In this document: positions 1 through 57,691 of the stretch, one piece after another | Layout of the letters: each line of letters begins with the position of its first letter | Numbering within the stretch: position 1 is the first letter of the stretch | DNA from: a virus | Lineage: Duplodnaviria > Caudoviricetes | Strand: one strand, 5' to 3' | DNA: 57,691 nucleotides | IMG/VR virus record: IMGVR_UViG_3300044631_002111 | Location: 1-57,691 of that record | Notes under the pieces: generated by a model | Seen by the model: only the letters and a program-made list of their open reading frames with translations | What the model was told of the DNA's origin: nothing | Database searches by the model: none | Made by a program: the position numbers and the translations under genes

Positions 1-1
1 G

Positions 2-3000
2 GTCAACTCCAATCAACCGAGCCACCAAGTCTTTGAAAGTCTCCCACGCCTCGCGCCACTTGCCGGTGACAGTGTTGCGCATCTTCAGACCTTTCATGTA
101 GTCACGGAACCCGCTTTCCGACATCATCGCCGCGGTCCATTCGTCGACATTGGAAAATCTATAGGCCTCTCGGTGCTGGTCGGTGGGAAGCTCCAACACT
201 CCTTCGTCAGTCATCGCTCTCACCGCCTCCAACTGCTCGCGGGTAAATTTTCCGCTTTTAATCGCGGCCTCGGTGGTCCGCTCAAAAAAGCGGTTTAAGT
301 CCCCGACAACTTGTCGCTGTCTGGCGTTGAGCGATGCCGAATTTTTTGGGTTTAAGAAGTATCCGAGCAAGCCGTGGGTGATCTCGTGCAAACCGGTTTC
401 CACTCCGCGCTCAGGAGTCATAGTTTCGGCATTCATGCCAACTACTCCGCTTCGGCGATCGTATTCGCCATACGCGTTCTCCAAATAGTCATAAATGCGT
501 AGTGGTATATTATCCACGTTAGCATCGTCCAACAGCCGACGAACTAAGGCCGAGTCCTCGCTGCTGATCGTCTTGGAGTCGAGCAACTCGGCAAGGAACT
601 CGCGAGCGTTGGTCTCACGAATAACTTGTGGCGGGGCATCGCGGTCGACCGGAAAGGCGGCTTCCTCCAAGGGAGACAAAAGTCTCTCGCTAACCAGCTT
701 CCCCTTTTCGTTGCGATGCTCTTTGCGCAGGATTTGTTCCAGAGAATAATTGTCGGCAATAAGACTTCCGCGCTCGCGGTTGGACATCTCTATTTTCCCG
801 TCACGAACCATCTTGTCCCCGCCCGCCAGCGAAGACTCCAGAGCGTCGGTGTCCGGTTTAAGCCCTCTCATCTCGGCTTCTGTCAACGAGCCATCTTTCA
901 CCAGTCTTTTTACAATGGCGACTTTGTCAGCTTGCGGGACATCTTCGTTGCGAAGAGCTTCGTACGCCGCTTTTTTGACCTCTATGTCGATACCGGCGTT
1001 GGGGTTTTCTTCCGGCGCGGGAGCAACATCTACTAAAGACTTGTTTTCCTTATCGTCGCCCGAGATGACCGTATCTTCGATTACTTTGGCACCGGCTTTT
1101 TCCGCGTTGGCCTCAACGGTCTTGGTGGCCTTAAGCGCGTTGTCCAATTTGCCTTCCACATACTTTTTGAACTCCGCGGGCGCCATCGTCCAAGGATTGG
1201 ACTGGTTTTCCGCCGCTTCTCTTTGGGCCTGCAAATCCCGAAGCCTATCTTTTACGGCGCGCGGCGTTCTTTTTGCTCGCGTGGTCTGCTCTTGCAGCTT
1301 AGCGATCTGCTTATCGAGAGCCTCAAGTTTGGCTAGGTTAGATTTTGTCTTACGGGCGGGAATCGACTTGTCGTCGGCGCGCTTGACTAGGTCAGCGAGA
1401 ATGTTGCCCAAGGCTATTCTGGCCAACGAGTCGCGCGACCCCCCATATCCGGCGTATTTGGGGAAGGCCTTCGCCTGATCAAACGAAGCCCCGTAATCCG
1501 TTTCCCGATCAAAGTTGTTGCGGCGAGCAACTAGATCGGGAACCAACGCCTCCTCGGGATAAAGTTTGCGCAACCTTTCCGCGTAAGCCTCGAACACGTC
1601 GTTGCCTGCGCGATTCTCTAATAGACTTCCCAACTCTTTGAGCTGCATCCGCGGCAAACCGAGCGCACGGTTCAAGAAGTCGTAGGACTTGGTGAACAAG
1701 TCATTGAGCTTGGCCTGTTTGTCGGCCGGGAGACTTTCAAGTGCTGGCCGTAGTTCGGCCAGATCTCGCTCGTATTGGAATACAGACGTGGCTCTGTCTT
1801 TGAGCGGACGCCCCCGAGCATCCAGACGGGGCGCTACGTATTCGGGGATCGGACCTAAGTCTATTCCGACTTCTCTTGCGAGTCCTCCCAACTCGTTGGC
1901 AATGCGAAGCCTATCGGGCCCTCCGGCCCGATCTCGACCTCCTCCACTGGTATATTGTCCCAGGGATTCTCTGAGACGGACTGTTGCGGACTCTGTGTCG
2001 GCTCCGATTGACTCGGCGTCACCTTTGTAGACTTTGATTTTTCCATAATTGTTTTCTTGAGCGAAACGCTTTAGCGCGGTCAACGCGGTTCCGCTTTGTT
2101 CGGGGTTTTTTACTAGAACGTAAACTTGAACGCTACCAGTTTCGGGGTTCTTGACTAGCGTCGCGCCTTTGAGGCCGACTTCGGACAGACGCGAATTGAC
2201 GTAGTTAAAAAGTTTGGTGTCGGTGGCAATCTCGTAAAGGGAAGCGGCACCTCCACTGCGTTGCTTGAACAGGTCCACCGGGTTCCCCGATTTAACCGCT
2301 TTCAGCGTCTCGATCGTCTTCATCCAGTTCATGCCGGATGCGCCGCTGTAGCGTGACAGTGCGCTGGCTGCAAAGCCGTCAGGAAGACTGACCAAGGCGT
2401 CGTTGAGAGAAATCCGCGTGTTGGCCTTAGCCGACTCGTTTACTCCAGATCCCAACAAGTTGTGGACTCGCTCGGAAAAATCTTTGAACTGAACTCGGTC
2501 GAAGTCGCCTAACGCTCGTTCCGCTTCTTCGGGCGTATTGAATCTATTCTGGCGGAACGGAGACAGGCCCAAGCCGACTTGGCTATTAGAGATGTTCTGG
2601 ACATTGACCCCCGAGACGTCGCGGTTGCCCTGCATCGGGAATACTTCCAGATCGGTGTTAACAAGTTCTTCGGGTGCGGGAGCTTCGGGCGCGACCGGGG
2701 GAGCTTCGGGCGCGACCGGGGGAGCTTCGGGAGCGGGAGCTTCGGGCGCGGGAGCTTCGGGTGCGACCGGAGGCGGTGCAACGACGTTGTCTTCCGTAGC
2801 GGGGGCAACTTCGGGTGCGACCGGCAGAGCTTCGGGCGCGACCGAGGGAGCTTCCGCGACCGGAGGGCGGTTCATAGTCCAGTATACTTCTGCACCAATT
2901 TGTCCCCCAGATACCGGTCGGAGTGTGCCCCCGTATCCGTTTGTCTTGGCCCAGTCTACGAACTCTTCTTTGGTCTTCGATTGCGCAACACCCGCCAACA

Positions 3001-4267
3001 ACGTCTCGTCGGGCACGCGGGTAGGGTCGGGTCGAGACGCCCCCGCTTTAGGCGCCAGGTTGTCGTTGGCGGGTGCTTCGGGTGCTTCGGGTGCTTCGGG
3101 TGTGGGAGGGGCGGGGTTAGCTTTTCTCCACTGATCAATAGACTTCTTGGTGACACTGCCGCGTTCATTTGCGGGGACCTGAGCAATATCTACGCCCAAC
3201 TTCTCGGCGTAAGCCTGTGCCGCGGATGTTATTTTTGGTCCGGCAGGCTTTGCGGCGGCTTCCGTTATGTCGGTAGTTTCGGCTGCGGGAGGAACAATCG
3301 GCTTCTCGGCAATTTGTTTAGACTGTTGACGAAGCGCCTCGGCCGTCTGCGGAAGAGTCCCGGTGGATTCAGCAACACTCGCGGCACTCTCAGTAGCCTC
3401 CACGGCACGGGATTTGCCCGCGATCGCATCGTCCACAAGTTGTTGCTCCTCGGGCGTAACGGGCGTTTCCAAAGGCGCACCATCCTTGACCGGGGCAGCT
3501 TCGGGCGTTGCCTCTAAGACAGATGGCGCTTTGGGTTTCTGCCCGTTAAGGAATACCCCGCCAGGACCGACCCAAGGTTTGACCGCCAGACCCGCCACGC
3601 CCATCGCCGCTGCGGTCGGCAAGTCCCTGCCTTGCGCCAGCTCCATACCCGTTTGCGCCCCCAATCCGGCCGCGCCTCCCAACACGTTGCCGAAGTCTTG
3701 CATGGCGCGGGTCGCCTGCGGACCGGATTGTTCGAGAGCGGCACGGGCCTCTTTGTTGACCAGCGACTTGGCGACTTGGGCGACGCCAGCTCTGCCTTCG
3801 GCGGTTCCGATTGCGCGGGCGATGCCGAGGGGTTGAGACAGGCTTGGTCGACCCATGCCGATAAGAGATCCTCCAAAAGATGCTATGGGATTTGTCTCGT
3901 AATCGGCTTGAGCTGATTTGGTACCCATAATCGACTCAGGGGCCACCTCGTCAGCCACCACATCTTGCGCCTTGCGAACGCCCATGCCGGTCGCCATCGC
4001 TCCGCCAAGCGCGCCCACTATTGCCGCAGCGGGCCTCAGAGCTGCGGGGGTTAAAGCCGTCGCGACTTTCGCGGCCACCGGGGCTATGGCGGTGGCAGTG
4101 ATTCCGGGCACCACGCTGCGGACTGCTTCGCGACCAAATGAACCGAGCGCGCTAGGTTCTTCTTCTTCGGGCGCTTCCGGGCTTTTCAAATACGCGTCTG
4201 GGTCGAAAGCGTTCGACGCCGCAGAAGGGGTTTCTCCCTTCAGATACTCGTCTGGGTTAAAAGCCAT
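2..4267 (-). CDS. Large internal virion/ejected 'polyvalent'-type protein with zincin HExxH metallopeptidase domain (3'-truncated by the window edge)
   Basis: Not in the ORF track. ATG at 4267 (MAFNPDEYLKGETP...), 5 nt after the upstream stop, and I read it open to the window edge. All + strand shadow ORFs from 183 to 4271 share one phase, consistent with one long gene. HEITH at 374-388 is followed by NVDEWTA; Pro/Ala/Glu APEAP linker at ~2670-2860. Confidence 0.85.
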   Translation of the reverse strand, partial: MAFNPDEYLKGETPSAASNAFDPDAYLKSPEAPEEEEPSALGSFGREAVRSVVPGITATAIAPVAAKVATALTPAALRPAAAIVGALGGAMATGMGVRKAQDVVADEVAPESIMGTKSAQADYETNPIASFGGSLIGMGRPSLSQPLGIARAIGTAEGRAGVAQVAKSLVNKEARAALEQSGPQATRAMQDFGNVLGGAAGLGAQTGMELAQGRDLPTAAAMGVAGLAVKPWVGPGGVFLNGQKPKAPSVLEATPEAAPVKDGAPLETPVTPEEQQLVDDAIAGKSRAVEATESAASVAESTGTLPQTAEALRQQSKQIAEKPIVPPAAETTDITEAAAKPAGPKITSAAQAYAEKLGVDIAQVPANERGSVTKKSIDQWRKANPAPPTPEAPEAPEAPANDNLAPKAGASRPDPTRVPDETLLAGVAQSKTKEEFVDWAKTNGYGGTLRPVSGGQIGAEVYWTMNRPPVAEAPSVAPEALPVAPEVAPATEDNVVAPPPVAPEAPAPEAPAPEAPPVAPEAPPVAPEAPAPEELVNTDLEVFPMQGNRDVSGVNVQNISNSQVGLGLSPFRQNRFNTPEEAERALGDFDRVQFKDFSERVHNLLGSGVNESAKANTRISLNDALVSLPDGFAASALSRYSGASGMNWMKTIETLKAVKSGNPVDLFKQRSGGAASLYEIATDTKLFNYVNSRLSEVGLKGATLVKNPETGSVQVYVLVKNPEQSGTALTALKRFAQENNYGKIKVYKGDAESIGADTESATVRLRESLGQYTSGGGRDRAGGPDRLRIANELGGLAREVGIDLGPIPEYVAPRLDARGRPLKDRATSVFQYERDLAELRPALESLPADKQAKLNDLFTKSYDFLNRALGLPRMQLKELGSLLENRAGNDVFEAYAERLRKLYPEEALVPDLVARRNNFDRETDYGASFDQAKAFPKYAGYGGSRDSLARIALGNILADLVKRADDKSIPARKTKSNLAKLEALDKQIAKLQEQTTRAKRTPRAVKDRLRDLQAQREAAENQSNPWTMAPAEFKKYVEGKLDNALKATKTVEANAEKAGAKVIEDTVISGDDKENKSLVDVAPAPEENPNAGIDIEVKKAAYEALRNEDVPQADKVAIVKRLVKDGSLTEAEMRGLKPDTDALESSLAGGDKMVRDGKIEMSNRERGSLIADNYSLEQILRKEHRNEKGKLVSERLLSPLEEAAFPVDRDAPPQVIRETNAREFLAELLDSKTISSEDSALVRRLLDDANVDNIPLRIYDYLENAYGEYDRRSGVVGMNAETMTPERGVETGLHEITHGLLGYFLNPKNSASLNARQRQVVGDLNRFFERTTEAAIKSGKFTREQLEAVRAMTDEGVLELPTDQHREAYRFSNVDEWTAAMMSESGFRDYMKGLKMRNTVTGKWREAWETFKDLVARLIGVD

Positions 4268-4271
4268 TTAG

Positions 4272-6302
4272 TTAGCTCCCTAGTTTGGCTTGGATTTTGT
4301 TTTTAATGTCCTGAGACCTTGGGTCGTCGGGGTTTGAATTGGCCCACGACAATGCTTCCAAATCTTGCGCACTAAGTTTTTGCAGATTAGCGAGGCTGGC
4401 CGCTGGGGATGCGGACGGCTCCTCTGGGGCGGCTTCCCCTAAATCAATGCCCAGCTCTTTGGCGCGAGCGTAACCGACGCCCAACGCGTTTTGCGCTTGG
4501 TTCATCTGCTCTTGAAGCGCTTGTTTCGCTTCGGGAAGAAGGAGCGGATCGGCAAGTTGCGTGGTATACTTAGCGATCTGTCCCTGGGAACGAGCGATTT
4601 GATTTAGAACCGCGTTTTCTTGGACCGTCTGGGCCGTCTGCCTACGAAGCTCCAGAGCTTCGTCCGCTCTCCCTGCATTTGCCTGCTGTAGTGCCAATCT
4701 TTCCTGCGCATCCTCCAGTTTGCTGGCCGTGGCCTCTTGAGCAACTGTCTTATCCTGCTGACTGAGCGCCGGAGCCAATTGGTTAGCGGCCTGCTTTTTG
4801 TAGTCGGCATCTCGCTGATCGCCCAAGTTCGTCGGCTGCATGGCCAAAGCCTCGGTAGCAATCTCAGCTTGGGTGGGATTCTGCCCATTAGCGCGAGCCC
4901 GCAAAACTTGGCGAGCCAGCTCCACGTTCCGGTTGGGATACCGGGGGTTGTTTTTGGGCAACAATTCGTCAACGCTTTGGCCCGTCAGCCTTGAGGCAGA
5001 CTCGGCTGCGTCCGCGATAGATTTGACTGTTTCGGCGTTGCGGATCGGGTCTGGGCTATTGCCGACGCCCAGCGCATCCCTCAGAAGTCGTTTGGAATCC
5101 ACCTCAGCGAAAAATTTTTGGGCGGCTTCGGGTGAAGTGCGCTCACGGAAGTCTTGCTCTTGTTGGGCCCGTTGCGTGAAACGAATTCGATCAATGTTCT
5201 CATCAACTCGTTTTCGGGAAGACTCTTCGGCCGAGGGACGGGCAACCCGATCTATTTGCTCCATAGATCCGGTGGCGGTTCCTCGATAAGTTCCGTCCGG
5301 TCCGTACAACTTCTGTTGGTAGCGACCATCGGACAACCTCTCGGTGTTGGCGGGCAGAGGCCCTTCAGCCGACTCAACCGGCGGCTGAACCGGCTCCTGA
5401 GCGGGTGCTAGCGGCTCTGGTTGCGCGGGCTGCTTCATCGACTCGGGGGTGAAGTAGTCCGCCACCGCATCGTTGGCCTGCTTGAGATACGGGTAAGGCG
5501 TATAGTTGTTGAGCAGATAGCCCGTTCCATCACCGACACCCCGCAGAATTTGTGACGCGACCCGCCCGGCGTCAGACACCGCCGCGGGCGCTTGCTCCCA
5601 GAAGTTGGGCTTGGCTTCGGGTAAAGCATAAGGCTGCTCATCCGCCTGCGGGTTTTCGCTGTGGTAATCGGAGAGCCTGTCATAAATCGCTTTGCCCGCA
5701 CCTAAAGCCGCGGCACCCCCAACGAGATAGGGGCTCTTAAACTTCAAGGCGTTGTTGGCGATAGCTGCCAGCGCCCCGTAGTTTGTCGCATTCACTGCCG
5801 CATCTCGGGCGGTATTGATGTCGTAACCAGCTCCGGTTGCGTCGCTGGCTCTGGGGACTACGGCATCGGCAACCCCGACCGCTGCGGGAACAACAAATGC
5901 CGGGGAAGCGAGGGCGCGGCCTGCGCGGGCCAGCATTCCGGGGGATTGGGCGGCTGCGGCCATTTTGGCGGCACCGGTCTCGGCGGCGGTAGCTTTGCTG
6001 GCGGCTTCTTCGGGAGAAACCATCGTGAAGCGCTTTTCAGCTTGAGCTGCGGCTGCCGCCTGATTGGCCGCTTTAGTCTCTTGGAACGCAGCCCTAGCTT
6101 CGGCGTTCGTCTGACCCGCAGCCTTGGTTCCCGCGTTCGGGTTTATAAAATCGTCCATGGCCGCGGCACCTTTTGCGGCGGCGTCGGGCTTCGGAGCGGG
6201 CTTTACCGCCCCGCCCGACATTTCTTGTGCGGAAGGCTTGGCCGCTTTGGCGTTTTCGGCTTCGGCCGCTACTTCTTCGGGAGTGAGCTTTTTCTTAGCC
6301 AT
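4272..6302 (-). CDS. Internal virion (ejection) protein, Ala/Gln-rich
   Basis: 676-aa ORF, helical low-complexity sequence with Gly/Ala hydrophobic segments, located just before the giant internal protein as in podoviruses. Confidence 0.6.
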   Translation of the reverse strand: MAKKKLTPEEVAAEAENAKAAKPSAQEMSGGAVKPAPKPDAAAKGAAAMDDFINPNAGTKAAGQTNAEARAAFQETKAANQAAAAAQAEKRFTMVSPEEAASKATAAETGAAKMAAAAQSPGMLARAGRALASPAFVVPAAVGVADAVVPRASDATGAGYDINTARDAAVNATNYGALAAIANNALKFKSPYLVGGAAALGAGKAIYDRLSDYHSENPQADEQPYALPEAKPNFWEQAPAAVSDAGRVASQILRGVGDGTGYLLNNYTPYPYLKQANDAVADYFTPESMKQPAQPEPLAPAQEPVQPPVESAEGPLPANTERLSDGRYQQKLYGPDGTYRGTATGSMEQIDRVARPSAEESSRKRVDENIDRIRFTQRAQQEQDFRERTSPEAAQKFFAEVDSKRLLRDALGVGNSPDPIRNAETVKSIADAAESASRLTGQSVDELLPKNNPRYPNRNVELARQVLRARANGQNPTQAEIATEALAMQPTNLGDQRDADYKKQAANQLAPALSQQDKTVAQEATASKLEDAQERLALQQANAGRADEALELRRQTAQTVQENAVLNQIARSQGQIAKYTTQLADPLLLPEAKQALQEQMNQAQNALGVGYARAKELGIDLGEAAPEEPSASPAASLANLQKLSAQDLEALSWANSNPDDPRSQDIKNKIQAKLGS

Positions 6303-6308
6303 AATTTA

Positions 6309-7703
6309 TTAGGAACGAGAATTCCGGTAACGCTGGTAGTAGTCGGCGCGAGCCGCCGCACCCATTTGCGCGGGCGTAGGCCGAGGAGAAGTGTTCCGGG
6401 TCACCTCGCCCGTTGCGGGATCAAGGGAACTTACCGTTCTAGCCAGCCCACGTTGCTCAAGGGTCAGGTTGGGCGCCGGAGCTGCGGGCGCGGAGGGAGC
6501 TTGAGCTGCGGGCGCGGCTGGGGCTTGGGGAGATCCTGCCGCCGAACCGCTCGAAGAATATTGCCCAGGACGATAGTTTGGATTGGACGCCCGATAAGCA
6601 TTGGCCTGTTTGGAGTTGAACGTATCTTCACCGGCACGCATACGGTCCATGTTCAACTTGTCGTTGATACTTTTGGGGTCGAACGGGGTTCCAGTCTCCG
6701 TGCGGAAACGGGCCATCTCTTCCGCGGAGGGCCCCTGAAAGCCTTGGGGCTTGGCGGGCGAAGCGACCGACGCCGATTTGACATCGTATTTGAGGGGCTC
6801 TGTCGCTGTTTGCGGGCTGGCTTGACGCGTGATCTGCGGAGTCGTGCTGCCCGGAGCCGGTGCATCAATGCGCATGGCGTCCCCTGCCCCGCCCGTATTG
6901 GCGGTGAGTCCTTGCGGCATGTCGATACGCGAGGGAACCGCACGATTGGCGGAGTTGATCTCAGTCTGGCGCATGGCCTCGGGGTTCATGTAAGGGGAGC
7001 CCGATCCGGTCGCCGTGTCATAAAGTTTCGCCGCGCCTGCGGCTCCGGCCACGCTTCCGCCGACTGATCCCACAGCGGTTCCAACAGGACCGGCCAGAGT
7101 TCCAGCCGCACCTCCCGCAAGCCTTCCCCCGAGACTGCCGAGTCCCGCAGCAATACCACGACCAACCGACCCGCCCTCGTATCCGTAAGCGGCCCCCTGC
7201 AACGCGTCGCCCACAAACGGAAGGGCTTTTCCCACCATGCTGCCTGCGCCCGCAGCGGCGCGACCGACCCCACCCTCCAGCATTGGAGGAACGGTGGCCC
7301 CGCCGGTTCCGGGGAGGGTGCGCACGTTGAGAACCTGCGCGGGTTTCATCGCGGGAGCGGCCGAAGGAGCAGTCGCGGGCGCTGCGTTCGGGCGAACGGC
7401 CAGCGGCATAGAATCGCCAGCTCCTAGGGCCGCGGTCGGCATGGGGCGCATGCCCATGCTGCTGCCGTATTGCCCCGGAGTGTAGCCAGCTTGATAGTTC
7501 GCAGCAGCTCGGACATTGGCCGCACCTTGCGGGTCATAAACTCCATACATGTTGGGACGAGCGCCACCGCCAGCAAACTCACCGAGAGTAATGTTGCCGC
7601 CCGGATTGACGAAGGGGACTTGCGGCGTGGGCACCACTACCGGTGCGACGCGGGGGGTTAGCGGAAGTTCGGGTTGGGCGATGTTGTAAGCGAATGTAGC
7701 CAT
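6309..7703 (-). CDS. Internal virion/DNA pilot-like protein, Gly/Ala-rich
   Basis: 464 aa with a glycine-zipper segment (GLGSLGGRLAGGAAGTLAGPVGTAVG); synteny. Confidence 0.55.
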   Translation of the reverse strand: MATFAYNIAQPELPLTPRVAPVVVPTPQVPFVNPGGNITLGEFAGGGARPNMYGVYDPQGAANVRAAANYQAGYTPGQYGSSMGMRPMPTAALGAGDSMPLAVRPNAAPATAPSAAPAMKPAQVLNVRTLPGTGGATVPPMLEGGVGRAAAGAGSMVGKALPFVGDALQGAAYGYEGGSVGRGIAAGLGSLGGRLAGGAAGTLAGPVGTAVGSVGGSVAGAAGAAKLYDTATGSGSPYMNPEAMRQTEINSANRAVPSRIDMPQGLTANTGGAGDAMRIDAPAPGSTTPQITRQASPQTATEPLKYDVKSASVASPAKPQGFQGPSAEEMARFRTETGTPFDPKSINDKLNMDRMRAGEDTFNSKQANAYRASNPNYRPGQYSSSGSAAGSPQAPAAPAAQAPSAPAAPAPNLTLEQRGLARTVSSLDPATGEVTRNTSPRPTPAQMGAAARADYYQRYRNSRS

Positions 7704-7724
7704 AATAGTGAGCGGGGTTGGTGG

Positions 7725-8711
7725 TTAGTATCGAGCGGGTATCCGCATTGCTGCGGCTATCGGGTTCATCTGAAGAGTTACGATGGGGGCGCCCATGTCC
7801 TCCTTGAGTTCGGAGTTCAAGAGCTGCAAAGCCTTGGAGAAATAGGTGTCGGCGCGTTCGAGGTCGTTCTTGTCCTCGTATTGCAACGCCATGAGCGTCA
7901 TTTTGACCGCGCCTTCGTTGTCGGGGATCAAGACGGTGTCGTCGTCTGGCCCGTTGACCAGCGCCACAAACCGTCGCTTGCAGAGGCAGTCGATCGTGTT
8001 GGTGAAATCCGCGGACGCCAACTTGTAGCGCTTGTAGCTCGGCACGGTTTCGGTGGGCTCGTAGGACGCAATCTGGCTCGACTGGGCCGAGTTGCTGGGG
8101 TTTACCGCGAACAAGTTGACAGCTCCCTCGGTGATTGGCTTGCGGATCGAGGTGATCTTGGAGATCGCCGTGCTGACCGTGACGCCGCTCTGGGTCAGCT
8201 CAACCTCCAGTCCGGTGTTTCCGTCTGCGTCAAACACGGGCTTGCCGGAGCCGTCCAGCGCGGTGAAGTGGACGAACTTCCCAACGTCGCCCGAATCGGT
8301 GATCTGAAAACGAGGGTAAAAAGAAGTTGTAGGGTCGGACCACGTAATGAACCCGTCCCCGGCGTCCACGACTTTTTGCATCCCGGTCCCGGCAGAAATG
8401 GTGCCCGCTCCCCCGGCGATATACTCCTGCCAACGGGGATAGGTAAGGCGAGGATAGCGGTCGAAGGTTACGCCCAGGACCGCCTGAAACTGGCGCGGAA
8501 GGGTCAGAGTCTTCGGAACCGCTGCCGCCCACCACTCGGTTGTTGCCCCCGACATGTTGAAGGAAACCGAAGAAAGGAGGCCTTTCCACTTGCCCGAGTT
8601 ATAAATGCGCTCCAGGGCAGAATTGATTTTTTCCGTAACGAGGTCGTCGTTCAGCACGGGGCTGACGTACCGGAACAACTTCTGTCTAGCTTGGGAAAGG
8701 GTTAGAGGCAT
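7725..8711 (-). CDS. Putative head-tail adaptor / tail tubular protein
   Basis: 328 aa with N-terminal 'INSALERIY..GKW' helix and a C-terminal helical pair typical of podoviral adaptors; position in the virion operon. Confidence 0.5.
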   Translation of the reverse strand: MPLTLSQARQKLFRYVSPVLNDDLVTEKINSALERIYNSGKWKGLLSSVSFNMSGATTEWWAAAVPKTLTLPRQFQAVLGVTFDRYPRLTYPRWQEYIAGGAGTISAGTGMQKVVDAGDGFITWSDPTTSFYPRFQITDSGDVGKFVHFTALDGSGKPVFDADGNTGLEVELTQSGVTVSTAISKITSIRKPITEGAVNLFAVNPSNSAQSSQIASYEPTETVPSYKRYKLASADFTNTIDCLCKRRFVALVNGPDDDTVLIPDNEGAVKMTLMALQYEDKNDLERADTYFSKALQLLNSELKEDMGAPIVTLQMNPIAAAMRIPARY

Positions 8712-8818
8712 TGGGTAAAGGTTGGGAAACTGACGTCACCAGCCTGTAACCAAGCTATCGGGGACAATGTGTCTTGGTGTGTGCGTTCCTGTCAAGTCTT
8801 ATTTGTGGTATGTGATAC

Positions 8819-9295
8819 CTACCACTTTCCAATAGGGCATTTTTCAGTGGCCATTCTAAGTTTGGCCCAGGTTGAGCAACCGCACTTCATGCAGCGCCCA
8901 GTGCCGTTGAAAGCTTTTGCGTTCCAAAATTCGCAAGCTTCGCAAACAGATTGTCTTTGTTTGAGAACCTCTCCAGAAGCTAAAGGAACTCCTTGTTGCG
9001 CCCACGTAGAAGCAGATTTAACCGCCGTTTTTGCCATTTGGAAAAGTGAAGGCGGTTGCGTTTGGGGGCTTTCATTTTGGTTGTCCGTTACATTTTTGCT
9101 TCTGTTTTCAAAATCTTCGATTGTTTGTTTAGCAAGTATTGCGTTAGGATCTACAGCCAGCATTGAGCACAAAACCGGCCCCCATATTGATCGAGGGCAC
9201 TTAGCGCACGGATCGGCGAAATCCACTTTGCACCCACAGTCCACACACGTAAGTTTGCGCGATCTTACAACGCACTCTGGTAATACTGTATTCAT
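8819..9295 (-). CDS. Cys-rich protein (DUF6171-like C-terminus)
   Basis: R..VCEACE...CMKCGC...K.....CPIGKW motif plus a second CxxC/CP..W unit at the N-terminus. Confidence 0.6.
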   Translation of the reverse strand: MNTVLPECVVRSRKLTCVDCGCKVDFADPCAKCPRSIWGPVLCSMLAVDPNAILAKQTIEDFENRSKNVTDNQNESPQTQPPSLFQMAKTAVKSASTWAQQGVPLASGEVLKQRQSVCEACEFWNAKAFNGTGRCMKCGCSTWAKLRMATEKCPIGKW

Positions 9296-10905
9296 CGGCT
9301 TCGATTTGGAAACCCATCTTTGTTAGCAGTCGGACTAAGATGCCAATCTTCAACTCTTAGATTTGGAGGGTCGGGTTTATAGCCTCGTATAATGCTATAA
9401 GTAAGCACCACTTCTATTGTAGTCCCTGGAACTGAAGGCTCGAAAATTTCGTGCTCCGTTGAGTCTACGATGACTTCGCTGCAATTTGCAAGTTTCAAGT
9501 GACGTGGCATCGGTGTTGGCTGGCCCCCAACCACGCTTAAGTCAGCGCATCTATTCGGCCCTCCTGCCGGGTCTGCATAAGTGCCGGAAACATCCCACTC
9601 GTAGGCAAACCACTCTTCATACCAAACAACGGGTTTATCGTAGGCAAACACCCTCCGAATATGAGTGTCGCAGATAATAAAATTTGGAGGGCATGGCTCG
9701 TTTGCAACGTAAGCAATATGGCACCGATTACAACTCCAAATAGGAGTGCCCGCCCAGGGCCCGCTATTAAATTCTTCTATTCTGCAAGGAAAGAACGTGT
9801 ATTTTTTATACGCCCACACTTTCAGATAGCACGTAACTGACGCAGAGTGAGCAAGCTTGAATTTCATTCTTTGCTTATACTTGCCACCGTTAGTTGCAGT
9901 ATTACAAATAGAGAGGTTAAAAGCAGAGTCTGCAAATCCTTGTCCCGGCTGCAATGTTGGATACCGGTATGGACTTCCATAACCGTTTTCTGGATCGTTA
10001 CAACTAGTTGGCCAATATGTGCCGCACTCCCACGGCCATACCGGTGTTTCTGAAGGGTCGTAAATGCACAGCTCCCGATAATACTCAGGAACAGACTTGT
10101 ATTCTGGATAATCTGCGAACTGTTGAGATGCGGGCATTATTCCTCCACAATCGTCTTCTCCACAACCTGTGCAGGCAGCACCTTCGTCTGCACAAGCGCC
10201 TCCATTTTCTCCGGACTCGTCTAATGCTACCCATTCCTCGCCGGTAACATTGCCCTCTTCGTCTTTAATTTCTTGATAAACGTGGGTTGCCCCGTTGAAT
10301 TTAGCTATATCGCCTATTGACGGATCTTCTGGCTCTTCTGCGGCTTCTTCGGTTCCATCGCCATCCGCGTTAACTCTAGTGCCTGAACCGGCAATAGGAT
10401 ATAATATGGGTCTGAAATTACTTGACCCTATCTTCCTCGGCCAAATATTACTAAACTCCCATTGGCTACAATCGTTATCGGGACAACACACTTTTGGCTC
10501 CGTCCCTGGGCAGGGCTCGGGCAGATAGTAGCCCCTAATTTCGGGGTATCCATCGGCATACGGAGACGCGGGGTCTTCGGGAATAAATTGTATCCCATGG
10601 CAACAAGTTATTTCAACCTCAGTTTGGGGGAACGATTTTCTTTTAAAAAGGTACGTATCGCAGGTTGCGAGCTGGCACGATCCATCGGGCTGCTGCTTAG
10701 GTTCAACATCGGGGTTATTAGGATCAGGGCAAACACCCATTCCATTTGCACTCCAATTTCCAACATACTCTCTTTGTGGACAGGACAAAGTAGACGATAC
10801 AGGCATTATCCCAATCCACGGAGTCGCAATTCTACATCCACATTCCCCTTCGTCCTCAGGAAGTTGATAGCAGTCTGCTGTTTCTTTGTAAGTAACATTT
10901 CCCAT
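9292..10905 (-). CDS. Cys/Pro-rich probable virion (tail tip/fibre-associated) protein
   Basis: 537-aa ORF with dozens of Cys, lower GC than its flanks, 4-nt overlap with the next gene. Confidence 0.55.
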   Translation of the reverse strand: MGNVTYKETADCYQLPEDEGECGCRIATPWIGIMPVSSTLSCPQREYVGNWSANGMGVCPDPNNPDVEPKQQPDGSCQLATCDTYLFKRKSFPQTEVEITCCHGIQFIPEDPASPYADGYPEIRGYYLPEPCPGTEPKVCCPDNDCSQWEFSNIWPRKIGSSNFRPILYPIAGSGTRVNADGDGTEEAAEEPEDPSIGDIAKFNGATHVYQEIKDEEGNVTGEEWVALDESGENGGACADEGAACTGCGEDDCGGIMPASQQFADYPEYKSVPEYYRELCIYDPSETPVWPWECGTYWPTSCNDPENGYGSPYRYPTLQPGQGFADSAFNLSICNTATNGGKYKQRMKFKLAHSASVTCYLKVWAYKKYTFFPCRIEEFNSGPWAGTPIWSCNRCHIAYVANEPCPPNFIICDTHIRRVFAYDKPVVWYEEWFAYEWDVSGTYADPAGGPNRCADLSVVGGQPTPMPRHLKLANCSEVIVDSTEHEIFEPSVPGTTIEVVLTYSIIRGYKPDPPNLRVEDWHLSPTANKDGFPNRSR

Positions 10906-10907
10906 AA

Positions 10908-12266
10908 TTATGTATAACGACTAACGCTGACTGTCCAAGGTCCTAGTGAGTCGGCTACGTAAAAGCGGCGGCAAACTCTTACTTCAAGACTGCCACAACC
11001 ATAGTTTTGGTACTCGACTCCGTCCGAAGTAAACTCATAATACCCTAACACATAGTAATAATCAGTGTTGCTATCCGCAGGAAACGAAGAGTAGCCTCCA
11101 TCAATCTGAACAGAACCTATACTACCGTGTGGATCTGATTGGTCTATAGTAACTAAAGCCGCTACGTATCCGCTCCCGCTCGTAGCTATAAGCTTTCCTT
11201 CTATAGGATCAAAATTTGGAGGCAGCTCGCCCCCAATAGTGCCTGGGCCTATCCATAATTGTGATTGCTGACCGTTTCCTACGGGTACAGTTTTTACGTT
11301 CAAACCGAAACCAGCGCAAGAACCGCCCCCACCCCCACCCAGGTAGTAGTCAGCCGTATCTGCCGGGGGCTCACTCACAATATTCCCGGCGGACACGTCC
11401 AACTGCACCACCACTTTTTGCCCGCCATCTGCGCGCTCAAAGTAGACAGGTATCATTCCTTTGTGAAAATAGCTGGCATCACCATTTTTAACTGCGTCCG
11501 GCGAATCTTCCGGCCCCCGCCTTGCCTTGCCGGTGTCGGGATCGAATTGGATTTTTTCCAAACGCTTCTGCCACTCCTTGTTCGACTCGCCCGTCATCCT
11601 ACGGGGATCGTAATAGCGGTCATCGGATTCGGTTACTCGCTTCGCTTCTGAAGGAGTGTATTGGCTCCGGGACTCCTTGTCCTCAAGCGCTTTTTCAGCG
11701 CGGTCTATTTCGACGGAATTCATACCCCGCGCCCGGTAAGAATCTATGCGCTCATTTCGCGCGGCCATCGCATCTAAATTGGGGGTTGAGGCCACAATCG
11801 GCTGATTCTGGCGAGCCGCCATCGCATCTAAATTGGGGGTTGAGGCCACAATCGGCTGATTCTGGCGAACCGTCACTCCCCCGCTAACAGTAAAAGATTC
11901 CGAGGCTCTTGGGGACACCGGCACTTCAAACGAAACTTGAGATCCCACGAAGTCGGGAGAAACGCCGTTAATCGTTACGCTTTTAAAATAGTCTCTAATG
12001 GCCCCCCTAACTACTTCCGATAGCGACTCCAAAGCGCCCACGACTGGCATCGGGGCAACGGGAAAAGGAGTCTGCCCAGAAGTTGAGGGAAGGGCTGGCT
12101 CGGATATCTCCACAGGACGTGGAGAAGAGCGGTCCACTGACCTCGCCGGAGAAACCTCGACCGAACGAGAGACAGGATCAGTAACGCGACGGCGTTCGGA
12201 TTGGTCTCCGACGATGTCCCTCGGGCGGGTATCCGAGTTTTCCGGAATTGGAGGACTTTCTGCCAC
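10908..12266 (-). CDS. Virion/tail protein with disordered N-terminus and beta-rich C-terminal domain
   Basis: 452 aa; GGGGGG linker before the C-terminal domain; internal 18-aa duplication. Confidence 0.55.
   Translation of the reverse strand: MAESPPIPENSDTRPRDIVGDQSERRRVTDPVSRSVEVSPARSVDRSSPRPVEISEPALPSTSGQTPFPVAPMPVVGALESLSEVVRGAIRDYFKSVTINGVSPDFVGSQVSFEVPVSPRASESFTVSGGVTVRQNQPIVASTPNLDAMAARQNQPIVASTPNLDAMAARNERIDSYRARGMNSVEIDRAEKALEDKESRSQYTPSEAKRVTESDDRYYDPRRMTGESNKEWQKRLEKIQFDPDTGKARRGPEDSPDAVKNGDASYFHKGMIPVYFERADGGQKVVVQLDVSAGNIVSEPPADTADYYLGGGGGGSCAGFGLNVKTVPVGNGQQSQLWIGPGTIGGELPPNFDPIEGKLIATSGSGYVAALVTIDQSDPHGSIGSVQIDGGYSSFPADSNTDYYYVLGYYEFTSDGVEYQNYGCGSLEVRVCRRFYVADSLGPWTVSVSRYT
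11764..11868. repeat. 54-bp-period tandem duplication (RQNQPIVASTPNLDAMAA x2)
   Basis: 51-nt identical copies at 11764-11814 and 11818-11868. Confidence 0.95.
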
Positions 12267-12284
12267 AACAAATAGACGAGGAGT

Positions 12285-12884
12285 TTATCGGTGATCGAAG
12301 ACGTTGCCCCAATGGCCTTCTAGAGCGTGGGCCAAAGACATTTCAGGCTCATCGGCGGCGGACAAAATTCGTTCGTAATGCGACACTGGACGACGGTGGA
12401 CCACGTCCCGCTTTACATAAAACTGAGCGCCTATTTGGAACGGAACTCCTTCCGGGTAGGTCCTCCGCTGCCACCCCAAACTGAGGACATGATCGGTGGC
12501 GCTCCACGGGGTAACCGGATGCCCCGGCCCCGAATATTTTCCTCCCACGTAACAAAACGGATGGGGGAAGGACGGCTTTCCGTATAGAATCTCCAACAAA
12601 GGTAGGACGTCATGGGGTACGTGGGGCCAGGGATTGGCCTGTAAAAAAACCGTCACGTCTGACAGGTCCTCGTAGTGACTGACTATGTAGCGCAGATAAT
12701 GGCCCGCCTCCCTGCCGGAATTGGGGACAGAGATTTCTTCATCGGCCGAGGAACCGACTCCCGAGCCCCCCGAGTTGCTCACAACTATCCGGTATGACCG
12801 ATCTTCTTTGGGCGGCAGGTAATCCGTCCATTTCAATAACTCGCCGTGGCGAGCCAACAATAGGGTGTAACTATGGGTTTGCAT
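12285..12884 (-). CDS. DUF3431-like protein (putative glycosyltransferase-like)
   Basis: N.GREAGHYLRYIV..YE.L...TVFLQA.P..H and GAQFYV.R..V..RP...Y motifs, and 'LE..W..VF' at the end. Confidence 0.7.
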   Translation of the reverse strand: MQTHSYTLLLARHGELLKWTDYLPPKEDRSYRIVVSNSGGSGVGSSADEEISVPNSGREAGHYLRYIVSHYEDLSDVTVFLQANPWPHVPHDVLPLLEILYGKPSFPHPFCYVGGKYSGPGHPVTPWSATDHVLSLGWQRRTYPEGVPFQIGAQFYVKRDVVHRRPVSHYERILSAADEPEMSLAHALEGHWGNVFDHR

Positions 12885-15699
12885 AAGCTGGAATAAAAAC
12901 TTCTACGATCTCGGTTACCCAAATCCCGTACTTCCAATGCTCGCTTTGGCGAGCCACTTCCAACCACCCTCCGAACGGGAGGGTGCTGGGCTGGGTAGCG
13001 GGTATATTCAAGATCCCTCCGCCGGGCAGCGAACAGGCAAGGGCGGCACGCAAGCATTTCGGTATGCTCAAAGAAAGTACTCCTATTTGGGTAGTCGTGC
13101 TTTCCGACTGCGACGTCCCAGACGAAACCCCGGAAGAAGTGGAGGAGTTGGTCCCGCTCTGCGTGCCGGAGTTCGTTGAGGAACTCGTCCCGCTCTGAGT
13201 GCCGGAGTTCGTTGAGGAACTCGTCCCGCTCTGAGTGCCGGAGTTGGTAGAAGAGCTGGTAGAGGAGTTGGTCCCGCTCTGCGTGCCGGAGTTGGTAGAA
13301 GAGTTGGTTCCACTCTGCGTGCCGGAGTTGGTGGAGGAGTTGGTTCCACTCTGAGTGCCGGAGTTGGTAGAAGAGCTGGTACCGCTCTGAGTGCCGGAGT
13401 TGGTAGAAGAGTTGGTACCGCTCTGAGTGCCGGAGTTGGTAGAAGAGTTGGTACCGCTCTGAGTGCCGGAGTTGGTAGAAGAGTGGGTACCGGAACTGGT
13501 GTTGGAACTGGTGCCCGACCCTGTGCCGGACTCTGTCCCTGAACGAGTGCCGCTTCGGGTCCCTGACGACGTCTCCACGTTCGTCCCGTTCCTAGTGCCG
13601 TTAGTTACGCGGGTTGTCGAGGGGTCGGCGGTAGTCGGCCAACCTCCCGTCTTACTGGTAGTGGTGTCGCTGCTTCCGTAAATCCCGTTTGAAGAGTCGT
13701 TTGACGAATATGATTCTGAAGAAGAACTGGTGCCGGAGCTAGTGCTAGAACTTGTTCCTGAGTTGGTGCCGGAATTTGTTCCCGAGTCGGTGCCGGAGTT
13801 GGTGCCGGAATTTGTTCCCGAGTTGGTTCCGGAGTTGGTTCCGGAACTTGTTCCCGAGTTGGTGCCGGAGTTGGTTCCGGAACTTGTTCCCGAGTTGGTG
13901 CCGGAGTTGGTTGACGAGCTGGTGCCACTCTGCGTTCCGGAATTTGTCCCCGAACTCGTTCCGGAGCTGGTTCCGGAATTTGTCCCAGAATTTGTCCCCG
14001 AACTAGTTCCGGAGTTGGTTCCGGAGTTGGTCGAAGAGTTGGTACCGCTCTGTGTGCCGGAGTTGGTTCCGGAACTTGTTCCTGAGTTGGTGCCGGAGTT
14101 GGTTGACGAACTGCTGCTGCTAGAAGTGGAACTGTTAGTCGAGGAGTTGGTGGAAGAGCTAGAGCTGACACTGCTAGATTCGCTTACCAGTTGATATTCT
14201 ACAGCCCCATTAAACGCCTCGGGACGCAAAGGCATCTGGGTATTGTTGGGATCGTAATCCGAGGGGGGTCCGTAAGAAAACTTGCGGGTAAACCGGGCTT
14301 TCATTGGGCCTTCCGGAGCAGTGCGCCACAACGGGATAGCGCGCCACTGCTCAGTCCCCTCGATGCGAAGACCGATCAAAACGTCGGGAAGATTTTCCCG
14401 CTTTTTGCCGTACCATACTTGATCCGCAGGCAGTTGGTTGAGTTGCGTCTTTACTCGCCAGGAGCGCCACTGATCTTTGGGCTCTATCTCAGTGGCGATA
14501 ACGGGGTCGCCGCTTGTCCCTGTACCCGACACCCCGCCGGTAGTTCCAGCCGCAACAATCGTCCGCTCGTAAGCAAAGGGGACGCCGAACCGGGAGTCTA
14601 TCTGAACTCCCTGCAAAGTGGGAAACTCCCCCTGGGCACGAGTAACGGTTTTGATGAAAGTTCCATCTCCAACGGGCTCCGTTTTGGATTCCAAAATGTC
14701 GAACCCCACCTCTAGAACTGCGGCGTCTGACGCGGAAACCAAAGACTCTTTGACTGTCGCAACAACGCCGCCAAAGTCTGTAGTTGTGGTCTTCCCTTCA
14801 AGGTGAACGGGCAGCGAAACCGCGCTTCTGGTAGTGCTTTTGACCCGTTTTGTAAACTTGGTCAACTGCTGCTGACTTTTAGCCAAGTCTCCCGGCCCCA
14901 TACTTGGAACCCCTGCGTTGCCGGTCACCGTCTCTTCTTGAGTAACCGCCGGAACCGCTACACGAAACTTTTGTGGGACAACGTCGGGGACTTCTTTAGA
15001 ATATGTATTGCCGGAAAAAACTTCGGGCAACTTCTTGACCGTATCAATTATGACGTTCCCCTCCCCGATCTCGGACCCAAACGAGGTGACCGAGTCGGCG
15101 GTCGGCGGGACGTAGTCGTCTTCGTAAAACTTGCGTCGCGTGGTTACTTCAACAGTCTGCCCGAGTTCGTTGGTTTCATAGCGAGTGATCTCCGGGCCGG
15201 GCAATTTCTCGAAGGCCCGCAAAACCCTTACGTAAAGAGAATCAAGCGCCCCGTCCTGGGCATCGCCTTTGAACCTCTGGACTTCTTCGGAGATCAATTT
15301 GGCGTCCGGGAAGACTGGATCTGGGGAGCCTGCTGGTAGCGGAGCGTACTCGGACCGCAGCACCGTATAGGTCCTTATGTAGGTCGGGTAACCCGGATCA
15401 TTGGCGGAATACTTTATCGCATAATTGTAAGCGTCTTCATCTAGGCGATCTTTGGCGTAAATGCGCCGTACCCACATGTGGTTGCTCTCCTGATCCAGAG
15501 GAGACTGCGAAACCAACTTTAGTCCGGGAAAAGTGACGGGATCGGGGTGCGGGTCACCGTAAGCCAACGCCGCGTATCCAGGAATGCGAGTGTCAACATC
15601 CTGGACTACGATTAAGTCCTCAATGTTGGGCGTCGGGTAACTGACGACCGGGATCTCGGGGGAAAGAATGCGGGGGTTGGGGGCTCTGTTAGCGGCCAT
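12871..15699 (-). CDS. Tail/virion protein with a long Ser/Thr/Gly/Asn tetrapeptide-repeat insert
   Basis: 942 aa; beta-rich body; two ~160-aa arms of (S-G/S-T-N/S/Q)n. Confidence 0.75.
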   Translation of the reverse strand: MAANRAPNPRILSPEIPVVSYPTPNIEDLIVVQDVDTRIPGYAALAYGDPHPDPVTFPGLKLVSQSPLDQESNHMWVRRIYAKDRLDEDAYNYAIKYSANDPGYPTYIRTYTVLRSEYAPLPAGSPDPVFPDAKLISEEVQRFKGDAQDGALDSLYVRVLRAFEKLPGPEITRYETNELGQTVEVTTRRKFYEDDYVPPTADSVTSFGSEIGEGNVIIDTVKKLPEVFSGNTYSKEVPDVVPQKFRVAVPAVTQEETVTGNAGVPSMGPGDLAKSQQQLTKFTKRVKSTTRSAVSLPVHLEGKTTTTDFGGVVATVKESLVSASDAAVLEVGFDILESKTEPVGDGTFIKTVTRAQGEFPTLQGVQIDSRFGVPFAYERTIVAAGTTGGVSGTGTSGDPVIATEIEPKDQWRSWRVKTQLNQLPADQVWYGKKRENLPDVLIGLRIEGTEQWRAIPLWRTAPEGPMKARFTRKFSYGPPSDYDPNNTQMPLRPEAFNGAVEYQLVSESSSVSSSSSTNSSTNSSTSSSSSSSTNSGTNSGTSSGTNSGTQSGTNSSTNSGTNSGTSSGTNSGTNSGTSSGTSSGTNSGTQSGTSSSTNSGTNSGTSSGTNSGTNSGTSSGTNSGTNSGTNSGTNSGTDSGTNSGTNSGTSSSTSSGTSSSSESYSSNDSSNGIYGSSDTTTSKTGGWPTTADPSTTRVTNGTRNGTNVETSSGTRSGTRSGTESGTGSGTSSNTSSGTHSSTNSGTQSGTNSSTNSGTQSGTNSSTNSGTQSGTSSSTNSGTQSGTNSSTNSGTQSGTNSSTNSGTQSGTNSSTSSSTNSGTQSGTSSSTNSGTQSGTSSSTNSGTQSGTNSSTSSGVSSGTSQSESTTTQIGVLSLSIPKCLRAALACSLPGGGILNIPATQPSTLPFGGWLEVARQSEHWKYGIWVTEIVEVFIPAYANP
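13090..14184. repeat. 12-bp-unit coding tandem repeat (GGAGTTGGTNCC-like), two blocks around a unique spacer
   Basis: Blocks at ~13090-13570 (36-bp higher-order unit SSTN-SGTQ-SGTN) and ~13716-14184. Confidence 0.95.
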
Positions 15700-15865
15700 A
15701 ATGACTGTCCTCTCTTTCTTCTTTCCGACGGTAGTGGGGCTTCATCCTCCGGCCCTCTGGGCGCTCGTCCTCTTCACCCTCTCCTAAACAAGTGGCGCAG
15801 AGCCCTCGATAGACGGCGGGCTCGTCATCGCACATTTGGCAGAGATGGTGGTCATGGTTATACAT
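15689..15865 (-). CDS. Small CxxC-CxxC protein (58 aa)
   Basis: Read by eye: MYNHDHHLCQMCDDEPAVYRGLCATCLGE...; fills the gap between the endolysin and the tail gene. Confidence 0.45.
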   Translation of the reverse strand: MYNHDHHLCQMCDDEPAVYRGLCATCLGEGEEDERPEGRRMKPHYRRKEEREDSHYGR

Positions 15866-15886
15866 GGGCGGCGGTATATTATACCT

Positions 15887-16414
15887 CTAGCGACGTTTGT
15901 CCACAACGGAAGGATGGATTCGGATATACGACCGGACCAGCGAAGCGGGCCTGCTTTTAGCCCACACTCCGTCACCGGACTCGCTGTCTCGTGTTCCTCT
16001 TCCGTTAGTATTCCCTTCGACAGTCAAGATTCGGGAGCCCTTGGTGCCTGTGACGATGCCGCAGTGGCTGAAGTCAAAGACGACAAGGTCTCCGGCCTTG
16101 GGCGTCGCGGTCTCCGGATAAATAGTGGTTGTGTGCGGGCGATCCTGCGCCCACTTGAGGAAACCGAAAGCCGCTGCCGTCTTGGGCCTCCAAGTGGCGG
16201 GCGAAGTTTTCTTGAGGTCCAACCAGAACACAGAGCCGGGGTCTTTAAGCCACTCTTCGAGTGCCCAGCATAGGAACGCGGCGCACCAGGGCCACGCTCC
16301 CGGAGACAAGTTGGTAGAAGACTGGTAAGTCCGGATTTTGGCGCCGCGGTTGTTGCCGCCGATTTCTTTGACCCCCACTTGGGAGAGCGCAATCTCTGCC
16401 AGTTGCTGAGTCAT
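15887..16414 (-). CDS. CHAP-domain endolysin
   Basis: PWCAAF (catalytic Cys), GDLVVF..SHCGIV (His) and TVEGNT motifs. Confidence 0.9.
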   Translation of the reverse strand: MTQQLAEIALSQVGVKEIGGNNRGAKIRTYQSSTNLSPGAWPWCAAFLCWALEEWLKDPGSVFWLDLKKTSPATWRPKTAAAFGFLKWAQDRPHTTTIYPETATPKAGDLVVFDFSHCGIVTGTKGSRILTVEGNTNGRGTRDSESGDGVWAKSRPASLVRSYIRIHPSVVDKRR

Positions 16415-16584
16415 TAAAACTCTACGCCTCCTTTTATCGACACGTAGCGGGAAAGGCGTCCCCGTTTAAAGCGCGGCTCGATGCGAACACGCACAGACGA
16501 AAGCAGCCGGGCCCACACCGACCTGCGGTCTTCCGGAGGAACGGGCTTTTGCAAAGCTGCTTTGTTGATTTGCTCCTGGGTCAT
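16414..16584 (-). CDS. 56-aa cationic lysis-cassette peptide
   Basis: Read by eye: MTQEQINKAALQKPVPPEDRRSVWARLLSSVRVRIEPRFKRGRLSRYVSIKGGVEF; ATGA overlap with the upstream stop and TAATG overlap with the endolysin start. Confidence 0.7.
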   Translation of the reverse strand: MTQEQINKAALQKPVPPEDRRSVWARLLSSVRVRIEPRFKRGRLSRYVSIKGGVEF

Positions 16585-16901
16585 TTCTTTTTTTTGAGCA
16601 CCGGAATGGCTCGGCGCACTTCGGTATAAGTGACTGGTCCGGGAATGCCGTCCTGTCGGACGTTAACCAGGGCCTGGATGGCTTTGACGCCCTCTGTTTG
16701 GCGCAAGTTGGTGTAGTAGTTGACCGCTGAGAGCAGAAGAGCCACGGCGAATCCAGTGACCGCCGTCTGGTCGACCCCATTGGCCAAGTTGGGGTCGAGT
16801 GCAGCGAGCTTACCGACGGCCGCACCCACCAGCCCGGCCACGATCGGAGTCAGGACGCCGCCGGACTTAGAGACCAGAAAGCTCAGGATGAAGTTCTTCA
16901 T
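16581..16901 (-). CDS. Two-TM holin-like protein with a C-terminal peptidoglycan-binding-like motif
   Basis: Two hydrophobic segments, then VKAIQALVNVRQDGIPGPVTY (DG..GP.T, PG_binding_1-like) and a basic tail. Confidence 0.55.
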   Translation of the reverse strand: MKNFILSFLVSKSGGVLTPIVAGLVGAAVGKLAALDPNLANGVDQTAVTGFAVALLLSAVNYYTNLRQTEGVKAIQALVNVRQDGIPGPVTYTEVRRAIPVLKKKK

Positions 16902-17185
16902 TGCTGGCTCACTTTCAGCCGCTGAACCGCGGACTCAACGGTAAGTCGGATCAAGCTCTCGGAAGCATTTATGCCAAGCTCAGTCGCCGACGAGCGGAGC
17001 CTTTTTACGGCCATCTCTCGCTTTTTAGAGCCGGTTTCCGATGAGCTGGCTAGAGACGAAACAATCTCCAGCGCAACGGGCAACAGAGCCGACATGCCGG
17101 TGGCCACCAATTCACGGAGAATGGGGGCATAGAATTCGAGTACACTTCGGGACAACCCGAGCAGTTTAGATAGCAATGTTTTCAT
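16898..17185 (-). CDS. Holin-like protein (LL-H-type 'G..K...A....I...VE.AV' pattern)
   Basis: 95 aa in the lysis cassette. Confidence 0.45.
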   Translation of the reverse strand: MKTLLSKLLGLSRSVLEFYAPILRELVATGMSALLPVALEIVSSLASSSETGSKKREMAVKRLRSSATELGINASESLIRLTVESAVQRLKVSQQ

Positions 17186-17193
17186 GTGGTATA

Positions 17194-17481
17194 TTATACC
17201 CCGCTTAGTTTTCTTTCCAAGCGCTCCAGCAGGGTCGAGTTCTTGGTGATGGTGGCGTTCGCCAAAGCAATGACGTCCAACATCTCTTTGTTTGCAGCCT
17301 TCAAGTGGTTGACGAAGTCATTGGTTTGCGTGTCAATGCGGGACTGGAGGCCATCGAGACGCCCGGTGAAATACTTAAAAAGCACCGCGATTGCAGTGAG
17401 CCCGATTACCAAGAGGGCGACAAAGAGCCATCGGTCGGTTTGCTGGCTCACATAATTAGCGGTTTCGATTACTTCTGTCAT
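17194..17481 (-). CDS. Single-TM coiled-coil protein (holin/antiholin-like)
   Basis: N-terminal TM WLFVALLVIGLTAIAVLF followed by a heptad region. Confidence 0.5.
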   Translation of the reverse strand: MTEVIETANYVSQQTDRWLFVALLVIGLTAIAVLFKYFTGRLDGLQSRIDTQTNDFVNHLKAANKEMLDVIALANATITKNSTLLERLERKLSGV

Positions 17482-17485
17482 AATG

Positions 17486-17959
17486 CTACGTGCCTAGTTG
17501 TTGAACTGCCTCCTGCACCGCAGCCTCGAAGGTCGTCGGGGGCAGCGGCCAATCGGAGCGGGGGCTGGGGTCGGTGGCATAGAGGGCCAAGATTTGTTGG
17601 AGATATTGCTCCAACGAGTTGAGCAAGGGACTTTCCTTCGACGCTGCCGTAAGGCTCTGACGGAGATACAATAATGTCGGCTGGCGGTTGCCGCCGATTC
17701 CTTTGAACTCCAACCACTCCTCAGCAAGCATCACGCGGGGCGGCAGGCTTACGACGCTCCACTCGCGACTTAAGGTCCCAGCAGCTAGGTCCACGGAGTC
17801 GGTCTTAACCAAATACTGTGTTAAAGAGTCAAACGACGGTTTCTCGGACTCGATCACTTGCAAAGACACGAACGGCGCTTCTAGCCCCTGAATGTCCGCG
17901 CCGTCAGTGCGCGGGTAATCGAAGGTTTCTTCGGTAACAGTGTTATAGAGAAGTTTCAT
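17486..17959 (-). CDS. Tail fibre assembly/chaperone-like protein
   Basis: 'P.FD..TQ.L........W.V..L' pattern, downstream of the fibre genes. Confidence 0.45.
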   Translation of the reverse strand: MKLLYNTVTEETFDYPRTDGADIQGLEAPFVSLQVIESEKPSFDSLTQYLVKTDSVDLAAGTLSREWSVVSLPPRVMLAEEWLEFKGIGGNRQPTLLYLRQSLTAASKESPLLNSLEQYLQQILALYATDPSPRSDWPLPPTTFEAAVQEAVQQLGT

Positions 17960-18669
17960 GGTTTTACATCAAAAGTGAGGAGACTGAACGCAGACACCGA
18001 ATTAGTGCCGCTATTTTGCCACATCGAGATGTTAGTATAGGCTCCCGCCGCTGCTTCGATATCGAATAGCACTAACTTTGGAATGCCGTTGCGCGACAGT
18101 AACGTGGAGAATATCGTGTTCGTGGGGTATGCGAAGGCCGCTACATAATCAGGCGCATACTGGCCTGTGGCTACCGTGTCAACGGCTACCCCGACACGCC
18201 ATTTGCCTGCGTTTTTAAACGTCATTTCGAGAGCGATCCCGTAGTAACTCGCGTTACTTCCGCTTGGGCTGTTGAACGGCCCACTGCTGACACTGACCGA
18301 CAACGCCCCACTACGAACAAGGGCGCTTCCATCGGGTGCTTTGAACGATGGATAACCCGGAAAATTAACAAAAGTACCGCCGCCGCCAAAAACGTCAATA
18401 TTGCTGGGAGGTAAGACGTTTGAGCGATATGAAACGGGTAATGTCGCTCCTAAATCGTTTTGGGTTCCTACAGCTTGGAAAACTGTAGTGGAGCCCGGAC
18501 AAATTTGAAAGTAGCCAGCGGTTCCGTAGCGGTTACTCCCGCCAATAGAGAACAGTTTGGGTATTGAAGGATCTGACCACTGTGTCGCACCCGTCGCATC
18601 GACACCGACAAAAGTAGGCGCGGCTACAGCCAGATCAGAAAGATAAGGATTGATGAGGTATGCGCTCAT
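17956..18669 (-). CDS. Beta-rich fibre/receptor-binding module
   Basis: N-terminal 'YLINPY' motif, 237 aa, follows the fibre gene with a 4-nt overlap. Confidence 0.45.
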   Translation of the reverse strand: MSAYLINPYLSDLAVAAPTFVGVDATGATQWSDPSIPKLFSIGGSNRYGTAGYFQICPGSTTVFQAVGTQNDLGATLPVSYRSNVLPPSNIDVFGGGGTFVNFPGYPSFKAPDGSALVRSGALSVSVSSGPFNSPSGSNASYYGIALEMTFKNAGKWRVGVAVDTVATGQYAPDYVAAFAYPTNTIFSTLLSRNGIPKLVLFDIEAAAGAYTNISMWQNSGTNSVSAFSLLTFDVKP

Positions 18670-20114
18670 TGTCCAGTGATATACACTTTCAAGCCGCGCC
18701 CCTTTTCAGCGGCCCCCGTTTGAATGATGTGAATGGAAATAACATCATTTTGATTGGCTTGATCGACATTCAAACTACCAAGCTGCTGAACAGTTGTAAA
18801 AAATGAGGTTTGTCCCGAGGGAATAATAAGAACTGCCGAGTTATTTTCAAAGACGCTGGAACCGTTTACACGGACATCAACAATCAGACTTGCGCCCTGA
18901 GGAGCAGTCGTCACGCTTGCGCCAAAGCGCGTGAACGTAAAAAAGCGAGGCGAAAGAAATCGAACCTTTTCACCAGCGGTCAGGGCCGTCACCTCGTCGG
19001 AGCAAGCCACAACAAGGTCATAAGGGTGGGTGTGAGCAGAAGGCGGAAAGGTCGAGGGCTTGTTCAGAATCTGCGCGTCCCCCGAATTGGCATTCCAATT
19101 TGACTGCACGTTGGGACTAATCTCAGTGTAAGCAGTGCCGTTCCAGACATACACTTTACCGTTGTCTGAGGTCACATACACGGAGCCACCTTGAGAAACA
19201 GTAACGCCAGTTGTAGGAAGAGCGGCAAAATTGGCTACGCTAACAAATGTATCCAAAGCGTCTCGTTGAGCTTGTGCATTTGCGGCAAGCAACAAAGCGC
19301 GGCCTGCGGCGGTGCTGTCGGAGATGGCCGAGGCGGAGTGGGTGTGGCCCACGAGACTAATGGTGCCGGAGGAATTCGGGACGGTGAGCGTGCAAGTATC
19401 GCCCGGATTCACGCCAGACAGACTGAAGGCTAAAAATTTAGCGGTAGTGAATTGACCACTAACCTCGCTGACGCGAAAGTCCGACGAGGAAAACTTCGGG
19501 TCGATATCGGGGTGGGTGTGCGCTTCCCATGTGCCTAGCGTCCACGCGCCGGAGGTGTAAATGAAAGTGCGGTGCTGGCCGAGGCCTATTGAGGCCGACA
19601 CCGTATAATCAAACGGGCCCGTTCTTACGCCTAGCGACGCGGAGTGAGCCGATTCGACAAGCGCCACTTCCAGACGATCTCCTTCAACATTACCAGTGGC
19701 AGGCAGATAGACAGCGGCACCGCTGGTGGTGTTTGTGCTGTTGACCCGCACTCGCTGATTTCGGGCGGCGGTGAGTTGCTGGGCGCTGCTGACAGTGATG
19801 CTGGTGACGGATTGCAGCGACTGCGCCCCCACATCCGCCGCGTCAAGCGTGACCGCCCCCGTCTCGCCGTTGACCGAGGCCACCGGCGCTGCACTCATTT
19901 TTTCCACGAAATTCGAGTCTGCGACACCGTCTTTGAACCAATACTCCACGACCGAACTGCCGCTTTTGATACCGACGGTTAAGCCCTGATAACGGAAGCC
20001 AGACGTGAGGTCAGCGAGCGCGAGTCCGGCGGTATCGTAAGGCCCGTATTTGGCGTCCAGAGCGGTTGGCGCCCCAATCAGAACGCCTGCTGCGAGTGTA
20101 ATTCCCGATGGCAT
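18666..20114 (-). CDS. Tail fibre protein
   Basis: VASVNGETGAVTL, repeated HTH (His-Thr-His) knots, QSNWN...ILNKP.TFPPS.HTH and a C-terminal 'G.GLKV' domain. Confidence 0.75.
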   Translation of the reverse strand: MPSGITLAAGVLIGAPTALDAKYGPYDTAGLALADLTSGFRYQGLTVGIKSGSSVVEYWFKDGVADSNFVEKMSAAPVASVNGETGAVTLDAADVGAQSLQSVTSITVSSAQQLTAARNQRVRVNSTNTTSGAAVYLPATGNVEGDRLEVALVESAHSASLGVRTGPFDYTVSASIGLGQHRTFIYTSGAWTLGTWEAHTHPDIDPKFSSSDFRVSEVSGQFTTAKFLAFSLSGVNPGDTCTLTVPNSSGTISLVGHTHSASAISDSTAAGRALLLAANAQAQRDALDTFVSVANFAALPTTGVTVSQGGSVYVTSDNGKVYVWNGTAYTEISPNVQSNWNANSGDAQILNKPSTFPPSAHTHPYDLVVACSDEVTALTAGEKVRFLSPRFFTFTRFGASVTTAPQGASLIVDVRVNGSSVFENNSAVLIIPSGQTSFFTTVQQLGSLNVDQANQNDVISIHIIQTGAAEKGRGLKVYITGQ

Positions 20115-21316
20115 TAGAGTGCGTTCCTCAGTTCTAAAGTCGTAGCTGAGTCAGTCAGCGGATTTTTACTTACGAGAATCTTAAAATCGCGTGTCCAACG
20201 CGGCGATGTTGACGCTTGGGCAACGCTGTTTTGAGTCTCTTCAGTCTTAAATGGTCCGGTAATCGAACCGCTGTTAAGAGCCGACACAAAATAAGCAGTC
20301 TTGCTAGTTAAGGCAGAGTCGTGCGCTACGCCCACAAACTGATTGCTTACGTTGTAGGGGACAGACAGGGTGCCGCCAGCATCCGCCACCACCTTCGCAA
20401 TATTTGCGGAAGCGTGAATGTTTGTAGCTGTTCCAGAGGTGCCGTTACCAAGAGCCGTGATCGCAGCACCAAACTGAGCCGCAGTAAACGTCACAGGAGA
20501 CTTGATGTAATACCAAGGGTACACGCCTGTGAATGCCGTAGTGCTGGCGGTGACTGTTCCGGCAGCTCGGCTTCCGTCTAGGGCAGTGCTGGCATTGTTT
20601 TTGTTATCGAAATACGCATCGGACCCTGCGCCGTGGGTAATTGAGACGCTCCATTGGTTTGATCCGAGAACAACAGCGATGGAACCAAGTGCGGAGTTGC
20701 TGGTTGAAGCGATGCCCGTGCCCGAATAGACGGGAAATTCGTTAGCATTCCCGACAAGTCCTGGCCCCAAAGACCCATCGCCGTTGGTGATGCGCCCCCG
20801 GTCAAAGACCGCGACCACGTTTCTAACAACCGAGCTGCCGACTTCCTGAACTCCAGTAGGTCCAGAAACCAACAAGGAGGCAGACTTCGGGGTAGATATA
20901 AAGGGCGGGACAGTCGGGAAAAGAATCGTGTCGAGAGCTTGGCTAATGGTGCGGGCCTTCCATGTGCTGGCGGGTTGCGCAGTCGCGCCCCCGACCGGAG
21001 TGCTAACGACCGTATCTGCCACAGCAGTCTGGTAGTTTAAATTGGCGGGCGGCGAGACGGCGGCTACAGCGGGGGCGAAGTCGGATATGTCCGTCGACAG
21101 GTGAGTGTGGCCCGGCTGACTGGCCGAATTGGCTTTGGCGAGAGAAGCCTGAACGGCGGCGGAGAGCCGCGCATCCGGAAGGGTCCCGTTGGTAAGCAGA
21201 GAAGCGTCTCCGTTAAGTGAGGCCGCGGGTCCTTGGGGCCCCGAAACTTCGAGGACAATCTCAACCGGCGTCTCTATGGCGACAATGTCGGTCTCTATGA
21301 TGACAACATCACTCAC
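20114..21316 (-). CDS. Tail fibre/virion protein
   Basis: GPQGP collagen-like start, GTL.DARLS, HTH..DISDF fibre motifs. Confidence 0.65.
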   Translation of the reverse strand: MSDVVIIETDIVAIETPVEIVLEVSGPQGPAASLNGDASLLTNGTLPDARLSAAVQASLAKANSASQPGHTHLSTDISDFAPAVAAVSPPANLNYQTAVADTVVSTPVGGATAQPASTWKARTISQALDTILFPTVPPFISTPKSASLLVSGPTGVQEVGSSVVRNVVAVFDRGRITNGDGSLGPGLVGNANEFPVYSGTGIASTSNSALGSIAVVLGSNQWSVSITHGAGSDAYFDNKNNASTALDGSRAAGTVTASTTAFTGVYPWYYIKSPVTFTAAQFGAAITALGNGTSGTATNIHASANIAKVVADAGGTLSVPYNVSNQFVGVAHDSALTSKTAYFVSALNSGSITGPFKTEETQNSVAQASTSPRWTRDFKILVSKNPLTDSATTLELRNAL

Positions 21317-21666
21317 AGCTTTGTTATCTCCGCTGAAACGACAAACGCCCCCTTCATCAGGGAGGTCACTTGTCCTCCGTTGCCCGTGGCCTTTAACTCA
21401 TACGCATACCGACCGGCGGCTAATCTTTTAGTCTGAGCAGCCGAAATGTTGAGAGTGAATCTCCCGAGCAAAGGCGTGATTACAATGCCCCCATTAGAAG
21501 TTGTGAGGGACAGCAACACGGAGGCCGAGGAGGCGCTCCCTCTCACCTGCAAAGCTGCGGTATACCCAGTTAAGTCGACGGGAACTTTCGGGGTTCCGGC
21601 CTTCCACGTAATGTTCCGCGAAAATGTGCCCCCCTGATCAATCGTTAGATTAACGGTCGCGGCCAT
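21313..21666 (-). CDS. Small virion Ig-like/baseplate-associated protein
   Basis: IDQGGTF...DLTGY.A..QVR...Y.YEL.....G.F.V motif. Confidence 0.65.
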   Translation of the reverse strand: MAATVNLTIDQGGTFSRNITWKAGTPKVPVDLTGYTAALQVRGSASSASVLLSLTTSNGGIVITPLLGRFTLNISAAQTKRLAAGRYAYELKATGNGGQVTSLMKGAFVVSAEITKL

Positions 21667-21717
21667 GGTTGGGGTGGGCCCTAGTGCAGGATTGAACTGC
21701 TCCAGGGGCCCGGTGCA

Positions 21718-22215
21718 TTACATCTTCTTATTTTTCTTGGAGACTTTCTTTTCAATAGACGAAAGGAAGTCCAAGTTGTCGTCGGCCTCGTCTGCCTCAT
21801 CTTCCTCCGACGGCTCTTCGGACTCTTCGTCCTCGGACGGCTCCGGAGCAACCACTTCTTCAGACGTTTCGGCTTCCGGCTCTTCAGCCTCGGGGGCTTC
21901 CATTTCCGGCTCTTCAGCCTCGGGGGCTTCCATTTCCAGTTCGTCGCTGACCGGGGTTCCGTCCAGCTCGCCCAAAACCAGTCTGCCGCCCTTGACCATC
22001 AAAGTGGCCATCGCGTCGAACGGCTCGCCGTCTTTGACGCCGTCCGGGACTTTGAAACCTGCGGGCATCGAGAAATTGATTTCACCATTCCGGCTACCTT
22101 CGGCTTCCATAAGCGGTTCTTTGCCTTCGCCCTTACTGAGATACTTTTCCATGGGATTCATATCTTTGGGTCCTTTCTTCTTCGGCCCTACGCCGATAAT
22201 CAACATAGTGCCCAT
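21718..22215 (-). CDS. Acidic hypothetical protein downstream of the capsid gene
   Basis: 165 aa; Glu-rich tail with an EMEAPEAEEP duplication. Confidence 0.6.
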   Translation of the reverse strand: MGTMLIIGVGPKKKGPKDMNPMEKYLSKGEGKEPLMEAEGSRNGEINFSMPAGFKVPDGVKDGEPFDAMATLMVKGGRLVLGELDGTPVSDELEMEAPEAEEPEMEAPEAEEPEAETSEEVVAPEPSEDEESEEPSEEDEADEADDNLDFLSSIEKKVSKKNKKM

Positions 22216-22283
22216 TTTGGTTGTTCTCCCCTTAGAGGGGCGGGGCCGTTATTTGGCCCCACCCGCTCAAGTGGGAGGGTGGA

Positions 22284-23711
22284 TTAGGCGTAGATCGGGT
22301 TGTTAGCCGAGCCAGCAGTCAGGTCGAGGAAGGTCGAGCTGCGGCGAGCGCGGATGACCGTACCCCACTCCGGACGGATCGGCTTGCTACCGGCGGAAAG
22401 AACCGCGCGGAAGTAACCAATCGTAGAATCCGGATTTTCCGTGGCGTGAGGGATATTTTTCCATTTGAAGTCTCCCATGTAGGAAACAGCATCAAACGTC
22501 ACGTTGGAACCGGCGCTGGTGAGGGGCTTCGGAACCAAGCAGGTGAAAACATCCTGGTGGAACACGATGGAGTCCTCGTAAACCGCAGCCTCGTAGGCCG
22601 GGTTGATGTCGAACTTGTTGCCCTGAGTCGTGGCGACTGCCTTGTAAGGCATGCGGCGCACGTAGACCGAGGTGCCGGTCGTGCCGGTTGTGGGGGCAGA
22701 CAGAGTCGCCGACGTAGCGGTGGCCGCGGTGACGAAGGTGCCGTGCGCGATTCCGTTGCCCGACAACTGGTCGCCGACAACCAGCGAGCTGCCGGTGATC
22801 GTGAGCGTGGTGGCTCCGGCACTGGCGCTCGTGATCGTCACGGCGTCGTGGCGGGGAAGCCAATCGTCTACCAAGTGGAAGAAGCCCGCGTAGCTGCGGC
22901 TGATGCCGAGCGGAGCAAGCAGCTCGTTCTTGGAGTCGCTCCAACGATAATCCTGGCGGATCGCGTCGTTGGTGGCGATGAGGTTGCGGCTGGCTTCCGA
23001 GGAGATGATCGCGCCAAAAACGGGGCGGGCATTCTCACGGTCCATCGGGTTGTTACCGCCGCCGTCGCGGATCAACTTCATGTAGACGCGATCCAAGATG
23101 CCCTGGTTGAGGGGCAGAGTCGGGAGCGTGGTGGAGTTGAAGACCGAGCCGTCGCCGTTGTTTTGGACCAAGGCGCCGCTGGTGCCGACCGCGTTGATCT
23201 TGTTCTGGGCCAAGCGGACGTATTCGTCGCGATAACGATCCTGCCAAGCGTAGGAGGTGTTCTCCTGGAGGATGGCGAAGATGTTAGCGAGCTGCTCTTT
23301 ACGCTTGAGCGAGAAGCGAAGGTCGTTGACCGAGAGCTTCGGGCTTTCCAGCGCGGTGTGCGTCAGGTTGTAGCTACGCAGGGTCTGAGCGAACTCGATG
23401 CGCTGCGCGCTGGGCAACTGGTTGGCGGCGCTGTTGGCGGAGATCGCCGAGGTGCCGTTGTTGAAAGTGCCGTCGCGGGAGACAACGCCGTTAACGGAGA
23501 TTTGGCTCCAGTTCAGGCTATTGGCCGGGAGCGAGCGCTCGTAGGTGAGCACGCGGACCGTGTCGCCCATTTCGTCGGGCCAACTGTCTTTCTTGACGAG
23601 TTTGAGCCAGGGGCTGGTGTTGAGAGTTTTGCGATAGATGTCGGGCCCGATACGATTGGCTTCGTTAATCAGGACCTGTTCGATATTTAGACCGGCAGCG
23701 GACTGTGACAT
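22284..23711 (-). CDS. Major capsid protein
   Basis: 475 aa after the scaffold gene, strong codon bias, AAGAGGA SD and a dedicated upstream promoter. Confidence 0.8.
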   Translation of the reverse strand: MSQSAAGLNIEQVLINEANRIGPDIYRKTLNTSPWLKLVKKDSWPDEMGDTVRVLTYERSLPANSLNWSQISVNGVVSRDGTFNNGTSAISANSAANQLPSAQRIEFAQTLRSYNLTHTALESPKLSVNDLRFSLKRKEQLANIFAILQENTSYAWQDRYRDEYVRLAQNKINAVGTSGALVQNNGDGSVFNSTTLPTLPLNQGILDRVYMKLIRDGGGNNPMDRENARPVFGAIISSEASRNLIATNDAIRQDYRWSDSKNELLAPLGISRSYAGFFHLVDDWLPRHDAVTITSASAGATTLTITGSSLVVGDQLSGNGIAHGTFVTAATATSATLSAPTTGTTGTSVYVRRMPYKAVATTQGNKFDINPAYEAAVYEDSIVFHQDVFTCLVPKPLTSAGSNVTFDAVSYMGDFKWKNIPHATENPDSTIGYFRAVLSAGSKPIRPEWGTVIRARRSSTFLDLTAGSANNPIYA

Positions 23712-23925
23712 AGTGATGTGTTTCCTCTTAAAGTTGGGTTGTGGTTGAATATACCCGCCGCCAGAAATCTCCGACGTATGAACGGAACATTCAATTTGGT
23801 TTCCCGTCCCGAGCCGGGGACAGCAGTCCGAGAGGACTGATTTAAGCTCTAAAGACTGACTGTAAGAGTGATTTGAGGCTCACACCGCCGGTTGCTAAGT
23901 AGAAGTGACTAGCAGCACGATGACA

Positions 23926-23954
23926 GGGTTAATATACCGCCTACTTTTTGTCAA
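23926..23954 (-). promoter_or_regulatory. Putative capsid-gene promoter (TTGACA) overlapped by a 13-bp motif
   Basis: TGTCAA at 23949-23954 (TTGACA on minus); GGGTTAATATACC at 23926-23938; -10 element non-canonical. Confidence 0.55.
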
Positions 23955-23962
23955 GCGCTTTT

Positions 23963-24172
23963 TTATGCCGCCGCAAACTTTTTTCGCCTGCGGGCCGAGT
24001 TCCTTAAAAACAACTGTTGGTGTCGCCGCCAGTTACCCGCCTTCGCAGAAAGCGGGGAACGGCGGTGAAACTTGCAGCAAAACAGACAGAAATACGTTTC
24101 CTGTCCCAGTTGCCGTGCGTCGGCTTCCGTGTCGTAACCTCGTTTGAAAAGACAGGCCTCGTATTGTTTCAC
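23963..24172 (-). CDS. Small putative Zn-binding protein
   Basis: C..K..Y.TE..A.....Y.C.FC..FH pattern, 69 aa. Confidence 0.45.
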   Translation of the reverse strand: MKQYEACLFKRGYDTEADARQLGQETYFCLFCCKFHRRSPLSAKAGNWRRHQQLFLRNSARRRKKFAAA

Positions 24173-24192
24173 ACGGGCCCTCGGTTGTGGGA

Positions 24193-25401
24193 CTACCCTA
24201 GCTGTTGCTCCAGAGCGTCGAGGAAGCCGACGTCTTCGGGTAGAGATCTGTTGGAATCCGCCGAACCGGAACCCGCTTTGGGCGAGCTGTTGCGGTATCC
24301 GACGATCTTCTTGTTAGCTTCCTCCAACTCCGATTTGGCTTCCTTAAGAGCTTTCAACAAGTGAGGAAGAAGCGCTCCCGAGTGGGCCATGTAGGCTTTC
24401 AACTCGGCGTCAGCTCCGGAATAGTCGCCTTTAGCGAGACGCTGAACGTCGGCCGCAACTTCCTCCTCAGCCAAAACCGGCACGGACTCCTTAAGGTCCG
24501 CAAAAACTTTTTCTACCGCCGCACCATATTCCGCTTTGGCGGCGGCTGCGGTTTTTCCCGACTCCTCTTGATATTGAGCCAACTCCGCTTGGCGCTGGGC
24601 CTCAATGGCCTGCATCCGTTCTCGGCTCGTGCTGTGGTATGAATCTCGACGACGGATAATTTCAGAGTAGTCGTCGGCAGAAGCATAGAGCCGCAGACGG
24701 TCTCGCTCGTTCATGTTGGCCGCTAGATCCGTCAACAAGTCACTCTGTTTGTTGGGGTCCGACTCAGAAAACGCCGTCATCATCTCGCGGGCGTTGAGTT
24801 CATATTTGGTAGCCAAGGACTCGACAAAACCGACTACGTTTACCATCGGATCAACCACGTTGACTTTATATTCCTGCGTCGCCTCCACCCGCGCTACAGA
24901 CAGCTCCTGCTCGTATTGCTGGTTGATCTGCCGGAGTTGCTCCAGCTCTGCCGAGTTGACGGGCGCCGCTTTGGCGGCTTCCAGCTCGGCCTTCAAAGAC
25001 TCGATCGTCTTGGCGTATTCTTTCGCCTTAGCGGCTTCGGCCCGAAGCTCGCCCCACTTGACTGCCGCTTTTTCAGTGAGGCCTTTCGGGACTTCTTCCT
25101 TGGGAGCGTCCGATTTATCTTCGGTCTTCTCGGATTTTTCCTCGGTCTTCTCGGATTTTTCCTCGGTCTTCTCCGGTTTTTCCGCGGCGGGCTCGACTTT
25201 TTCGGCCTTCTCAACTTTTTCGGTTTTCGCCTTGGGCTTCTTGTCCTCAACTTTTCCGTAGAGAGTGGCGCCGGTCTCCCTGTTCAAATTGTCGATCTGC
25301 GACTCCATACGACTTGCCCAGTCGTCGGAGCTGAAAGTGTCGGCGGGCGGCACGACTTCCAGGTTGGATTGAGGGGAGGATTCTATTGGTGTGGTTTCCA
25401 T
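24193..25401 (-). CDS. Capsid scaffolding protein
   Basis: Charged coiled-coil protein of 402 aa between the portal and capsid genes; EKTEEKS repeats. Confidence 0.7.
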   Translation of the reverse strand: METTPIESSPQSNLEVVPPADTFSSDDWASRMESQIDNLNRETGATLYGKVEDKKPKAKTEKVEKAEKVEPAAEKPEKTEEKSEKTEEKSEKTEDKSDAPKEEVPKGLTEKAAVKWGELRAEAAKAKEYAKTIESLKAELEAAKAAPVNSAELEQLRQINQQYEQELSVARVEATQEYKVNVVDPMVNVVGFVESLATKYELNAREMMTAFSESDPNKQSDLLTDLAANMNERDRLRLYASADDYSEIIRRRDSYHSTSRERMQAIEAQRQAELAQYQEESGKTAAAAKAEYGAAVEKVFADLKESVPVLAEEEVAADVQRLAKGDYSGADAELKAYMAHSGALLPHLLKALKEAKSELEEANKKIVGYRNSSPKAGSGSADSNRSLPEDVGFLDALEQQLG

Positions 25402-25419
25402 GATGGTTTGGTGTTTGGG

Positions 25420-25707
25420 TTATTCTTGTTCCGCGGCGTATTTCCACGGGGACAAATCTTGATCTGGGGCTTGGGCGCGGCGCACGGCCAGCGACCGCAA
25501 ATTTTGAAGCGCCTCGAAGTACCCTTCGCGCTTGGCGTTAAGCAGCGCGTGGTTCTCCATAAGATTGGCCGCGTCCGGGCGCAAACGAGACCGGGGGATA
25601 CCCGCGTCTTCAACAACGCTCAGGGCCAGTTGCAAAAGGTCCTCTCGCAATAGACTTGCGAATCCGTCGATTAGGTCCGGGCGAGCGAACCATTCTTTGT
25701 TAGTCAT
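25420..25707 (-). CDS. Small head-assembly-region protein
   Basis: 95 aa, 'A.REG' motif, between portal and scaffold. Confidence 0.55.
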   Translation of the reverse strand: MTNKEWFARPDLIDGFASLLREDLLQLALSVVEDAGIPRSRLRPDAANLMENHALLNAKREGYFEALQNLRSLAVRRAQAPDQDLSPWKYAAEQE

Positions 25708-25814
25708 TTATTTTTTTCTGGGTCACCAATTGTCAAAGTCGAAAGCGCACACTAGAACGAAGGCCACTACCGCGGACGCGAAACCGTAAGCCGCCAGTGC
25801 GTGCAAGGGGTCCA

Positions 25815-28052
25815 TTAGAACATTTGGCTAGCTTGCTGAATTTTTTGCGCCGTCTCGGCGTCTCGGAGCGCCAGCTTTTGTTGCGCTTCGGCCTGTTGCA
25901 GTGCCAGCTTTTGCTGGTGCCGTTCGGCTTCCATTTGAAGTTGTGCCTGATGGGCTTGAGCTTTGGACTGGGTCTCAGACGCTCCGCCTTCGGCCGGGGC
26001 TCCCCCCGCCGCTTCTTGGGCGCGGGCCTGTTCAGCGGTGACTTTCTCGATGGTCTGCTCGGCAATCTCGTTGCTCTGTTGGAACATCTGTTTGAGTTGT
26101 CCGTATTCCTGTTTCCGAGAGGCGTCTTGAGCGACGAACTGCATGTGCTCATTGGCGTGCGCCACGGCGATTTGGAAATACCGCGCTGCCGTCTGCGGAT
26201 CTGCCTGCTGCTGTTTGACCGCCTGCGCCATGTTGGCGAGGTCCTGAATGTGGACTGAGGCGTGGACAAAGTGGTTCTCGGACGGCTGCAAAGTCACCGG
26301 ACGGCCCTGAGCGATGGCTGCGTTCTCCAATTCGGCGATCTTCTCGTCGATGACCGGACGCGACTCTTGGAGCTTCGGCACATAGCGGTCGACGTGGTCG
26401 TAACCGATGCGGGCGGCAACACGATCGCGCAAAAGGCTCTGTCGGCCCTGCTCATCGAACTGATTGGCCATGGCCATGAACTCGTCCATGGCGACAAGTC
26501 GAAGTTGATCGGAACCCGCTCCGATGGAGCGCACAGCGCGAACCTCGGTAACTTTGTTGTGAAGAACGTCGAGCGGCACTCCGCGGGAGGTGCAATACTT
26601 TTTGAAAGCCGCGACGGCCTCGCCACCACGTTCTTCGACCATGTAGTCCTTGCGAATAGCGCGCTTGAAAGTGCCGCGCAGCAACCGGCTCCAGGGTTCG
26701 TAAAAAAGATTCATCGCACCCGTGGTAAGCCGGGCGTCGCCTTGAAGTTGCGCCTGAACCTCGAACTTGGTGCGCTCTTTGGAGGTGGGGTTTCCGGCTA
26801 CGCTGCGATACGCCCCGGCTCGCTCGCGCAACTGCTGAGACATGTCCTGGAGAACGGGGATGGCATTCTGTCCGATGTTGGGCAGGTTTTTCTCCAAAAT
26901 CTGAACGCCAGAGTTGAGGACGCTGAAGGGCCCCAGATACTCGAAAGCAAGATTCTCCAGACTGTCTTCGCTGTCGGGTTGAATCAGGAGCGACGTGGAG
27001 AGCATGGCCCCGTCAACAAACTGACACCGCATCCGATTGCTGACCTGAATGTGCGGGAAAATCTTGTAACCCAATCCTCGGATTGAGGCGTAGTAGCCAT
27101 TGGTGCCGACCCCATAGCAAAAGGTCACGAACGCGTCGCACGCCTTACGGAAACGGCTGCGCTTCTCGTAAAGAAACTCGTCGTTGCTGCCGTCGGCCAA
27201 GGAGATGTAGTGACTGACGGTGCCATCGTACTCCTTGACCCAAGCGTGGATGACGCGAATCTCGGAACCCGACCCGTGCGCAACGTAAAGGTCGTTGTTC
27301 TTGAGGTCTTCTTGGTAGCGCTCCCAATCGGTAATTTGATAGGAATCGTTGGCACCGGAGTTGGCCAAAATGGCCTTCTTGACCTCGTTTACATCCCACC
27401 CTATTTCCCGAGCACGCTTTTCGTTTTTGATGAAGCTGTAAAGTTCGTGCGCTCGCATGATGCGAGGAGACACGGCGACCTCCACCATCTCTTCCGCGGC
27501 GAACGTGCGTCGCGGGAGCAGAAAGTCTCCGATCTTAGAGATCTGCCAGCGCCAGTCATACTCGTCTTCCCAATACGCAACCGACACGCCGTGTTTGATG
27601 AAATACGTCGAGTTCAAGACGTGCTTGAAATTGAACTCGTCCCATTCGCGCAGCATCTTGGTGAAGCCCTCCGCAATGACGCGCTCGTAATCGCCCTTCT
27701 TCTGCGGATCGGCCTCTTTGACCTCGACCGTAATTAAATTCTCTACCGACTGAACGAGGTCGACATAACCGGCGAGCGAGGACTCCAACAGCGATTCAGC
27801 TTCGCCAAAATTCAAATTGCAACGACTGGCCATCCCCGCCTCGCGCAAGGAATTGTCGTCATAAGGAGGCGCCCCATCGAACATTGCGTCCACCTCACTG
27901 CGATTTCTCGCATTGACTGAATCGGCCTGCTTCAGACGCTGATAGACCGAGTTAAGCGACTCGGGATCTTTGATGCGGCTCGGGGGCGGTGCGCCGTCCG
28001 ACCGCAAATTCCCTACAAGCGGGTCGGAAGTTGAAGGAGAATTAGGGACCAT
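25815..28052 (-). CDS. Portal protein (P22/podovirus-like)
   Basis: 745 aa immediately after TerL; 'ERTKFEV' motif and a Gln-rich C-terminal barrel helix. Confidence 0.85.
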   Translation of the reverse strand: MVPNSPSTSDPLVGNLRSDGAPPPSRIKDPESLNSVYQRLKQADSVNARNRSEVDAMFDGAPPYDDNSLREAGMASRCNLNFGEAESLLESSLAGYVDLVQSVENLITVEVKEADPQKKGDYERVIAEGFTKMLREWDEFNFKHVLNSTYFIKHGVSVAYWEDEYDWRWQISKIGDFLLPRRTFAAEEMVEVAVSPRIMRAHELYSFIKNEKRAREIGWDVNEVKKAILANSGANDSYQITDWERYQEDLKNNDLYVAHGSGSEIRVIHAWVKEYDGTVSHYISLADGSNDEFLYEKRSRFRKACDAFVTFCYGVGTNGYYASIRGLGYKIFPHIQVSNRMRCQFVDGAMLSTSLLIQPDSEDSLENLAFEYLGPFSVLNSGVQILEKNLPNIGQNAIPVLQDMSQQLRERAGAYRSVAGNPTSKERTKFEVQAQLQGDARLTTGAMNLFYEPWSRLLRGTFKRAIRKDYMVEERGGEAVAAFKKYCTSRGVPLDVLHNKVTEVRAVRSIGAGSDQLRLVAMDEFMAMANQFDEQGRQSLLRDRVAARIGYDHVDRYVPKLQESRPVIDEKIAELENAAIAQGRPVTLQPSENHFVHASVHIQDLANMAQAVKQQQADPQTAARYFQIAVAHANEHMQFVAQDASRKQEYGQLKQMFQQSNEIAEQTIEKVTAEQARAQEAAGGAPAEGGASETQSKAQAHQAQLQMEAERHQQKLALQQAEAQQKLALRDAETAQKIQQASQMF

Positions 28053-28118
28053 GAAAAAAGGGGAGATTGCGGAAAGGTTTGGGTAAGCACGCAGATATGC
28101 GCGGTATATTATGCTTTG

Positions 28119-29918
28119 TCAAATAGAAAATTTGCTAAACTTGATGGACTTGCCCGAGTTAGCGGCGGAGAGCTTTCCAAAAGTAATTTTACGCTTCACC
28201 TGAATCGAGGTCTCTTGACGCTTCATAGTTACTGTCATGCCACCGAATCCGAACCTTTGACGACACAGCTCAATCAAAATCATGGCCGCGTCGGCCAAGT
28301 CAGGTGATGCGCCGGTCCGGGCTTTCATGTCCGTCTTGCTTTCGACCTCCATGCGGATGGACGCCCCTTTCTTGGTGGAATACTTCCGGGCGCACATCTC
28401 CTTGGCCAGTTCGCGGTCTATGCCCTTGAGCTGCCCGGTCCGAATCAGCTCTTTGGCCCCGAACCACAACTCGGAAACCCTGTTGGTATACCGCTCGCTG
28501 CTAAGAGCGGAGTCGGAGATAGAGACAGGAAGTTCGCTAGCCTTGCCGCCGAACTGAACGCCCAGAACTTCGGGCGACCAGACCATGGAGACGACGTCCC
28601 CGAACGGACCACCAGCTCCAGACTTGTCGTAGGAAGCGCACCAAGGTTCCACTCCCTCCGCCTCACAGGCGTCTTTGAACTGCTGGACGATTTGTTCAGT
28701 CCGGGTTCGTTTCTTGTCGTGAACATTGTCCTGAAGAAGTTTCCGGTGGGTAAACATGAGTGTCGGAATCCCGTCCCGCGAGATGCCGAACTCCCCAAAT
28801 TGTATTGGAGTGCGGTCGCCTCCATTGGTGAAGGCCGGGTCCAGGCCAGCTATCTTGGTCGGCGGCTCTAGCCAGATCGCCTCCCCGTCCGCCCCTGCCG
28901 AAATGATCTCCGTCTCAGAGTAAATGTTGTCCTCGTCTCCCGTGGGGGCCCAGTACCCGCGGAACATGCGGTAGTAGGCCAGCGAGTTCTCCCCAAACCG
29001 AGCTTTGGCCTCGTCCAACTTAGCCTGGGTGACAATCCAGGGGTAAATCGTCTTTCCGGTCAGCACGTTCGGGCTGCGCTCCCCGTCAAACCGGATACAC
29101 AGTCCGCGCTCAGTGTCCCACTCCTCTTCCAGGGGGCTGATCGACTGCCAACCGCCCTTTGGTTTGGCTAAAATACCGAACGCGTCAAAGCGGCTGGCGG
29201 GGTTCCCGATCCCGATGAACTGGAACTCGGGGTTTAAGGACAGATTCGACGCCGAGGCCTCCAAAATTGACTCGGAAAGCTCGGGCATCTCGTCAGCGAT
29301 AACAATGACGCGCCGATTTTTGAACCCGATCAATTTTCCCACGGCTTCTTTTTCTTTTTTCTTCTCGGCCGCGATGAGCGTGATGCCGCATTTGTCCGAA
29401 GTTCCGCCCGTTCCGTCCTCGAACCGGATAAGCCCCATGGAATCGACAAGTTTCCCCGGCAGCGGAGGTGCAGCTTGCCAGTAATCCCGAATACTCCCCC
29501 AAATGCGTTTGCGGGAATCCTTCAAAGTGGTCGAAGTTACGAGCACCATCGTGTCATAAGGCGCGGCGATGAAATTCACGATCGCCCACACGGCGAAAAA
29601 ATCCGTTTTCCCAGACGAAGCACACCCGGCCACGGCGAGGTATTGATTGGCGCAGGACGCTTCCAACATCCGTTCGGCCCATGGGTGCCAGACGAAGGGT
29701 TTCGGACCGTCTTCCGGCCACAGAGCTGACACGATGCGCTTGAAATGATGCTCGGGCGTCTCCCCGCCTTTCTCCAGCGGCATCGGATTGCGAAACGAAA
29801 ACAGTTCGCGGTTGAATTGGTCGATCTTTTTGCTCCACCAACGCCCGTACTGCCACTCTTTGTCGGAGACATCGACGACACGGCCATCCGCCGTGCGAAT
29901 TTTTCCTCGTGATGACAT
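28119..29918 (-). CDS. terL: Terminase large subunit
   Basis: Walker A GCASSGKT, Walker B IVIADE, GIGNP coupling motif, nuclease GLDPAF and SPDLADA. Confidence 0.93.
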   Translation of the reverse strand: MSSRGKIRTADGRVVDVSDKEWQYGRWWSKKIDQFNRELFSFRNPMPLEKGGETPEHHFKRIVSALWPEDGPKPFVWHPWAERMLEASCANQYLAVAGCASSGKTDFFAVWAIVNFIAAPYDTMVLVTSTTLKDSRKRIWGSIRDYWQAAPPLPGKLVDSMGLIRFEDGTGGTSDKCGITLIAAEKKKEKEAVGKLIGFKNRRVIVIADEMPELSESILEASASNLSLNPEFQFIGIGNPASRFDAFGILAKPKGGWQSISPLEEEWDTERGLCIRFDGERSPNVLTGKTIYPWIVTQAKLDEAKARFGENSLAYYRMFRGYWAPTGDEDNIYSETEIISAGADGEAIWLEPPTKIAGLDPAFTNGGDRTPIQFGEFGISRDGIPTLMFTHRKLLQDNVHDKKRTRTEQIVQQFKDACEAEGVEPWCASYDKSGAGGPFGDVVSMVWSPEVLGVQFGGKASELPVSISDSALSSERYTNRVSELWFGAKELIRTGQLKGIDRELAKEMCARKYSTKKGASIRMEVESKTDMKARTGASPDLADAAMILIELCRQRFGFGGMTVTMKRQETSIQVKRKITFGKLSAANSGKSIKFSKFSI

Positions 29919-29985
29919 TTTTTTCAGCCTGTCACCATTCCGTCACCACTTTGCTCCGATTTCTTCACTTACTCTGTAAAAAAAC

Positions 29986-30010
29986 CGGAGCCTACGGGGC
30001 TCGAACCCGC
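29986..30010 (-). other. attP: attP core = 3' end of a tRNA (T-arm plus acceptor 3' strand, probably tRNA-Asp)
   Basis: Minus strand reads GCGGG-TTCGAGC-CCCGT-AGGCTCC-G; there is no 5' half; it lies ~160 bp upstream of the integrase; discriminator G and GGAG acceptor fit tRNA-Asp. Confidence 0.8.
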
Positions 30011-30047
30011 ATTCGCATACACCAGTTCCATATAACTGCATTAGGGT

Positions 30048-30077
30048 ATATTAACCCAAAACAGAGTGTTTCGTCAA
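30048..30077 (-). promoter_or_regulatory. Putative leftward (terL/virion operon) promoter
   Basis: TTGACG (30077-30072), 18 nt, TAATAT (30053-30048); bracketed by two 13-bp motifs. Confidence 0.55.
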
Positions 30078-30170
30078 GGGGTTTCATACACCATGACCAA
30101 AAAAGAGTGTCGGTATATTCCACTTTCCCGGTTGACAAGCGTCACCAAGCGTCACCATATTGCGGCACCT

Positions 30171-31334
30171 ATGAAGTTAAAAAAGACCAAAAACATCGTG
30201 TATCCTTTCGTCCAAAAGACCCCCTTCGGGAGCGTGAACATCTACCGACAGGGTCAGGGCAGAACAAGATACTTTGTCACCTGGACGGGGGAGAACGGGC
30301 GGCAGAGAGCGGCCTTCGACAACGAAGTCACAGCGCACCAACGCGCGGAGGAGATCATCGAAGATTTCCGTCGCGGAGTATCCTTGAGAAACAACATCAC
30401 CTCCGCCCAAGCGGCTCGGATTGCCGAATACAGCTCCGTCCTATCCGAGCACAACGTGTCCATAGGGGATGCGGTGAAATTTTTCGTCTCGCACGTCACC
30501 AACACAGCAAAAACGAAGAAAGACGCCTTACTCGCGGCACACGAATATCTCAGCTCGTTCGAGGAACAATCGTCCAAGAACCGGCACTACTCGACAGTCC
30601 GCTCGATCTGCATGCAGTTCGGAAGAGCTTTTAGGAAAACTCTCGACGCTATAACGCTCAAAGAACTCGACACCTACTTGCGGGGAATCTCGTCCTCCGG
30701 GAGAACTCGGAACAACCATCTCGGCACGCTCAAAACTTTTTTCAAGTGGGCGCAGAAATGGGGGTATATGGCTACCGGTGAGATGGAGATCGACAAGATC
30801 GACCAGTTTAAACAGGCCATCTCTCCCATCGAAATCTTCACCCCCGCGGAAATGCGCAAGCTGCTGGCGAATGCGAGCGAAGAGCTGTTGCCTGCCCTGG
30901 TTGTCGGCGCTTTCGCGGGCGTTCGCACGGCGGAAATCAGCCGAATGCACTGGGAGGACATCCGCTTGGATGAAAAAGTCATCATGCTCGACTCCCAAAA
31001 GACTAAGACCAAGCGGCGCCGGATGCCCCTGATCTGCGACAACTTGGCGGCTTGGTTGGAGAAGCTCAAAGGGGACAAGACGGGCCCAATACGCTGCGGC
31101 CAGACCAAGTTCCACCACGACAGGGCCGCGCTCTGCGAAAAGGTTGGGATTCCTTGGAAAGACAACGGGCTTCGCAAAAGCTACATTTCCTACCGCATGG
31201 CCCAGCCGGACGCGGACGCCCAGAAGGTTTCCAAGCAGTGCGGAAATTCCGCGGACATGGTGGAGGAGTGCTACAAAGGCTTAGTTCCTCCAAGCGCAGC
31301 AAACGAGTGGTTTTCCCTCTTACCCCAGCAATGA
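30171..31334 (+). CDS. int: Tyrosine integrase
   Basis: AGVRTAEI (Arg I), KTK (Lys), NGLRKSY (H-x-x-R box variant), CGNS and Tyr in EECYK; likely start ATG 30171. Confidence 0.92.
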   Translation: MKLKKTKNIVYPFVQKTPFGSVNIYRQGQGRTRYFVTWTGENGRQRAAFDNEVTAHQRAEEIIEDFRRGVSLRNNITSAQAARIAEYSSVLSEHNVSIGDAVKFFVSHVTNTAKTKKDALLAAHEYLSSFEEQSSKNRHYSTVRSICMQFGRAFRKTLDAITLKELDTYLRGISSSGRTRNNHLGTLKTFFKWAQKWGYMATGEMEIDKIDQFKQAISPIEIFTPAEMRKLLANASEELLPALVVGAFAGVRTAEISRMHWEDIRLDEKVIMLDSQKTKTKRRRMPLICDNLAAWLEKLKGDKTGPIRCGQTKFHHDRAALCEKVGIPWKDNGLRKSYISYRMAQPDADAQKVSKQCGNSADMVEECYKGLVPPSAANEWFSLLPQQ

Positions 31335-31406
31335 ATACCGCACGGCGCCCAATCCGAACCGATGGCACTAACGCAAAGAACTTTGGCGCTATTTTAATTT
31401 TGTGGT

Positions 31407-31435
31407 TGCATACACCATGGCCCTGATGTAATTTG
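31407..31435 (+). promoter_or_regulatory. Promoter of the RHH/xis/replication operon
   Basis: TTGCAT, 17 nt, TAATTT; the -35 element is embedded in GGTTGCATACACC (31404-31416). Confidence 0.6.
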
Positions 31436-31487
31436 AAAATGTTTCCGAACTACCCGTTTGAAAACACCAACCCTAAAAAAAACCATA

Positions 31488-31682
31488 ATGCCTAACAAAA
31501 TAGCCGACCACCGACGCCGAGTGGTATACATCGAAGAAAAAGAAAATTGGGACTTAATGTGTGAAGTCGCAAAACGCAACGGGATACCTCCGTCTGCCAT
31601 CATTCGAGCTGCCACGCATCAAATCTGCGAAAAGCTGCGTGCGGACCCCAAAGTTCGCTTCATCCAGCCCATCTTCAGTTAG
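31488..31682 (+). CDS. Ribbon-helix-helix transcriptional regulator (candidate repressor)
   Basis: RRVVYI strand + WDLMCEVAKRNG + PSAIIRAA helices. Confidence 0.6.
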   Translation: MPNKIADHRRRVVYIEEKENWDLMCEVAKRNGIPPSAIIRAATHQICEKLRADPKVRFIQPIFS

Positions 31683-31685
31683 CCT

Positions 31686-32012
31686 ATGGGCGGTTCGATC
31701 ACGCTAGAAGCCGCCTCCTTCAGGGTCATCGCCCTGAACGAAGGTCGCATCAAGATCGAGCTGGAGGACGCGGATCTCTCCGGACTGACGTCGATTGCGC
31801 CAGTCGCCGTGTATGACAAAAGTAAACTTGCACGGCGGCTGGGCGTAACGAAGAGGTCAATCGACAACTACATCCGGCAGGCCCGTCATCCCCTGCCCTA
31901 CACGATTGCCATGGGTAGGGCGCGCTTTTTGGAAAGCGATGTGGAAGAGTGGCTGCGAGCGGGAGCCTCACCGGCTGCACGTAGAGTGCGCGCACGCCTG
32001 ACCAACCTATGA
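31686..32012 (+). CDS. xis: Excisionase/AlpA-like winged-HTH protein
   Basis: KSKLARRLGVTKRSIDNY...LP......ARFLESDVEEWL. Confidence 0.7.
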   Translation: MGGSITLEAASFRVIALNEGRIKIELEDADLSGLTSIAPVAVYDKSKLARRLGVTKRSIDNYIRQARHPLPYTIAMGRARFLESDVEEWLRAGASPAARRVRARLTNL

Positions 32013-32485
32013 GCGCCATCCTTGCCCTTGATCTTGCCACCCAGACCGGCTGGGCCTACCACGCTAACGGACTGATTTCGTCGGGCAGCGAGGGGTTCAA
32101 GCTCAAAAAGAACGGCGGGCCAGGAGTCAGGTTCCTTAAGTTCCGATCGTGGCTCCGCGACCAACTTGTTGAGGTGAAGCCGGAGCTGATTGTCTACGAG
32201 GAGGTCATGCGCTGGTCGTCCGGTGCCGCTGCGAAATGCTATTGCGGCTTACTTGGGGTACTGCAAACCGAGTGCGAGGCGAAGGAAATCAAGTATGAAG
32301 GAGTCCATGTCGGCACGATCAAAAAGTTCGCGACGAAGAAGGGCAATGCGACCAAGGAGCAGATGATCGAGGCAGCAAAAGACCTGGGATTTGGGCCGCA
32401 GGATGACAATGAGGCCGACGCCCTGCACATTTTGCTTTTATTTTGTCAGAGGTTGAATATACCACTACCCCACCCGACCAAATGA
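32009..32485 (+). CDS. RuvC-like Holliday junction resolvase
   Basis: ILALDLATQTGWA, VYEE, KKFAT.KGNA.K, DDNEADAL. Confidence 0.88.
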   Translation: MSAILALDLATQTGWAYHANGLISSGSEGFKLKKNGGPGVRFLKFRSWLRDQLVEVKPELIVYEEVMRWSSGAAAKCYCGLLGVLQTECEAKEIKYEGVHVGTIKKFATKKGNATKEQMIEAAKDLGFGPQDDNEADALHILLLFCQRLNIPLPHPTK

Positions 32486-32913
32486 CGCCCGAAGTCGAAG
32501 AACAACTCGAAGGTCTGCTGCTGGCCACCGGCTACGACGATTGCCTCCTCGGGATCGCCGAACGCTGCGGACAACCCAACGCCGCCGCCTACGACGCGCA
32601 GAAAATCGCGCGGTCTCTCATGCGGCAGGGCATGTCTGAAGAGGAAGCCTGGGAATTTTTTTATTTCAACATCTCCGGCGCCTACGTCGGGGAACTAACG
32701 CCCATATTTATCCACAAATTATGCCAACCAAAACAAAAAGCCGAGTCAACCAAGCCAACAACTACACGAAGCCGTCGATGCGAAAACGCCTCTTTGAAAA
32801 AATCAAAGCGGGAACCAAGGGCGGGGACCCCGGCGAGTGGTCGGCGCGCAAAGCGCAACTACTCGCGACTAAATACAAAGCGAACGGCGGCGGCTACCGC
32901 GACTAAGAAATGA
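32482..32913 (+). CDS. Conserved phage hypothetical protein (…GYDD..LG…EEAWEFF.FNI.GAYVG..TPIF)
   Basis: Recognisable phage family; the C-terminal extension overlaps the next ORF. Confidence 0.6.
   Translation: MTPEVEEQLEGLLLATGYDDCLLGIAERCGQPNAAAYDAQKIARSLMRQGMSEEEAWEFFYFNISGAYVGELTPIFIHKLCQPKQKAESTKPTTTRSRRCENASLKKSKREPRAGTPASGRRAKRNYSRLNTKRTAAATATKK
32721..32906 (+). CDS. Basic protein, DUF5872-like N-terminal half
   Basis: NYTKP..R......IKAG.KGG.PGEWSARKAQLL...YK..GGGY. Confidence 0.7.
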   Translation: MPTKTKSRVNQANNYTKPSMRKRLFEKIKAGTKGGDPGEWSARKAQLLATKYKANGGGYRD

Positions 32914-33140
32914 AAAAGCCGCAAACCTCTCTGAAGAACTGGACCGCACAAAAGTGGCGCACCTCCGATGGCTCCCCGTCCAAAGGCAAAAAACGCTACC
33001 TGCCCGACGCGGCATGGGGCTCGTTGACCAAGTCAGAAAAAGCCTCGACCAACCGCGCAAAAGCCAAAGGCAACCGAGCAGGAAAACAGTTCGTCAGTCA
33101 ACCCAAGAAGATAGCCGCGAAGACCGCACGCTATCGCTAA
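32910..33140 (+). CDS. Basic protein, DUF5872-like C-terminal half
   Basis: Q.SL..WT.QKWRT.DG....RYLP..AW..L...EK..T...K..G...GKQFV. Confidence 0.7.
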   Translation: MKKPQTSLKNWTAQKWRTSDGSPSKGKKRYLPDAAWGSLTKSEKASTNRAKAKGNRAGKQFVSQPKKIAAKTARYR

Positions 33141-33154
33141 CCCCAACCAACAAT

Positions 33155-33421
33155 ATGCCAAACAAAACCGCAGCCTGGACCAGAAAAGAAGGTAAAAACC
33201 CGAAAGGCGGGCTCAACGCCAAAGGCAGAGCCAGCTACAACCGCGCCACCGGAGGGAACCTCAAACCCCCCGCGCCTAAGCCCAAGACCGCGAAAGACGC
33301 CGGACGACGTAAGTCGTTTTGCGCGCGCATGTCGGGCATGAAGTCGAAGCTGACCAGCGCCAAAACCAAGAACGATCCGAACAGCCGCATCAACAAGTCG
33401 TTGAGGGCCTGGAACTGCTAA
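33155..33421 (+). CDS. Basic phage protein (DUF6321-like)
   Basis: KNPKGGLNAKGR...RRKSFCARM.G...DPNSRINKSLR.W.C. Confidence 0.7.
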   Translation: MPNKTAAWTRKEGKNPKGGLNAKGRASYNRATGGNLKPPAPKPKTAKDAGRRKSFCARMSGMKSKLTSAKTKNDPNSRINKSLRAWNC

Positions 33422-33425
33422 AGCC

Positions 33426-33590
33426 ATGGCGGACGAAAGACTTGAGCGCAATTGGAAGATGGCCAACGCCGCATCCGACAACGTGATGCGACCGGCCAGC
33501 GAGCAATACCGCGCCAACTACGACGAAATCTTTCGGAGCAAATCTCCGACGCAGCAACCTCCCGACGAGACTCCGTGCCAGCCAAAGTGA
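33426..33590 (+). CDS. Small phage peptide (YR.NYD.IF family)
   Basis: Read by eye; 54 aa; GTGA overlap with the kinase start. Confidence 0.5.
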   Translation: MADERLERNWKMANAASDNVMRPASEQYRANYDEIFRSKSPTQQPPDETPCQPK

Positions 33591-34126
33591 CGCCGCCCCG
33601 CCTGGTTGCTTTGTGTGGCCAAGCCGGTTCCGGAAAATCCACTTGCTCGGAGTTTCTTGAGCGGGAATGGGGGTATCATCTAATTAAGTTTGCCGCTCCT
33701 CTCAAAGAGATGTTGCGGGCCCTAGGACTCTCCCCAGCTCACCTTGAGGGAGACTTAAAAGAAACGCCCACAGAGCTGCTTGCAGGGCAAACCCCGCGTT
33801 GGGCTATGCAAACACTCGGAACCGAATGGGGAAGAGAACTAATGGGGCCGGATATCTGGGCGAACGCGTGGGAGCACGCGGCGACTCTAGTTCTGAACGA
33901 AGGGGGGACAGTGGTTGTCGACGACTGCCGCTTCCCAAACGAACTGGAAGCAGTTCGTCACTTGGGGGGAGTGGCCATAAACATACTGCGCCCGTCTCTT
34001 CGCATTCCGTGGGAGCACAAGTCGGAAAGCCACGAACTGCCCACCGACCACACTATTGTCAACGACCACGACCGAACCCATTTACTGGACAGACTCTGCG
34101 CCATCCTGAAGCTCAACTGCCTATGA
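33587..34126 (+). CDS. Deoxynucleoside monophosphate kinase
   Basis: G.AGSGKST P-loop, FAAPLK, TPR.AMQ.LGTEWGR, DDCRF.NE, H.SE. Confidence 0.9.
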   Translation: MTPPRLVALCGQAGSGKSTCSEFLEREWGYHLIKFAAPLKEMLRALGLSPAHLEGDLKETPTELLAGQTPRWAMQTLGTEWGRELMGPDIWANAWEHAATLVLNEGGTVVVDDCRFPNELEAVRHLGGVAINILRPSLRIPWEHKSESHELPTDHTIVNDHDRTHLLDRLCAILKLNCL

Positions 34127-34341
34127 CCGCTACACTCGCATTCTCGCTGCCGGAGGAAAACGAAGAGCACCTAAACGCTCTGCAAGGATGGGAGTGGAAA
34201 CTGGTCGTCATTGAAATCCACGATCAACTCAGGAACTACAGCAAGCACGGACATTCATTCAAAGATGCGGATGGGTGTATCGACGAACTAAGGACCGTGC
34301 TCAACGCCCTGATCGAAGAACGCGGACTGCTGCTACATTGA
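34123..34341 (+). CDS. Hypothetical protein (M.A.L.F.LPEE family)
   Basis: 72 aa, coupled to both neighbours. Confidence 0.6.
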   Translation: MTATLAFSLPEENEEHLNALQGWEWKLVVIEIHDQLRNYSKHGHSFKDADGCIDELRTVLNALIEERGLLLH

Positions 34342-35624
34342 AAACTCTCTACCCACGGCAGGAAAAGCACGTCGACAAACTCATCGCCGCGCTTGAAACC
34401 TGCGGCTCCGCCCTCGACAGCTCGGAGACTGGCACCGGCAAGACGGTGTGTGGGGCTGAGATCGCCCGCCGCGCCAACGCCAACACGCTCGTCGTCTGCC
34501 CCAAAGCCGTCATCCCCTCGTGGGAAAAAGAATTAAAGGAGCGCGGGGTAAAAGCCGACGTCATCAACTATGAGAAGCTGCGCACGGGTAAAACTAGCTT
34601 TGGTAAATGGGTGAACAAAAAGTGGGTGTGGACGGTCCCCCCTTCCCTACTGATCTTCGACGAGGCGCACAAATGCTCCGGTGTTTCGACGCAAAACGCC
34701 AAAATGCTGATCGAGGCCAAAGACCGCCACGTAGTGCTGATGCTCTCGGCCACCCTTGCCAGCAACCCACTGCAAATGCGCGCAGCGGGGTGGTTGCTCG
34801 GAGCGCACATGCTGGGAAACTTTTGGCAATGGGCTCTAAAACACGGGTGCGTCAAAAACCGTTGGAACGGACTTGAGTTCAACGGGACGCACTCGCACAT
34901 CGAAGCGATCGCGCAGCAAATAGCGCATCGTTGCGCACGGATGACTGCGGCCGAACTTGCAGACCACTTTTCCGAAACGCAGATCATTACCGAGCCGCTG
35001 CAATTCGGTGACGAGATCGCGGAGATCTACGAGGAGATGGAACGTGAGCTGCAAGAACTCGAAGAGCGAACGAAGCAAGACAAGACGAACTCGGCGGCGG
35101 AGGCATTGGTGAAACAATTGCGGGCGCGTCAACGCGTAGAGCTTTACAAAGTGCCGGTCATTGTGGGCATGGCGCAGGATCTCCTGGCCGAAGGAAAAAG
35201 TGTCGCCATCTTTGTCAACTTCCAAGCGACCTTAGACGCGTTGTGTGATAAACTGGCTACCACGGCGTACATCGACGGTCGGCAAAGCGCTGCGGAAAGA
35301 CAACGACGCATCGAGAGTTTTCAAAATGACTCCGACCGGATCATCGTGTGCAACACGGCCGCGGGCGGCGTCGGCATATCCCTGCACGACACGCGCGGCA
35401 AATTTCCGAGAGCCGCAATCATTTCGCCGGATTGGAACGAGAAAAACATTTTGCAAGTGGTCGGTCGCGTCCATCGCGCTGGGGGAAAGACCCCATCGTT
35501 GCAGCGGATTCTTTTTGCCGCGGGCACCGTGGAAGAGAAGGTCGAAAAATCCGTCCGCAAAAAAATTTCCCTGCTTAAAACCCTCAATGAAAAAAGTGCT
35601 TGCGCCTTTTCGGAACCCGAATAA
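34338..35624 (+). CDS. SNF2/SF2 DNA helicase
   Basis: ETGTGKT, DEAH, SAT, Q..GRVHR; TTG start overlapping the upstream stop. Confidence 0.9.
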   Translation: MKTLYPRQEKHVDKLIAALETCGSALDSSETGTGKTVCGAEIARRANANTLVVCPKAVIPSWEKELKERGVKADVINYEKLRTGKTSFGKWVNKKWVWTVPPSLLIFDEAHKCSGVSTQNAKMLIEAKDRHVVLMLSATLASNPLQMRAAGWLLGAHMLGNFWQWALKHGCVKNRWNGLEFNGTHSHIEAIAQQIAHRCARMTAAELADHFSETQIITEPLQFGDEIAEIYEEMERELQELEERTKQDKTNSAAEALVKQLRARQRVELYKVPVIVGMAQDLLAEGKSVAIFVNFQATLDALCDKLATTAYIDGRQSAAERQRRIESFQNDSDRIIVCNTAAGGVGISLHDTRGKFPRAAIISPDWNEKNILQVVGRVHRAGGKTPSLQRILFAAGTVEEKVEKSVRKKISLLKTLNEKSACAFSEPE

Positions 35625-35652
35625 TATACCACGCACCTACCTAAAACACCCC

Positions 35653-36762
35653 ATGTCTCCGACCAGCTCTTCCGCTAATCGTCCCCACGCAGAACACGGA
35701 CCCTCCGCACTCAAAAACTATGAAGCATGCCCATCATTCAAAGGCCGCTCCGGCACGAACCCGATCGCCGAAGCGGGTAACCGCATCCACGAAGCGATTG
35801 AAAACAGAGACCCGTCCGTGCTCGTCGACGAAGTCGAGAGAAGCCTCGCTGAGTGGTGTCTGGCATTCCTCGCCGCTAATCGCCATGAGCGATCGGCGAA
35901 CGCAAAGCTGGTGGCATCGCACCAGGAAATCAGGGTCGAAATGCGAGTGGGGGATTTTCACACCTTTGGCACAAGCGATCTCGTCGATCTTTACGATGAT
36001 GGGTCGGGCGCTCTCTACGACTGGAAGACTGGTTACGGAGCTGTGGAGGACGCTGAAGTCAATGTTCAGGTTCAAGCCTACGCCTTCGGCATCTTTGCCA
36101 AATTTCCCCAACTACACACTCTGGACTGCTACCTCGTCCTCCCTAGACGTGGAGAGATTACGTACGCCAAATACGTCCGTGATGACATGGAGCGCGTGCA
36201 ACTGCGCATCGGGACAATCATCGCCCGCGCCAAAGAGTCCGCAGGCAAGATCTTCAACCCGACAGAAGGGGTCTGCGACTACTGCGCGAAACAGGGCAGT
36301 TGCAAAGCGCTCGCCGAAAAAGCGCTCAACATAGGGCATAAAGCCGGGTTCGACGTCCCGAAAAGTATATCCCTAGACGGGACACCGGCCGACAGGGCGA
36401 AGCTGCTCAAACTAGCCAACTTGTTGGCCAATTGGTGTGAGGACACCAAAAAAGAACTTTTGCGCCAAGCAATGGAAGAAGGCGCAGAGATTCCTGGATA
36501 CAAGTTGGACCAACGCCGCACCCCTCGTGCGGTGGAAAATCCTCTGCTCGGTTATGGCGCCGTCAAAGACATGGTGTCGATCGAGGAATACCTTTTGAGC
36601 TGCACCCGAGTGTCGGTGCCGCAGCTTGAAAAATTTGTCGCGGACAAAGCCCCCAAGGGCAAAAAGGCAGAAGCCAAACAGCACTTGGAAGACTTGCTCC
36701 GCGGCAGCGGCGCCCTTCGAGATGAAGGCGTCATCCACCTCTTAAAAGCCATCAAGGCTTAG
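35653..36762 (+). CDS. Cas4-like PD-(D/E)xK exonuclease (DUF2800-like)
   Basis: GPS....CP, G..IH, GTSD, DWKTG, Q...YA, C..C.....C. Confidence 0.85.
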   Translation: MSPTSSSANRPHAEHGPSALKNYEACPSFKGRSGTNPIAEAGNRIHEAIENRDPSVLVDEVERSLAEWCLAFLAANRHERSANAKLVASHQEIRVEMRVGDFHTFGTSDLVDLYDDGSGALYDWKTGYGAVEDAEVNVQVQAYAFGIFAKFPQLHTLDCYLVLPRRGEITYAKYVRDDMERVQLRIGTIIARAKESAGKIFNPTEGVCDYCAKQGSCKALAEKALNIGHKAGFDVPKSISLDGTPADRAKLLKLANLLANWCEDTKKELLRQAMEEGAEIPGYKLDQRRTPRAVENPLLGYGAVKDMVSIEEYLLSCTRVSVPQLEKFVADKAPKGKKAEAKQHLEDLLRGSGALRDEGVIHLLKAIKA

Positions 36763-36804
36763 GAGGTATAATATACCACAACCCAAAACGCAAAAAGTAA
36801 AAAT

Positions 36805-37551
36805 ATGGCAGCAATCACATTCAACCCAAAAACCTCGGCCTCCAACGCGGATCAACCCGTAACGATCACGGCCGAAATCGTCGAAATTCCGGAATCCAAG
36901 GCCGTCGCCTTGGCCGAACCCCGCCCATCGGGCACCAACATCACTCGCGACGACATCGTCTTTCCTCGCATCAATTTGGTGCAGAAAAGCGGCAAACTCT
37001 GCGACGACTTCGCACCAGGGACATTCTTGTTTGAAAAACAAGTTGTCTTGGCCAAGCCGGGCGAAGAGTTCGTCGCGGTCGTGTTGAGCGACAAAAAGTA
37101 TTTCCAAGAGAAAGTGGAATACGGGTCGCCCGATTTTGGACAGCGCGCCGAAACCGAAGAGGAAGTTCGCGCCAAAGGGGGAACCGTGACCTGGGGCATT
37201 CCAGACCGGCCCTACTACCAGTCTGTGGCGGATTTCCTTCTGGCAATTCCCGCGCCCGCTGGGGCCACCCAAGAGCAGCTCGATATGTTTCCGTTCATCG
37301 ACAAGAGCGGAACGCATTGGGCCATGGCTATCTACACCGTTGCCGCCAGTGCCTACACCTCGCTGGCCAAACGCGTCTTCACCGACAAGCTCTACACCCT
37401 GAAAGACGGCCTGCACTTGGGTGAATACCGCATTCACTCAGAACTAAAACGCAACGCCGCGAACTCGTGGTACGTGCCGGTCACCGGCATGCCCAAGCGC
37501 CACAACGACCCGGACAAAGCGAAGTTCTTTGCTGAACTGAAAGGCAACTAA
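36805..37551 (+). CDS. Putative ssDNA-binding/annealing protein
   Basis: DI..PRINLVQK.. motif; located between the nuclease and PolA genes. Confidence 0.55.
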   Translation: MAAITFNPKTSASNADQPVTITAEIVEIPESKAVALAEPRPSGTNITRDDIVFPRINLVQKSGKLCDDFAPGTFLFEKQVVLAKPGEEFVAVVLSDKKYFQEKVEYGSPDFGQRAETEEEVRAKGGTVTWGIPDRPYYQSVADFLLAIPAPAGATQEQLDMFPFIDKSGTHWAMAIYTVAASAYTSLAKRVFTDKLYTLKDGLHLGEYRIHSELKRNAANSWYVPVTGMPKRHNDPDKAKFFAELKGN

Positions 37552-37557
37552 GCAATT

Positions 37558-37701
37558 TGGTGACACGGCGGAGGCATTGAAGTCGGAAGACGATTCCGAA
37601 TCTGGTTATGCCGAGGGATGCCGAGTGTGGCTCATGGTCGGCTCACTACGAGACCCCCGCTGAAGCCCATAGGAGAACACTCCGCCGTGCCACCACTTTT
37701 T
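37558..37701 (+). ncRNA. ~140-nt structured intergenic element/attenuator upstream of polA
   Basis: TGGTGACACGGCGGAG (37558-73) pairs with CTCCGCCGTGCCACCA (37680-95; 1 mismatch), encloses TCGGAA/TTCCGA, GGCAT/ATGCC and GCCGA/TCGGC helices, and is followed by a T-run. Confidence 0.6.
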
Positions 37702-37708
37702 GACTGAT

Positions 37709-39574
37709 ATGTCCATCGCCGCCGTCGACTTCGAGACGTACTACGACTCGGACGTCACAATCGTAGAGCTGGGGGTTCACCACTACCTCCGGCACTCTGA
37801 GAGTGACATCTATTTGGTCTCGATCGCCACCGACACCGGCCTCCGGTATGTCGGCCATCCTAAAGACTTCGATTGGAGCCAGATCGCCGGTCCTCAGTGG
37901 ACGTGGCTCTCACACAACGCGCAGTTCGACATGCCGGTATTCCAACGGCTGCAAGAGATTGACTGCGGAAACGCCCGATCCGTGACGGAACTCGCGGAGT
38001 GGCACGATACGGCAGACCTGGCCGCGTTCCTATCCGTGCCCCGATCCCTCAAAGAATCCTCCCGCCATTTACTCAACGTCGCCGTTTCCAAAGACGTGCG
38101 CGACGAAATGAAGGGTCAACGCTGGGAGTCAATGTCCCCGCAATTTCGCAAAGCAGTCGAGGAATACGCCCTCGCCGACGCGGAGAACTGCCTCAGACTT
38201 TTTTTGGAGCACGGTCATAAATGGCCGGAGCATGAACGGGAGATCAGCGCGATGACCCGCACCATGGCTCTCCGCGGTGTTCCTCTCGACGCAGAAGCCC
38301 TGGACCGCGATATCGAGAAGCTGGAGGTAGATATGTGGGAGATCCGCCAGTCCATCCCATGGAAGGACGAACCTCACCGCAGTCCGGCTAAAGCCAAGAA
38401 GGGGGTCAAGGTCCCCCTGCTCTCCCCCATCATGCTGCGGGAAGAATGCGCGAAACACGGCCTCAAAGCGCCGACTAGCTTTGCGCAAGACGACCCCGAA
38501 GCAGAAAAGTTTTTCGACGATCACGCCAAAGACCACCCATGGATTCAAGGCGTGCGCGATTACCGCCGCGCGGGCAAGCACCTCAAGACGCTGGAGACCA
38601 TGCGTCAACGCAAGCGCGAAGACGGGTGGATGTCCTACGGGCTCAAATACGGAGGGGCGCACACCTTGCGGGACTCCGGGGACTCGGGCCTCAACATGCA
38701 AAACTTACCAAAGGGCTTGGTATGTGGCGTGGACGTGCGCGCGAAAATCAAGGCTCCCGAGGGCTATACCTTCGCCATCGTCGATTTGTCCCAGATCGAA
38801 CCGCGCTGCCTTCACTGGCTGGCCGAGGACGAAACAACTCTCGCCTATATCCGCCAAGTCCCCGATCTCTACGAAGCGCAGGCGAGAGCGTGGGGGCTTT
38901 ACAACGGGGAAGGCTCGATGGCGCAAAACGCACCGGAGACCCGCTTCCTCATGAAGCAGTTGGCGCTCGGGCTCGGATACGGGATGGGCGCGAAAAGATT
39001 CGCGGACGTAGCCGGTGTCCCCCTCGAAGAGGCAGAGCGGTTGGTGAACCTCTACCGAAACAAGAATCCTCTCGTGCTCAAGCTCTGGAAACGACTGGAG
39101 ACAACTATGAGCGACACCGCCAAGCACCCGACCAACAAGTTGCTGGAGATACACCTGCCCTCGGGACGCACAATGAACTACCGCAACGTAGCCCGAATGG
39201 AGGGAGAAACGCCCAAGCCCTCCAAACTAGCCAGCTACAAAAAGGAGACCTCCACACGACCGAAGGTAGGCCTGCGCGCCGAGATACCCCGCGCCGGAAA
39301 GTTCATGAGACTCGGCTTTTGGGGCGGAGTGCTCGTAGAGAACCTCGTTCAGAGCGCAGCGAGGGATGTTTTTATGGCGCAATGCCTGTCCATCGAGAGA
39401 GCAGGCATTCCGGTTCTCATGCGCGTTCACGACGAAGTCGTGTGTCTTGTCCGCGAGGACGAAGCCGAAGCCAAGCTCGCCCAGATCCTTTCCATCATGT
39501 CCACGCCGCCCGAGTGGGCGCACGGACTGCCGCTCGCTGCGGCCGGAAGCCTGTCCAAAACCTACAAAAAATAG
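37709..39574 (+). CDS. polA: DNA polymerase family A (with 3'-5' exonuclease)
   Basis: DFETY, HNAQFD, NMQNLP, motif A DLSQIE, motif B R...K...LG..YG (Leu762), motif C VHDE. Confidence 0.95.
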   Translation: MSIAAVDFETYYDSDVTIVELGVHHYLRHSESDIYLVSIATDTGLRYVGHPKDFDWSQIAGPQWTWLSHNAQFDMPVFQRLQEIDCGNARSVTELAEWHDTADLAAFLSVPRSLKESSRHLLNVAVSKDVRDEMKGQRWESMSPQFRKAVEEYALADAENCLRLFLEHGHKWPEHEREISAMTRTMALRGVPLDAEALDRDIEKLEVDMWEIRQSIPWKDEPHRSPAKAKKGVKVPLLSPIMLREECAKHGLKAPTSFAQDDPEAEKFFDDHAKDHPWIQGVRDYRRAGKHLKTLETMRQRKREDGWMSYGLKYGGAHTLRDSGDSGLNMQNLPKGLVCGVDVRAKIKAPEGYTFAIVDLSQIEPRCLHWLAEDETTLAYIRQVPDLYEAQARAWGLYNGEGSMAQNAPETRFLMKQLALGLGYGMGAKRFADVAGVPLEEAERLVNLYRNKNPLVLKLWKRLETTMSDTAKHPTNKLLEIHLPSGRTMNYRNVARMEGETPKPSKLASYKKETSTRPKVGLRAEIPRAGKFMRLGFWGGVLVENLVQSAARDVFMAQCLSIERAGIPVLMRVHDEVVCLVREDEAEAKLAQILSIMSTPPEWAHGLPLAAAGSLSKTYKK

Positions 39575-39577
39575 CCC

Positions 39578-41749
39578 ATGAAAATATTCTCCCTGCCCAA
39601 CTTGGTCGGCCACGTCGTCTCCATCCTCGACGACACGACGGCCAGCCAACTCCCGAGTCAGCGTCCGAGCAACATGACCAAGGAGATCTACAACCGTTGG
39701 TGTCGCGAGGCTACGACCAAGGGGCATTTTATCTCCGCGTGGGAAGGACTCAACGCGCAGGGGCGCATATCGGAAACCAATCCGTCACGCTACCTTCACG
39801 GCATCATCGCCGACTACGACAACGCGAACGCGATGAGCAAACTCCAGTCGCTGGCTAACAGCACCGGCCACCTGCCGACGTGGGTCGTGCAAAGTTTTAC
39901 TCCGGGCAAGTGCCGACTGATCTGGGTCTTCGAGAACCCTGTCCTGGTGGCCAACCCCGACATCACCGCGGAGTTTCTCAAGAAGCTCGACGAGAAAATT
40001 AAGATCAGCCACGCGCTGCCGGGCTTCGACAAGGCGAGCTGGAAAGACACGCAATACTTCGAGCTGGGGTCGAACTGGCAGTCCATCACCGGGTCGCTGC
40101 CTGTCCCGGATTCCATGCTCTCGGAGTGCATGTTGCAGGGCGGCATGGCGGCAAAGATGGAATTGGCCGACACCGAGATACCAATGGAGGTGATCGCCGA
40201 GGAGGTCGAAAGCCGCTGGCCGGGACGCTGGGGAGGTCAGTTCACCGAGGGCGCGGCGGGCCCACTGTTTTGGATTGAACCATTCCTCAACCATCGAAAC
40301 GCCGTGGTGCGGGAAAACGGGATGGTCTGCTTTTCCGACCGCTCCCCCAGCAACTTCATGCCGTGGCGCGCGATTCTGGGCGACAAGTTTGTCGAGAAAT
40401 ACGAGACCGAACGCGCGGCCAAGCTGGCGGAGATGTTCTACTTCGACGGCACCTCCTACTGGACCAACACGCTTAACGGGGGCACGTGGAAGCCGCTCAA
40501 TCAAAACAACGCGCAACTGCATCTGAAAAATGCGCGCTGCTCACCGCGGATCATCAAGGGCGCCTACGTTAGCGAGGTCGACAAAGTGCTGGTCCACATC
40601 CACACCAGCCGCAACGTCGCCGCCGCCGTGCCAATGCTTTTCCGCGACGAGTCGGTGGTGAGCTACAACGGCGAGGACTACCTGAACATCTCCAACAAAC
40701 ATGCGATGGCTCCGGGAGACAATGGCGACCCCGCCAACTTCCCGTGGATCTACGACTTCATCATGAACGGTTTGGATGGAGAGCAAAACGGGGTTCCGGC
40801 CAGGGAATATTTTATCGGATGGCTGCGCCGGTTCTGGCTGACCAGCTACCAGAAAAACCCGCAGCCGGGACAATCAGTCATCCTTGCCGGGGAGGCCCAC
40901 ACGGGTAAGACGTTTTTCTCCAAGTGCGTTCTGGGGGTGGCCGTGGGCGGATCAATCACTGCCGAGGACATCCTGCTCCAGAGGACAAAGTTCAACCGGC
41001 AGGCCGCGCACAACGCGCTCTGGCGCTGCGACGATGCGATTGCCGAGGGCGACGCCCGCACCAAACAAGTTCTGGCCAACAGTCTGAAGGCGATGGCGGC
41101 AAACCCGACCGTGCTTTACCAGCCAAAGTTTGTGGACGCGGCCGAGCTTCCCTTCCTGGGGCGGGTGTTCCTCACCTGCAACACGGACCCCGAGTCACTC
41201 AAGATCCTGCCCTACCTGGACGGGACCATCAAAGACAAGTTGATGATGTTCCGGATAAAGGACGGCTACCGGCCCCACTTCTTCGGCATCAACAGCGACA
41301 ACGAAGCCCGCGCCATGGCCGAGCTTCCGTTCTTCCTGCGCTGGCTCATGGACTACACCGTCAACCCTGCCGTCCTCGATCCACACAGTCAGCGCTTCGA
41401 GATCGCCAGCTTCCACCACGCCACGCTGGTCGCGGAGGCTAACAGCGAGCAGCCCGAGAGCCTGCTGGCCGAACTCATCCACGCCGCCATGATCAACCTG
41501 CGCGGCGCGGCCAAGAAGGGGGAGCAACACCGCATGACCATGACCGAGCTGTGCCGCGCGATCGAAGTCGCCGAAATGAGCCGCCCGCTGCAACAGCTCG
41601 GAGGCGTCCGGACCCTGGGCAAGCTGCTGCACAAGGTCATCGAGCAGAAACTTTCGCCGCACCTTTCGGCTCCGCCGAAAATCATCCACGGCACCAACAC
41701 ATACACCTTCGACCCTTGGGCCGGAGAAGAACAGGAAACCAAACCATGA
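39578..41749 (+). CDS. Primase-SF3 helicase fusion
   Basis: N-terminal 'ADYD' primase-like domain; C-terminal GEAHTGKT, CDD, TCN. Confidence 0.75.
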   Translation: MKIFSLPNLVGHVVSILDDTTASQLPSQRPSNMTKEIYNRWCREATTKGHFISAWEGLNAQGRISETNPSRYLHGIIADYDNANAMSKLQSLANSTGHLPTWVVQSFTPGKCRLIWVFENPVLVANPDITAEFLKKLDEKIKISHALPGFDKASWKDTQYFELGSNWQSITGSLPVPDSMLSECMLQGGMAAKMELADTEIPMEVIAEEVESRWPGRWGGQFTEGAAGPLFWIEPFLNHRNAVVRENGMVCFSDRSPSNFMPWRAILGDKFVEKYETERAAKLAEMFYFDGTSYWTNTLNGGTWKPLNQNNAQLHLKNARCSPRIIKGAYVSEVDKVLVHIHTSRNVAAAVPMLFRDESVVSYNGEDYLNISNKHAMAPGDNGDPANFPWIYDFIMNGLDGEQNGVPAREYFIGWLRRFWLTSYQKNPQPGQSVILAGEAHTGKTFFSKCVLGVAVGGSITAEDILLQRTKFNRQAAHNALWRCDDAIAEGDARTKQVLANSLKAMAANPTVLYQPKFVDAAELPFLGRVFLTCNTDPESLKILPYLDGTIKDKLMMFRIKDGYRPHFFGINSDNEARAMAELPFFLRWLMDYTVNPAVLDPHSQRFEIASFHHATLVAEANSEQPESLLAELIHAAMINLRGAAKKGEQHRMTMTELCRAIEVAEMSRPLQQLGGVRTLGKLLHKVIEQKLSPHLSAPPKIIHGTNTYTFDPWAGEEQETKP

Positions 41750-41925
41750 ACCCAACCCAAAAAATCGCCCAACTTCGCGACGAAGTAGAGGCCTGCCAAT
41801 ACGACTGGAAACGCACCGAATCCCGGCTGCGGGATGCCGAGAAGCAACTGACCCTGATCCTCGTCATCATGCTGGCCCAGACTGCGCTGTTTGCCGCCAT
41901 GGTCTACACGGCGTCGCTGAAATAA
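41746..41925 (+). CDS. Small coiled-coil + TM protein
   Basis: 59 aa with a C-terminal hydrophobic helix. Confidence 0.5.
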   Translation: MNPTQKIAQLRDEVEACQYDWKRTESRLRDAEKQLTLILVIMLAQTALFAAMVYTASLK

Positions 41926-41929
41926 CTTC

Positions 41930-41958
41930 TTGACATCGGTAGCATATACCGCCAGTCT
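41930..41958 (+). promoter_or_regulatory. Promoter with a 13-bp motif in the spacer
   Basis: TTGACA, 17 nt, CAGTCT; GGTAGCATATACC at 41938-41950. Confidence 0.6.
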
Positions 41959-41996
41959 GTAAAGCATTACCACAACCCCAACCCGACGACTTATTT

Positions 41997-42323
41997 ATGC
42001 CATATAACGCAGACCCCGCAACTTGGATCACAGGATGGAACGTAGCTAGCAACAACTTGCAGCTACCCCTCGCTCAGTTCCCGAAACTAAGCAGCGCAGA
42101 GGCCACCCCAGGAACTGCAAACGCGGACGTGCGACGCTGTTGGTTTGCCCTCCTCGACAAACTTTTCACGACTTTTGTCGCCAAGCAAGCCGCGGGCGAT
42201 GCGCCCACCAAAATGACGGTGACGAAAAACTCGTTGGTCAATACCAGCACGAACAGAACTACCACCACCTACAACGTATCTTTCGTAACTGAGTTTACGG
42301 ACGAAGAGGTTGTTAGCGAGTAG
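41997..42323 (+). CDS. Hypothetical protein with its own promoter (moron-like, Thr-rich)
   Basis: 108-aa ORF. Confidence 0.65.
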   Translation: MPYNADPATWITGWNVASNNLQLPLAQFPKLSSAEATPGTANADVRRCWFALLDKLFTTFVAKQAAGDAPTKMTVTKNSLVNTSTNRTTTTYNVSFVTEFTDEEVVSE

Positions 42324-42454
42324 CTTGTTTTTCCGGTGAGCGCCGGGTGGTTTTTAATCGGCATGGCATGCGGCCTTATTTTGGGCGCGCTGGCCAGCTA
42401 CGGCTTCATGTTCGCCTGGGCCGTTAAATACGGCGGCGAGGAAGACGAAGACTC

Positions 42455-42483
42455 TTGACGCGAGGTATCATATACCGCACGCT
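42455..42483 (+). promoter_or_regulatory. Promoter with a 13-bp motif in the spacer
   Basis: TTGACG, 17 nt, CACGCT; GGTATCATATACC at 42464-42476. Confidence 0.55.
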
Positions 42484-42720
42484 TCGACTTGCAAATGGTG
42501 GGGGTGCGTGAACAGGCTTAAGGCCTGGGTCTCGCAAATATGGTTCAACCCAGCCCCCACCCCCTTAACCCCAAACGTACATGACCCGAACCACTCGCCT
42601 CTGCGTCCTTTCAGGAGCCATTTACATCCTTCTCTTCGGCGTTCTGCTGACCGTTCTGCGACACGTCGTCCCTGACACACCGCCCGAGCCAGACCTGTCG
42701 CTCTGCCCATTCTGCCACAA

Positions 42721-43092
42721 ATGATGGACGGGCAAGTCATGGAAATCCTCCGAGTTCTTGCGGAGAAGTTCGGGACCACCACGGAGTTCTTGTGGGGCAT
42801 CCTGGTCCGGCAGGCCTACGTCCACGGAATAACCGCGATCGTCTGCTTCCTCGTCACCTCAGTCTTAATCTTCGGATGGAACTGGGTCTGGTGGCATGCG
42901 GAAGTTGATGAGGAAACCAGCCGCCGCGACCAGGGCGATCGAATGTTCGCTATATTCATGTGCCGACTTGGTGGCCTAGGTCTGGTGTTCATCTGGACCT
43001 GCTTTTTCCTGAGCGGAATGTTCGAGGTCGCGACCGCGCTGATCAACCCCGAGTACTGGGCGATTCAACAGGTCTTGAGAGGTTTGAAATGA
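42721..43092 (+). CDS. Two-TM membrane protein (LA.K.G.T.E.LW..LV.QA ... NPEYWAI family)
   Basis: 123 aa. Confidence 0.7.
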   Translation: MMDGQVMEILRVLAEKFGTTTEFLWGILVRQAYVHGITAIVCFLVTSVLIFGWNWVWWHAEVDEETSRRDQGDRMFAIFMCRLGGLGLVFIWTCFFLSGMFEVATALINPEYWAIQQVLRGLK

Positions 43093-43373
43093 CCGACCAC
43101 CCCCACACCCGAGAAGCGATAGAGCGTTGGCGACAGGGTAAAGTCAACGTGTTCGACGCGTTGGCCGAACTGGAAGATCAACGGGACGCGGCCCGAGCCG
43201 AGATCGAACACTTTCGCGTAGCGACAAGAGAACTGATCCGACTCTTGGAGATCGAGGAAGAGTCGGATTCGGGCACCCCATTCAAACCGAACCGGATCTC
43301 CTCTTGCCGCGTCATGGACGGGATGCAGATGAACCAGTGCCTCAAGAAACTGAAGGAGCTTGCCGCCGAATGA
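43089..43373 (+). CDS. Hypothetical protein
   Basis: 94 aa, ATGA-coupled. Confidence 0.55.
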   Translation: MTDHPHTREAIERWRQGKVNVFDALAELEDQRDAARAEIEHFRVATRELIRLLEIEEESDSGTPFKPNRISSCRVMDGMQMNQCLKKLKELAAE

Positions 43374-43714
43374 TCCACGAGTTCCGCAACCCTGTGCCGG
43401 TGAAGACGGACATCGGTTACGGCTGGCTCATGTATGTGCGGGACGGAGGCACCTTCGCCAACGACGTCTTCGCGGTCGTCATGGAAAAGGACGGCGGCAT
43501 CCGGCACTTCCGCAGCGAGCAATTCACCCTGCTGCCCAACCCGACTTTCGACATCCAGCAGGCAGAAGACGAGTCAGCGGGAACCCCAGAGACTGATGTA
43601 AAGGAAGCCCAAATTCCCAATCGTATATCCGGCGAAGGCGATGCTCATGCCGATCTGGCCCTCCCGGAGGAATCCGATCGAGGTCAGCACGTAGCACGTT
43701 GTACACACAAGTAG
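43370..43714 (+). CDS. Hypothetical protein (HEF.NP.PV.T..G.G family)
   Basis: 114 aa, ATGA-coupled. Confidence 0.6.
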   Translation: MIHEFRNPVPVKTDIGYGWLMYVRDGGTFANDVFAVVMEKDGGIRHFRSEQFTLLPNPTFDIQQAEDESAGTPETDVKEAQIPNRISGEGDAHADLALPEESDRGQHVARCTHK

Positions 43715-43736
43715 GGGCCAGAAGGTCATGGGCCGA

Positions 43737-44099
43737 TCAGCTCAGGTGTTTGAGCTTGTAGAGGGTCGAGTTGACCAGGGAGGCGATCTCGTCCACGACG
43801 TTCTGCAACTCTGATTCCTTGCCGACCGACTCCCGGTATTCGGTAAGGTAGGAGCGCAGCGACTCGGCAAACTGGACCGCGTCGTCCGGGGACGTGACGG
43901 CGTAGGAGGGGTACTTCTCCACGATCCCGTTGAGCCCTTGGTAGCTCTCGATAAGCGTATCCACTAGCCCTGGGAGACCTTCGTAGAGATCCCCCAGAGC
44001 CTTGTGAGCGGCGTAAGACTTAGTCTTAAGGTGTAGAATATGTGCCTGGGTGGAGGCGTGCAAGAGCGTGGCGAAAAATTCAGGAGCGGATTGAGACAT
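43737..44099 (-). CDS. Dps/ferritin-like four-helix protein (DUF5856-like)
   Basis: H..H..T.SYA.H.AL...YE......D...E.YQG; own promoter TTGACT-16-TAGCCT at ~44136-44109. Confidence 0.75.
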   Translation of the reverse strand: MSQSAPEFFATLLHASTQAHILHLKTKSYAAHKALGDLYEGLPGLVDTLIESYQGLNGIVEKYPSYAVTSPDDAVQFAESLRSYLTEYRESVGKESELQNVVDEIASLVNSTLYKLKHLS

Positions 44100-44370
44100 G
44101 ATGGAACAAGGCTAGTGGTATATGCGGCCAAGTCAATACTTTTCCTTAAAAGATCAGCTTACCTCCCACCCCGCCCTAGTTTAACATAAATCGAAGCTAA
44201 TTGCGGCGAATACCGGCCGATTCTCCGCAGGATGTGTAAAAACAAGTTGGACAGAAGATAGAGCTTTTGATCGGGGGCTATTGCAATTTGATACCCCGAC
44301 ACCCAGATGCGGAGCAATTTGAGACAGGGATGCAGGGATTCAGGGGTACAAACGGGGGACAGCTATCGAA

Positions 44371-44668
44371 TTGGGTGGATGTAATTCTGCTGGGTGGATG
44401 AGAAAATTTTACATCCACCCAAATTAAGGTGCTGATTTTGAGACGTTTGTGATCGCTGGGTGGATGAGGGGGGTTAGGTGGGTGTGTTTTGAGTCCTTAT
44501 ACATAATGGGTGTATGAAGGAAGATGCCTTATTATTTTTCTCGCGCGCGTATTTTAAAATTACATCCACCTCATCCACCCAAATTGCATAAGTCGTTGAC
44601 CATCAACATCGCATTTGGGTGTATCAAGCGTTTTTTCTCATCCACCCAAACCCACCCTCATCCACCCA
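44371..44668. repeat. Iteron-like CATCCACCC(A) repeats in both orientations (ori or packaging-site candidate)
   Basis: TGGGTGGATG at 44372, 44391 and 44457; CATCCACC(CA) at 44412, 44563, 44572, 44639 and 44659; AT-rich centre; non-coding. Confidence 0.8.
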
Positions 44669-45024
44669 ATACTGATAACTCGCTTTTTATCCTGTCAACT
44701 GGCCCCCGGCGGGGCGTTGTCTGTTTTTGCGGCCGGACCAATCTCATGGAATTCGATGGGGTATCGCCGCCCCCCCCTCAACTTGGTATGTGCAACCCTG
44801 TCGCCTTGATGCCTTGATTTTGCGCGCTATGGCCTCCAGGAGACGTTTTCATGGTTTGAGGCGCCCGTTGGAGCCTTCCGGGGTCTGAACACGTCCTGGG
44901 GCCAAAATTTTTTTACGGAGGGGTATATTAATTCGTTCTGTTTAAAGACACCCCCTGCACCCCCACCCCCCGGCGGGGGTCAATACAGAGGTGGCCCTCC
45001 ACTATCTTTCACGTATAGGCCCGG

Positions 45025-45040
45025 TATCCGATATCGGATA
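45025..45040. repeat. 16-bp palindrome TATCCGATATCGGATA, copy 1
   Basis: Extends to 20 bp (GG...CC). Confidence 0.95.
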
Positions 45041-45144
45041 CCCCAACAGGCCGCGCCACCTAACTACAGGGGCAGGTGTGAGCGGGACACGTGACCGGAA
45101 GCAATAACGCCAACGGCGCGCAATCCCCCGCCCACACCTATAAC

Positions 45145-45654
45145 ATGAAGAAAGCGAAAACCGAAAAGAAGGCGCGCGCTGTCGTCGCCGAAACGAAAAC
45201 CGCTGGCCTCCTCGCCAGCACGGCGCGCATCCTGTCGCGCCTTGTGGGCGGGCTGGTAAAGATCGCGTCCGGCGAGGATTCTCTCGCCGCGCACGTTGAA
45301 AAGACCAAGGCCACACTCAAAGCGCAGATTGATGCGGCAGTCGAAGACTGGCGCGCAATCAAAGCGGAACACCGCGAACCCGCCGAGCGGAAAGCGTTGG
45401 CGCAAAGCGTTTATAACGCTTTGACAAAAGAGCACGGCATGACGCCACAACGCGCTTCCGAGGTTCTGAAACGCATTGGCGTGCAGATTCGCGAAAAGGC
45501 GAAAACCGAGGCGACGAACGTCTCGGCGGAAAATATCGAACAGCTTTTCATGCTGGCCGATAAGTTAGAGAATGGGGACGGGCGCCGCGTTTGCGCGCTT
45601 CTCTCCCGCGCTTATGGGAAAGGCCGGAAGGTCTACCCTGCGAAACGCGACTAA
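45145..45654 (+). CDS. Basic helical hypothetical protein (possible DNA binder)
   Basis: 169 aa, isolated unit with its own terminator; HTH-like GMTPQRASEVLKRIG. Confidence 0.65.
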   Translation: MKKAKTEKKARAVVAETKTAGLLASTARILSRLVGGLVKIASGEDSLAAHVEKTKATLKAQIDAAVEDWRAIKAEHREPAERKALAQSVYNALTKEHGMTPQRASEVLKRIGVQIREKAKTEATNVSAENIEQLFMLADKLENGDGRRVCALLSRAYGKGRKVYPAKRD

Positions 45655-45656
45655 TC

Positions 45657-45693
45657 AAAAAGACCCTCGCACCTTCGGGTGCGGGGGTTTTTT
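45657..45693 (+). terminator. Rho-independent (probably bidirectional) terminator
   Basis: ACCCTCGCACC-TTCG-GGTGCGGGGGT followed by a T-run and preceded by an A-run; between convergent genes. Confidence 0.9.
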
Positions 45694-45790
45694 CGTGCCA
45701 AAATCACTGTCATGTTCACTGTCACCAACTGTCATCTACTTTCACTGCTCGCGCGCGGTTGCGCTCCTCTGCTCCTCTGCTCCTCGACTA

Positions 45791-46426
45791 TTATCCGATA
45801 TCGGATAAGTCGTTTTGCTGCTCATCGGGCTGGCAACCCGTAGTTTCACTCTGTGGAGCATCGGATGGTGACGCTTTGGTGACGGATTCGGCCTCATTTT
45901 CGACGAATTCGCCCTCTATGATCTCATCCTGCAAACTTGTCTTTAGCCTCTCGTTGACGACCTGCAACTGGACGATGGTGTTGCTCTTGCCCTCTGTCTC
46001 GTCGATGCCCAGCAACCGGCGCATCATCTTATCCGCGATGTCGTAGTCCTTCCAGTTGCGCGGCGGGGCGATGATCGTCTGGTCAAGAAGTCTGGCCATC
46101 TTTAAGACCCCTTTGCTCCGGTAGTCCTTGGTGGCCTTGTCGAAGTCGAGCGCACCTGTTGATGTCGATAACGAGTTTGCGGAGCGCGCGGCTCCTTCTA
46201 TTTGTTCTGCAAGAGCATTGTTTTCTGTGACCCTGTAACCCTGCATCTCTGCGACCTTGTCGAGCTTGTTCCGAACACGCTTCGGAGTGTTCCATTTGTA
46301 GCGCATACTCCGCATCCGGATGGTCGCCTGATTTATTCCGAACATCCGTGCTACATCTGCCAGAGAAGTTCCCTTCTCCACCACCTTTTGAATCTCGTCC
46401 CATGGGACATCTAGTGCTTTGGGCAT
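45791..46426 (-). CDS. terS: Terminase small subunit-like HTH protein
   Basis: W..I.....G.SL..VA..FGI...TI..R..R..W N-terminal HTH, 'RRLLGID' and an acidic tail; promoter TTGACT-17-TATTCC upstream. Confidence 0.6.
   Translation of the reverse strand: MPKALDVPWDEIQKVVEKGTSLADVARMFGINQATIRMRSMRYKWNTPKRVRNKLDKVAEMQGYRVTENNALAEQIEGAARSANSLSTSTGALDFDKATKDYRSKGVLKMARLLDQTIIAPPRNWKDYDIADKMMRRLLGIDETEGKSNTIVQLQVVNERLKTSLQDEIIEGEFVENEAESVTKASPSDAPQSETTGCQPDEQQNDLSDIG
45792..45807. repeat. 16-bp palindrome, copy 2 (encodes SDIG-stop of the TerS-like gene)
   Basis: Exact match. Confidence 0.95.
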
Positions 46427-46493
46427 AATTTGGACAGGTCTGTAAAGCTCTGCAACTTGTTGTAAAAAAGGTAGGAATATGGTGTATTAAACC

Positions 46494-46522
46494 TTGAGTC
46501 AAGCACTACCCCATGTTAATAT
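46494..46522 (+). promoter_or_regulatory. Strong sigma70-like early promoter, divergent from terS
   Basis: TTGAGT, 17 nt, TAATAT with extended -10 TG; GGTGTATTAAACC at 46481-46493 abuts the -35. Confidence 0.7.
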
Positions 46523-46630
46523 GGTTATCGTAAGGTAAGAGTTAGATCAGACCCTTACGATCCTTGAAATTTGAAGGCCAAGTAAGTCCGAGGCAAGTGT
46601 GCCAACGCTGAGTCGATTGACTGCCAGAAG

Positions 46631-46646
46631 TATCCGATATCGGATA
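46631..46646. repeat. 16-bp palindrome, copy 3 (inside the ncRNA candidate)
   Basis: Exact match. Confidence 0.95.
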
Positions 46647-46904
46647 ACTCCGGTGAAGCGTGGGTGGCGGGCGCCGAGCACGACCCGACGATACTGCATG
46701 GCCGAGAAGTGAGATCAGACCAGCATCAGCAAAAGTTGGTTCCTGTGCCGACCCGCATTGAAAGCGGGCAGCAACCCTAACGGGTTCAAGTCGTGTAGCG
46801 CGAAAGCGTGTGACGGGCGGATGGTGCAAAGCCCACAGGATGCGCGGAAGTGGATAGCTGGTAGACCGGACACTCGCATTGGGTTGCTCCCAACCTCCGG
46901 TGCT

Positions 46905-46920
46905 TATCCGATATCGGATA
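46905..46920. repeat. 16-bp palindrome, copy 4 (inside the ncRNA candidate)
   Basis: Exact match; extends to CTT...AAG. Confidence 0.95.
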
Positions 46921-47310
46921 AGTAGATTAACCTTGTAGCGTCGATTTATTCACGCGAACGGATTGACGTCTGGCAGACGTCTGAAACAGCAAAGCGTGGA
47001 ATGTCTGGCCAAGATGGCAGCAGACTCGCACAACGCTCATTCGCCCTTCGCGAATAGCAAGTAAGCGTGGAAGCCCTCGGCCCGAGTTGTATCCGAACCC
47101 CCTTTCCGAGCCTATCGGCTCACCTAAAAAATCAGCGGGAATCCCATACAAGTCGTTGAGACGTCGCGTAATTAAAGCAAAAGCAAAAGTCATTAGATCA
47201 CCCCCTGCTTCGAGAGAGGCAGGGGCTATCTGGTGAATAAGTGTTACCAGAGACGCTCTGCCGTCAGGCAGGGTATATTCAACCACAACCTAAAAACGAA
47301 AGATCATACC

Positions 47311-47553
47311 ATGAACAAACAAATGCACCGCTTCACAGCACCGCTGGAAAGCGACGACTGGAAACAACGTCTCGCCGCCTACCTCGCGCAAGACGACGAG
47401 TCGTTGGAAGCGCAATACCACAAGAACGACACCGCCTCGGAACCCGATCCGGAGCCGTTCTACTTCGTCGCACCCGCTGTCTCCGAACAGCGTTTCGCGG
47501 TTCCCACCAACGTGTTGTCCGCCTTGGACACACTCAACAAGTCGGTCGCCTAG
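47311..47553 (+). CDS. Early hypothetical protein
   Basis: 80 aa, GAAAGA leader. Confidence 0.6.
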   Translation: MNKQMHRFTAPLESDDWKQRLAAYLAQDDESLEAQYHKNDTASEPDPEPFYFVAPAVSEQRFAVPTNVLSALDTLNKSVA

Positions 47554-47558
47554 TCCGG

Positions 47559-47574
47559 TATCCGATATCGGATA
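47559..47574. repeat. 16-bp palindrome, copy 5
   Basis: Exact match, intergenic. Confidence 0.95.
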
Positions 47575-47599
47575 AGTAACCCAAAATTACTTTCACACT

Positions 47600-47839
47600 A
47601 TGAGCACCAACTTCCCATCAACCGGCATCAAACCGCAAGACGTTGCCGCGGAACTAGCACAAGCCATCCGCGACCACCGCCAGCGCAAAACCCTGCGCCT
47701 TGTCGTCCGAGACAACGACGGCAGCAACCAATGCTTGCCGCCCTCGGCGTGGATGATCCTCGCCGACCGGATCTCCAACCGCGCCATCGACAAAGTCATG
47801 GACGTGGTGGCCAAGCAACGCATCGGCCTTGCCGCCTAA
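47600..47839 (+). CDS. Early hypothetical protein ending in LAA
   Basis: 79 aa. Confidence 0.65.
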   Translation: MSTNFPSTGIKPQDVAAELAQAIRDHRQRKTLRLVVRDNDGSNQCLPPSAWMILADRISNRAIDKVMDVVAKQRIGLAA

Positions 47840-47944
47840 TCCCATGACCACCATCGAACTCACTCAAACGATGCTGGAGATCGCCGTGTTCCTCGTCATC
47901 CCCGCCGTGTTTGTCGCGGTGTGGGTCACCAACGATTAAGCCCT

Positions 47945-47960
47945 TATCCGATATCGGATA
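47945..47960. repeat. 16-bp palindrome, copy 6
   Basis: Exact match, 7 nt before ATG 47968. Confidence 0.95.
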
Positions 47961-47967
47961 TCTCACC

Positions 47968-48645
47968 ATGAAACATCTGTTCTACCAACCGCTCAAAGTT
48001 GACGCCAAAGACCCCGACGTTCTGTTTTGGGGTTGTTTGCATTACGGCCACGACCCCAAGTGGGATGTCCCACTCTGGGCGCGGCGCGGCTATGCTTCGT
48101 CGGCGGATCACGATCAAGGCATCATAGATGCCTGGCGCACCAAGGCCACCGACCGCACCATAGCTTTCCTGCTCGGAGACAATGTCTTCGGCTACGGAGG
48201 CGAAGAGAAGTTCCGTTACCTGCTCGACACGCTGCGCTTCAAGACCGCGTATGTTTTGTCGGGCAACCACCACGCCGGATGGAAGCAAGTGTTCGAGAGC
48301 TGCGAAGGTAATACCCTGCAACTCGGCGACGACAAGTCCGTGGTCTTTGTCCCCAACTACTTGGAGACATACGTCAACGGCCAACCCATCGTCCTGTCGC
48401 ATTATCCGATAGCTTCATGGAACGGCCAAGGCCACGGATCGTGGATGCTCCATAGCCATTGCCACGGAGAACTCTACAAGAGCGACCTCGGCAAGCTGCT
48501 CTACCGCGCCAAGATCAAGGACGTTGGTGTGGACTGCTGCCCTGCACCCCTGTCGTTTGGCGAACTGCGACACCAATTCCGTGAAGAGTCGGTCAGCTTC
48601 GACCATCACACCCCGAACACTCGGACTCCGTTTACCCCGCAATGA
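47968..48645 (+). CDS. Calcineurin-like metallophosphoesterase
   Basis: CLHYGH, LLGD, GNHH, HYP, HSHCH, DVGVD motifs. Confidence 0.85.
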   Translation: MKHLFYQPLKVDAKDPDVLFWGCLHYGHDPKWDVPLWARRGYASSADHDQGIIDAWRTKATDRTIAFLLGDNVFGYGGEEKFRYLLDTLRFKTAYVLSGNHHAGWKQVFESCEGNTLQLGDDKSVVFVPNYLETYVNGQPIVLSHYPIASWNGQGHGSWMLHSHCHGELYKSDLGKLLYRAKIKDVGVDCCPAPLSFGELRHQFREESVSFDHHTPNTRTPFTPQ

Positions 48646-48893
48646 ACTGCCCACAATGCGGCGCCGGTATTCCGGCTGCTCGCACCAACCTCGGCTTCTT
48701 CATCTGCGTGTCTTGTGCTCAACAGCGTCCGGTTCCCAAATACAAGGGAGCCATGACCTACGATCAAAAGACCGGAGGCGCCGTCACCCTCATGTCGCCC
48801 GCCGAGTTCACCTACTTCAGGAAGGTGACTCGTCGCCGTGGGCAGCAAAGCGTCCTGCGCAACGTGTTACACGCAAACGGACGCGCCGTCTGA
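48642..48893 (+). CDS. Small Zn-finger protein (DksA/TraR-like C4)
   Basis: CPQCG..IP.AR......CVSCA. Confidence 0.6.
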   Translation: MNCPQCGAGIPAARTNLGFFICVSCAQQRPVPKYKGAMTYDQKTGGAVTLMSPAEFTYFRKVTRRRGQQSVLRNVLHANGRAV

Positions 48894-48899
48894 AACCCT

Positions 48900-48915
48900 T
48901 ATCCGATATCGGATA
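48900..48915. repeat. 16-bp palindrome, copy 7
   Basis: Exact match, intergenic. Confidence 0.95.
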
Positions 48916-48982
48916 ACTCTGGCAAACGCCGTCCCGCCAACAAGTGGACAGCAAAACCTAACCTAGAAAGACCAACACCAGT

Positions 48983-49420
48983 ATGAACGAATCCATCGAA
49001 TACTCCGATCTGTATTCTGGCGTCCAATACTCCAAGGATCAGCACGACGAGCTTGTCGCGCCGCTTCTGCGCGTTATCGAAACCATCCCCTCGGTCGTTC
49101 GCGACGAGAAGGGGAGTGTCAAACTCGGCGAGCCGATCATCGCCGACCTCTTGGGGAGCTACCCCATGACCATCGTGCGATTCCGTCCGAGCATTGTCTT
49201 GACGCTCCAACTCCAAGACGACGGCGGCAAGCCGTATGTCATCGGCAAACTCAAAAAGTTCCACGAACTGCGCCGCGCAGAAAATGGCGACGTCATCAGT
49301 AGTGCAAACGAGACCATTGAATTGGGGCCGTTGTATCCGCGGGAATTGGAACGTCTACCCGAACTTGTCGCCAAGCTGGAGCAGACAGAAGTCCCGAATC
49401 TCTTATCCGATATCGGATAA
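48983..49420 (+). CDS. Early hypothetical protein (ends SDIG inside the palindrome)
   Basis: 145 aa. Confidence 0.65.
   Translation: MNESIEYSDLYSGVQYSKDQHDELVAPLLRVIETIPSVVRDEKGSVKLGEPIIADLLGSYPMTIVRFRPSIVLTLQLQDDGGKPYVIGKLKKFHELRRAENGDVISSANETIELGPLYPRELERLPELVAKLEQTEVPNLLSDIG
49404..49419. repeat. 16-bp palindrome, copy 8
   Basis: Exact match. Confidence 0.95.
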
Positions 49421-49481
49421 CTCTGGCCTCCGCCATCCCGCCAACAAGTGGATGGCATCTAACCTAGAAAGAAAACGAACC

Positions 49482-49676
49482 ATGACCTTCGAGTCACCAA
49501 CCAAACAACCGAACCGCCGCGCCTTCATCTGGAGACCCGGCTGCAAGCGTCTCGTGCCCGAGACGACCCGCAAAACCCAGCACTCCTTCTCCTTCCTACC
49601 GGATGCCGAGATCGAGCGCTACGTCAGCGCCGATTTGGCGCAGGGTATCATCAACCGCAACCCTAAAAAGCACTAA
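49482..49676 (+). CDS. Early hypothetical protein
   Basis: 64 aa after a CCTAGAAAGA leader. Confidence 0.55.
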   Translation: MTFESPTKQPNRRAFIWRPGCKRLVPETTRKTQHSFSFLPDAEIERYVSADLAQGIINRNPKKH

Positions 49677-49851
49677 CCCACATGAAGAAGAAATCCCCAA
49701 AGCAGGGACAACCCCTCAATTCAACCGGACAGAAATGCACCTGCCGCAAAGGCGTTGAACGCAACAACTGCCCCCACTGCGAAGGCACAGGATGGCGCAT
49801 CAATTTCCGCGCTGTGTTCTTCAACTTCCTATCCGAACTCGACGAATACCA

Positions 49852-50316
49852 ATGAGCAAAAAACTCACCAAGAAAGCTCTGTTGCAGAAGGCCAAAGCCC
49901 GACTCATGGGCGACGAACCGACTGCTGCCGAGATGTTCCTCCTCGCCCACAAGTTGGGGATAAAGTCTGCCAAGATCGAATTCAGCGGTTCCGGTGACGA
50001 CGGCGATTACTACGACCCAGAATACGAAGGCGGCGAAGACCCCAAGATCACAGACGCCAGCGGCAACTGGGTCCCCAACCCCAAGTATGGGGAAGACCAC
50101 CAACGCTTGGACAAAATGGTCCAAGAGACGGCGGAGAACTGGGTCCAAAGCACCGACGTCGATTGGTATAACAACGAAGGCGGCGGAGGTAACGTCGCGT
50201 TCGACTTCAAGACCGGCGGAGTGACCGGATACATCTTCCAATACGAGCAGGTCGAACACGAAGCCGCTAGCGGGGAGTGGAACCTGCTCGAAGACAAAGA
50301 AGAGGGGGACGAGTAA
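49852..50316 (+). CDS. DUF6878-like protein
   Basis: GI....IEFSGSGDDG ... DWYNNEGG.G. Confidence 0.7.
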   Translation: MSKKLTKKALLQKAKARLMGDEPTAAEMFLLAHKLGIKSAKIEFSGSGDDGDYYDPEYEGGEDPKITDASGNWVPNPKYGEDHQRLDKMVQETAENWVQSTDVDWYNNEGGGGNVAFDFKTGGVTGYIFQYEQVEHEAASGEWNLLEDKEEGDE

Positions 50317-50675
50317 TGTCGCACCCCTACCACCACGCCGTTTCCTCTGCCAAGAAGTGGGGAGGAAAGGCCGAGGACTACCAGAAGATTCACGACTGGT
50401 TCGACCAGTCGAAATCATTCTATGCCGACTGGCGGCATCGCGCCCTTCGCCACCACGCGGAGGGCATTTTTATGTGCGAGTCCATCTTCGGCGTCACCCT
50501 CACCAACTCGCTCGGCCAGGAGATTCCTGTCCGTTTGATCGGCGAGCAACACGTCCGCGAGGACTTGGGCCGGATACCCAGCGTCCAAGACTGGCTCTCC
50601 AACATCACAAGTGTGCCGTGGATGCGGCACACCCCTAAAGAAGATCAACCACAACCAGTATCCGATATCGGATAA
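50316..50675 (+). CDS. DUF6915-like protein (ends SDIG inside the palindrome)
   Basis: HPYHHA.SS.KKWGG...DY..IH.WFD.SK....RHRA.RHH.EG...EQHV.ED. Confidence 0.75.
   Translation: MSHPYHHAVSSAKKWGGKAEDYQKIHDWFDQSKSFYADWRHRALRHHAEGIFMCESIFGVTLTNSLGQEIPVRLIGEQHVREDLGRIPSVQDWLSNITSVPWMRHTPKEDQPQPVSDIG
50659..50674. repeat. 16-bp palindrome, copy 9
   Basis: Exact match. Confidence 0.95.
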
Positions 50676-50710
50676 GTCACCACACCAACAACAAACTAAC
50701 TCAAATAAGT

Positions 50711-51777
50711 ATGAGCACTAACCTAACAACCGAAGAAATCGCGGACAAGATCCGCTCCTCTGCCCTGCTGGTATCTCTCCAGCTCGGCTCCTACAACCCC
50801 GTCAAGACCGACAAGACCGAGAGCCGCAAGGTCTCTTCGTCGCACGGCATCAACGACCCGAAGCTGATGAAGGTCCAGAAACACACGCTGCCCACGGCTG
50901 GCGTGCTCGACGACATCGGCAAGCTCGACACCAAGATCCGCGCTGCTGTTGACAAGTATACCGCTCCGTTTGCTCGGGGCATTGGTCTGCTTCCGGCCAT
51001 CAAGTTCTTCGACCTGCGCAAAGAAGTTAATGCGCTCTTCGACGAACGCGCCACCATGGTCAAGCGATTGGCCGATGAATACTCGATCTACTTGGACGGC
51101 GCGAAACGCAGCCTCAACGGCGCCTTCAAGGACGACGACTACCCTCCGGTCACCGACGTTGTCTCGCGCTTCTACGCCAAGCTCGACAGCTTCGCCATCG
51201 CCAACCCCAAGGACGCGCGCCTCGGAGTGCTCGGCGAAATCGCGGAGCAGATCCAAGCCGCGCAAGCCGACACCCTCAACGACAAGTTGTCCACAGTCGT
51301 GCCCTACCTGCGTGAGCTTCTGCTCAAGGCCCTCTGCCACCAGTCGGCCATCTTGCAGAACCCCGACGCCAAGCTCTACGAAACTACTTTCACGAACGTG
51401 CTGGAAGCCGCGGAGCAAGCCGAACATCTCAACATGTTGGGCGACGAACAGATCATCAACGCCGTCTTCGCCATCCGTGACCGGCTCGACCGGACCAAGG
51501 ATCAGGTGAAGGACGACGACCACATGCGCAAAATGATGTGTCCAAAGGCACAGGCAAGGCCAAAGCCAAGAAGTCCGTGGCCCCTGCCGCGCCGCTTCCC
51601 GAACCTCCTGCCGAGATCATCGTGCCCGATCTGGCCGAGGAGGATGAGCCGATTGATGAGCCGATTTCCTCCGCAGAAGTTGCGGAGATTGAACCGGAAA
51701 TCTCCGCAGAAGTGGAGACGACCGAAACCAAGGCGTCCTTCGACGCTGATGCCATGCTGGCCAAACTCGGCTGGTAG
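50711..51777 (+). CDS. DUF3150-like protein, apparently frameshifted near 51540
   Basis: LVSL.L..Y...KTDK...G..LLP...F...DYP....F motifs; the natural-looking acidic tail and stop (51777) are in the -1 frame. Confidence 0.6.
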
Positions 51778-51822
51778 GTATCATACACCACACCAACAAC
51801 ATAACCTAGAAAATCAAACATC

Positions 51823-52836
51823 ATGCAAACGATCGAAGTCACAACATCCCAACTGAAAACCGTCCTCAAGGACTGCCGTGCCGCCAAGCTCAACCCCTTC
51901 ATCCAAGGTCAGCCGGGGGTCGGCAAGTCCGCTGTCGTCAACGAGTTCGCCCGTGAGGAGAACTCCGAGTTCATCGACGTCCGCTTGGCCTACTTCGGCC
52001 CGCAGGACTTCGGCTACCCCTACCTCCACGTCAACGAGGACGGCACCAAGACTATGCGCGTCAGCCGCCCCTCGTTCTGGCCGACCACCGAGAACTCGGT
52101 GATCGCCTACGAGGAGTTCAACACCTGCTCCAAGAACGTGCAGAACTGCTCGTTGCAGTTGTTCCATGACCGCCGCCTCAACGACCACCACCTGCCGGAG
52201 GGCACGTTCCAAGTGCTGCTCGGCAATCGTGCCGAGGACCGCGTCAACATCGAGAAGCTCTCGTCCGCGGTCATCAACCGCATCGTCAACATCCGAGTCC
52301 GCCTCGACTTGGATTCGTGGATCAAGTGGGCGCAGAAACATGACGTTGACTCTCTGGTCATCGCCTTCCTGCGCTTCCGCCCCGACTTGTTGACGACATT
52401 CAACGGAGCCAAGTGGGACGGCGTGAGCAACTTCGCCTCGCCCCGCACATGGGAGAAGGCGGGCAACATCATCTCGGTGTCCACCGACCGCCACGTCCGC
52501 CACGCCCTCTTGCAGGGTGCGCTCGGTGACGGCGCTGCTGCCGAGTTCCTCGGCTTCCTCGCCGTCTACGAGAAGCTGCCCGACTTGGACGGCGTGCTGC
52601 TCAACCCGAACAAGGCTCCGGTCCCGACTGACCCTGCCACCATCTGGGCTACTTGTGCTGGCCTGTCCAAGCGCGTCAAGCCCAAGACCATGCCCAACTT
52701 CCTCACCTACCTCGACCGACTCCCCAAGGAGTTCTCGATGTTCGGGGTCAAGACGGCGGTCAACCAGAACAAGGCGCTCATGAATACCCCCTCGTTCGTG
52801 ACGTGGGTCACCGACAACCAAGAGGCGTTCAACTAA
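51823..52836 (+). CDS. MoxR-like AAA+ ATPase
   Basis: GQPGVGKS, IDVRL, YEEFN (Walker B variant), GNR.ED, NR, SPRTW. Confidence 0.9.
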   Translation: MQTIEVTTSQLKTVLKDCRAAKLNPFIQGQPGVGKSAVVNEFAREENSEFIDVRLAYFGPQDFGYPYLHVNEDGTKTMRVSRPSFWPTTENSVIAYEEFNTCSKNVQNCSLQLFHDRRLNDHHLPEGTFQVLLGNRAEDRVNIEKLSSAVINRIVNIRVRLDLDSWIKWAQKHDVDSLVIAFLRFRPDLLTTFNGAKWDGVSNFASPRTWEKAGNIISVSTDRHVRHALLQGALGDGAAAEFLGFLAVYEKLPDLDGVLLNPNKAPVPTDPATIWATCAGLSKRVKPKTMPNFLTYLDRLPKEFSMFGVKTAVNQNKALMNTPSFVTWVTDNQEAFN

Positions 52837-52841
52837 CCACT

Positions 52842-52857
52842 TATCCGATATCGGATA
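52842..52857. repeat. 16-bp palindrome, copy 10
   Basis: Exact match, between the AAA and VWA genes. Confidence 0.95.
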
Positions 52858-52877
52858 AGACAACCCATCAATAAGTT

Positions 52878-54197
52878 ATGAGCAAAGCATCAGACTTAGT
52901 CAGCCAAGCAGTCACCACGATTGTCTTGGACCACCCATTCTTCGCCACGCTGCTTCTCCAGATGCCGCGTATCGAAGACTCATCCATCCCGACTGCTTGC
53001 ACCAACGGGGTCCACATCCGCTACAACCCCACGTTCATCGAGTCGCTTACCCCGTCCGAGATCGCCGGATTGTTGGCGCATGAGGTCCTGCACCCTGCAC
53101 TCGGGCATCTCAAGCGACTACCTCCCAACAAGTTGGGCAACATCGCTGGCGACTTCGCCATCAACAACTTCCTTGATTCCTACAACAAGGAAGCCGGTGC
53201 GCGCCGCCTCGACCTGCCCGCTGGCGGTTGTCTCGACCACAAGTATGACGATATGAGTTGTGAGGAGATCCTCGCTGATCTGCTACGCAACCAACCGCCC
53301 GAACCTCCGGTCCCCACAAATCCTGGGGAAGAGGAAAGCGAGGGCGAGGGCGAAGGTGACGGCGACGGCCAAGGCGAAGGCAAGCCCGACCCCAACGGCA
53401 AATCCGGCAAGGGCAAGGGCAAGGGCAAAGGCAAAGGCAAAGGCTCCGAACCAGACGGCGGCTCCGGCCAAGACGACCCCCGCACCCAAGACGAGGGCGG
53501 CTGGGGCGAGTTCGAGGAGCAGGCTGGCTCCGAGGAGTTGTCCTCCGACGAGATGGCAAGCGAGTGGGAGCGGCGTGTTATCCAAGCAGCGACTGCTTGC
53601 AAGATGCAGGGCAAACTGCCCGGCTGCGTCGAAGCCCTACTCGACGACATCCTCGACCCCGATATCCCGTGGGAGCAGTTGTTGCAGCGGTTCTTCGACC
53701 AGACTTCTGCCAACGACTACTCGTGGCGCAAGCCGGATCGCCGGTTCTTGCCGCAGGACATCATCATTCCTGACCTGCACGACGAGACGCTCGGCGAAGT
53801 TGTAGTAGCAGTTGATACTAGCGGCTCCATCTTCTCCGATCCCGAGGCGCTCGCCTCATTCCAAGGCGCAGTCAACTCGCTCTTGGAAGGCTCCAAGCCG
53901 ACCAAGACCCACGTCATCTACTGCGACGCGGCGGTGCAAGGTAAGCCCGACGAGTCCTTCGACGGCGCTCCGATCAAGATCACTCCGCGTGGCGGTGGCG
54001 GCACCGACTTCCGTCCGGTTGGAGAATACATCGCGAAGCACAACATCACGCCTCGCGTCTGCATCTATCTCACCGACTTGTTCGGTGAGTTCCCCGACAC
54101 CGAATGGCCGTTCCCGACCATCTGGTGCGTCTACGGCAACCCCAATGGCGTCGCCCCCTTCGGCGACACCGTTCACATCAAACCTAAAAAGAAATAA
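52878..54197 (+). CDS. DUF2201-like metallopeptidase + VWA protein
   Basis: PTACTNG, HEVLH, N.A.D..IN, MIDAS DTSGS, GGGGTDF, YLTD. Confidence 0.88.
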   Translation: MSKASDLVSQAVTTIVLDHPFFATLLLQMPRIEDSSIPTACTNGVHIRYNPTFIESLTPSEIAGLLAHEVLHPALGHLKRLPPNKLGNIAGDFAINNFLDSYNKEAGARRLDLPAGGCLDHKYDDMSCEEILADLLRNQPPEPPVPTNPGEEESEGEGEGDGDGQGEGKPDPNGKSGKGKGKGKGKGKGSEPDGGSGQDDPRTQDEGGWGEFEEQAGSEELSSDEMASEWERRVIQAATACKMQGKLPGCVEALLDDILDPDIPWEQLLQRFFDQTSANDYSWRKPDRRFLPQDIIIPDLHDETLGEVVVAVDTSGSIFSDPEALASFQGAVNSLLEGSKPTKTHVIYCDAAVQGKPDESFDGAPIKITPRGGGGTDFRPVGEYIAKHNITPRVCIYLTDLFGEFPDTEWPFPTIWCVYGNPNGVAPFGDTVHIKPKKK

Positions 54198-54199
54198 CC

Positions 54200-54856
54200 A
54201 TGAAAACGAACAAACCTAAAAAATACCAATACAACTGCCATCTCATCGACGCTTGGCTCACCGATCAACTCCCGCCCGAAGGCGGATACTACACCGGAAG
54301 CAGCACCTACTTGGAGTGTGATGCCACCCACTTCTGGGCCGGAGAGGACCAAGCGTTCTTGCTCGCTCTCAAGCATCCGAAAGCCTTGCTGCTCAGTCCG
54401 GTGGCCGACATTCCGTTCACCGGAGCGGTGTGCGATGCCTCTCGCATGGTGGCGGCAAGTTATACCGAGTCCCGAGAAATTCGGTTTTTGTTGCCAAAGA
54501 ACGAACGTCAAAAGAACTGGGAAATGTATCGGATCGAAAAGCGGCCCCCTATAGGCATCCCGACGTTGTTCGTCCCCCGTCTGCGCGAAGACATGGCCAA
54601 CATGTTTTTGGAGATGCTGCTTCCGTCTGTCCACAAATACTACGACCGCGCATTCCAGAAACATTTCGCGGCCCGATCACACGGGGCCTCCAACCATTTG
54701 CTCGGCTACTATGCGGGGTATTATCGGGACTCCGACCAACACTCGGCCCCTGTCGCCCGTGTAAAGAAAACCTTCGCGGCCCTCAACCTTCCCTTCAAGG
54801 AAGAATGGAACCAGATGGCCCTGCTGCTCACCGCCAAGAAGCGGCTCGCTGCTTAA
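54200..54856 (+). CDS. Early hypothetical protein ending in RLAA
   Basis: 218 aa. Confidence 0.7.
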   Translation: MKTNKPKKYQYNCHLIDAWLTDQLPPEGGYYTGSSTYLECDATHFWAGEDQAFLLALKHPKALLLSPVADIPFTGAVCDASRMVAASYTESREIRFLLPKNERQKNWEMYRIEKRPPIGIPTLFVPRLREDMANMFLEMLLPSVHKYYDRAFQKHFAARSHGASNHLLGYYAGYYRDSDQHSAPVARVKKTFAALNLPFKEEWNQMALLLTAKKRLAA

Positions 54857-54886
54857 CCCGAAACAAACAACGAAAGAACTACTGAT

Positions 54887-55429
54887 ATGGAAACAACAAC
54901 TACACCAAAACGAAAAGCCCCCACCAAAGCCGAGGCCATGAAGGCCCTCGTCGAACTGGAGCGCAAGCTCATGGTCAAAGAGAACGATGAGGCTGCGGTT
55001 GCGAAGCAACTCGCCTTAGAGGAGTTGAAGCAAGCAACTTTGCAATACGTCTTGGAGAATCTCGACGCTCTCAAGGCCCAGCTTCATGTAGACGTTAACT
55101 TTTGGCGGCTAAAGGCTGGCGTTGGCTTCAACGTCGACTCCAAGGACAAAGACGACGGAGGGCTACCGATGCCGCCCCACCTCAAGAAGCTGCATAAAAA
55201 GTGGAATGAGATCGAAGAGCGACCCAACGGATACAACGTCGAGCACCTGGCGGAAAAAGAAATTCGCAAACGTATCGAGGACAAGTTGAAGAGAATCAGT
55301 CCCGATGCCGTGATCAACGGCGCCAACTGCGCCCAAGTCGAGCGCACCCCTGTCGTCAAGGAATACCTCACCGAGTTCCTTGCATCCCTGACCAAGGCAT
55401 CCAAAGCCGCCGAGCGGCTTGCTGCTTAA
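54887..55429 (+). CDS. Early hypothetical protein ending in RLAA
   Basis: 180 aa. Confidence 0.7.
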   Translation: METTTTPKRKAPTKAEAMKALVELERKLMVKENDEAAVAKQLALEELKQATLQYVLENLDALKAQLHVDVNFWRLKAGVGFNVDSKDKDDGGLPMPPHLKKLHKKWNEIEERPNGYNVEHLAEKEIRKRIEDKLKRISPDAVINGANCAQVERTPVVKEYLTEFLASLTKASKAAERLAA

Positions 55430-55463
55430 CCGGTATCACATACCACAACTTAACAATAAACTT

Positions 55464-56057
55464 ATGAAACACTATTATACTAACTACGACGATCTCGCCG
55501 AGGCTTGGGTCAAAGGCGAAGTAGACGGCGAGATTTACACCGCCAAGCGCCGGATGTATGCGACGGAGGACGCCATCTATTCGTATGGCTCCCACTTCTG
55601 CATCGCACGGCGTTGGCGATCAGTCGGTCGCAAGAACGCCCACTTCTTGCTCACCGAGCGCCGATACAGCAATACGACCGAGACCCATAAAAGTGCGGTC
55701 TATAGCAACCTGCCCGACAGCAGAACCATCCTGCTGCCGCAAGTAGATAACTTACACGCATACGGACTGGTCAACGGAACGGACGAGGACCTGAGCAAGG
55801 CGGTCTATGAGACGGAGTGCAGTCGTCTGGACAACTTCTTGACCAAATACAATCGGATGCTGCGCCCCTACGAGGAGGAATACTTGTTGGAGCGAGTCCG
55901 CAACTCCTCCGATCTGCTGAACCGCTTCGGCCTCACCCTGCCTGAGCGGCTCACCGACAAAGCGCAGTCTGCGCAAAATCACTGTCACTCGCGCAAATCC
56001 CGAAACGCCGTGCTTGATGCCACCGCTCACGCACGTCACCGGCTACTCGCAGCCTAA
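55464..56057 (+). CDS. Early hypothetical protein (IYSYG.HF.IA...YS.TT..H family) ending in LLAA
   Basis: 197 aa. Confidence 0.7.
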   Translation: MKHYYTNYDDLAEAWVKGEVDGEIYTAKRRMYATEDAIYSYGSHFCIARRWRSVGRKNAHFLLTERRYSNTTETHKSAVYSNLPDSRTILLPQVDNLHAYGLVNGTDEDLSKAVYETECSRLDNFLTKYNRMLRPYEEEYLLERVRNSSDLLNRFGLTLPERLTDKAQSAQNHCHSRKSRNAVLDATAHARHRLLAA

Positions 56058-56063
56058 CTACGT

Positions 56064-56252
56064 ATGAATAAATCTCTTATCTACCAAAGCGCGGCCCACT
56101 TCAACGCCACGCACGACTACAGCGTCGAGGCAGCACTCATGCTCTCGTCGGCCGTCGTTCGCCATGCCCACCAAGTCCAGTTGGCACGGAAAGAAGCGGC
56201 CGATCCGCAGCTAACCCTGCCTCTGGACCTACACGAAACACCGCTGCCATGA
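56064..56252 (+). CDS. Small protein with a QL.LPL clamp-binding-like motif
   Basis: 62 aa, ...DPQLTLPL... Confidence 0.5.
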   Translation: MNKSLIYQSAAHFNATHDYSVEAALMLSSAVVRHAHQVQLARKEAADPQLTLPLDLHETPLP

Positions 56253-56950
56253 GAACTATAGAAACAAAAGTCTACACGTTCGACGAGTTGTCAGACTCCG
56301 CAAAACAAAAAGCCTTAGACAAGCATCGGTATATGGAAGTCGAATACCCCGAATGGTGGGACTGCACCTACGACGACTTCTTAGAACAAGTCGCCCTCAA
56401 AGGGTATTCGGTCGCCTACAAGGATATAAACTTCAGCGGCTTTTGTTGCCAAGGCGACGGCGCCTGCTTTCGCGGCCGCGTCCACAAAACGCACGAAGAA
56501 ATCCTCGCCCTGTTACCCTGCGACCTTGCCGCCAAGCTCAAATTCATCGGCTCCAAGCTGCGGTTGCTCGGGGAAGATGTGCGCCTAGACGACCTGTCTT
56601 GCGACTTCACGTTGGAAACCTCTGGTCGCTACTCCCACAGCAGCGCCATGCGGATCGACAACGTGTATCCGAATCACGGTCCTTGGAGTCGATGCCAGCC
56701 CGATACCTGCACCTGTTATCCGGAGTGGCCGGGGCTTTGTGACGAGCTGGAGGAACTCCACGGACTCGTGGAGGATGCGCTACACAGCACAGAGTTGCAG
56801 AGCGCTCTTCTAGAAGAAGCCCGCGATCTTGCCGACGAATTATATAAAAGTCTGGAGCAAGAACACGAGTATCTCACGAGCGACGAGTATATCGCCGAGA
56901 GGCTCCGCGATAGGGATGACGAGTTCACCGAAGACGGCGCGTCCCTTTAA
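56249..56950 (+). CDS. Conserved phage/plasmid early protein (VYTFDELS..AK..A ... FSGF..QGDGA.F ... Y..LE.E.EYLTSDE ... F.E.G)
   Basis: 233 aa, acidic. Confidence 0.75.
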   Translation: MRTIETKVYTFDELSDSAKQKALDKHRYMEVEYPEWWDCTYDDFLEQVALKGYSVAYKDINFSGFCCQGDGACFRGRVHKTHEEILALLPCDLAAKLKFIGSKLRLLGEDVRLDDLSCDFTLETSGRYSHSSAMRIDNVYPNHGPWSRCQPDTCTCYPEWPGLCDELEELHGLVEDALHSTELQSALLEEARDLADELYKSLEQEHEYLTSDEYIAERLRDRDDEFTEDGASL

Positions 56951-56985
56951 CCGGTATCTCATACCACAACTACGAAAGGAAACCA

Positions 56986-57186
56986 ATGAATAAGAAAATA
57001 CAGGAAACCTATGACCTCGCCGTGCGCGAGGTGCTGGCCGACTTGTCGGTCATGGATGAGGACGACGAGTGCTACACGCTCTCCGTCGATAAGAACATCT
57101 ACGACAACTTCATCGAGGCAACCCACGCGCTATCCAACGAGAGAGCAAAGGTTTTGCGCCGACGCAAGGCCGTCAAGAAACACTGA
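56986..57186 (+). CDS. Early hypothetical protein
   Basis: 66 aa, GAAAGGA SD. Confidence 0.6.
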   Translation: MNKKIQETYDLAVREVLADLSVMDEDDECYTLSVDKNIYDNFIEATHALSNERAKVLRRRKAVKKH

Positions 57187-57212
57187 CCCCTCAACGAAAG
57201 GAAAACACACCT

Positions 57213-57455
57213 ATGAAAAAGCAAAAACCCTACACCTTCTTCTTCCACTACAACAAACCGCTCTCGCAACAGCGCGGCAAGAACATCTTGTCGGTCCACT
57301 TCCGGAACGCTTGCCACTTTGTCGAGAGCTTGAGTTGCAACGTCCCCATTGCGACTCGCAACCGCAAAACCCAACCGCGCTGCGTGATGAGTGGCCGCGC
57401 TAGTTCCATCGAACTTCGCAACGTCAACGGGGAATCACACGCCATCATCCTATGA
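57213..57455 (+). CDS. Early hypothetical protein (FFFHYNKP...QPR.VM.G family)
   Basis: 80 aa, GAAAGGA SD. Confidence 0.65.
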   Translation: MKKQKPYTFFFHYNKPLSQQRGKNILSVHFRNACHFVESLSCNVPIATRNRKTQPRCVMSGRASSIELRNVNGESHAIIL

Positions 57456-57658
57456 AAAAGAAACTCGTAGATCCACGTAAAGTCAAAGTCCCAGGTTACG
57501 TCACAGAAATTGCCGCGTCCGCCTACATCTACTCGGAAATGCACGGCGGCTACTGGAAAGGCGAGCGCCCCGGCTATCCCCGCGAAAGGTGGCTGCGCGA
57601 AATCAAACTCGGCGCCACGCTCAAGGGCTACTGGGAGTGGGCCGCGTCGTTTATCTAA
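57452..57658 (+). CDS. Early hypothetical protein
   Basis: 68 aa, ATGA-coupled. Confidence 0.55.
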   Translation: MKKKLVDPRKVKVPGYVTEIAASAYIYSEMHGGYWKGERPGYPRERWLREIKLGATLKGYWEWAASFI

Positions 57659-57691
57659 ACCTAGAAAGGAAAAACACTTATGCCCTACAAC

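Follow-up and report, generated by a model that had tools for sequence, protein, structure and literature searches.

Ten identical copies of a 16-bp palindrome at gene junctions of a temperate lake-water phage: possible operator-type sites in the early region

Results

We analyzed the complete genome of a temperate phage from lake water (57.7 kb). The window, 57,691 nt in length, is the whole genome record, so a statement that an element occurs nowhere else holds genome-wide. The phage encodes a tyrosine-type integrase (30171-31334) and carries a tRNA-Asp-like attP (29977-30011). No recognizable repressor was found among the 58 ORFs scanned, nor was an HTH_3/Xre-type protein, HipB or hipA. The phage was present in no RNA run.

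A cluster of about eight copies of CATCCACCC and its complement, with an AT-rich stretch, lies at 44340-44680, just left of the first palindrome, and is likely the phage origin; analogous iteron clusters are present in the relatives L013, L014 and L015. To its right lie g37 (45145-45654, plus strand), which encodes a basic, all-helical protein of 169 aa without a match in Pfam, NCBIfam or PDB folds, a canonical terminator downstream of g37 (45671-45695), and g38 (45791-46426, minus strand), which encodes a 211-aa protein with an N-terminal HTH but neither a fold nor a family match. g38 is conserved in 6 of the 8 related contigs examined in detail, and its transcription points away from the early operon. 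A non-coding spacer of 884 nt (46427-47310; fold z-score, -3.25) separates it from the rightward early/accessory operon g39-g49 (47311-54197, plus strand).

This region holds ten exact copies of a 16-bp perfect palindrome, with starts at 45025, 45792, 46631, 46905, 47559, 47945, 48900, 49404, 50659 and 52842. All lie within 45025-52857, at irregular spacings of 274-2183 bp. A whole-genome count allowing up to 3 mismatches returned the ten exact copies and no variant with 1-3 mismatches, bearing out the sequence-only reading, which had described exact, clustered copies with none noticed elsewhere and had called for a genome-wide count. Shuffled sequences gave a mean of 0.02 matches at ≤2 mismatches and 0.08 at ≤3, and 0 of 100 shuffles reached ten. 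The unit is often 18 bp long (TTATCCGATATCGGATAA), with a T before the core in 6 of 10 copies and an A after it in 8 of 10.

None of the ten copies falls in an ORF interior as defined by a simple ORF caller; 74% of 16-mer placements in the interval do, and the probability that all ten lie outside is about 1.6e-6. The earlier description of copies beside the iteron origin and only where an insertion is tolerated holds. Copy 1 (45025-45040) is found about 350 nt to the right of the iteron origin, with the ATG of g37 (45145) 104 nt downstream. Copy 2 (45792-45807) occupies the convergent g37/g38 junction, so that g37 lies between copies 1 and 2 and g38 between copies 2 and 3. The 884-nt spacer contains copy 3 (46631-46646), 204 nt upstream of the g38 start, and copy 4 (46905-46920), which together with its flanks forms a 20-bp perfect palindrome and a predicted hairpin of -13.2 kcal/mol. 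The remaining six copies sit at junctions of the early operon. Copy 5 (47559-47574) follows the g39 stop by 5 nt and precedes the g40 ATG by 25 nt, the ATG of the phosphoesterase-like g41 comes 7 nt past the end of copy 6 (47945-47960), and copy 7 (48900-48915) starts 6 nt after the g42 stop. Copy 8 (49404-49419) provides the end of g43; copy 9 (50659-50674) provides that of g46 (DUF6915), with g47 beginning 36 nt past the copy; and copy 10 (52842-52857) lies between the MoxR-type ATPase gene g48 and the DUF2201/VWA gene g49. Three copies thus overlap a stop codon, those of g38 (minus strand), g43 and g46, and in each case the palindrome supplies both the stop and an ...SDIG C-terminus. Three copies begin 5-6 nt past a stop, which brings to 6 of 10 those that overlap a stop or have one ≤6 nt upstream. 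Copies 7 and 8 are also similar over about 35 nt of right flank.

Contigs from three other lake-water runs (X3, X4 and X6), made from samples distinct from the possible source runs, covered copies 1, 2, 3, 4, 6, 8 and 10 with 0 differences among the pieces listed; none of these pieces with zero differences covered copies 5, 7 or 9. The unchanged copies in these contigs rule out an assembly artifact. We rejected two further candidates. A CRISPR array does not agree with the irregular spacing and the genes between copies. In phage N4, a virion RNA polymerase some 3500 aa long uses three hairpin promoters at one genome end; the largest ORF here encodes 942 aa, and N4-like matches are limited to the MoxR/VWA gene pair.

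In a diverged strain, X9, the 57 nt around copy 1 differ by 10 substitutions, all outside the 16-bp core (the chance of 0/16 core changes is about 0.01); the immediate flanks have changed, at positions 45024, 45041 and 45042. Elsewhere in X9, 48639-49423 is swapped for 40 nt, with loss of g42, copy 7, g43 and copy 8. Where copy 8 stands, this 40-nt insert carries a variant hairpin, TACTCG-ATAA-CGAGTA, that differs from the palindrome by two compensatory pair swaps. Such swaps speak for a selected structure and not for the sequence of one protein's site. The right breakpoint of the replacement lies 4 nt beyond copy 8, and the left one lies away from any palindrome.

The X9 hairpin bears directly on an RNA-level explanation, in which each copy would form a 6-10-bp hairpin with an AUAU loop after a cistron of a polycistronic early transcript. 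The hairpin would serve in processing, in protection of the 3' end or attenuation, or as a handle for an RNA-binding protein; we consider this explanation somewhat unlikely. The link of six copies to stop codons is consistent with it, as are predicted folds of -6.7 to -13.2 kcal/mol and a minimum-energy fold of the spacer in which copy 3 pairs with copy 4. However, a T-run is missing after 9 of 10 copies, whereas the canonical terminator nearby has one. We rejected intrinsic terminators for this reason, and only the copy at 45791-45808 passes a loose terminator scan. Moreover, if structure were all that mattered, ten copies could differ in their letters instead of agreeing at 16 of 16; copy 2 belongs to a gene on the minus strand, and copy 1 to a 5' region. 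An earlier proposal that the palindromes are RNA handles of a large ncRNA keeps the pairing of copies 3 and 4 in its favor, but the spacer taken for that ncRNA matched no Rfam family and is not conserved at the nucleotide level in relatives.

None of 8 related IMG/VR contigs contains the palindrome. One relative, L012, has its own asymmetric hairpin motif (8-bp stem, 5-nt loop), present in nine copies at the same kinds of junction and in 9 of 9 on the transcribed strand. It had been asked beforehand whether a different palindrome takes these positions in relatives, and L012 answers this positively for one relative. The motif families of L012 and L018 are co-oriented with transcription and abut stops, and a TAG variant of the L012 motif is itself the stop codon, all of which suits an RNA-level element. 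Against such an element, an A breaks the stem in 4 of 9 L012 copies, which indicates that sequence is kept more than pairing. The L012 motif precedes the L012 homologue of g47. The recognition helices of g38 in L012 and L015 are nearly alike and the L012 motif occurs only in L012; since the helix does not co-vary with the motif, the binder is probably a protein other than the neighboring g38. A host protein is a better candidate than g38.

The gene content between copies is the most variable part among relatives, as would be expected if the palindromes were recombination sites, homologous or site-specific, that delimit exchangeable gene cassettes. A known case is the PeSLs of T4-type phages, which are described as repeated intergenic stem-loops on either side of small orphan genes in a region that varies, and are associated with insertions, deletions and replacements that distinguish close strains (PMC2839356). 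The position of the right X9 breakpoint, the common right flank of copies 7 and 8, as after a duplication, and the L012 homologue of g52, which sits at a different map position between two L012 motifs, point the same way. Yet the other end of the X9 replacement is not at a copy, no joint between two copies appeared in contigs of four runs, and a symmetric site could not orient a site-specific reaction. The conserved stretch here measures just 16-20 bp, a very small length for homologous exchange. PeSLs are about 100 bp long and unite a sigma-70 early promoter and a terminator, whereas the palindromes have no promoter part and lie as near as 7 nt to an ATG; promoter-like sites were not beyond chance (2 versus 4.2 expected), and none was beside a copy. 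We regard cassette exchange at the copies as improbable. What survives of its earlier version is the X9 cassette replacement and an in-frame insertion polymorphism described below; read-level deletions, inversions or circles between copies were not seen.

That polymorphism concerns g38 homologues and was observed at the protein level. P0010 and P0009, 92% identical, differ by a 7-residue in-frame insertion in P0010, GYPISDK, which spells the palindrome in frame; the palindrome-encoded SDIG ends 3 of 84 g38 homologue clusters. Presence or absence between such close relatives, the patchy distribution among clusters and related contigs, and the identity of all copies, with no decayed ones, would suit a selfish miniature palindromic insertion (REP/MITE-like or a scar), mobilized by a host transposase-related protein, persisting only at positions where it does no harm and without a function for the phage. 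However, no target-site duplication or direct-repeat flank is visible; instead, the flanks extend the symmetry. Ten copies lie in 7.8 kb and zero in the other 50 kb despite intergenic gaps there, and the core is kept amid high local divergence in X9.

The palindrome also occurs in bacteria. We found 13 exact copies in 3 of 107 Obscuribacterales genomes; single matches in the genome collection were at about the chance level. G001 (Obscuribacterales, 4.7 Mb) has 10 exact and 3 one-mismatch copies, versus 0 for a control pattern. Of the 13 bacterial copies, five have a gene of one Zn-ribbon/winged-helix family, typical of Melainabacteria, at a distance of about 80-200 nt. Its proteins have a DprA-type winged helix (PF17782, E 1e-15) and an N-terminus that matches IS1595 at 22.9 bits, below the cut-off of 75; no DDE domain was found at Pfam thresholds. 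Sites beside the family are often arrays of 2-3 CCGATATCGG, spaced 18-20 bp, and others lie within 26-46-bp perfect palindromes; a third paralogue in G001 comes with a variant palindrome that retains the CGATATCG core. This layout is typical of a protein's own binding sites, and arrays beside a regulator-like gene family look like DNA recognition, which counts against the RNA-level explanation. Because the palindrome stands beside one DNA-binding protein gene family in a few bacterial genomes, it is most likely a protein docking site that was copied into the phage. No homologue of the family was found in the phage by tblastn.

The selfish explanation draws on the same data: the gene family is multi-copy and bears a weak likeness to IS1595, and solo bacterial copies are scattered in intergenic DNA, although the missing DDE domain speaks against it. 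REP elements and miniature palindromes are likewise short, extragenic, lineage-specific, identical within a genome, associated with a transposase-related gene and present in some close relatives but not in others (see also PMC3184786). They differ from the sites described here, which are 16-21 bp long, number 10-13 copies, and lack a target duplication and a RAYT-type gene. On balance, we find a selfish origin without function unlikely.

Does the phage infect such bacteria? At E<=1e-5, the attP core matched 3 of the 301 genomes that were sampled in the G001 class, and these three are from the order of G001; two other phylum samples of 301 genomes apiece gave no match. This restriction agrees with a host near that lineage. 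With ≤2 mismatches, the attP core was in no genome searched. G001 itself was rejected as the host, as its composition and hexamer avoidance are unlike those of the phage. We know of no cultured phage of the non-photosynthetic relatives of cyanobacteria (Melainabacteria).

Discussion

Our preferred, still tentative, reading is that the palindrome is a copy-and-paste operator-type site for a dimeric, sequence-specific protein, probably host-encoded, that would gate the early operon in a stoperator-like manner. Several observations argue for it: the perfect dyad, 10 of 10 identical copies with no degenerate ones, the intact core amid substitutions in X9, and the temperate lifestyle implied by integrase and attP. 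In addition, copies bracket the divergent HTH gene g38 and fill the divergent spacer, and a divergent spacer beside an HTH gene is the usual position of immunity operators. Other observations weigh against it. The phage encodes no apparent binder; the stop-codon link and the co-orientation of the L012 motif fit an RNA-level element at least as well, and the compensatory hairpin in X9 also counts against an operator; and the perfect identity and the in-frame insertion polymorphism fit a selfish mini-element equally well.

Known phage operators offer partial precedents. Highly conserved 17-bp inverted repeats (CIRs) of the temperate Streptomyces phage phiC31 lie in intergenic regions of the early region and are bound by the phage repressor; here, by contrast, neither a homologue nor a candidate for a repressor is present, and the palindrome recurs in bacterial genomes. 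Stoperators of Cluster A mycobacteriophages (L5, Bxb1) are asymmetric 13-14-bp sites, oriented one way to transcription, distributed genome-wide and bound by a monomeric phage repressor. The resemblance lies in many near-identical short sites that occupy short intergenic gaps or overlap a stop or start in a temperate phage, as the conserved copies do here, and in each phage having its own motif variant (PMC6550527, PMC9283540), as among the relatives of this one. The differences are the perfect palindrome, its limitation to 7.8 kb and the absence of a recognized phage repressor in the 58 ORFs; the asymmetric, co-oriented motif of L012 is closer to a stoperator in form. The half-sites TATCC/GGATA equal those of the HipB operator, which is TATCC-N8-GGATA, bound by an Xre-type HTH (PMC3376134). 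The spacer here is N6 versus N8, and no cognate Xre-type HTH gene was found in the phage ORFs scanned.

Two further DNA-level proposals can be weighed against these features. The copies might be parS/NBS-like sites that load a ParB-type protein onto origin-proximal DNA, and a 16-bp palindrome in ten copies, the first of them about 350 nt from the iteron origin, is reminiscent of such sites. Against this, Pfam and PHROG scans of the 58 ORFs gave zero matches to the ParA and ParB families, a phage with a tyrosine integrase and attP has no need of partition, and the strict placement at gene junctions over 7.8 kb points to expression and not segregation; we consider this proposal extremely improbable. 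Of the earlier idea of a protein-loading site, the general direction is thus the one we favor, and its parS/NBS-like form is not supported. The copies may also be decoy sites for a host defence protein that recognizes the GATATC core; GATATC is not avoided in the phage genome (17 observed versus 10.9 expected).

Under the operator-type reading, we think that the binder would be a host Zn-ribbon/winged-helix protein of the Obscuribacterales (Melainabacteria) type, a view that leans on the bacterial sites next to its genes. Copies would have spread by copy-and-paste, through insertion or recombination, to wherever 16-21 extra bases are tolerated, be it between genes, in the final codons of an ORF or in the regulatory spacer. 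The ten putative high-affinity sites would then stand on both sides of the g37/g38 cassette and between most early genes. We infer that a protein bound there would block both initiation and elongation through the rightward early operon and in this way silence a temperate phage at multiple points, in the manner of stoperators. The composite picture is more doubtful: a site of a Melainabacteria-specific, transposase-derived protein, in a phage of non-photosynthetic cyanobacterial relatives, whose host protein either gates the early operon or is soaked up.

If this picture is true, ten copies of a host protein's site have been wired into the early region, and that protein would decide whether the early operon runs; alternatively, incoming phage DNA would soak it up. 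Related phages (L012, L018) would change the "word" of the motif and keep the "grammar" of its junctions, and the palindromes would represent a modular punctuation system for phage early operons.

Identical palindromes lie at gene junctions of the early region

A pattern scan of the whole window returned exactly ten matches to the 16-bp palindrome TATCCGATATCGGATA, at 45025, 45792, 46631, 46905, 47559, 47945, 48900, 49404, 50659 and 52842 (copies 1 to 10), all with zero mismatches; 0.02-0.08 matches are expected in shuffled sequence. A sequence-only reading had described ten exact, clustered copies with none elsewhere, and the full record bears this out: allowing up to two or three mismatches added no copy, and because the 57,691 bp of the window make up a complete genome record, no copy lies outside 45025-52857. 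Gaps between copies range from 274 to 2183 bp. The preceding base is T in six of the ten copies and the following base A in eight, so that in many copies the unit extends to the 18-mer TTATCCGATATCGGATAA; the right flanks of copies 7 and 8 are alike over ~35 nt. GGTATA-N-TATACC, another family of small palindromes, has three members in the window (15873, 17188 and 36765), two of them just upstream of structural-arm genes.

We placed the copies relative to genes called by our own codon-bias ORF caller, which is not a validated gene finder. By these calls none of the ten copies lies in an ORF interior; since 74% of the possible placements in the interval are ORF interior, the probability of this outcome is ~1.6e-6. 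In copies 2, 8 and 9 the palindrome itself encodes the C-terminal residues, ...SDIG, and the stop codon of a gene: g38 (a minus-strand HTH protein, read on that strand), g43 and g46 (a DUF6915 protein), respectively. Copies 5, 7 and 10 start 5-6 nt past a stop codon; the end of copy 6 is 7 nt ahead of an ATG; g37 begins 104 nt downstream of copy 1; and copies 3 and 4 sit inside an 884-nt non-coding spacer. The element is a dyad-symmetric sequence of 16-18 bp at early-region junctions that has been either strongly selected or copied recently.

As RNA, the copies form hairpins of -6.7 to -13.2 kcal/mol. A T-run-like stretch follows only one of them, and a canonical terminator with a T-run is found at 45671-45695. 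An RNA hairpin element at these junctions would account for the link to stop codons but leaves the letter-perfect identity of the copies unexplained, and we regard it as unlikely. An Rfam search gave no match at gathering thresholds and only two chance-level matches at loose ones, and sigma-70 promoter-like sites showed no excess over chance.

Genome organization around the copies

The structural arm fills the left 30 kb on the minus strand and ends with the large terminase gene (28119-29918). A tyrosine integrase (30171-31334) comes after the terminase; beside it, the stretch 29977-30011 matches the 3' end of tRNA-Asp genes, which identifies it as attP and the phage as temperate. An HTH_17 excisionase-like ORF follows the integrase, and then genes for a helicase, an exonuclease, DNA polymerase A and a primase-like protein. 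At ~44340-44680, about eight copies of CATCCACCC and its complement surround an AT-rich stretch, and this iteron cluster is likely the replication origin; three related contigs (L013, L014 and L015) have clusters of different iterons at the equivalent map position. Next come g37, a basic all-helical protein whose true start is placed at 45145 on the basis of 12 homologues, then g38 on the minus strand with its N-terminal HTH, the 884-nt spacer, and small rightward genes in an array that runs up to those for a MoxR-type ATPase and a DUF2201/VWA protein.

By our own ORF calls, many start codons in the window lack a Shine-Dalgarno sequence and lie behind A/C-rich leaders. Runs of an 8-nt periodic repeat, TGCAACCC/CCCTGCAA, stand just upstream of many starts in five related contigs (L012, L013, L014, L017 and L138), at up to 15 sites in L012 (examples are L138:9793-9818 and L012:5461-5498); in L017, CTAACCAA repeats occupy similar positions. 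These repeats may be leader or translation signals; the A/C-rich leaders of the window do not contain them. Within the structural arm, a 36-nt-period repeat of ~15 copies (13163-14100; core ACCAACTCCGGCAC, minus strand) lies in a large structural gene, the minus-strand 942-aa ORF at 12871-15699, and probably encodes a repetitive fibre-like protein segment.

Many 6-bp palindromes are missing altogether from the window (observed/expected): GCCGGC 0/26, GAGCTC 0/20, CAGCTG 0/18, TTCGAA 0/15, CTCGAG 0/15, CTGCAG 0/14, ATCGAT 0/13, AACGTT 0/10, GGATCC 0/8 and CCCGGG 0/7, a strong sign of restriction-site avoidance. The sequence-only reading had also offered the repeated element as a decoy for a host defence protein, built on its GATATC core. 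In its restriction-type form this idea was dropped: GATATC is not among the avoided hexamers.

Strain variation in lake water

The stretch is present in many lake-water metagenome runs; among the runs listed as carrying it, none is an RNA run. We compared contigs from four runs not flagged as a possible source of the record (X3, X4, X6 and X9). Contigs from X3, X4 and X6 with zero differences span copies 1, 2, 3, 4, 6, 8 and 10. X9 holds a diverged strain, with 10 substitutions in 45013-45069, including 45024, 45041 and 45042; none of the differences listed falls in the copy 1 core (45025-45040), for which we calculate a chance of ~0.01. In place of 48639-49423, which carries g42, copy 7, g43 and copy 8, X9 has 40 nt holding the hairpin TACTCG-ATAA-CGAGTA. 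Relative to the palindrome, this hairpin has two base pairs swapped in a compensatory way and one change in the loop, a variant that an RNA hairpin would explain.

Among the g38 homologues in metagenomes, only 3 of 84 clusters (P0001, P0009 and P0010) end in SDIG, and several clusters nearer to the window's g38 do not. At the protein level, P0010 is 92% identical to P0009 and has seven extra residues, GYPISDK, which correspond to the palindrome in another reading frame. A selfish mini-palindrome would account for both the identity of the copies and this patchiness; it leaves their clustering and the conservation in X9 unexplained, and we consider it slightly less probable again than an RNA element.

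An X4 contig lacks 375 nt (43731-44105), the whole of g36 (DUF5856, minus strand), where it has nine other letters; this is a gene presence/absence variant. A protein 100% identical to g37 (P0085) occurs on contigs as long as 69,131 bp, as against the 57,691-bp window genome; a larger variant, concatemer formation or integration could each account for this.

A related phage carries another motif at equivalent junctions

Megablast of 44000-54000 against GenBank phages and tblastn with a 745-aa structural protein gave no match, and an ATPase alignment found no prophage relatives in genomes. IMG/VR scans with g38 or P0009 yielded no closer relative and three more distant contigs; a scan with a g37 alignment yielded none. 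A search with the ATPase led to eight related IMG/VR contigs (66-74% identity), none of which has the window palindrome or any repeated perfect palindrome.

The sequence-only reading had proposed looking for another palindrome at the same positions in relatives, and L012 has a motif of its own there: nine copies of C(T)WGTCCAGWCCGGACAAGC within 5.3 kb, all on the transcribed strand. They abut stop codons, and a TAG variant itself gives the stop. Their locations correspond to those of the window palindromes: on the far side of the gene to the left of the g38 homologue, ahead of the g38 homologue itself, between early genes, and in front of the g47 homologue. Folded, the motif can give a stem of 8 bp and a loop of 5 nt, with a stem-breaking A in four of the nine copies; its uniform orientation is again something that an RNA hairpin would explain. 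L018 has another co-oriented motif family, GGTTKCATCAACCAYGCAAC, and the other related contigs have none of this kind. The same junctions are occupied in a relative by a different element, and presence or absence varies between close strains. Exchange of gene cassettes by recombination at the copies has little direct support and is improbable; a parS-like role, which also has little, is still less probable.

g38 and g37 as candidate binders

A conserved g38 (47-57% identity) is present in six out of the eight related contigs that were studied closely. The HTHs of the g38 homologues of L012 and L015 are nearly identical and the L012 motif is missing from L015, which makes g38 a poor candidate for a specific binder. 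g38 has weak matches to terminase small subunits. AlphaFold models of g38 and g37 had mean pLDDT values of 64.6 and 72.4; Foldseek against the PDB gave no E-value below 0.6 and 1.1, respectively, and searching PDB sequences with a profile produced a single weak match. Neither protein has a homologue in G001, a genome titled Candidatus Obscuribacterales MAG.

The same palindrome adjoins a bacterial gene family

The exact palindrome occurs at 11 loci in IMG/VR, all single copies but one unrelated pair, and at no fewer than 119 loci in metagenome contigs; by blastn and tblastx, none of the 130 loci listed is related to the window phage. Across 185,579 species genomes (at least 120 rows), single matches are about as frequent as our own chance estimate (~140). 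G001 stands out among the genome matches listed, with 10 exact and 3 one-mismatch copies against none for a control pattern. All are intergenic, and all 10 exact copies have the 18-bp form. Its order holds 13 exact copies in total, in 3 of 107 genomes. The L012 motif is not enriched in this order (no genome had more than 3 matches, similar in magnitude to the control pattern).

Five of the 13 copies lie ~80-200 nt from genes of one family, whose products have a DprA-type winged helix (PF17782) and, at the N-terminus, only a sub-threshold IS1595 match. Language-model look-alikes of the family are clusters commonest in Melainabacteria. Some sites beside these genes are arrays of two or three CCGATATCGG cores at 18-20 bp spacing, and others are embedded in perfect palindromes of 26, 36 and 46 bp; the palindrome beside a third G001 paralogue is a variant that keeps the core CGATATCG. 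In bacteria, the palindrome word is tied to one DNA-binding-type gene family. The phage has no homologue of it. The family (Zn-ribbon, HTH and DprA-type winged helix) has several copies per genome (G001 C535, C76 and C731; G065 C21; G070 C85 and C418), each listed copy adjoined by CGATATCG-core palindrome arrays, and G070 C85 and C418 share flanks, as for a mobile element.

These bacterial arrays are left unexplained by an RNA hairpin. We tentatively favor a putative DNA site recognized by a protein, which would have been copied to locations where it is tolerated and would now allow the early operon to be controlled at several points. The putative binder would most probably be host-encoded, a member of the bacterial Zn-ribbon/winged-helix family; it would bind the palindrome and, once bound, would block early-operon transcription.

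As to the host, G001 itself was rejected on composition (tetranucleotide rank 33 of 67), and the hexamers avoided by the phage are not avoided in G001. The attP core matches tRNA-Asp(GTC) 3' ends, the nearest in three Obscuribacterales genomes: among 301 genomes from G001's class, three matched at E<=1e-5 (86-89% identity), each of them belonging to G001's order, and two control phylum samples of 301 genomes each gave no match. No match with two or fewer mismatches was present in 401 genomes of G001's phylum. The window may represent a temperate phage of Melainabacteria.

Relation to known systems and significance

To our knowledge, multi-copy exact operators are rare. The nearest kinds include the conserved inverted repeats of phiC31 and REP-like elements. 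Others are stoperators (PMC6550527) and PeSLs (PMC2839356). The HipB operator (PMC3376134) has half-sites equal to those of the palindrome, but its spacer is N8 where ours is N6. The palindrome does not show the complete defining set of stoperators, PeSLs, REP-like elements or the HipB operator, and a limited keyword search of the literature found no description of it or of such a phage group.

As handles, multi-copy exact operators reveal regulons and immunity specificity and, here, possibly the host. A common 18-bp word connects this uncultured phage from lake water with proteins of a family that is typical of Melainabacteria. If the binding is true, a temperate phage would be handing control of its early genes to a host transposase-derived protein, the cis-elements would be usable for host prediction, and related phages would be keeping the positions of such elements while swapping their sequences.

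Follow-up and report, generated by a model that had tools for sequence, protein, structure and literature searches.

Cis-acting early leaders are present in several phages, and include the nut sites of lambda, the put RNA of HK022, the leader of P4 with its CI RNA, and the early leader of T7 with its RNase III hairpins. The locus described here is like these leaders in its position, with an early promoter on one side and the first early gene on the other, and in having stem-loops that would act on their own transcript. It is unlike them in that it is far longer and more modular, and the likeness is one of layout. A second set of comparable systems is formed by the large ornate RNAs GOLLD, ROOL and OLE. 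Our stretch resembles these RNAs (PMC12286853) in its length of hundreds of nucleotides, its numerous hairpins, its phage or lake setting and its absence of coding function. On the other hand, it has no Rfam match, it is seen in one phage population, its local stability is patchy, and it has no tRNA neighbours. A third comparison concerns repressor sites that are spread over a genome, as is the case for the stoperators of Cluster A mycobacteriophages, which PMC9283540 describes as asymmetric sites bound by a monomer. The original prediction for this DNA followed the second comparison and proposed a single, highly structured non-coding RNA of ~750 nt at the head of the early operon. The reading that we favor, to which we give about an even chance, is that the stretch is a modular, hairpin-rich, untranslated 5' leader of the rightward early operon, located on the + strand and acting in cis.

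The window, by which we mean the whole stretch of DNA that was analyzed, corresponds to a linear virus record of IMG/VR with a length of 57,691 nt and a completeness of ~80%. Its features that are relevant here are the following.

28119-29918, - strand: terL; the structural genes are also on the - strand
30066-31334, + strand: integrase gene; the replication genes (helicase, exonuclease, DNA polymerase) are also on the + strand
45791-46426, - strand: HTH gene, encoding a 211-aa protein with an N-terminal helix-turn-helix
46494-46522, + strand: candidate promoter P1, consisting of TTGAGT (46494-46499), a 17-nt spacer and TG-n-TAATAT (46517-46522)
46631-46646 and 46905-46920, strand-neutral: the two copies of the 16-nt palindrome TATCCGATATCGGATA within the stretch
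47272-47310, + strand: second promoter-like element, GGTATATT, starting at 47272 and followed by a CA-rich untranslated stretch up to the ATG at 47311
47311-47553, + strand: first early gene, 80 aa, codon score 0.379
47311 onwards, + strand: block of small early genes

The phage appears to have no close cultured relative, as tblastn with terL found nothing in 50,697 phage records; the best identity of its DNA polymerase is ~26%. No family match was obtained for the 80-aa product of the first early gene. The HTH gene is the only - strand gene of its neighbourhood, and the original prediction had taken it for terS. This assignment found no support: the Pfam matches of the protein are all below cut-off (Terminase_5, 16.5 bits versus a cut-off of 20.3), the PHROG matches are weak (DNA-binding, 2.8e-5; terS, 3.5e-4), and a Foldseek search against the PDB gave no match at E<=0.001. 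The AlphaFold model has a mean pLDDT of 65.3, with HTH residues 9-42 above 90, and terL is located 16 kb away.

Between the HTH gene and the ATG at 47311 there is a gap of 884 nt without genes (46427-47310), so the gene-poor stretch that had been claimed is real. It is not the sole non-coding region of this genome, as a second one is present at 44100-45090. Because an iteron-rich, origin-like region is located at 44350-44670, we rejected the possibility that the gap contains the replication origin. Direct repeats of 10-15 nt are present inside the stretch, and ARAGORN identified no tRNA or tmRNA.

Several lines of evidence show that 46427-47310 is non-coding. Firstly, best-frame codon scores in seven windows of 240 nt (starts 46321-47041) range from -0.04 to -0.23, and six of them are at or below the 10th percentile of the genome (-0.069; genome median 0.207, n=479 windows). 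Secondly, 46527-47273 contains no ATG-started + strand ORF of at least 30 aa. Thirdly, natural variants, which are described below, disrupt all four ORFs of 49-119 aa that were checked individually; the gap also has six shorter ORFs (30-38 aa with a GTG or TTG start on the + strand; 35-54 aa on the - strand). Thus, the + strand ORF 46758-46925 is disrupted by a 1-nt deletion at 46856 in variant haplotype X9, and 47174 A>T in X9 creates an in-frame TAA in the + strand ORF 47087-47236. Likewise, the - strand ORF 46542-46829 is disrupted in haplotype X13 by two 1-nt insertions (46771 and 46776), and the - strand ORF 46927-47286 by X13 insertions totalling 8 nt at 47252-47261. No Pfam match was obtained for the 119-aa - strand ORF, and its sole match in a set of 5.8 billion proteins is itself (one of 33 candidates). 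Decayed coding sequence, or a neutral spacer whose hairpins arose by chance, would fit with the lack of homologues documented below; however, a tblastx comparison with the window and all fetched loci gave nothing below E 0.02 and hence no protein-level remnant.

The start of the stretch is marked by a candidate promoter. The TTGAGT-17-TAATAT element that had been claimed is found at its place; it is sigma70-like and matches the consensus at 8 of 12 positions only, which is why the strict promoter scan has no entry for P1. From its position, transcription is expected to start near 46527-46531. Similarly placed promoters are found in two related loci, L009 (TTGACT-17-TATATT) and L025 (TTGACA-17-TATTAT), and a local alignment of the promoter regions of the window and L009 scored 37 (shuffles: mean 25.6, sd 2.9, max 38). 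The layout of a cis-acting early leader, with P1 (46494-46522) and the ATG of the first gene (47311) both on the + strand, is thus present here and is likewise found in L009 and L025. The promoter region also bears on a different explanation, namely that the stretch is mainly a control region at the DNA level, with divergent promoters and 16-bp palindromes as operators for the HTH protein, and that RNA folding is incidental. In favor of it, the HTH gene is adjacent and divergent, the direct repeats mentioned above are present, and TTGAGTCAA at 46494-46502 is itself a palindrome that could serve both divergent promoters.

The second promoter-like element, which starts at 47272 and overlaps the 3' arm of the terminal hairpin (47255-47274), belongs to a family of repeated sites. 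The 19-mer GGTATATTCAACCACAACC occurs at four places with up to 3 mismatches, where none is expected, and the motif GGTAT[AC][AT]T occurs at 23 places in the window, many of them directly 5' of gene starts; the relatives carry the element as well. Since the early operon has a promoter-like element of its own at 47272, the leader may be a separate transcript. As regards the two marks of a free-standing ncRNA gene, an own promoter and an intrinsic 3' terminator, the promoter-like site is present, but no + strand terminator-like site was found in 46427-47310 with a scanner that is blind to stems with internal loops.

The stretch does not belong to a known RNA family. With cmscan against Rfam 15, there were 0 matches at the gathering score in the whole window and 0 matches at E<=10 in 46300-47500, from which we conclude that it is not GOLLD, ROOL, or a known ribozyme, riboswitch or intron; membership of one of these families, which had been put forward, was thus not borne out. 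In particular, none of the models of twister, hammerhead, pistol, hatchet and HDV-like ribozymes matched in 46300-47500 at E<=10. Nor did we find homologues. The blastn search against the INPHARED phage records yielded none. Relatives of the HTH protein (47-76% identity) provided 3+7 loci in IMG/VR, 15 in metagenomes and 1 in a genome, and the phosphoesterase gene provided 18 loci. Searches of all fetched loci with blastn, nhmmer and Smith-Waterman revealed that only the promoter, the 3' motif and the palindrome are shared, and that nothing else is alignable; the proposed collection of homologues next to the neighbour gene, once carried out, therefore gave no locus that aligns to the stretch. 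Conservation and covariation over many genomes, a trait of GOLLD and ROOL, is not seen, with 0 homologues in the collections searched. The stretch is found in many lake metagenomes and, as far as these sequence comparisons reach, is known from a single phage population. A search of sequencing runs identified it in 18 DNA runs and in no RNA run, which is evidence neither for nor against its transcription. Some candidates were rejected. L012, which has the HTH protein most similar to that of the window (76% identity), is a contig of 1,083 nt whose upstream sequence is unrelated; L046, a phosphoesterase neighbour (72% identity), is not syntenic; and the likeness of 47076-47130 to a block in L011 (score 25 versus a shuffle maximum of 33) is within chance. 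A 17-mer common to L010 and L011, used as a probe, retrieved only those two records and two chance coding matches.

The related loci do have structured RNAs of their own at this position. The leaders of L009 and L025 are ~750-780 nt long and share a core of 276 columns with 66 predicted pairs, of which 8 are changed on both sides and none is broken, with no doubles in slid controls; this covariation is biased upwards, because the structure was derived from that same alignment. The leader of L010, at the same locus, contains a full-length twister-P1-like match (45.4 bits, E 8.5e-9 in a 701-nt search) that is below the gathering score of 67.2. Twister (Rfam twister-P1) thus resembles something in this relative only, and the stretch itself has no ribozyme match. 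Blocks common to L010 and L011 contain two covarying pairs, and both loci have, within the same transcription unit, non-coding stretches that contain conserved hairpins. The presence of other structured RNAs at the locus in related phages lends support to another explanation, that of a discrete, large ornate ncRNA of a new class, which would be made early, released by processing, and act in trans or assemble like GOLLD and ROOL. Against it stand the lack of a Rfam match even at E<=10, the lack of a homologue in the collections searched, and the scores of covariance models from the relatives. The model built from L009 and L025 gave no hit in the window with default filters, and its best score with filters off was 5.1 bits, for hairpin 46938-46955 with a common 10-nt loop; a 10-mer match is expected ~0.6 times by chance. 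The best score of the L010/L011 model was 5.5 bits, which is no match.

For the whole region, the folding energy is unusual. Its MFE z-score is -4.52 on the + strand and -3.70 on the - strand (20 shuffles each), the lowest among 11 windows of 747 nt, the 10 controls of which range from +1.30 to -3.23 (14 shuffles). This is the part of the description "highly structured" that stood, and it favors the discrete RNA. The domain signal, however, is patchy. The predicted modules are listed below, with P denoting the pair probability.

46527-46561, + strand: 5'-terminal hairpin with a 9-bp stem, ATCGTAAGG/CCTTACGAT; P 0.88; z -4.0 (+), -3.45 (-)
46719-46862, + strand: multibranch domain, with closing helix 46719-46727/46853-46862 around CCUGU/ACAGG and four hairpins
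46865-46924, + strand: hairpin ACCGGA..UCCGGU and, after it, the second copy of the palindrome, with a stem that extends over 46901-46924
46926-47062, + strand: variable stretch with weakly predicted pairing; z -1.25
47063-47172, + strand: domain UUGUAU/AUACAA around GAGCC/GGCUC; core helices P 0.97-0.99
47190-47236, + strand: long hairpin with a GAGA loop; three of its 19 pairs are G-U, and the sequence on its 5' side is A-rich; P 0.90-0.98
47255-47274, + strand: terminal hairpin, GCUCUGCC-GUCA-GGCAGGGU; P 0.94

Domain z-scores were calculated for the + strand with 150 shuffles and compared with 100-nt windows of this genome (mean -0.56, sd 1.40; 8% of 118 values at or below -3). Three domains stand out, 46525-46563 (-4.0), 46863-46925 (-3.4) and 47180-47280 (-5.7), and four do not, 46569-46710 (-1.3), 46716-46865 (-2.2), 46926-47062 (-1.25) and 47063-47172 (-1.8). 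Four of the seven domains therefore do not exceed ordinary sequence of the genome in folding stability, and by this comparison "highly structured" applies to three hairpin modules and not to the whole stretch. The same ordinary scores fit a neutral spacer and count against a single ornate RNA. The helices named in the original prediction all exist, most of them with P 0.75-0.99 in a span-limited MFE fold, except that the AGCGT/ACGCT enclosure (46937-47037) has a low probability. The multibranch domain, whose GNRA loops count in favor of an ornate RNA, has a closing helix with P 0.95 and inner helices with P 0.75-0.99; its z is only -2.2. Downstream of it, the two hairpins of 46865-46924 have P 0.88 and 0.99, the variable stretch contains two small stable hairpins (47003-47025 and 47039-47055), and domain 47063-47172 has a z of -1.8 on the + strand and -0.65 on the - strand. 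The strongest signal is that of 47180-47280, with z -5.7 (+) versus -2.85 (-), and with 150-nt windows reaching -6.5 (+). Hairpins resembling the terminal one are also present 5' of the first early gene of L010, L011 and L031. Part of the global MFE is due to a 17-bp duplex between the two palindrome copies.

Natural variants of the stretch were obtained from four runs, with a contig depth of 2-5, and yielded only two variant haplotypes, X9 and X13, which come from separate studies. One run (X19), labelled RNA-Seq and rated as probably DNA, gave one contig of 188 nt over 46514-46700, in which 46560 A>C disrupts one pair of the 5'-terminal hairpin. The figures given here cover the differences listed, beyond which there are 44 further differences. 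Among those listed, 23 substitutions and one deletion distinguish X9 from the reference between 46607 and 47303 (23/697, 3.3%), a divergence that is no higher than that of the flanking genes (HTH gene, 13/530; next gene, 22/308). Six of the X9 changes are also present in X13, a run of another study.

Eight of the 23 X9 substitutions form four compensatory pairs (46725/46855, 46726/46854, 46903/46922 and 47261/47268). In the closing helix of the multibranch domain, both X9 and X13 have 46725 A>G with 46855 T>C and 46726 T>C with 46854 A>G, which convert A-U and U-A pairs into G-C and C-G pairs; in addition, the bulged A46856 is lost and 46858 C>T produces a G-U pair. The adjacent changes at 46725/46726 and 46854/46855 may be the result of one event. 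In the extended palindrome stem, X9 combines 46903 C>T with the compensatory 46922 G>A, and 46923 T>C turns a G-U pair into a G-C pair; in X13, only 46903 C>T is present, and the resulting U-G pair is an intermediate state. In the terminal hairpin, X9 has the compensatory changes 47261 C>T and 47268 G>A, 47257 T>C replaces U-G by C-G, and 47271 G>A disrupts one pair.

The number of double compensations exceeds the random expectation. On the fold of the reference alone there are two, compared with 0.12 for random placement (P(>=2) = 0.005, 20,000 trials). When any potential helix of at least 8 pairs with a span of up to 160 is considered, there are four versus 0.42 expected (P = 0.0008, 5,000 trials), and for helices of at least 9 pairs there are three versus 0.20 expected (P = 0.0014). 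With a looser criterion, i.e. at least 7 pairs and no span limit, six were observed versus 2.3 at random, and P(>=4) = 0.21 is not significant. Outside the doubles, X9 changes leave 6 pairs kept, 6 broken and 7 positions unpaired, versus 5.9, 7.9 and 8.9 expected. Compensatory pairing is present in three helices only, and not in 46926-47062, where all four changes in predicted pairs (46983, 47031, 47036 and 47061), including the ...ACGCT arm, disrupt them. Nine of the 23 X9 changes fall in 46922-47064, and 46727-46853, 47065-47173 and 47175-47253 (127, 109 and 79 nt) are unchanged in X9, both among the differences listed.

The variant states also inform on the strand. On the - strand, A-C mismatches would take the place of the pairs G46723-U46858 (variant), U46903-G46922 (X13) and, in the reference, G46902-U46923 and U47257-G47272, so that these pairs are tolerated on the + strand only; the selected structures therefore are + strand RNA, and the preference of G-U pairs for this strand that had been noted earlier is confirmed. 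Thus, some of the hairpins look like + strand RNA structures under selection. These results bear differently on the three alternatives. Decayed or neutral sequence fits the variability of 46922-47064, but neither the significant compensatory changes nor the long unchanged stretches combined with a divergence no higher than that of the flanking genes, and we consider this explanation very unlikely. For a control region at the DNA level, the difficulty is that helix arms 130 nt apart have remained paired despite two changes and a lost bulge, and that both the G-U states and the strand-asymmetric stability point to RNA. For a discrete ornate RNA, the compensation in the long-range closing helix and the three unchanged stretches are favorable, whereas the broken pairs in 46926-47062 are not.

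The palindrome TATCCGATATCGGATA deserves separate attention. The two copies that had been claimed for the stretch are indeed present. The window has ten exact copies, identical at 16/16 positions and all within 45025-52857 (45-53 kb), where none is expected. Most of them are at junctions between genes of the early block on the + strand; one of them, at 47559-47574, is located 6 nt 3' of the first early gene. A palindrome probe in IMG/VR retrieved 11 unrelated stretches and no multi-copy relative. The palindromes are like the stoperators of PMC9283540 in that many identical short sites are scattered through a transcribed region, with several at gene junctions. They are unlike these asymmetric, monomer-bound sites in being perfect 16-nt palindromes, and they are putative operators only. 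Such an array of spread, repressor-like sites favors control at the DNA level. It should be noted that two of the three helices supported by compensation are short hairpins, and that one of them extends a perfect DNA palindrome, which could be a protein site instead. On the other hand, binding of the HTH protein to the palindrome is putative, and two operator sites cannot account for 884 nt. Taking both sides together, it is improbable that the stretch is mainly a DNA control region.

The stretch is in no known RNA family and has no homologue that we could find, and the evidence that it forms a single ornate RNA is weak. The proposal of one ornate RNA of ~750 nt was not borne out, in view of the four ordinary domains among seven, the four out of four variants that break pairs in 46926-47062, and the lack of a + strand terminator-like site, and we regard a discrete RNA of a new class as unlikely. 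A leader is favored over it by the layout shared with L009 and L025, the missing + strand terminator-like site, the patchy stability, and the hairpins of L010 and L011 inside the transcription unit; the chances of this preference being right are, in our view, roughly balanced.

According to the leader reading, transcription would run on the + strand from the sigma70-like P1 at 46494-46522, and the leader would be a chain of separate RNA modules rather than one fold. These would be the 5' hairpin (46527-46561), the two palindrome copies and the multibranch domain, a spacer under little constraint (46926-47062), a small domain that is conserved (47063-47172), and the two strong 3' hairpins 47190-47236 and 47255-47274. 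The modules would act in cis upon the early transcript, which the 5' hairpin and the hairpins of the palindromes would stabilize or mark for processing, and the 3' hairpins, located directly 5' of the second phage-type promoter element and the first gene, would insulate the operon or attenuate read-through into it. Alternatively, or in addition, the palindromes may be sites for a phage protein.

It is also conceivable, if doubtful, that the head of the early operon in this freshwater phage clade is a slot for large structured RNAs that each lineage fills in its own way, and that the ~750-nt orphan of the window is a new class, released by processing and acting early. The fillings would then be, with the same degree of doubt, the ~750-nt orphan RNA in the window, a ~270-nt covarying core in L009 and L025, and a twister-like ribozyme plus conserved hairpins in L010.

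If the stretch is only a leader with stabilizing hairpins and operator sites, it would represent ordinary phage regulation; even then, annotation of the clade would benefit from the palindrome array and the GGTATAWT promoter motif. If it is a functional RNA, it would add a ~750-nt orphan element to the short list of large phage RNAs, from a lineage without a cultured relative. The locus could matter as a comparative system, because three related lineages with three different structured RNAs at the same position make it possible to examine what a phage requires of RNA structure where its early transcript begins.

Three loci of relatives that were found through the HTH protein carry conserved or putatively structured non-coding elements, which are located as follows.

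L010, 3680-3759, minus strand: full-length element like twister-P1, with a score of 45.4 bits (E 8.5e-9) that falls short of the gathering cutoff of 67.2.
L009, 1126-1396, minus strand, and L025, 322-592, minus strand: non-coding core of about 270 nt, with 88% identity between the two phages.

In the leader of L010, the twister-P1-like element immediately follows an ORF for a 55-aa membrane protein. The element contains a CUC/GAG change that, judged from the alignment, looks compensatory within a pseudoknot. The core shared by L009 and L025 contains invariant blocks of 25-35 nt each, and 8 of its 66 predicted pairs, three of them consecutive, are changed on both sides. No match to this core was found in Rfam, and we regard it as a candidate for a new structured RNA. 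Among the relatives of the HTH protein itself, the closest one (76% identity) is encoded by L012, a 1,083-nt MAG contig on which the HTH gene is missing its first 8 codons. The adjoining coding sequence appears UvrA-like when its translation is read, and L012 represents either the remnant of a prophage or a chimeric assembly.

Several repeats are present in the window. TATCCGATATCGGATA, a 16-nt palindrome, occurs in 10 exact copies within 45025-52857, most of them lying where two genes of the + strand early block meet, and the 3' flanks of the copies are conserved (AAGT or AACTC). At similar places, relatives such as L009, L011 and L025 have short hairpin repeats of their own that are unlike TATCCGATATCGGATA. 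Two direct repeats lie inside the putative leader: AGTKAGATCAGACC, with two copies and a weaker third (46540-53, 46708-21 and 47193-206), and AAGCGTGGAA, with two copies (46992-47001 and 47063-72). In the variant haplotype from the lake metagenome run X9 (contig 15), about 205 additional bases separate the leader from the first gene (window 47286-47303), bordered by an 18-nt duplication of a CA-rich motif.

At 44350-44670, in the non-coding gap 44100-45090, GGGTGGATG is clustered: about nine copies, on one strand or the other, form two groups of opposite orientation. An AT-rich patch adjoins the cluster, where GC skew swings strongly; by its sequence features, the cluster looks like an iteron-type replication origin.

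The motif GGTAT[AC][AT]T occurs at 23 sites across the window, examples of which are listed here.

15873/15885, 17188/17200, 23755 (minus strand), 28103, 30045, 36765/36777, 44922, 47272, 49644 and 51777: GGTAT[AC][AT]T sites.

Gene starts are often found just downstream of these sites, no conserved -35 accompanies the motif, and between divergent genes it sometimes builds the palindrome GGTATATTATACC. In the main promoter type of the phage or its host, the motif probably serves as the -10 element. Many ATGs, both in the window and in the relatives, are preceded at 10-30 nt by an A/C-rich motif (AACC..TAAAAAC) rather than by a Shine-Dalgarno sequence, and one copy inside the leader (47122-30) has no start codon. 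The occurrence of this motif in place of a Shine-Dalgarno sequence hints at a host that initiates translation without Shine-Dalgarno pairing.
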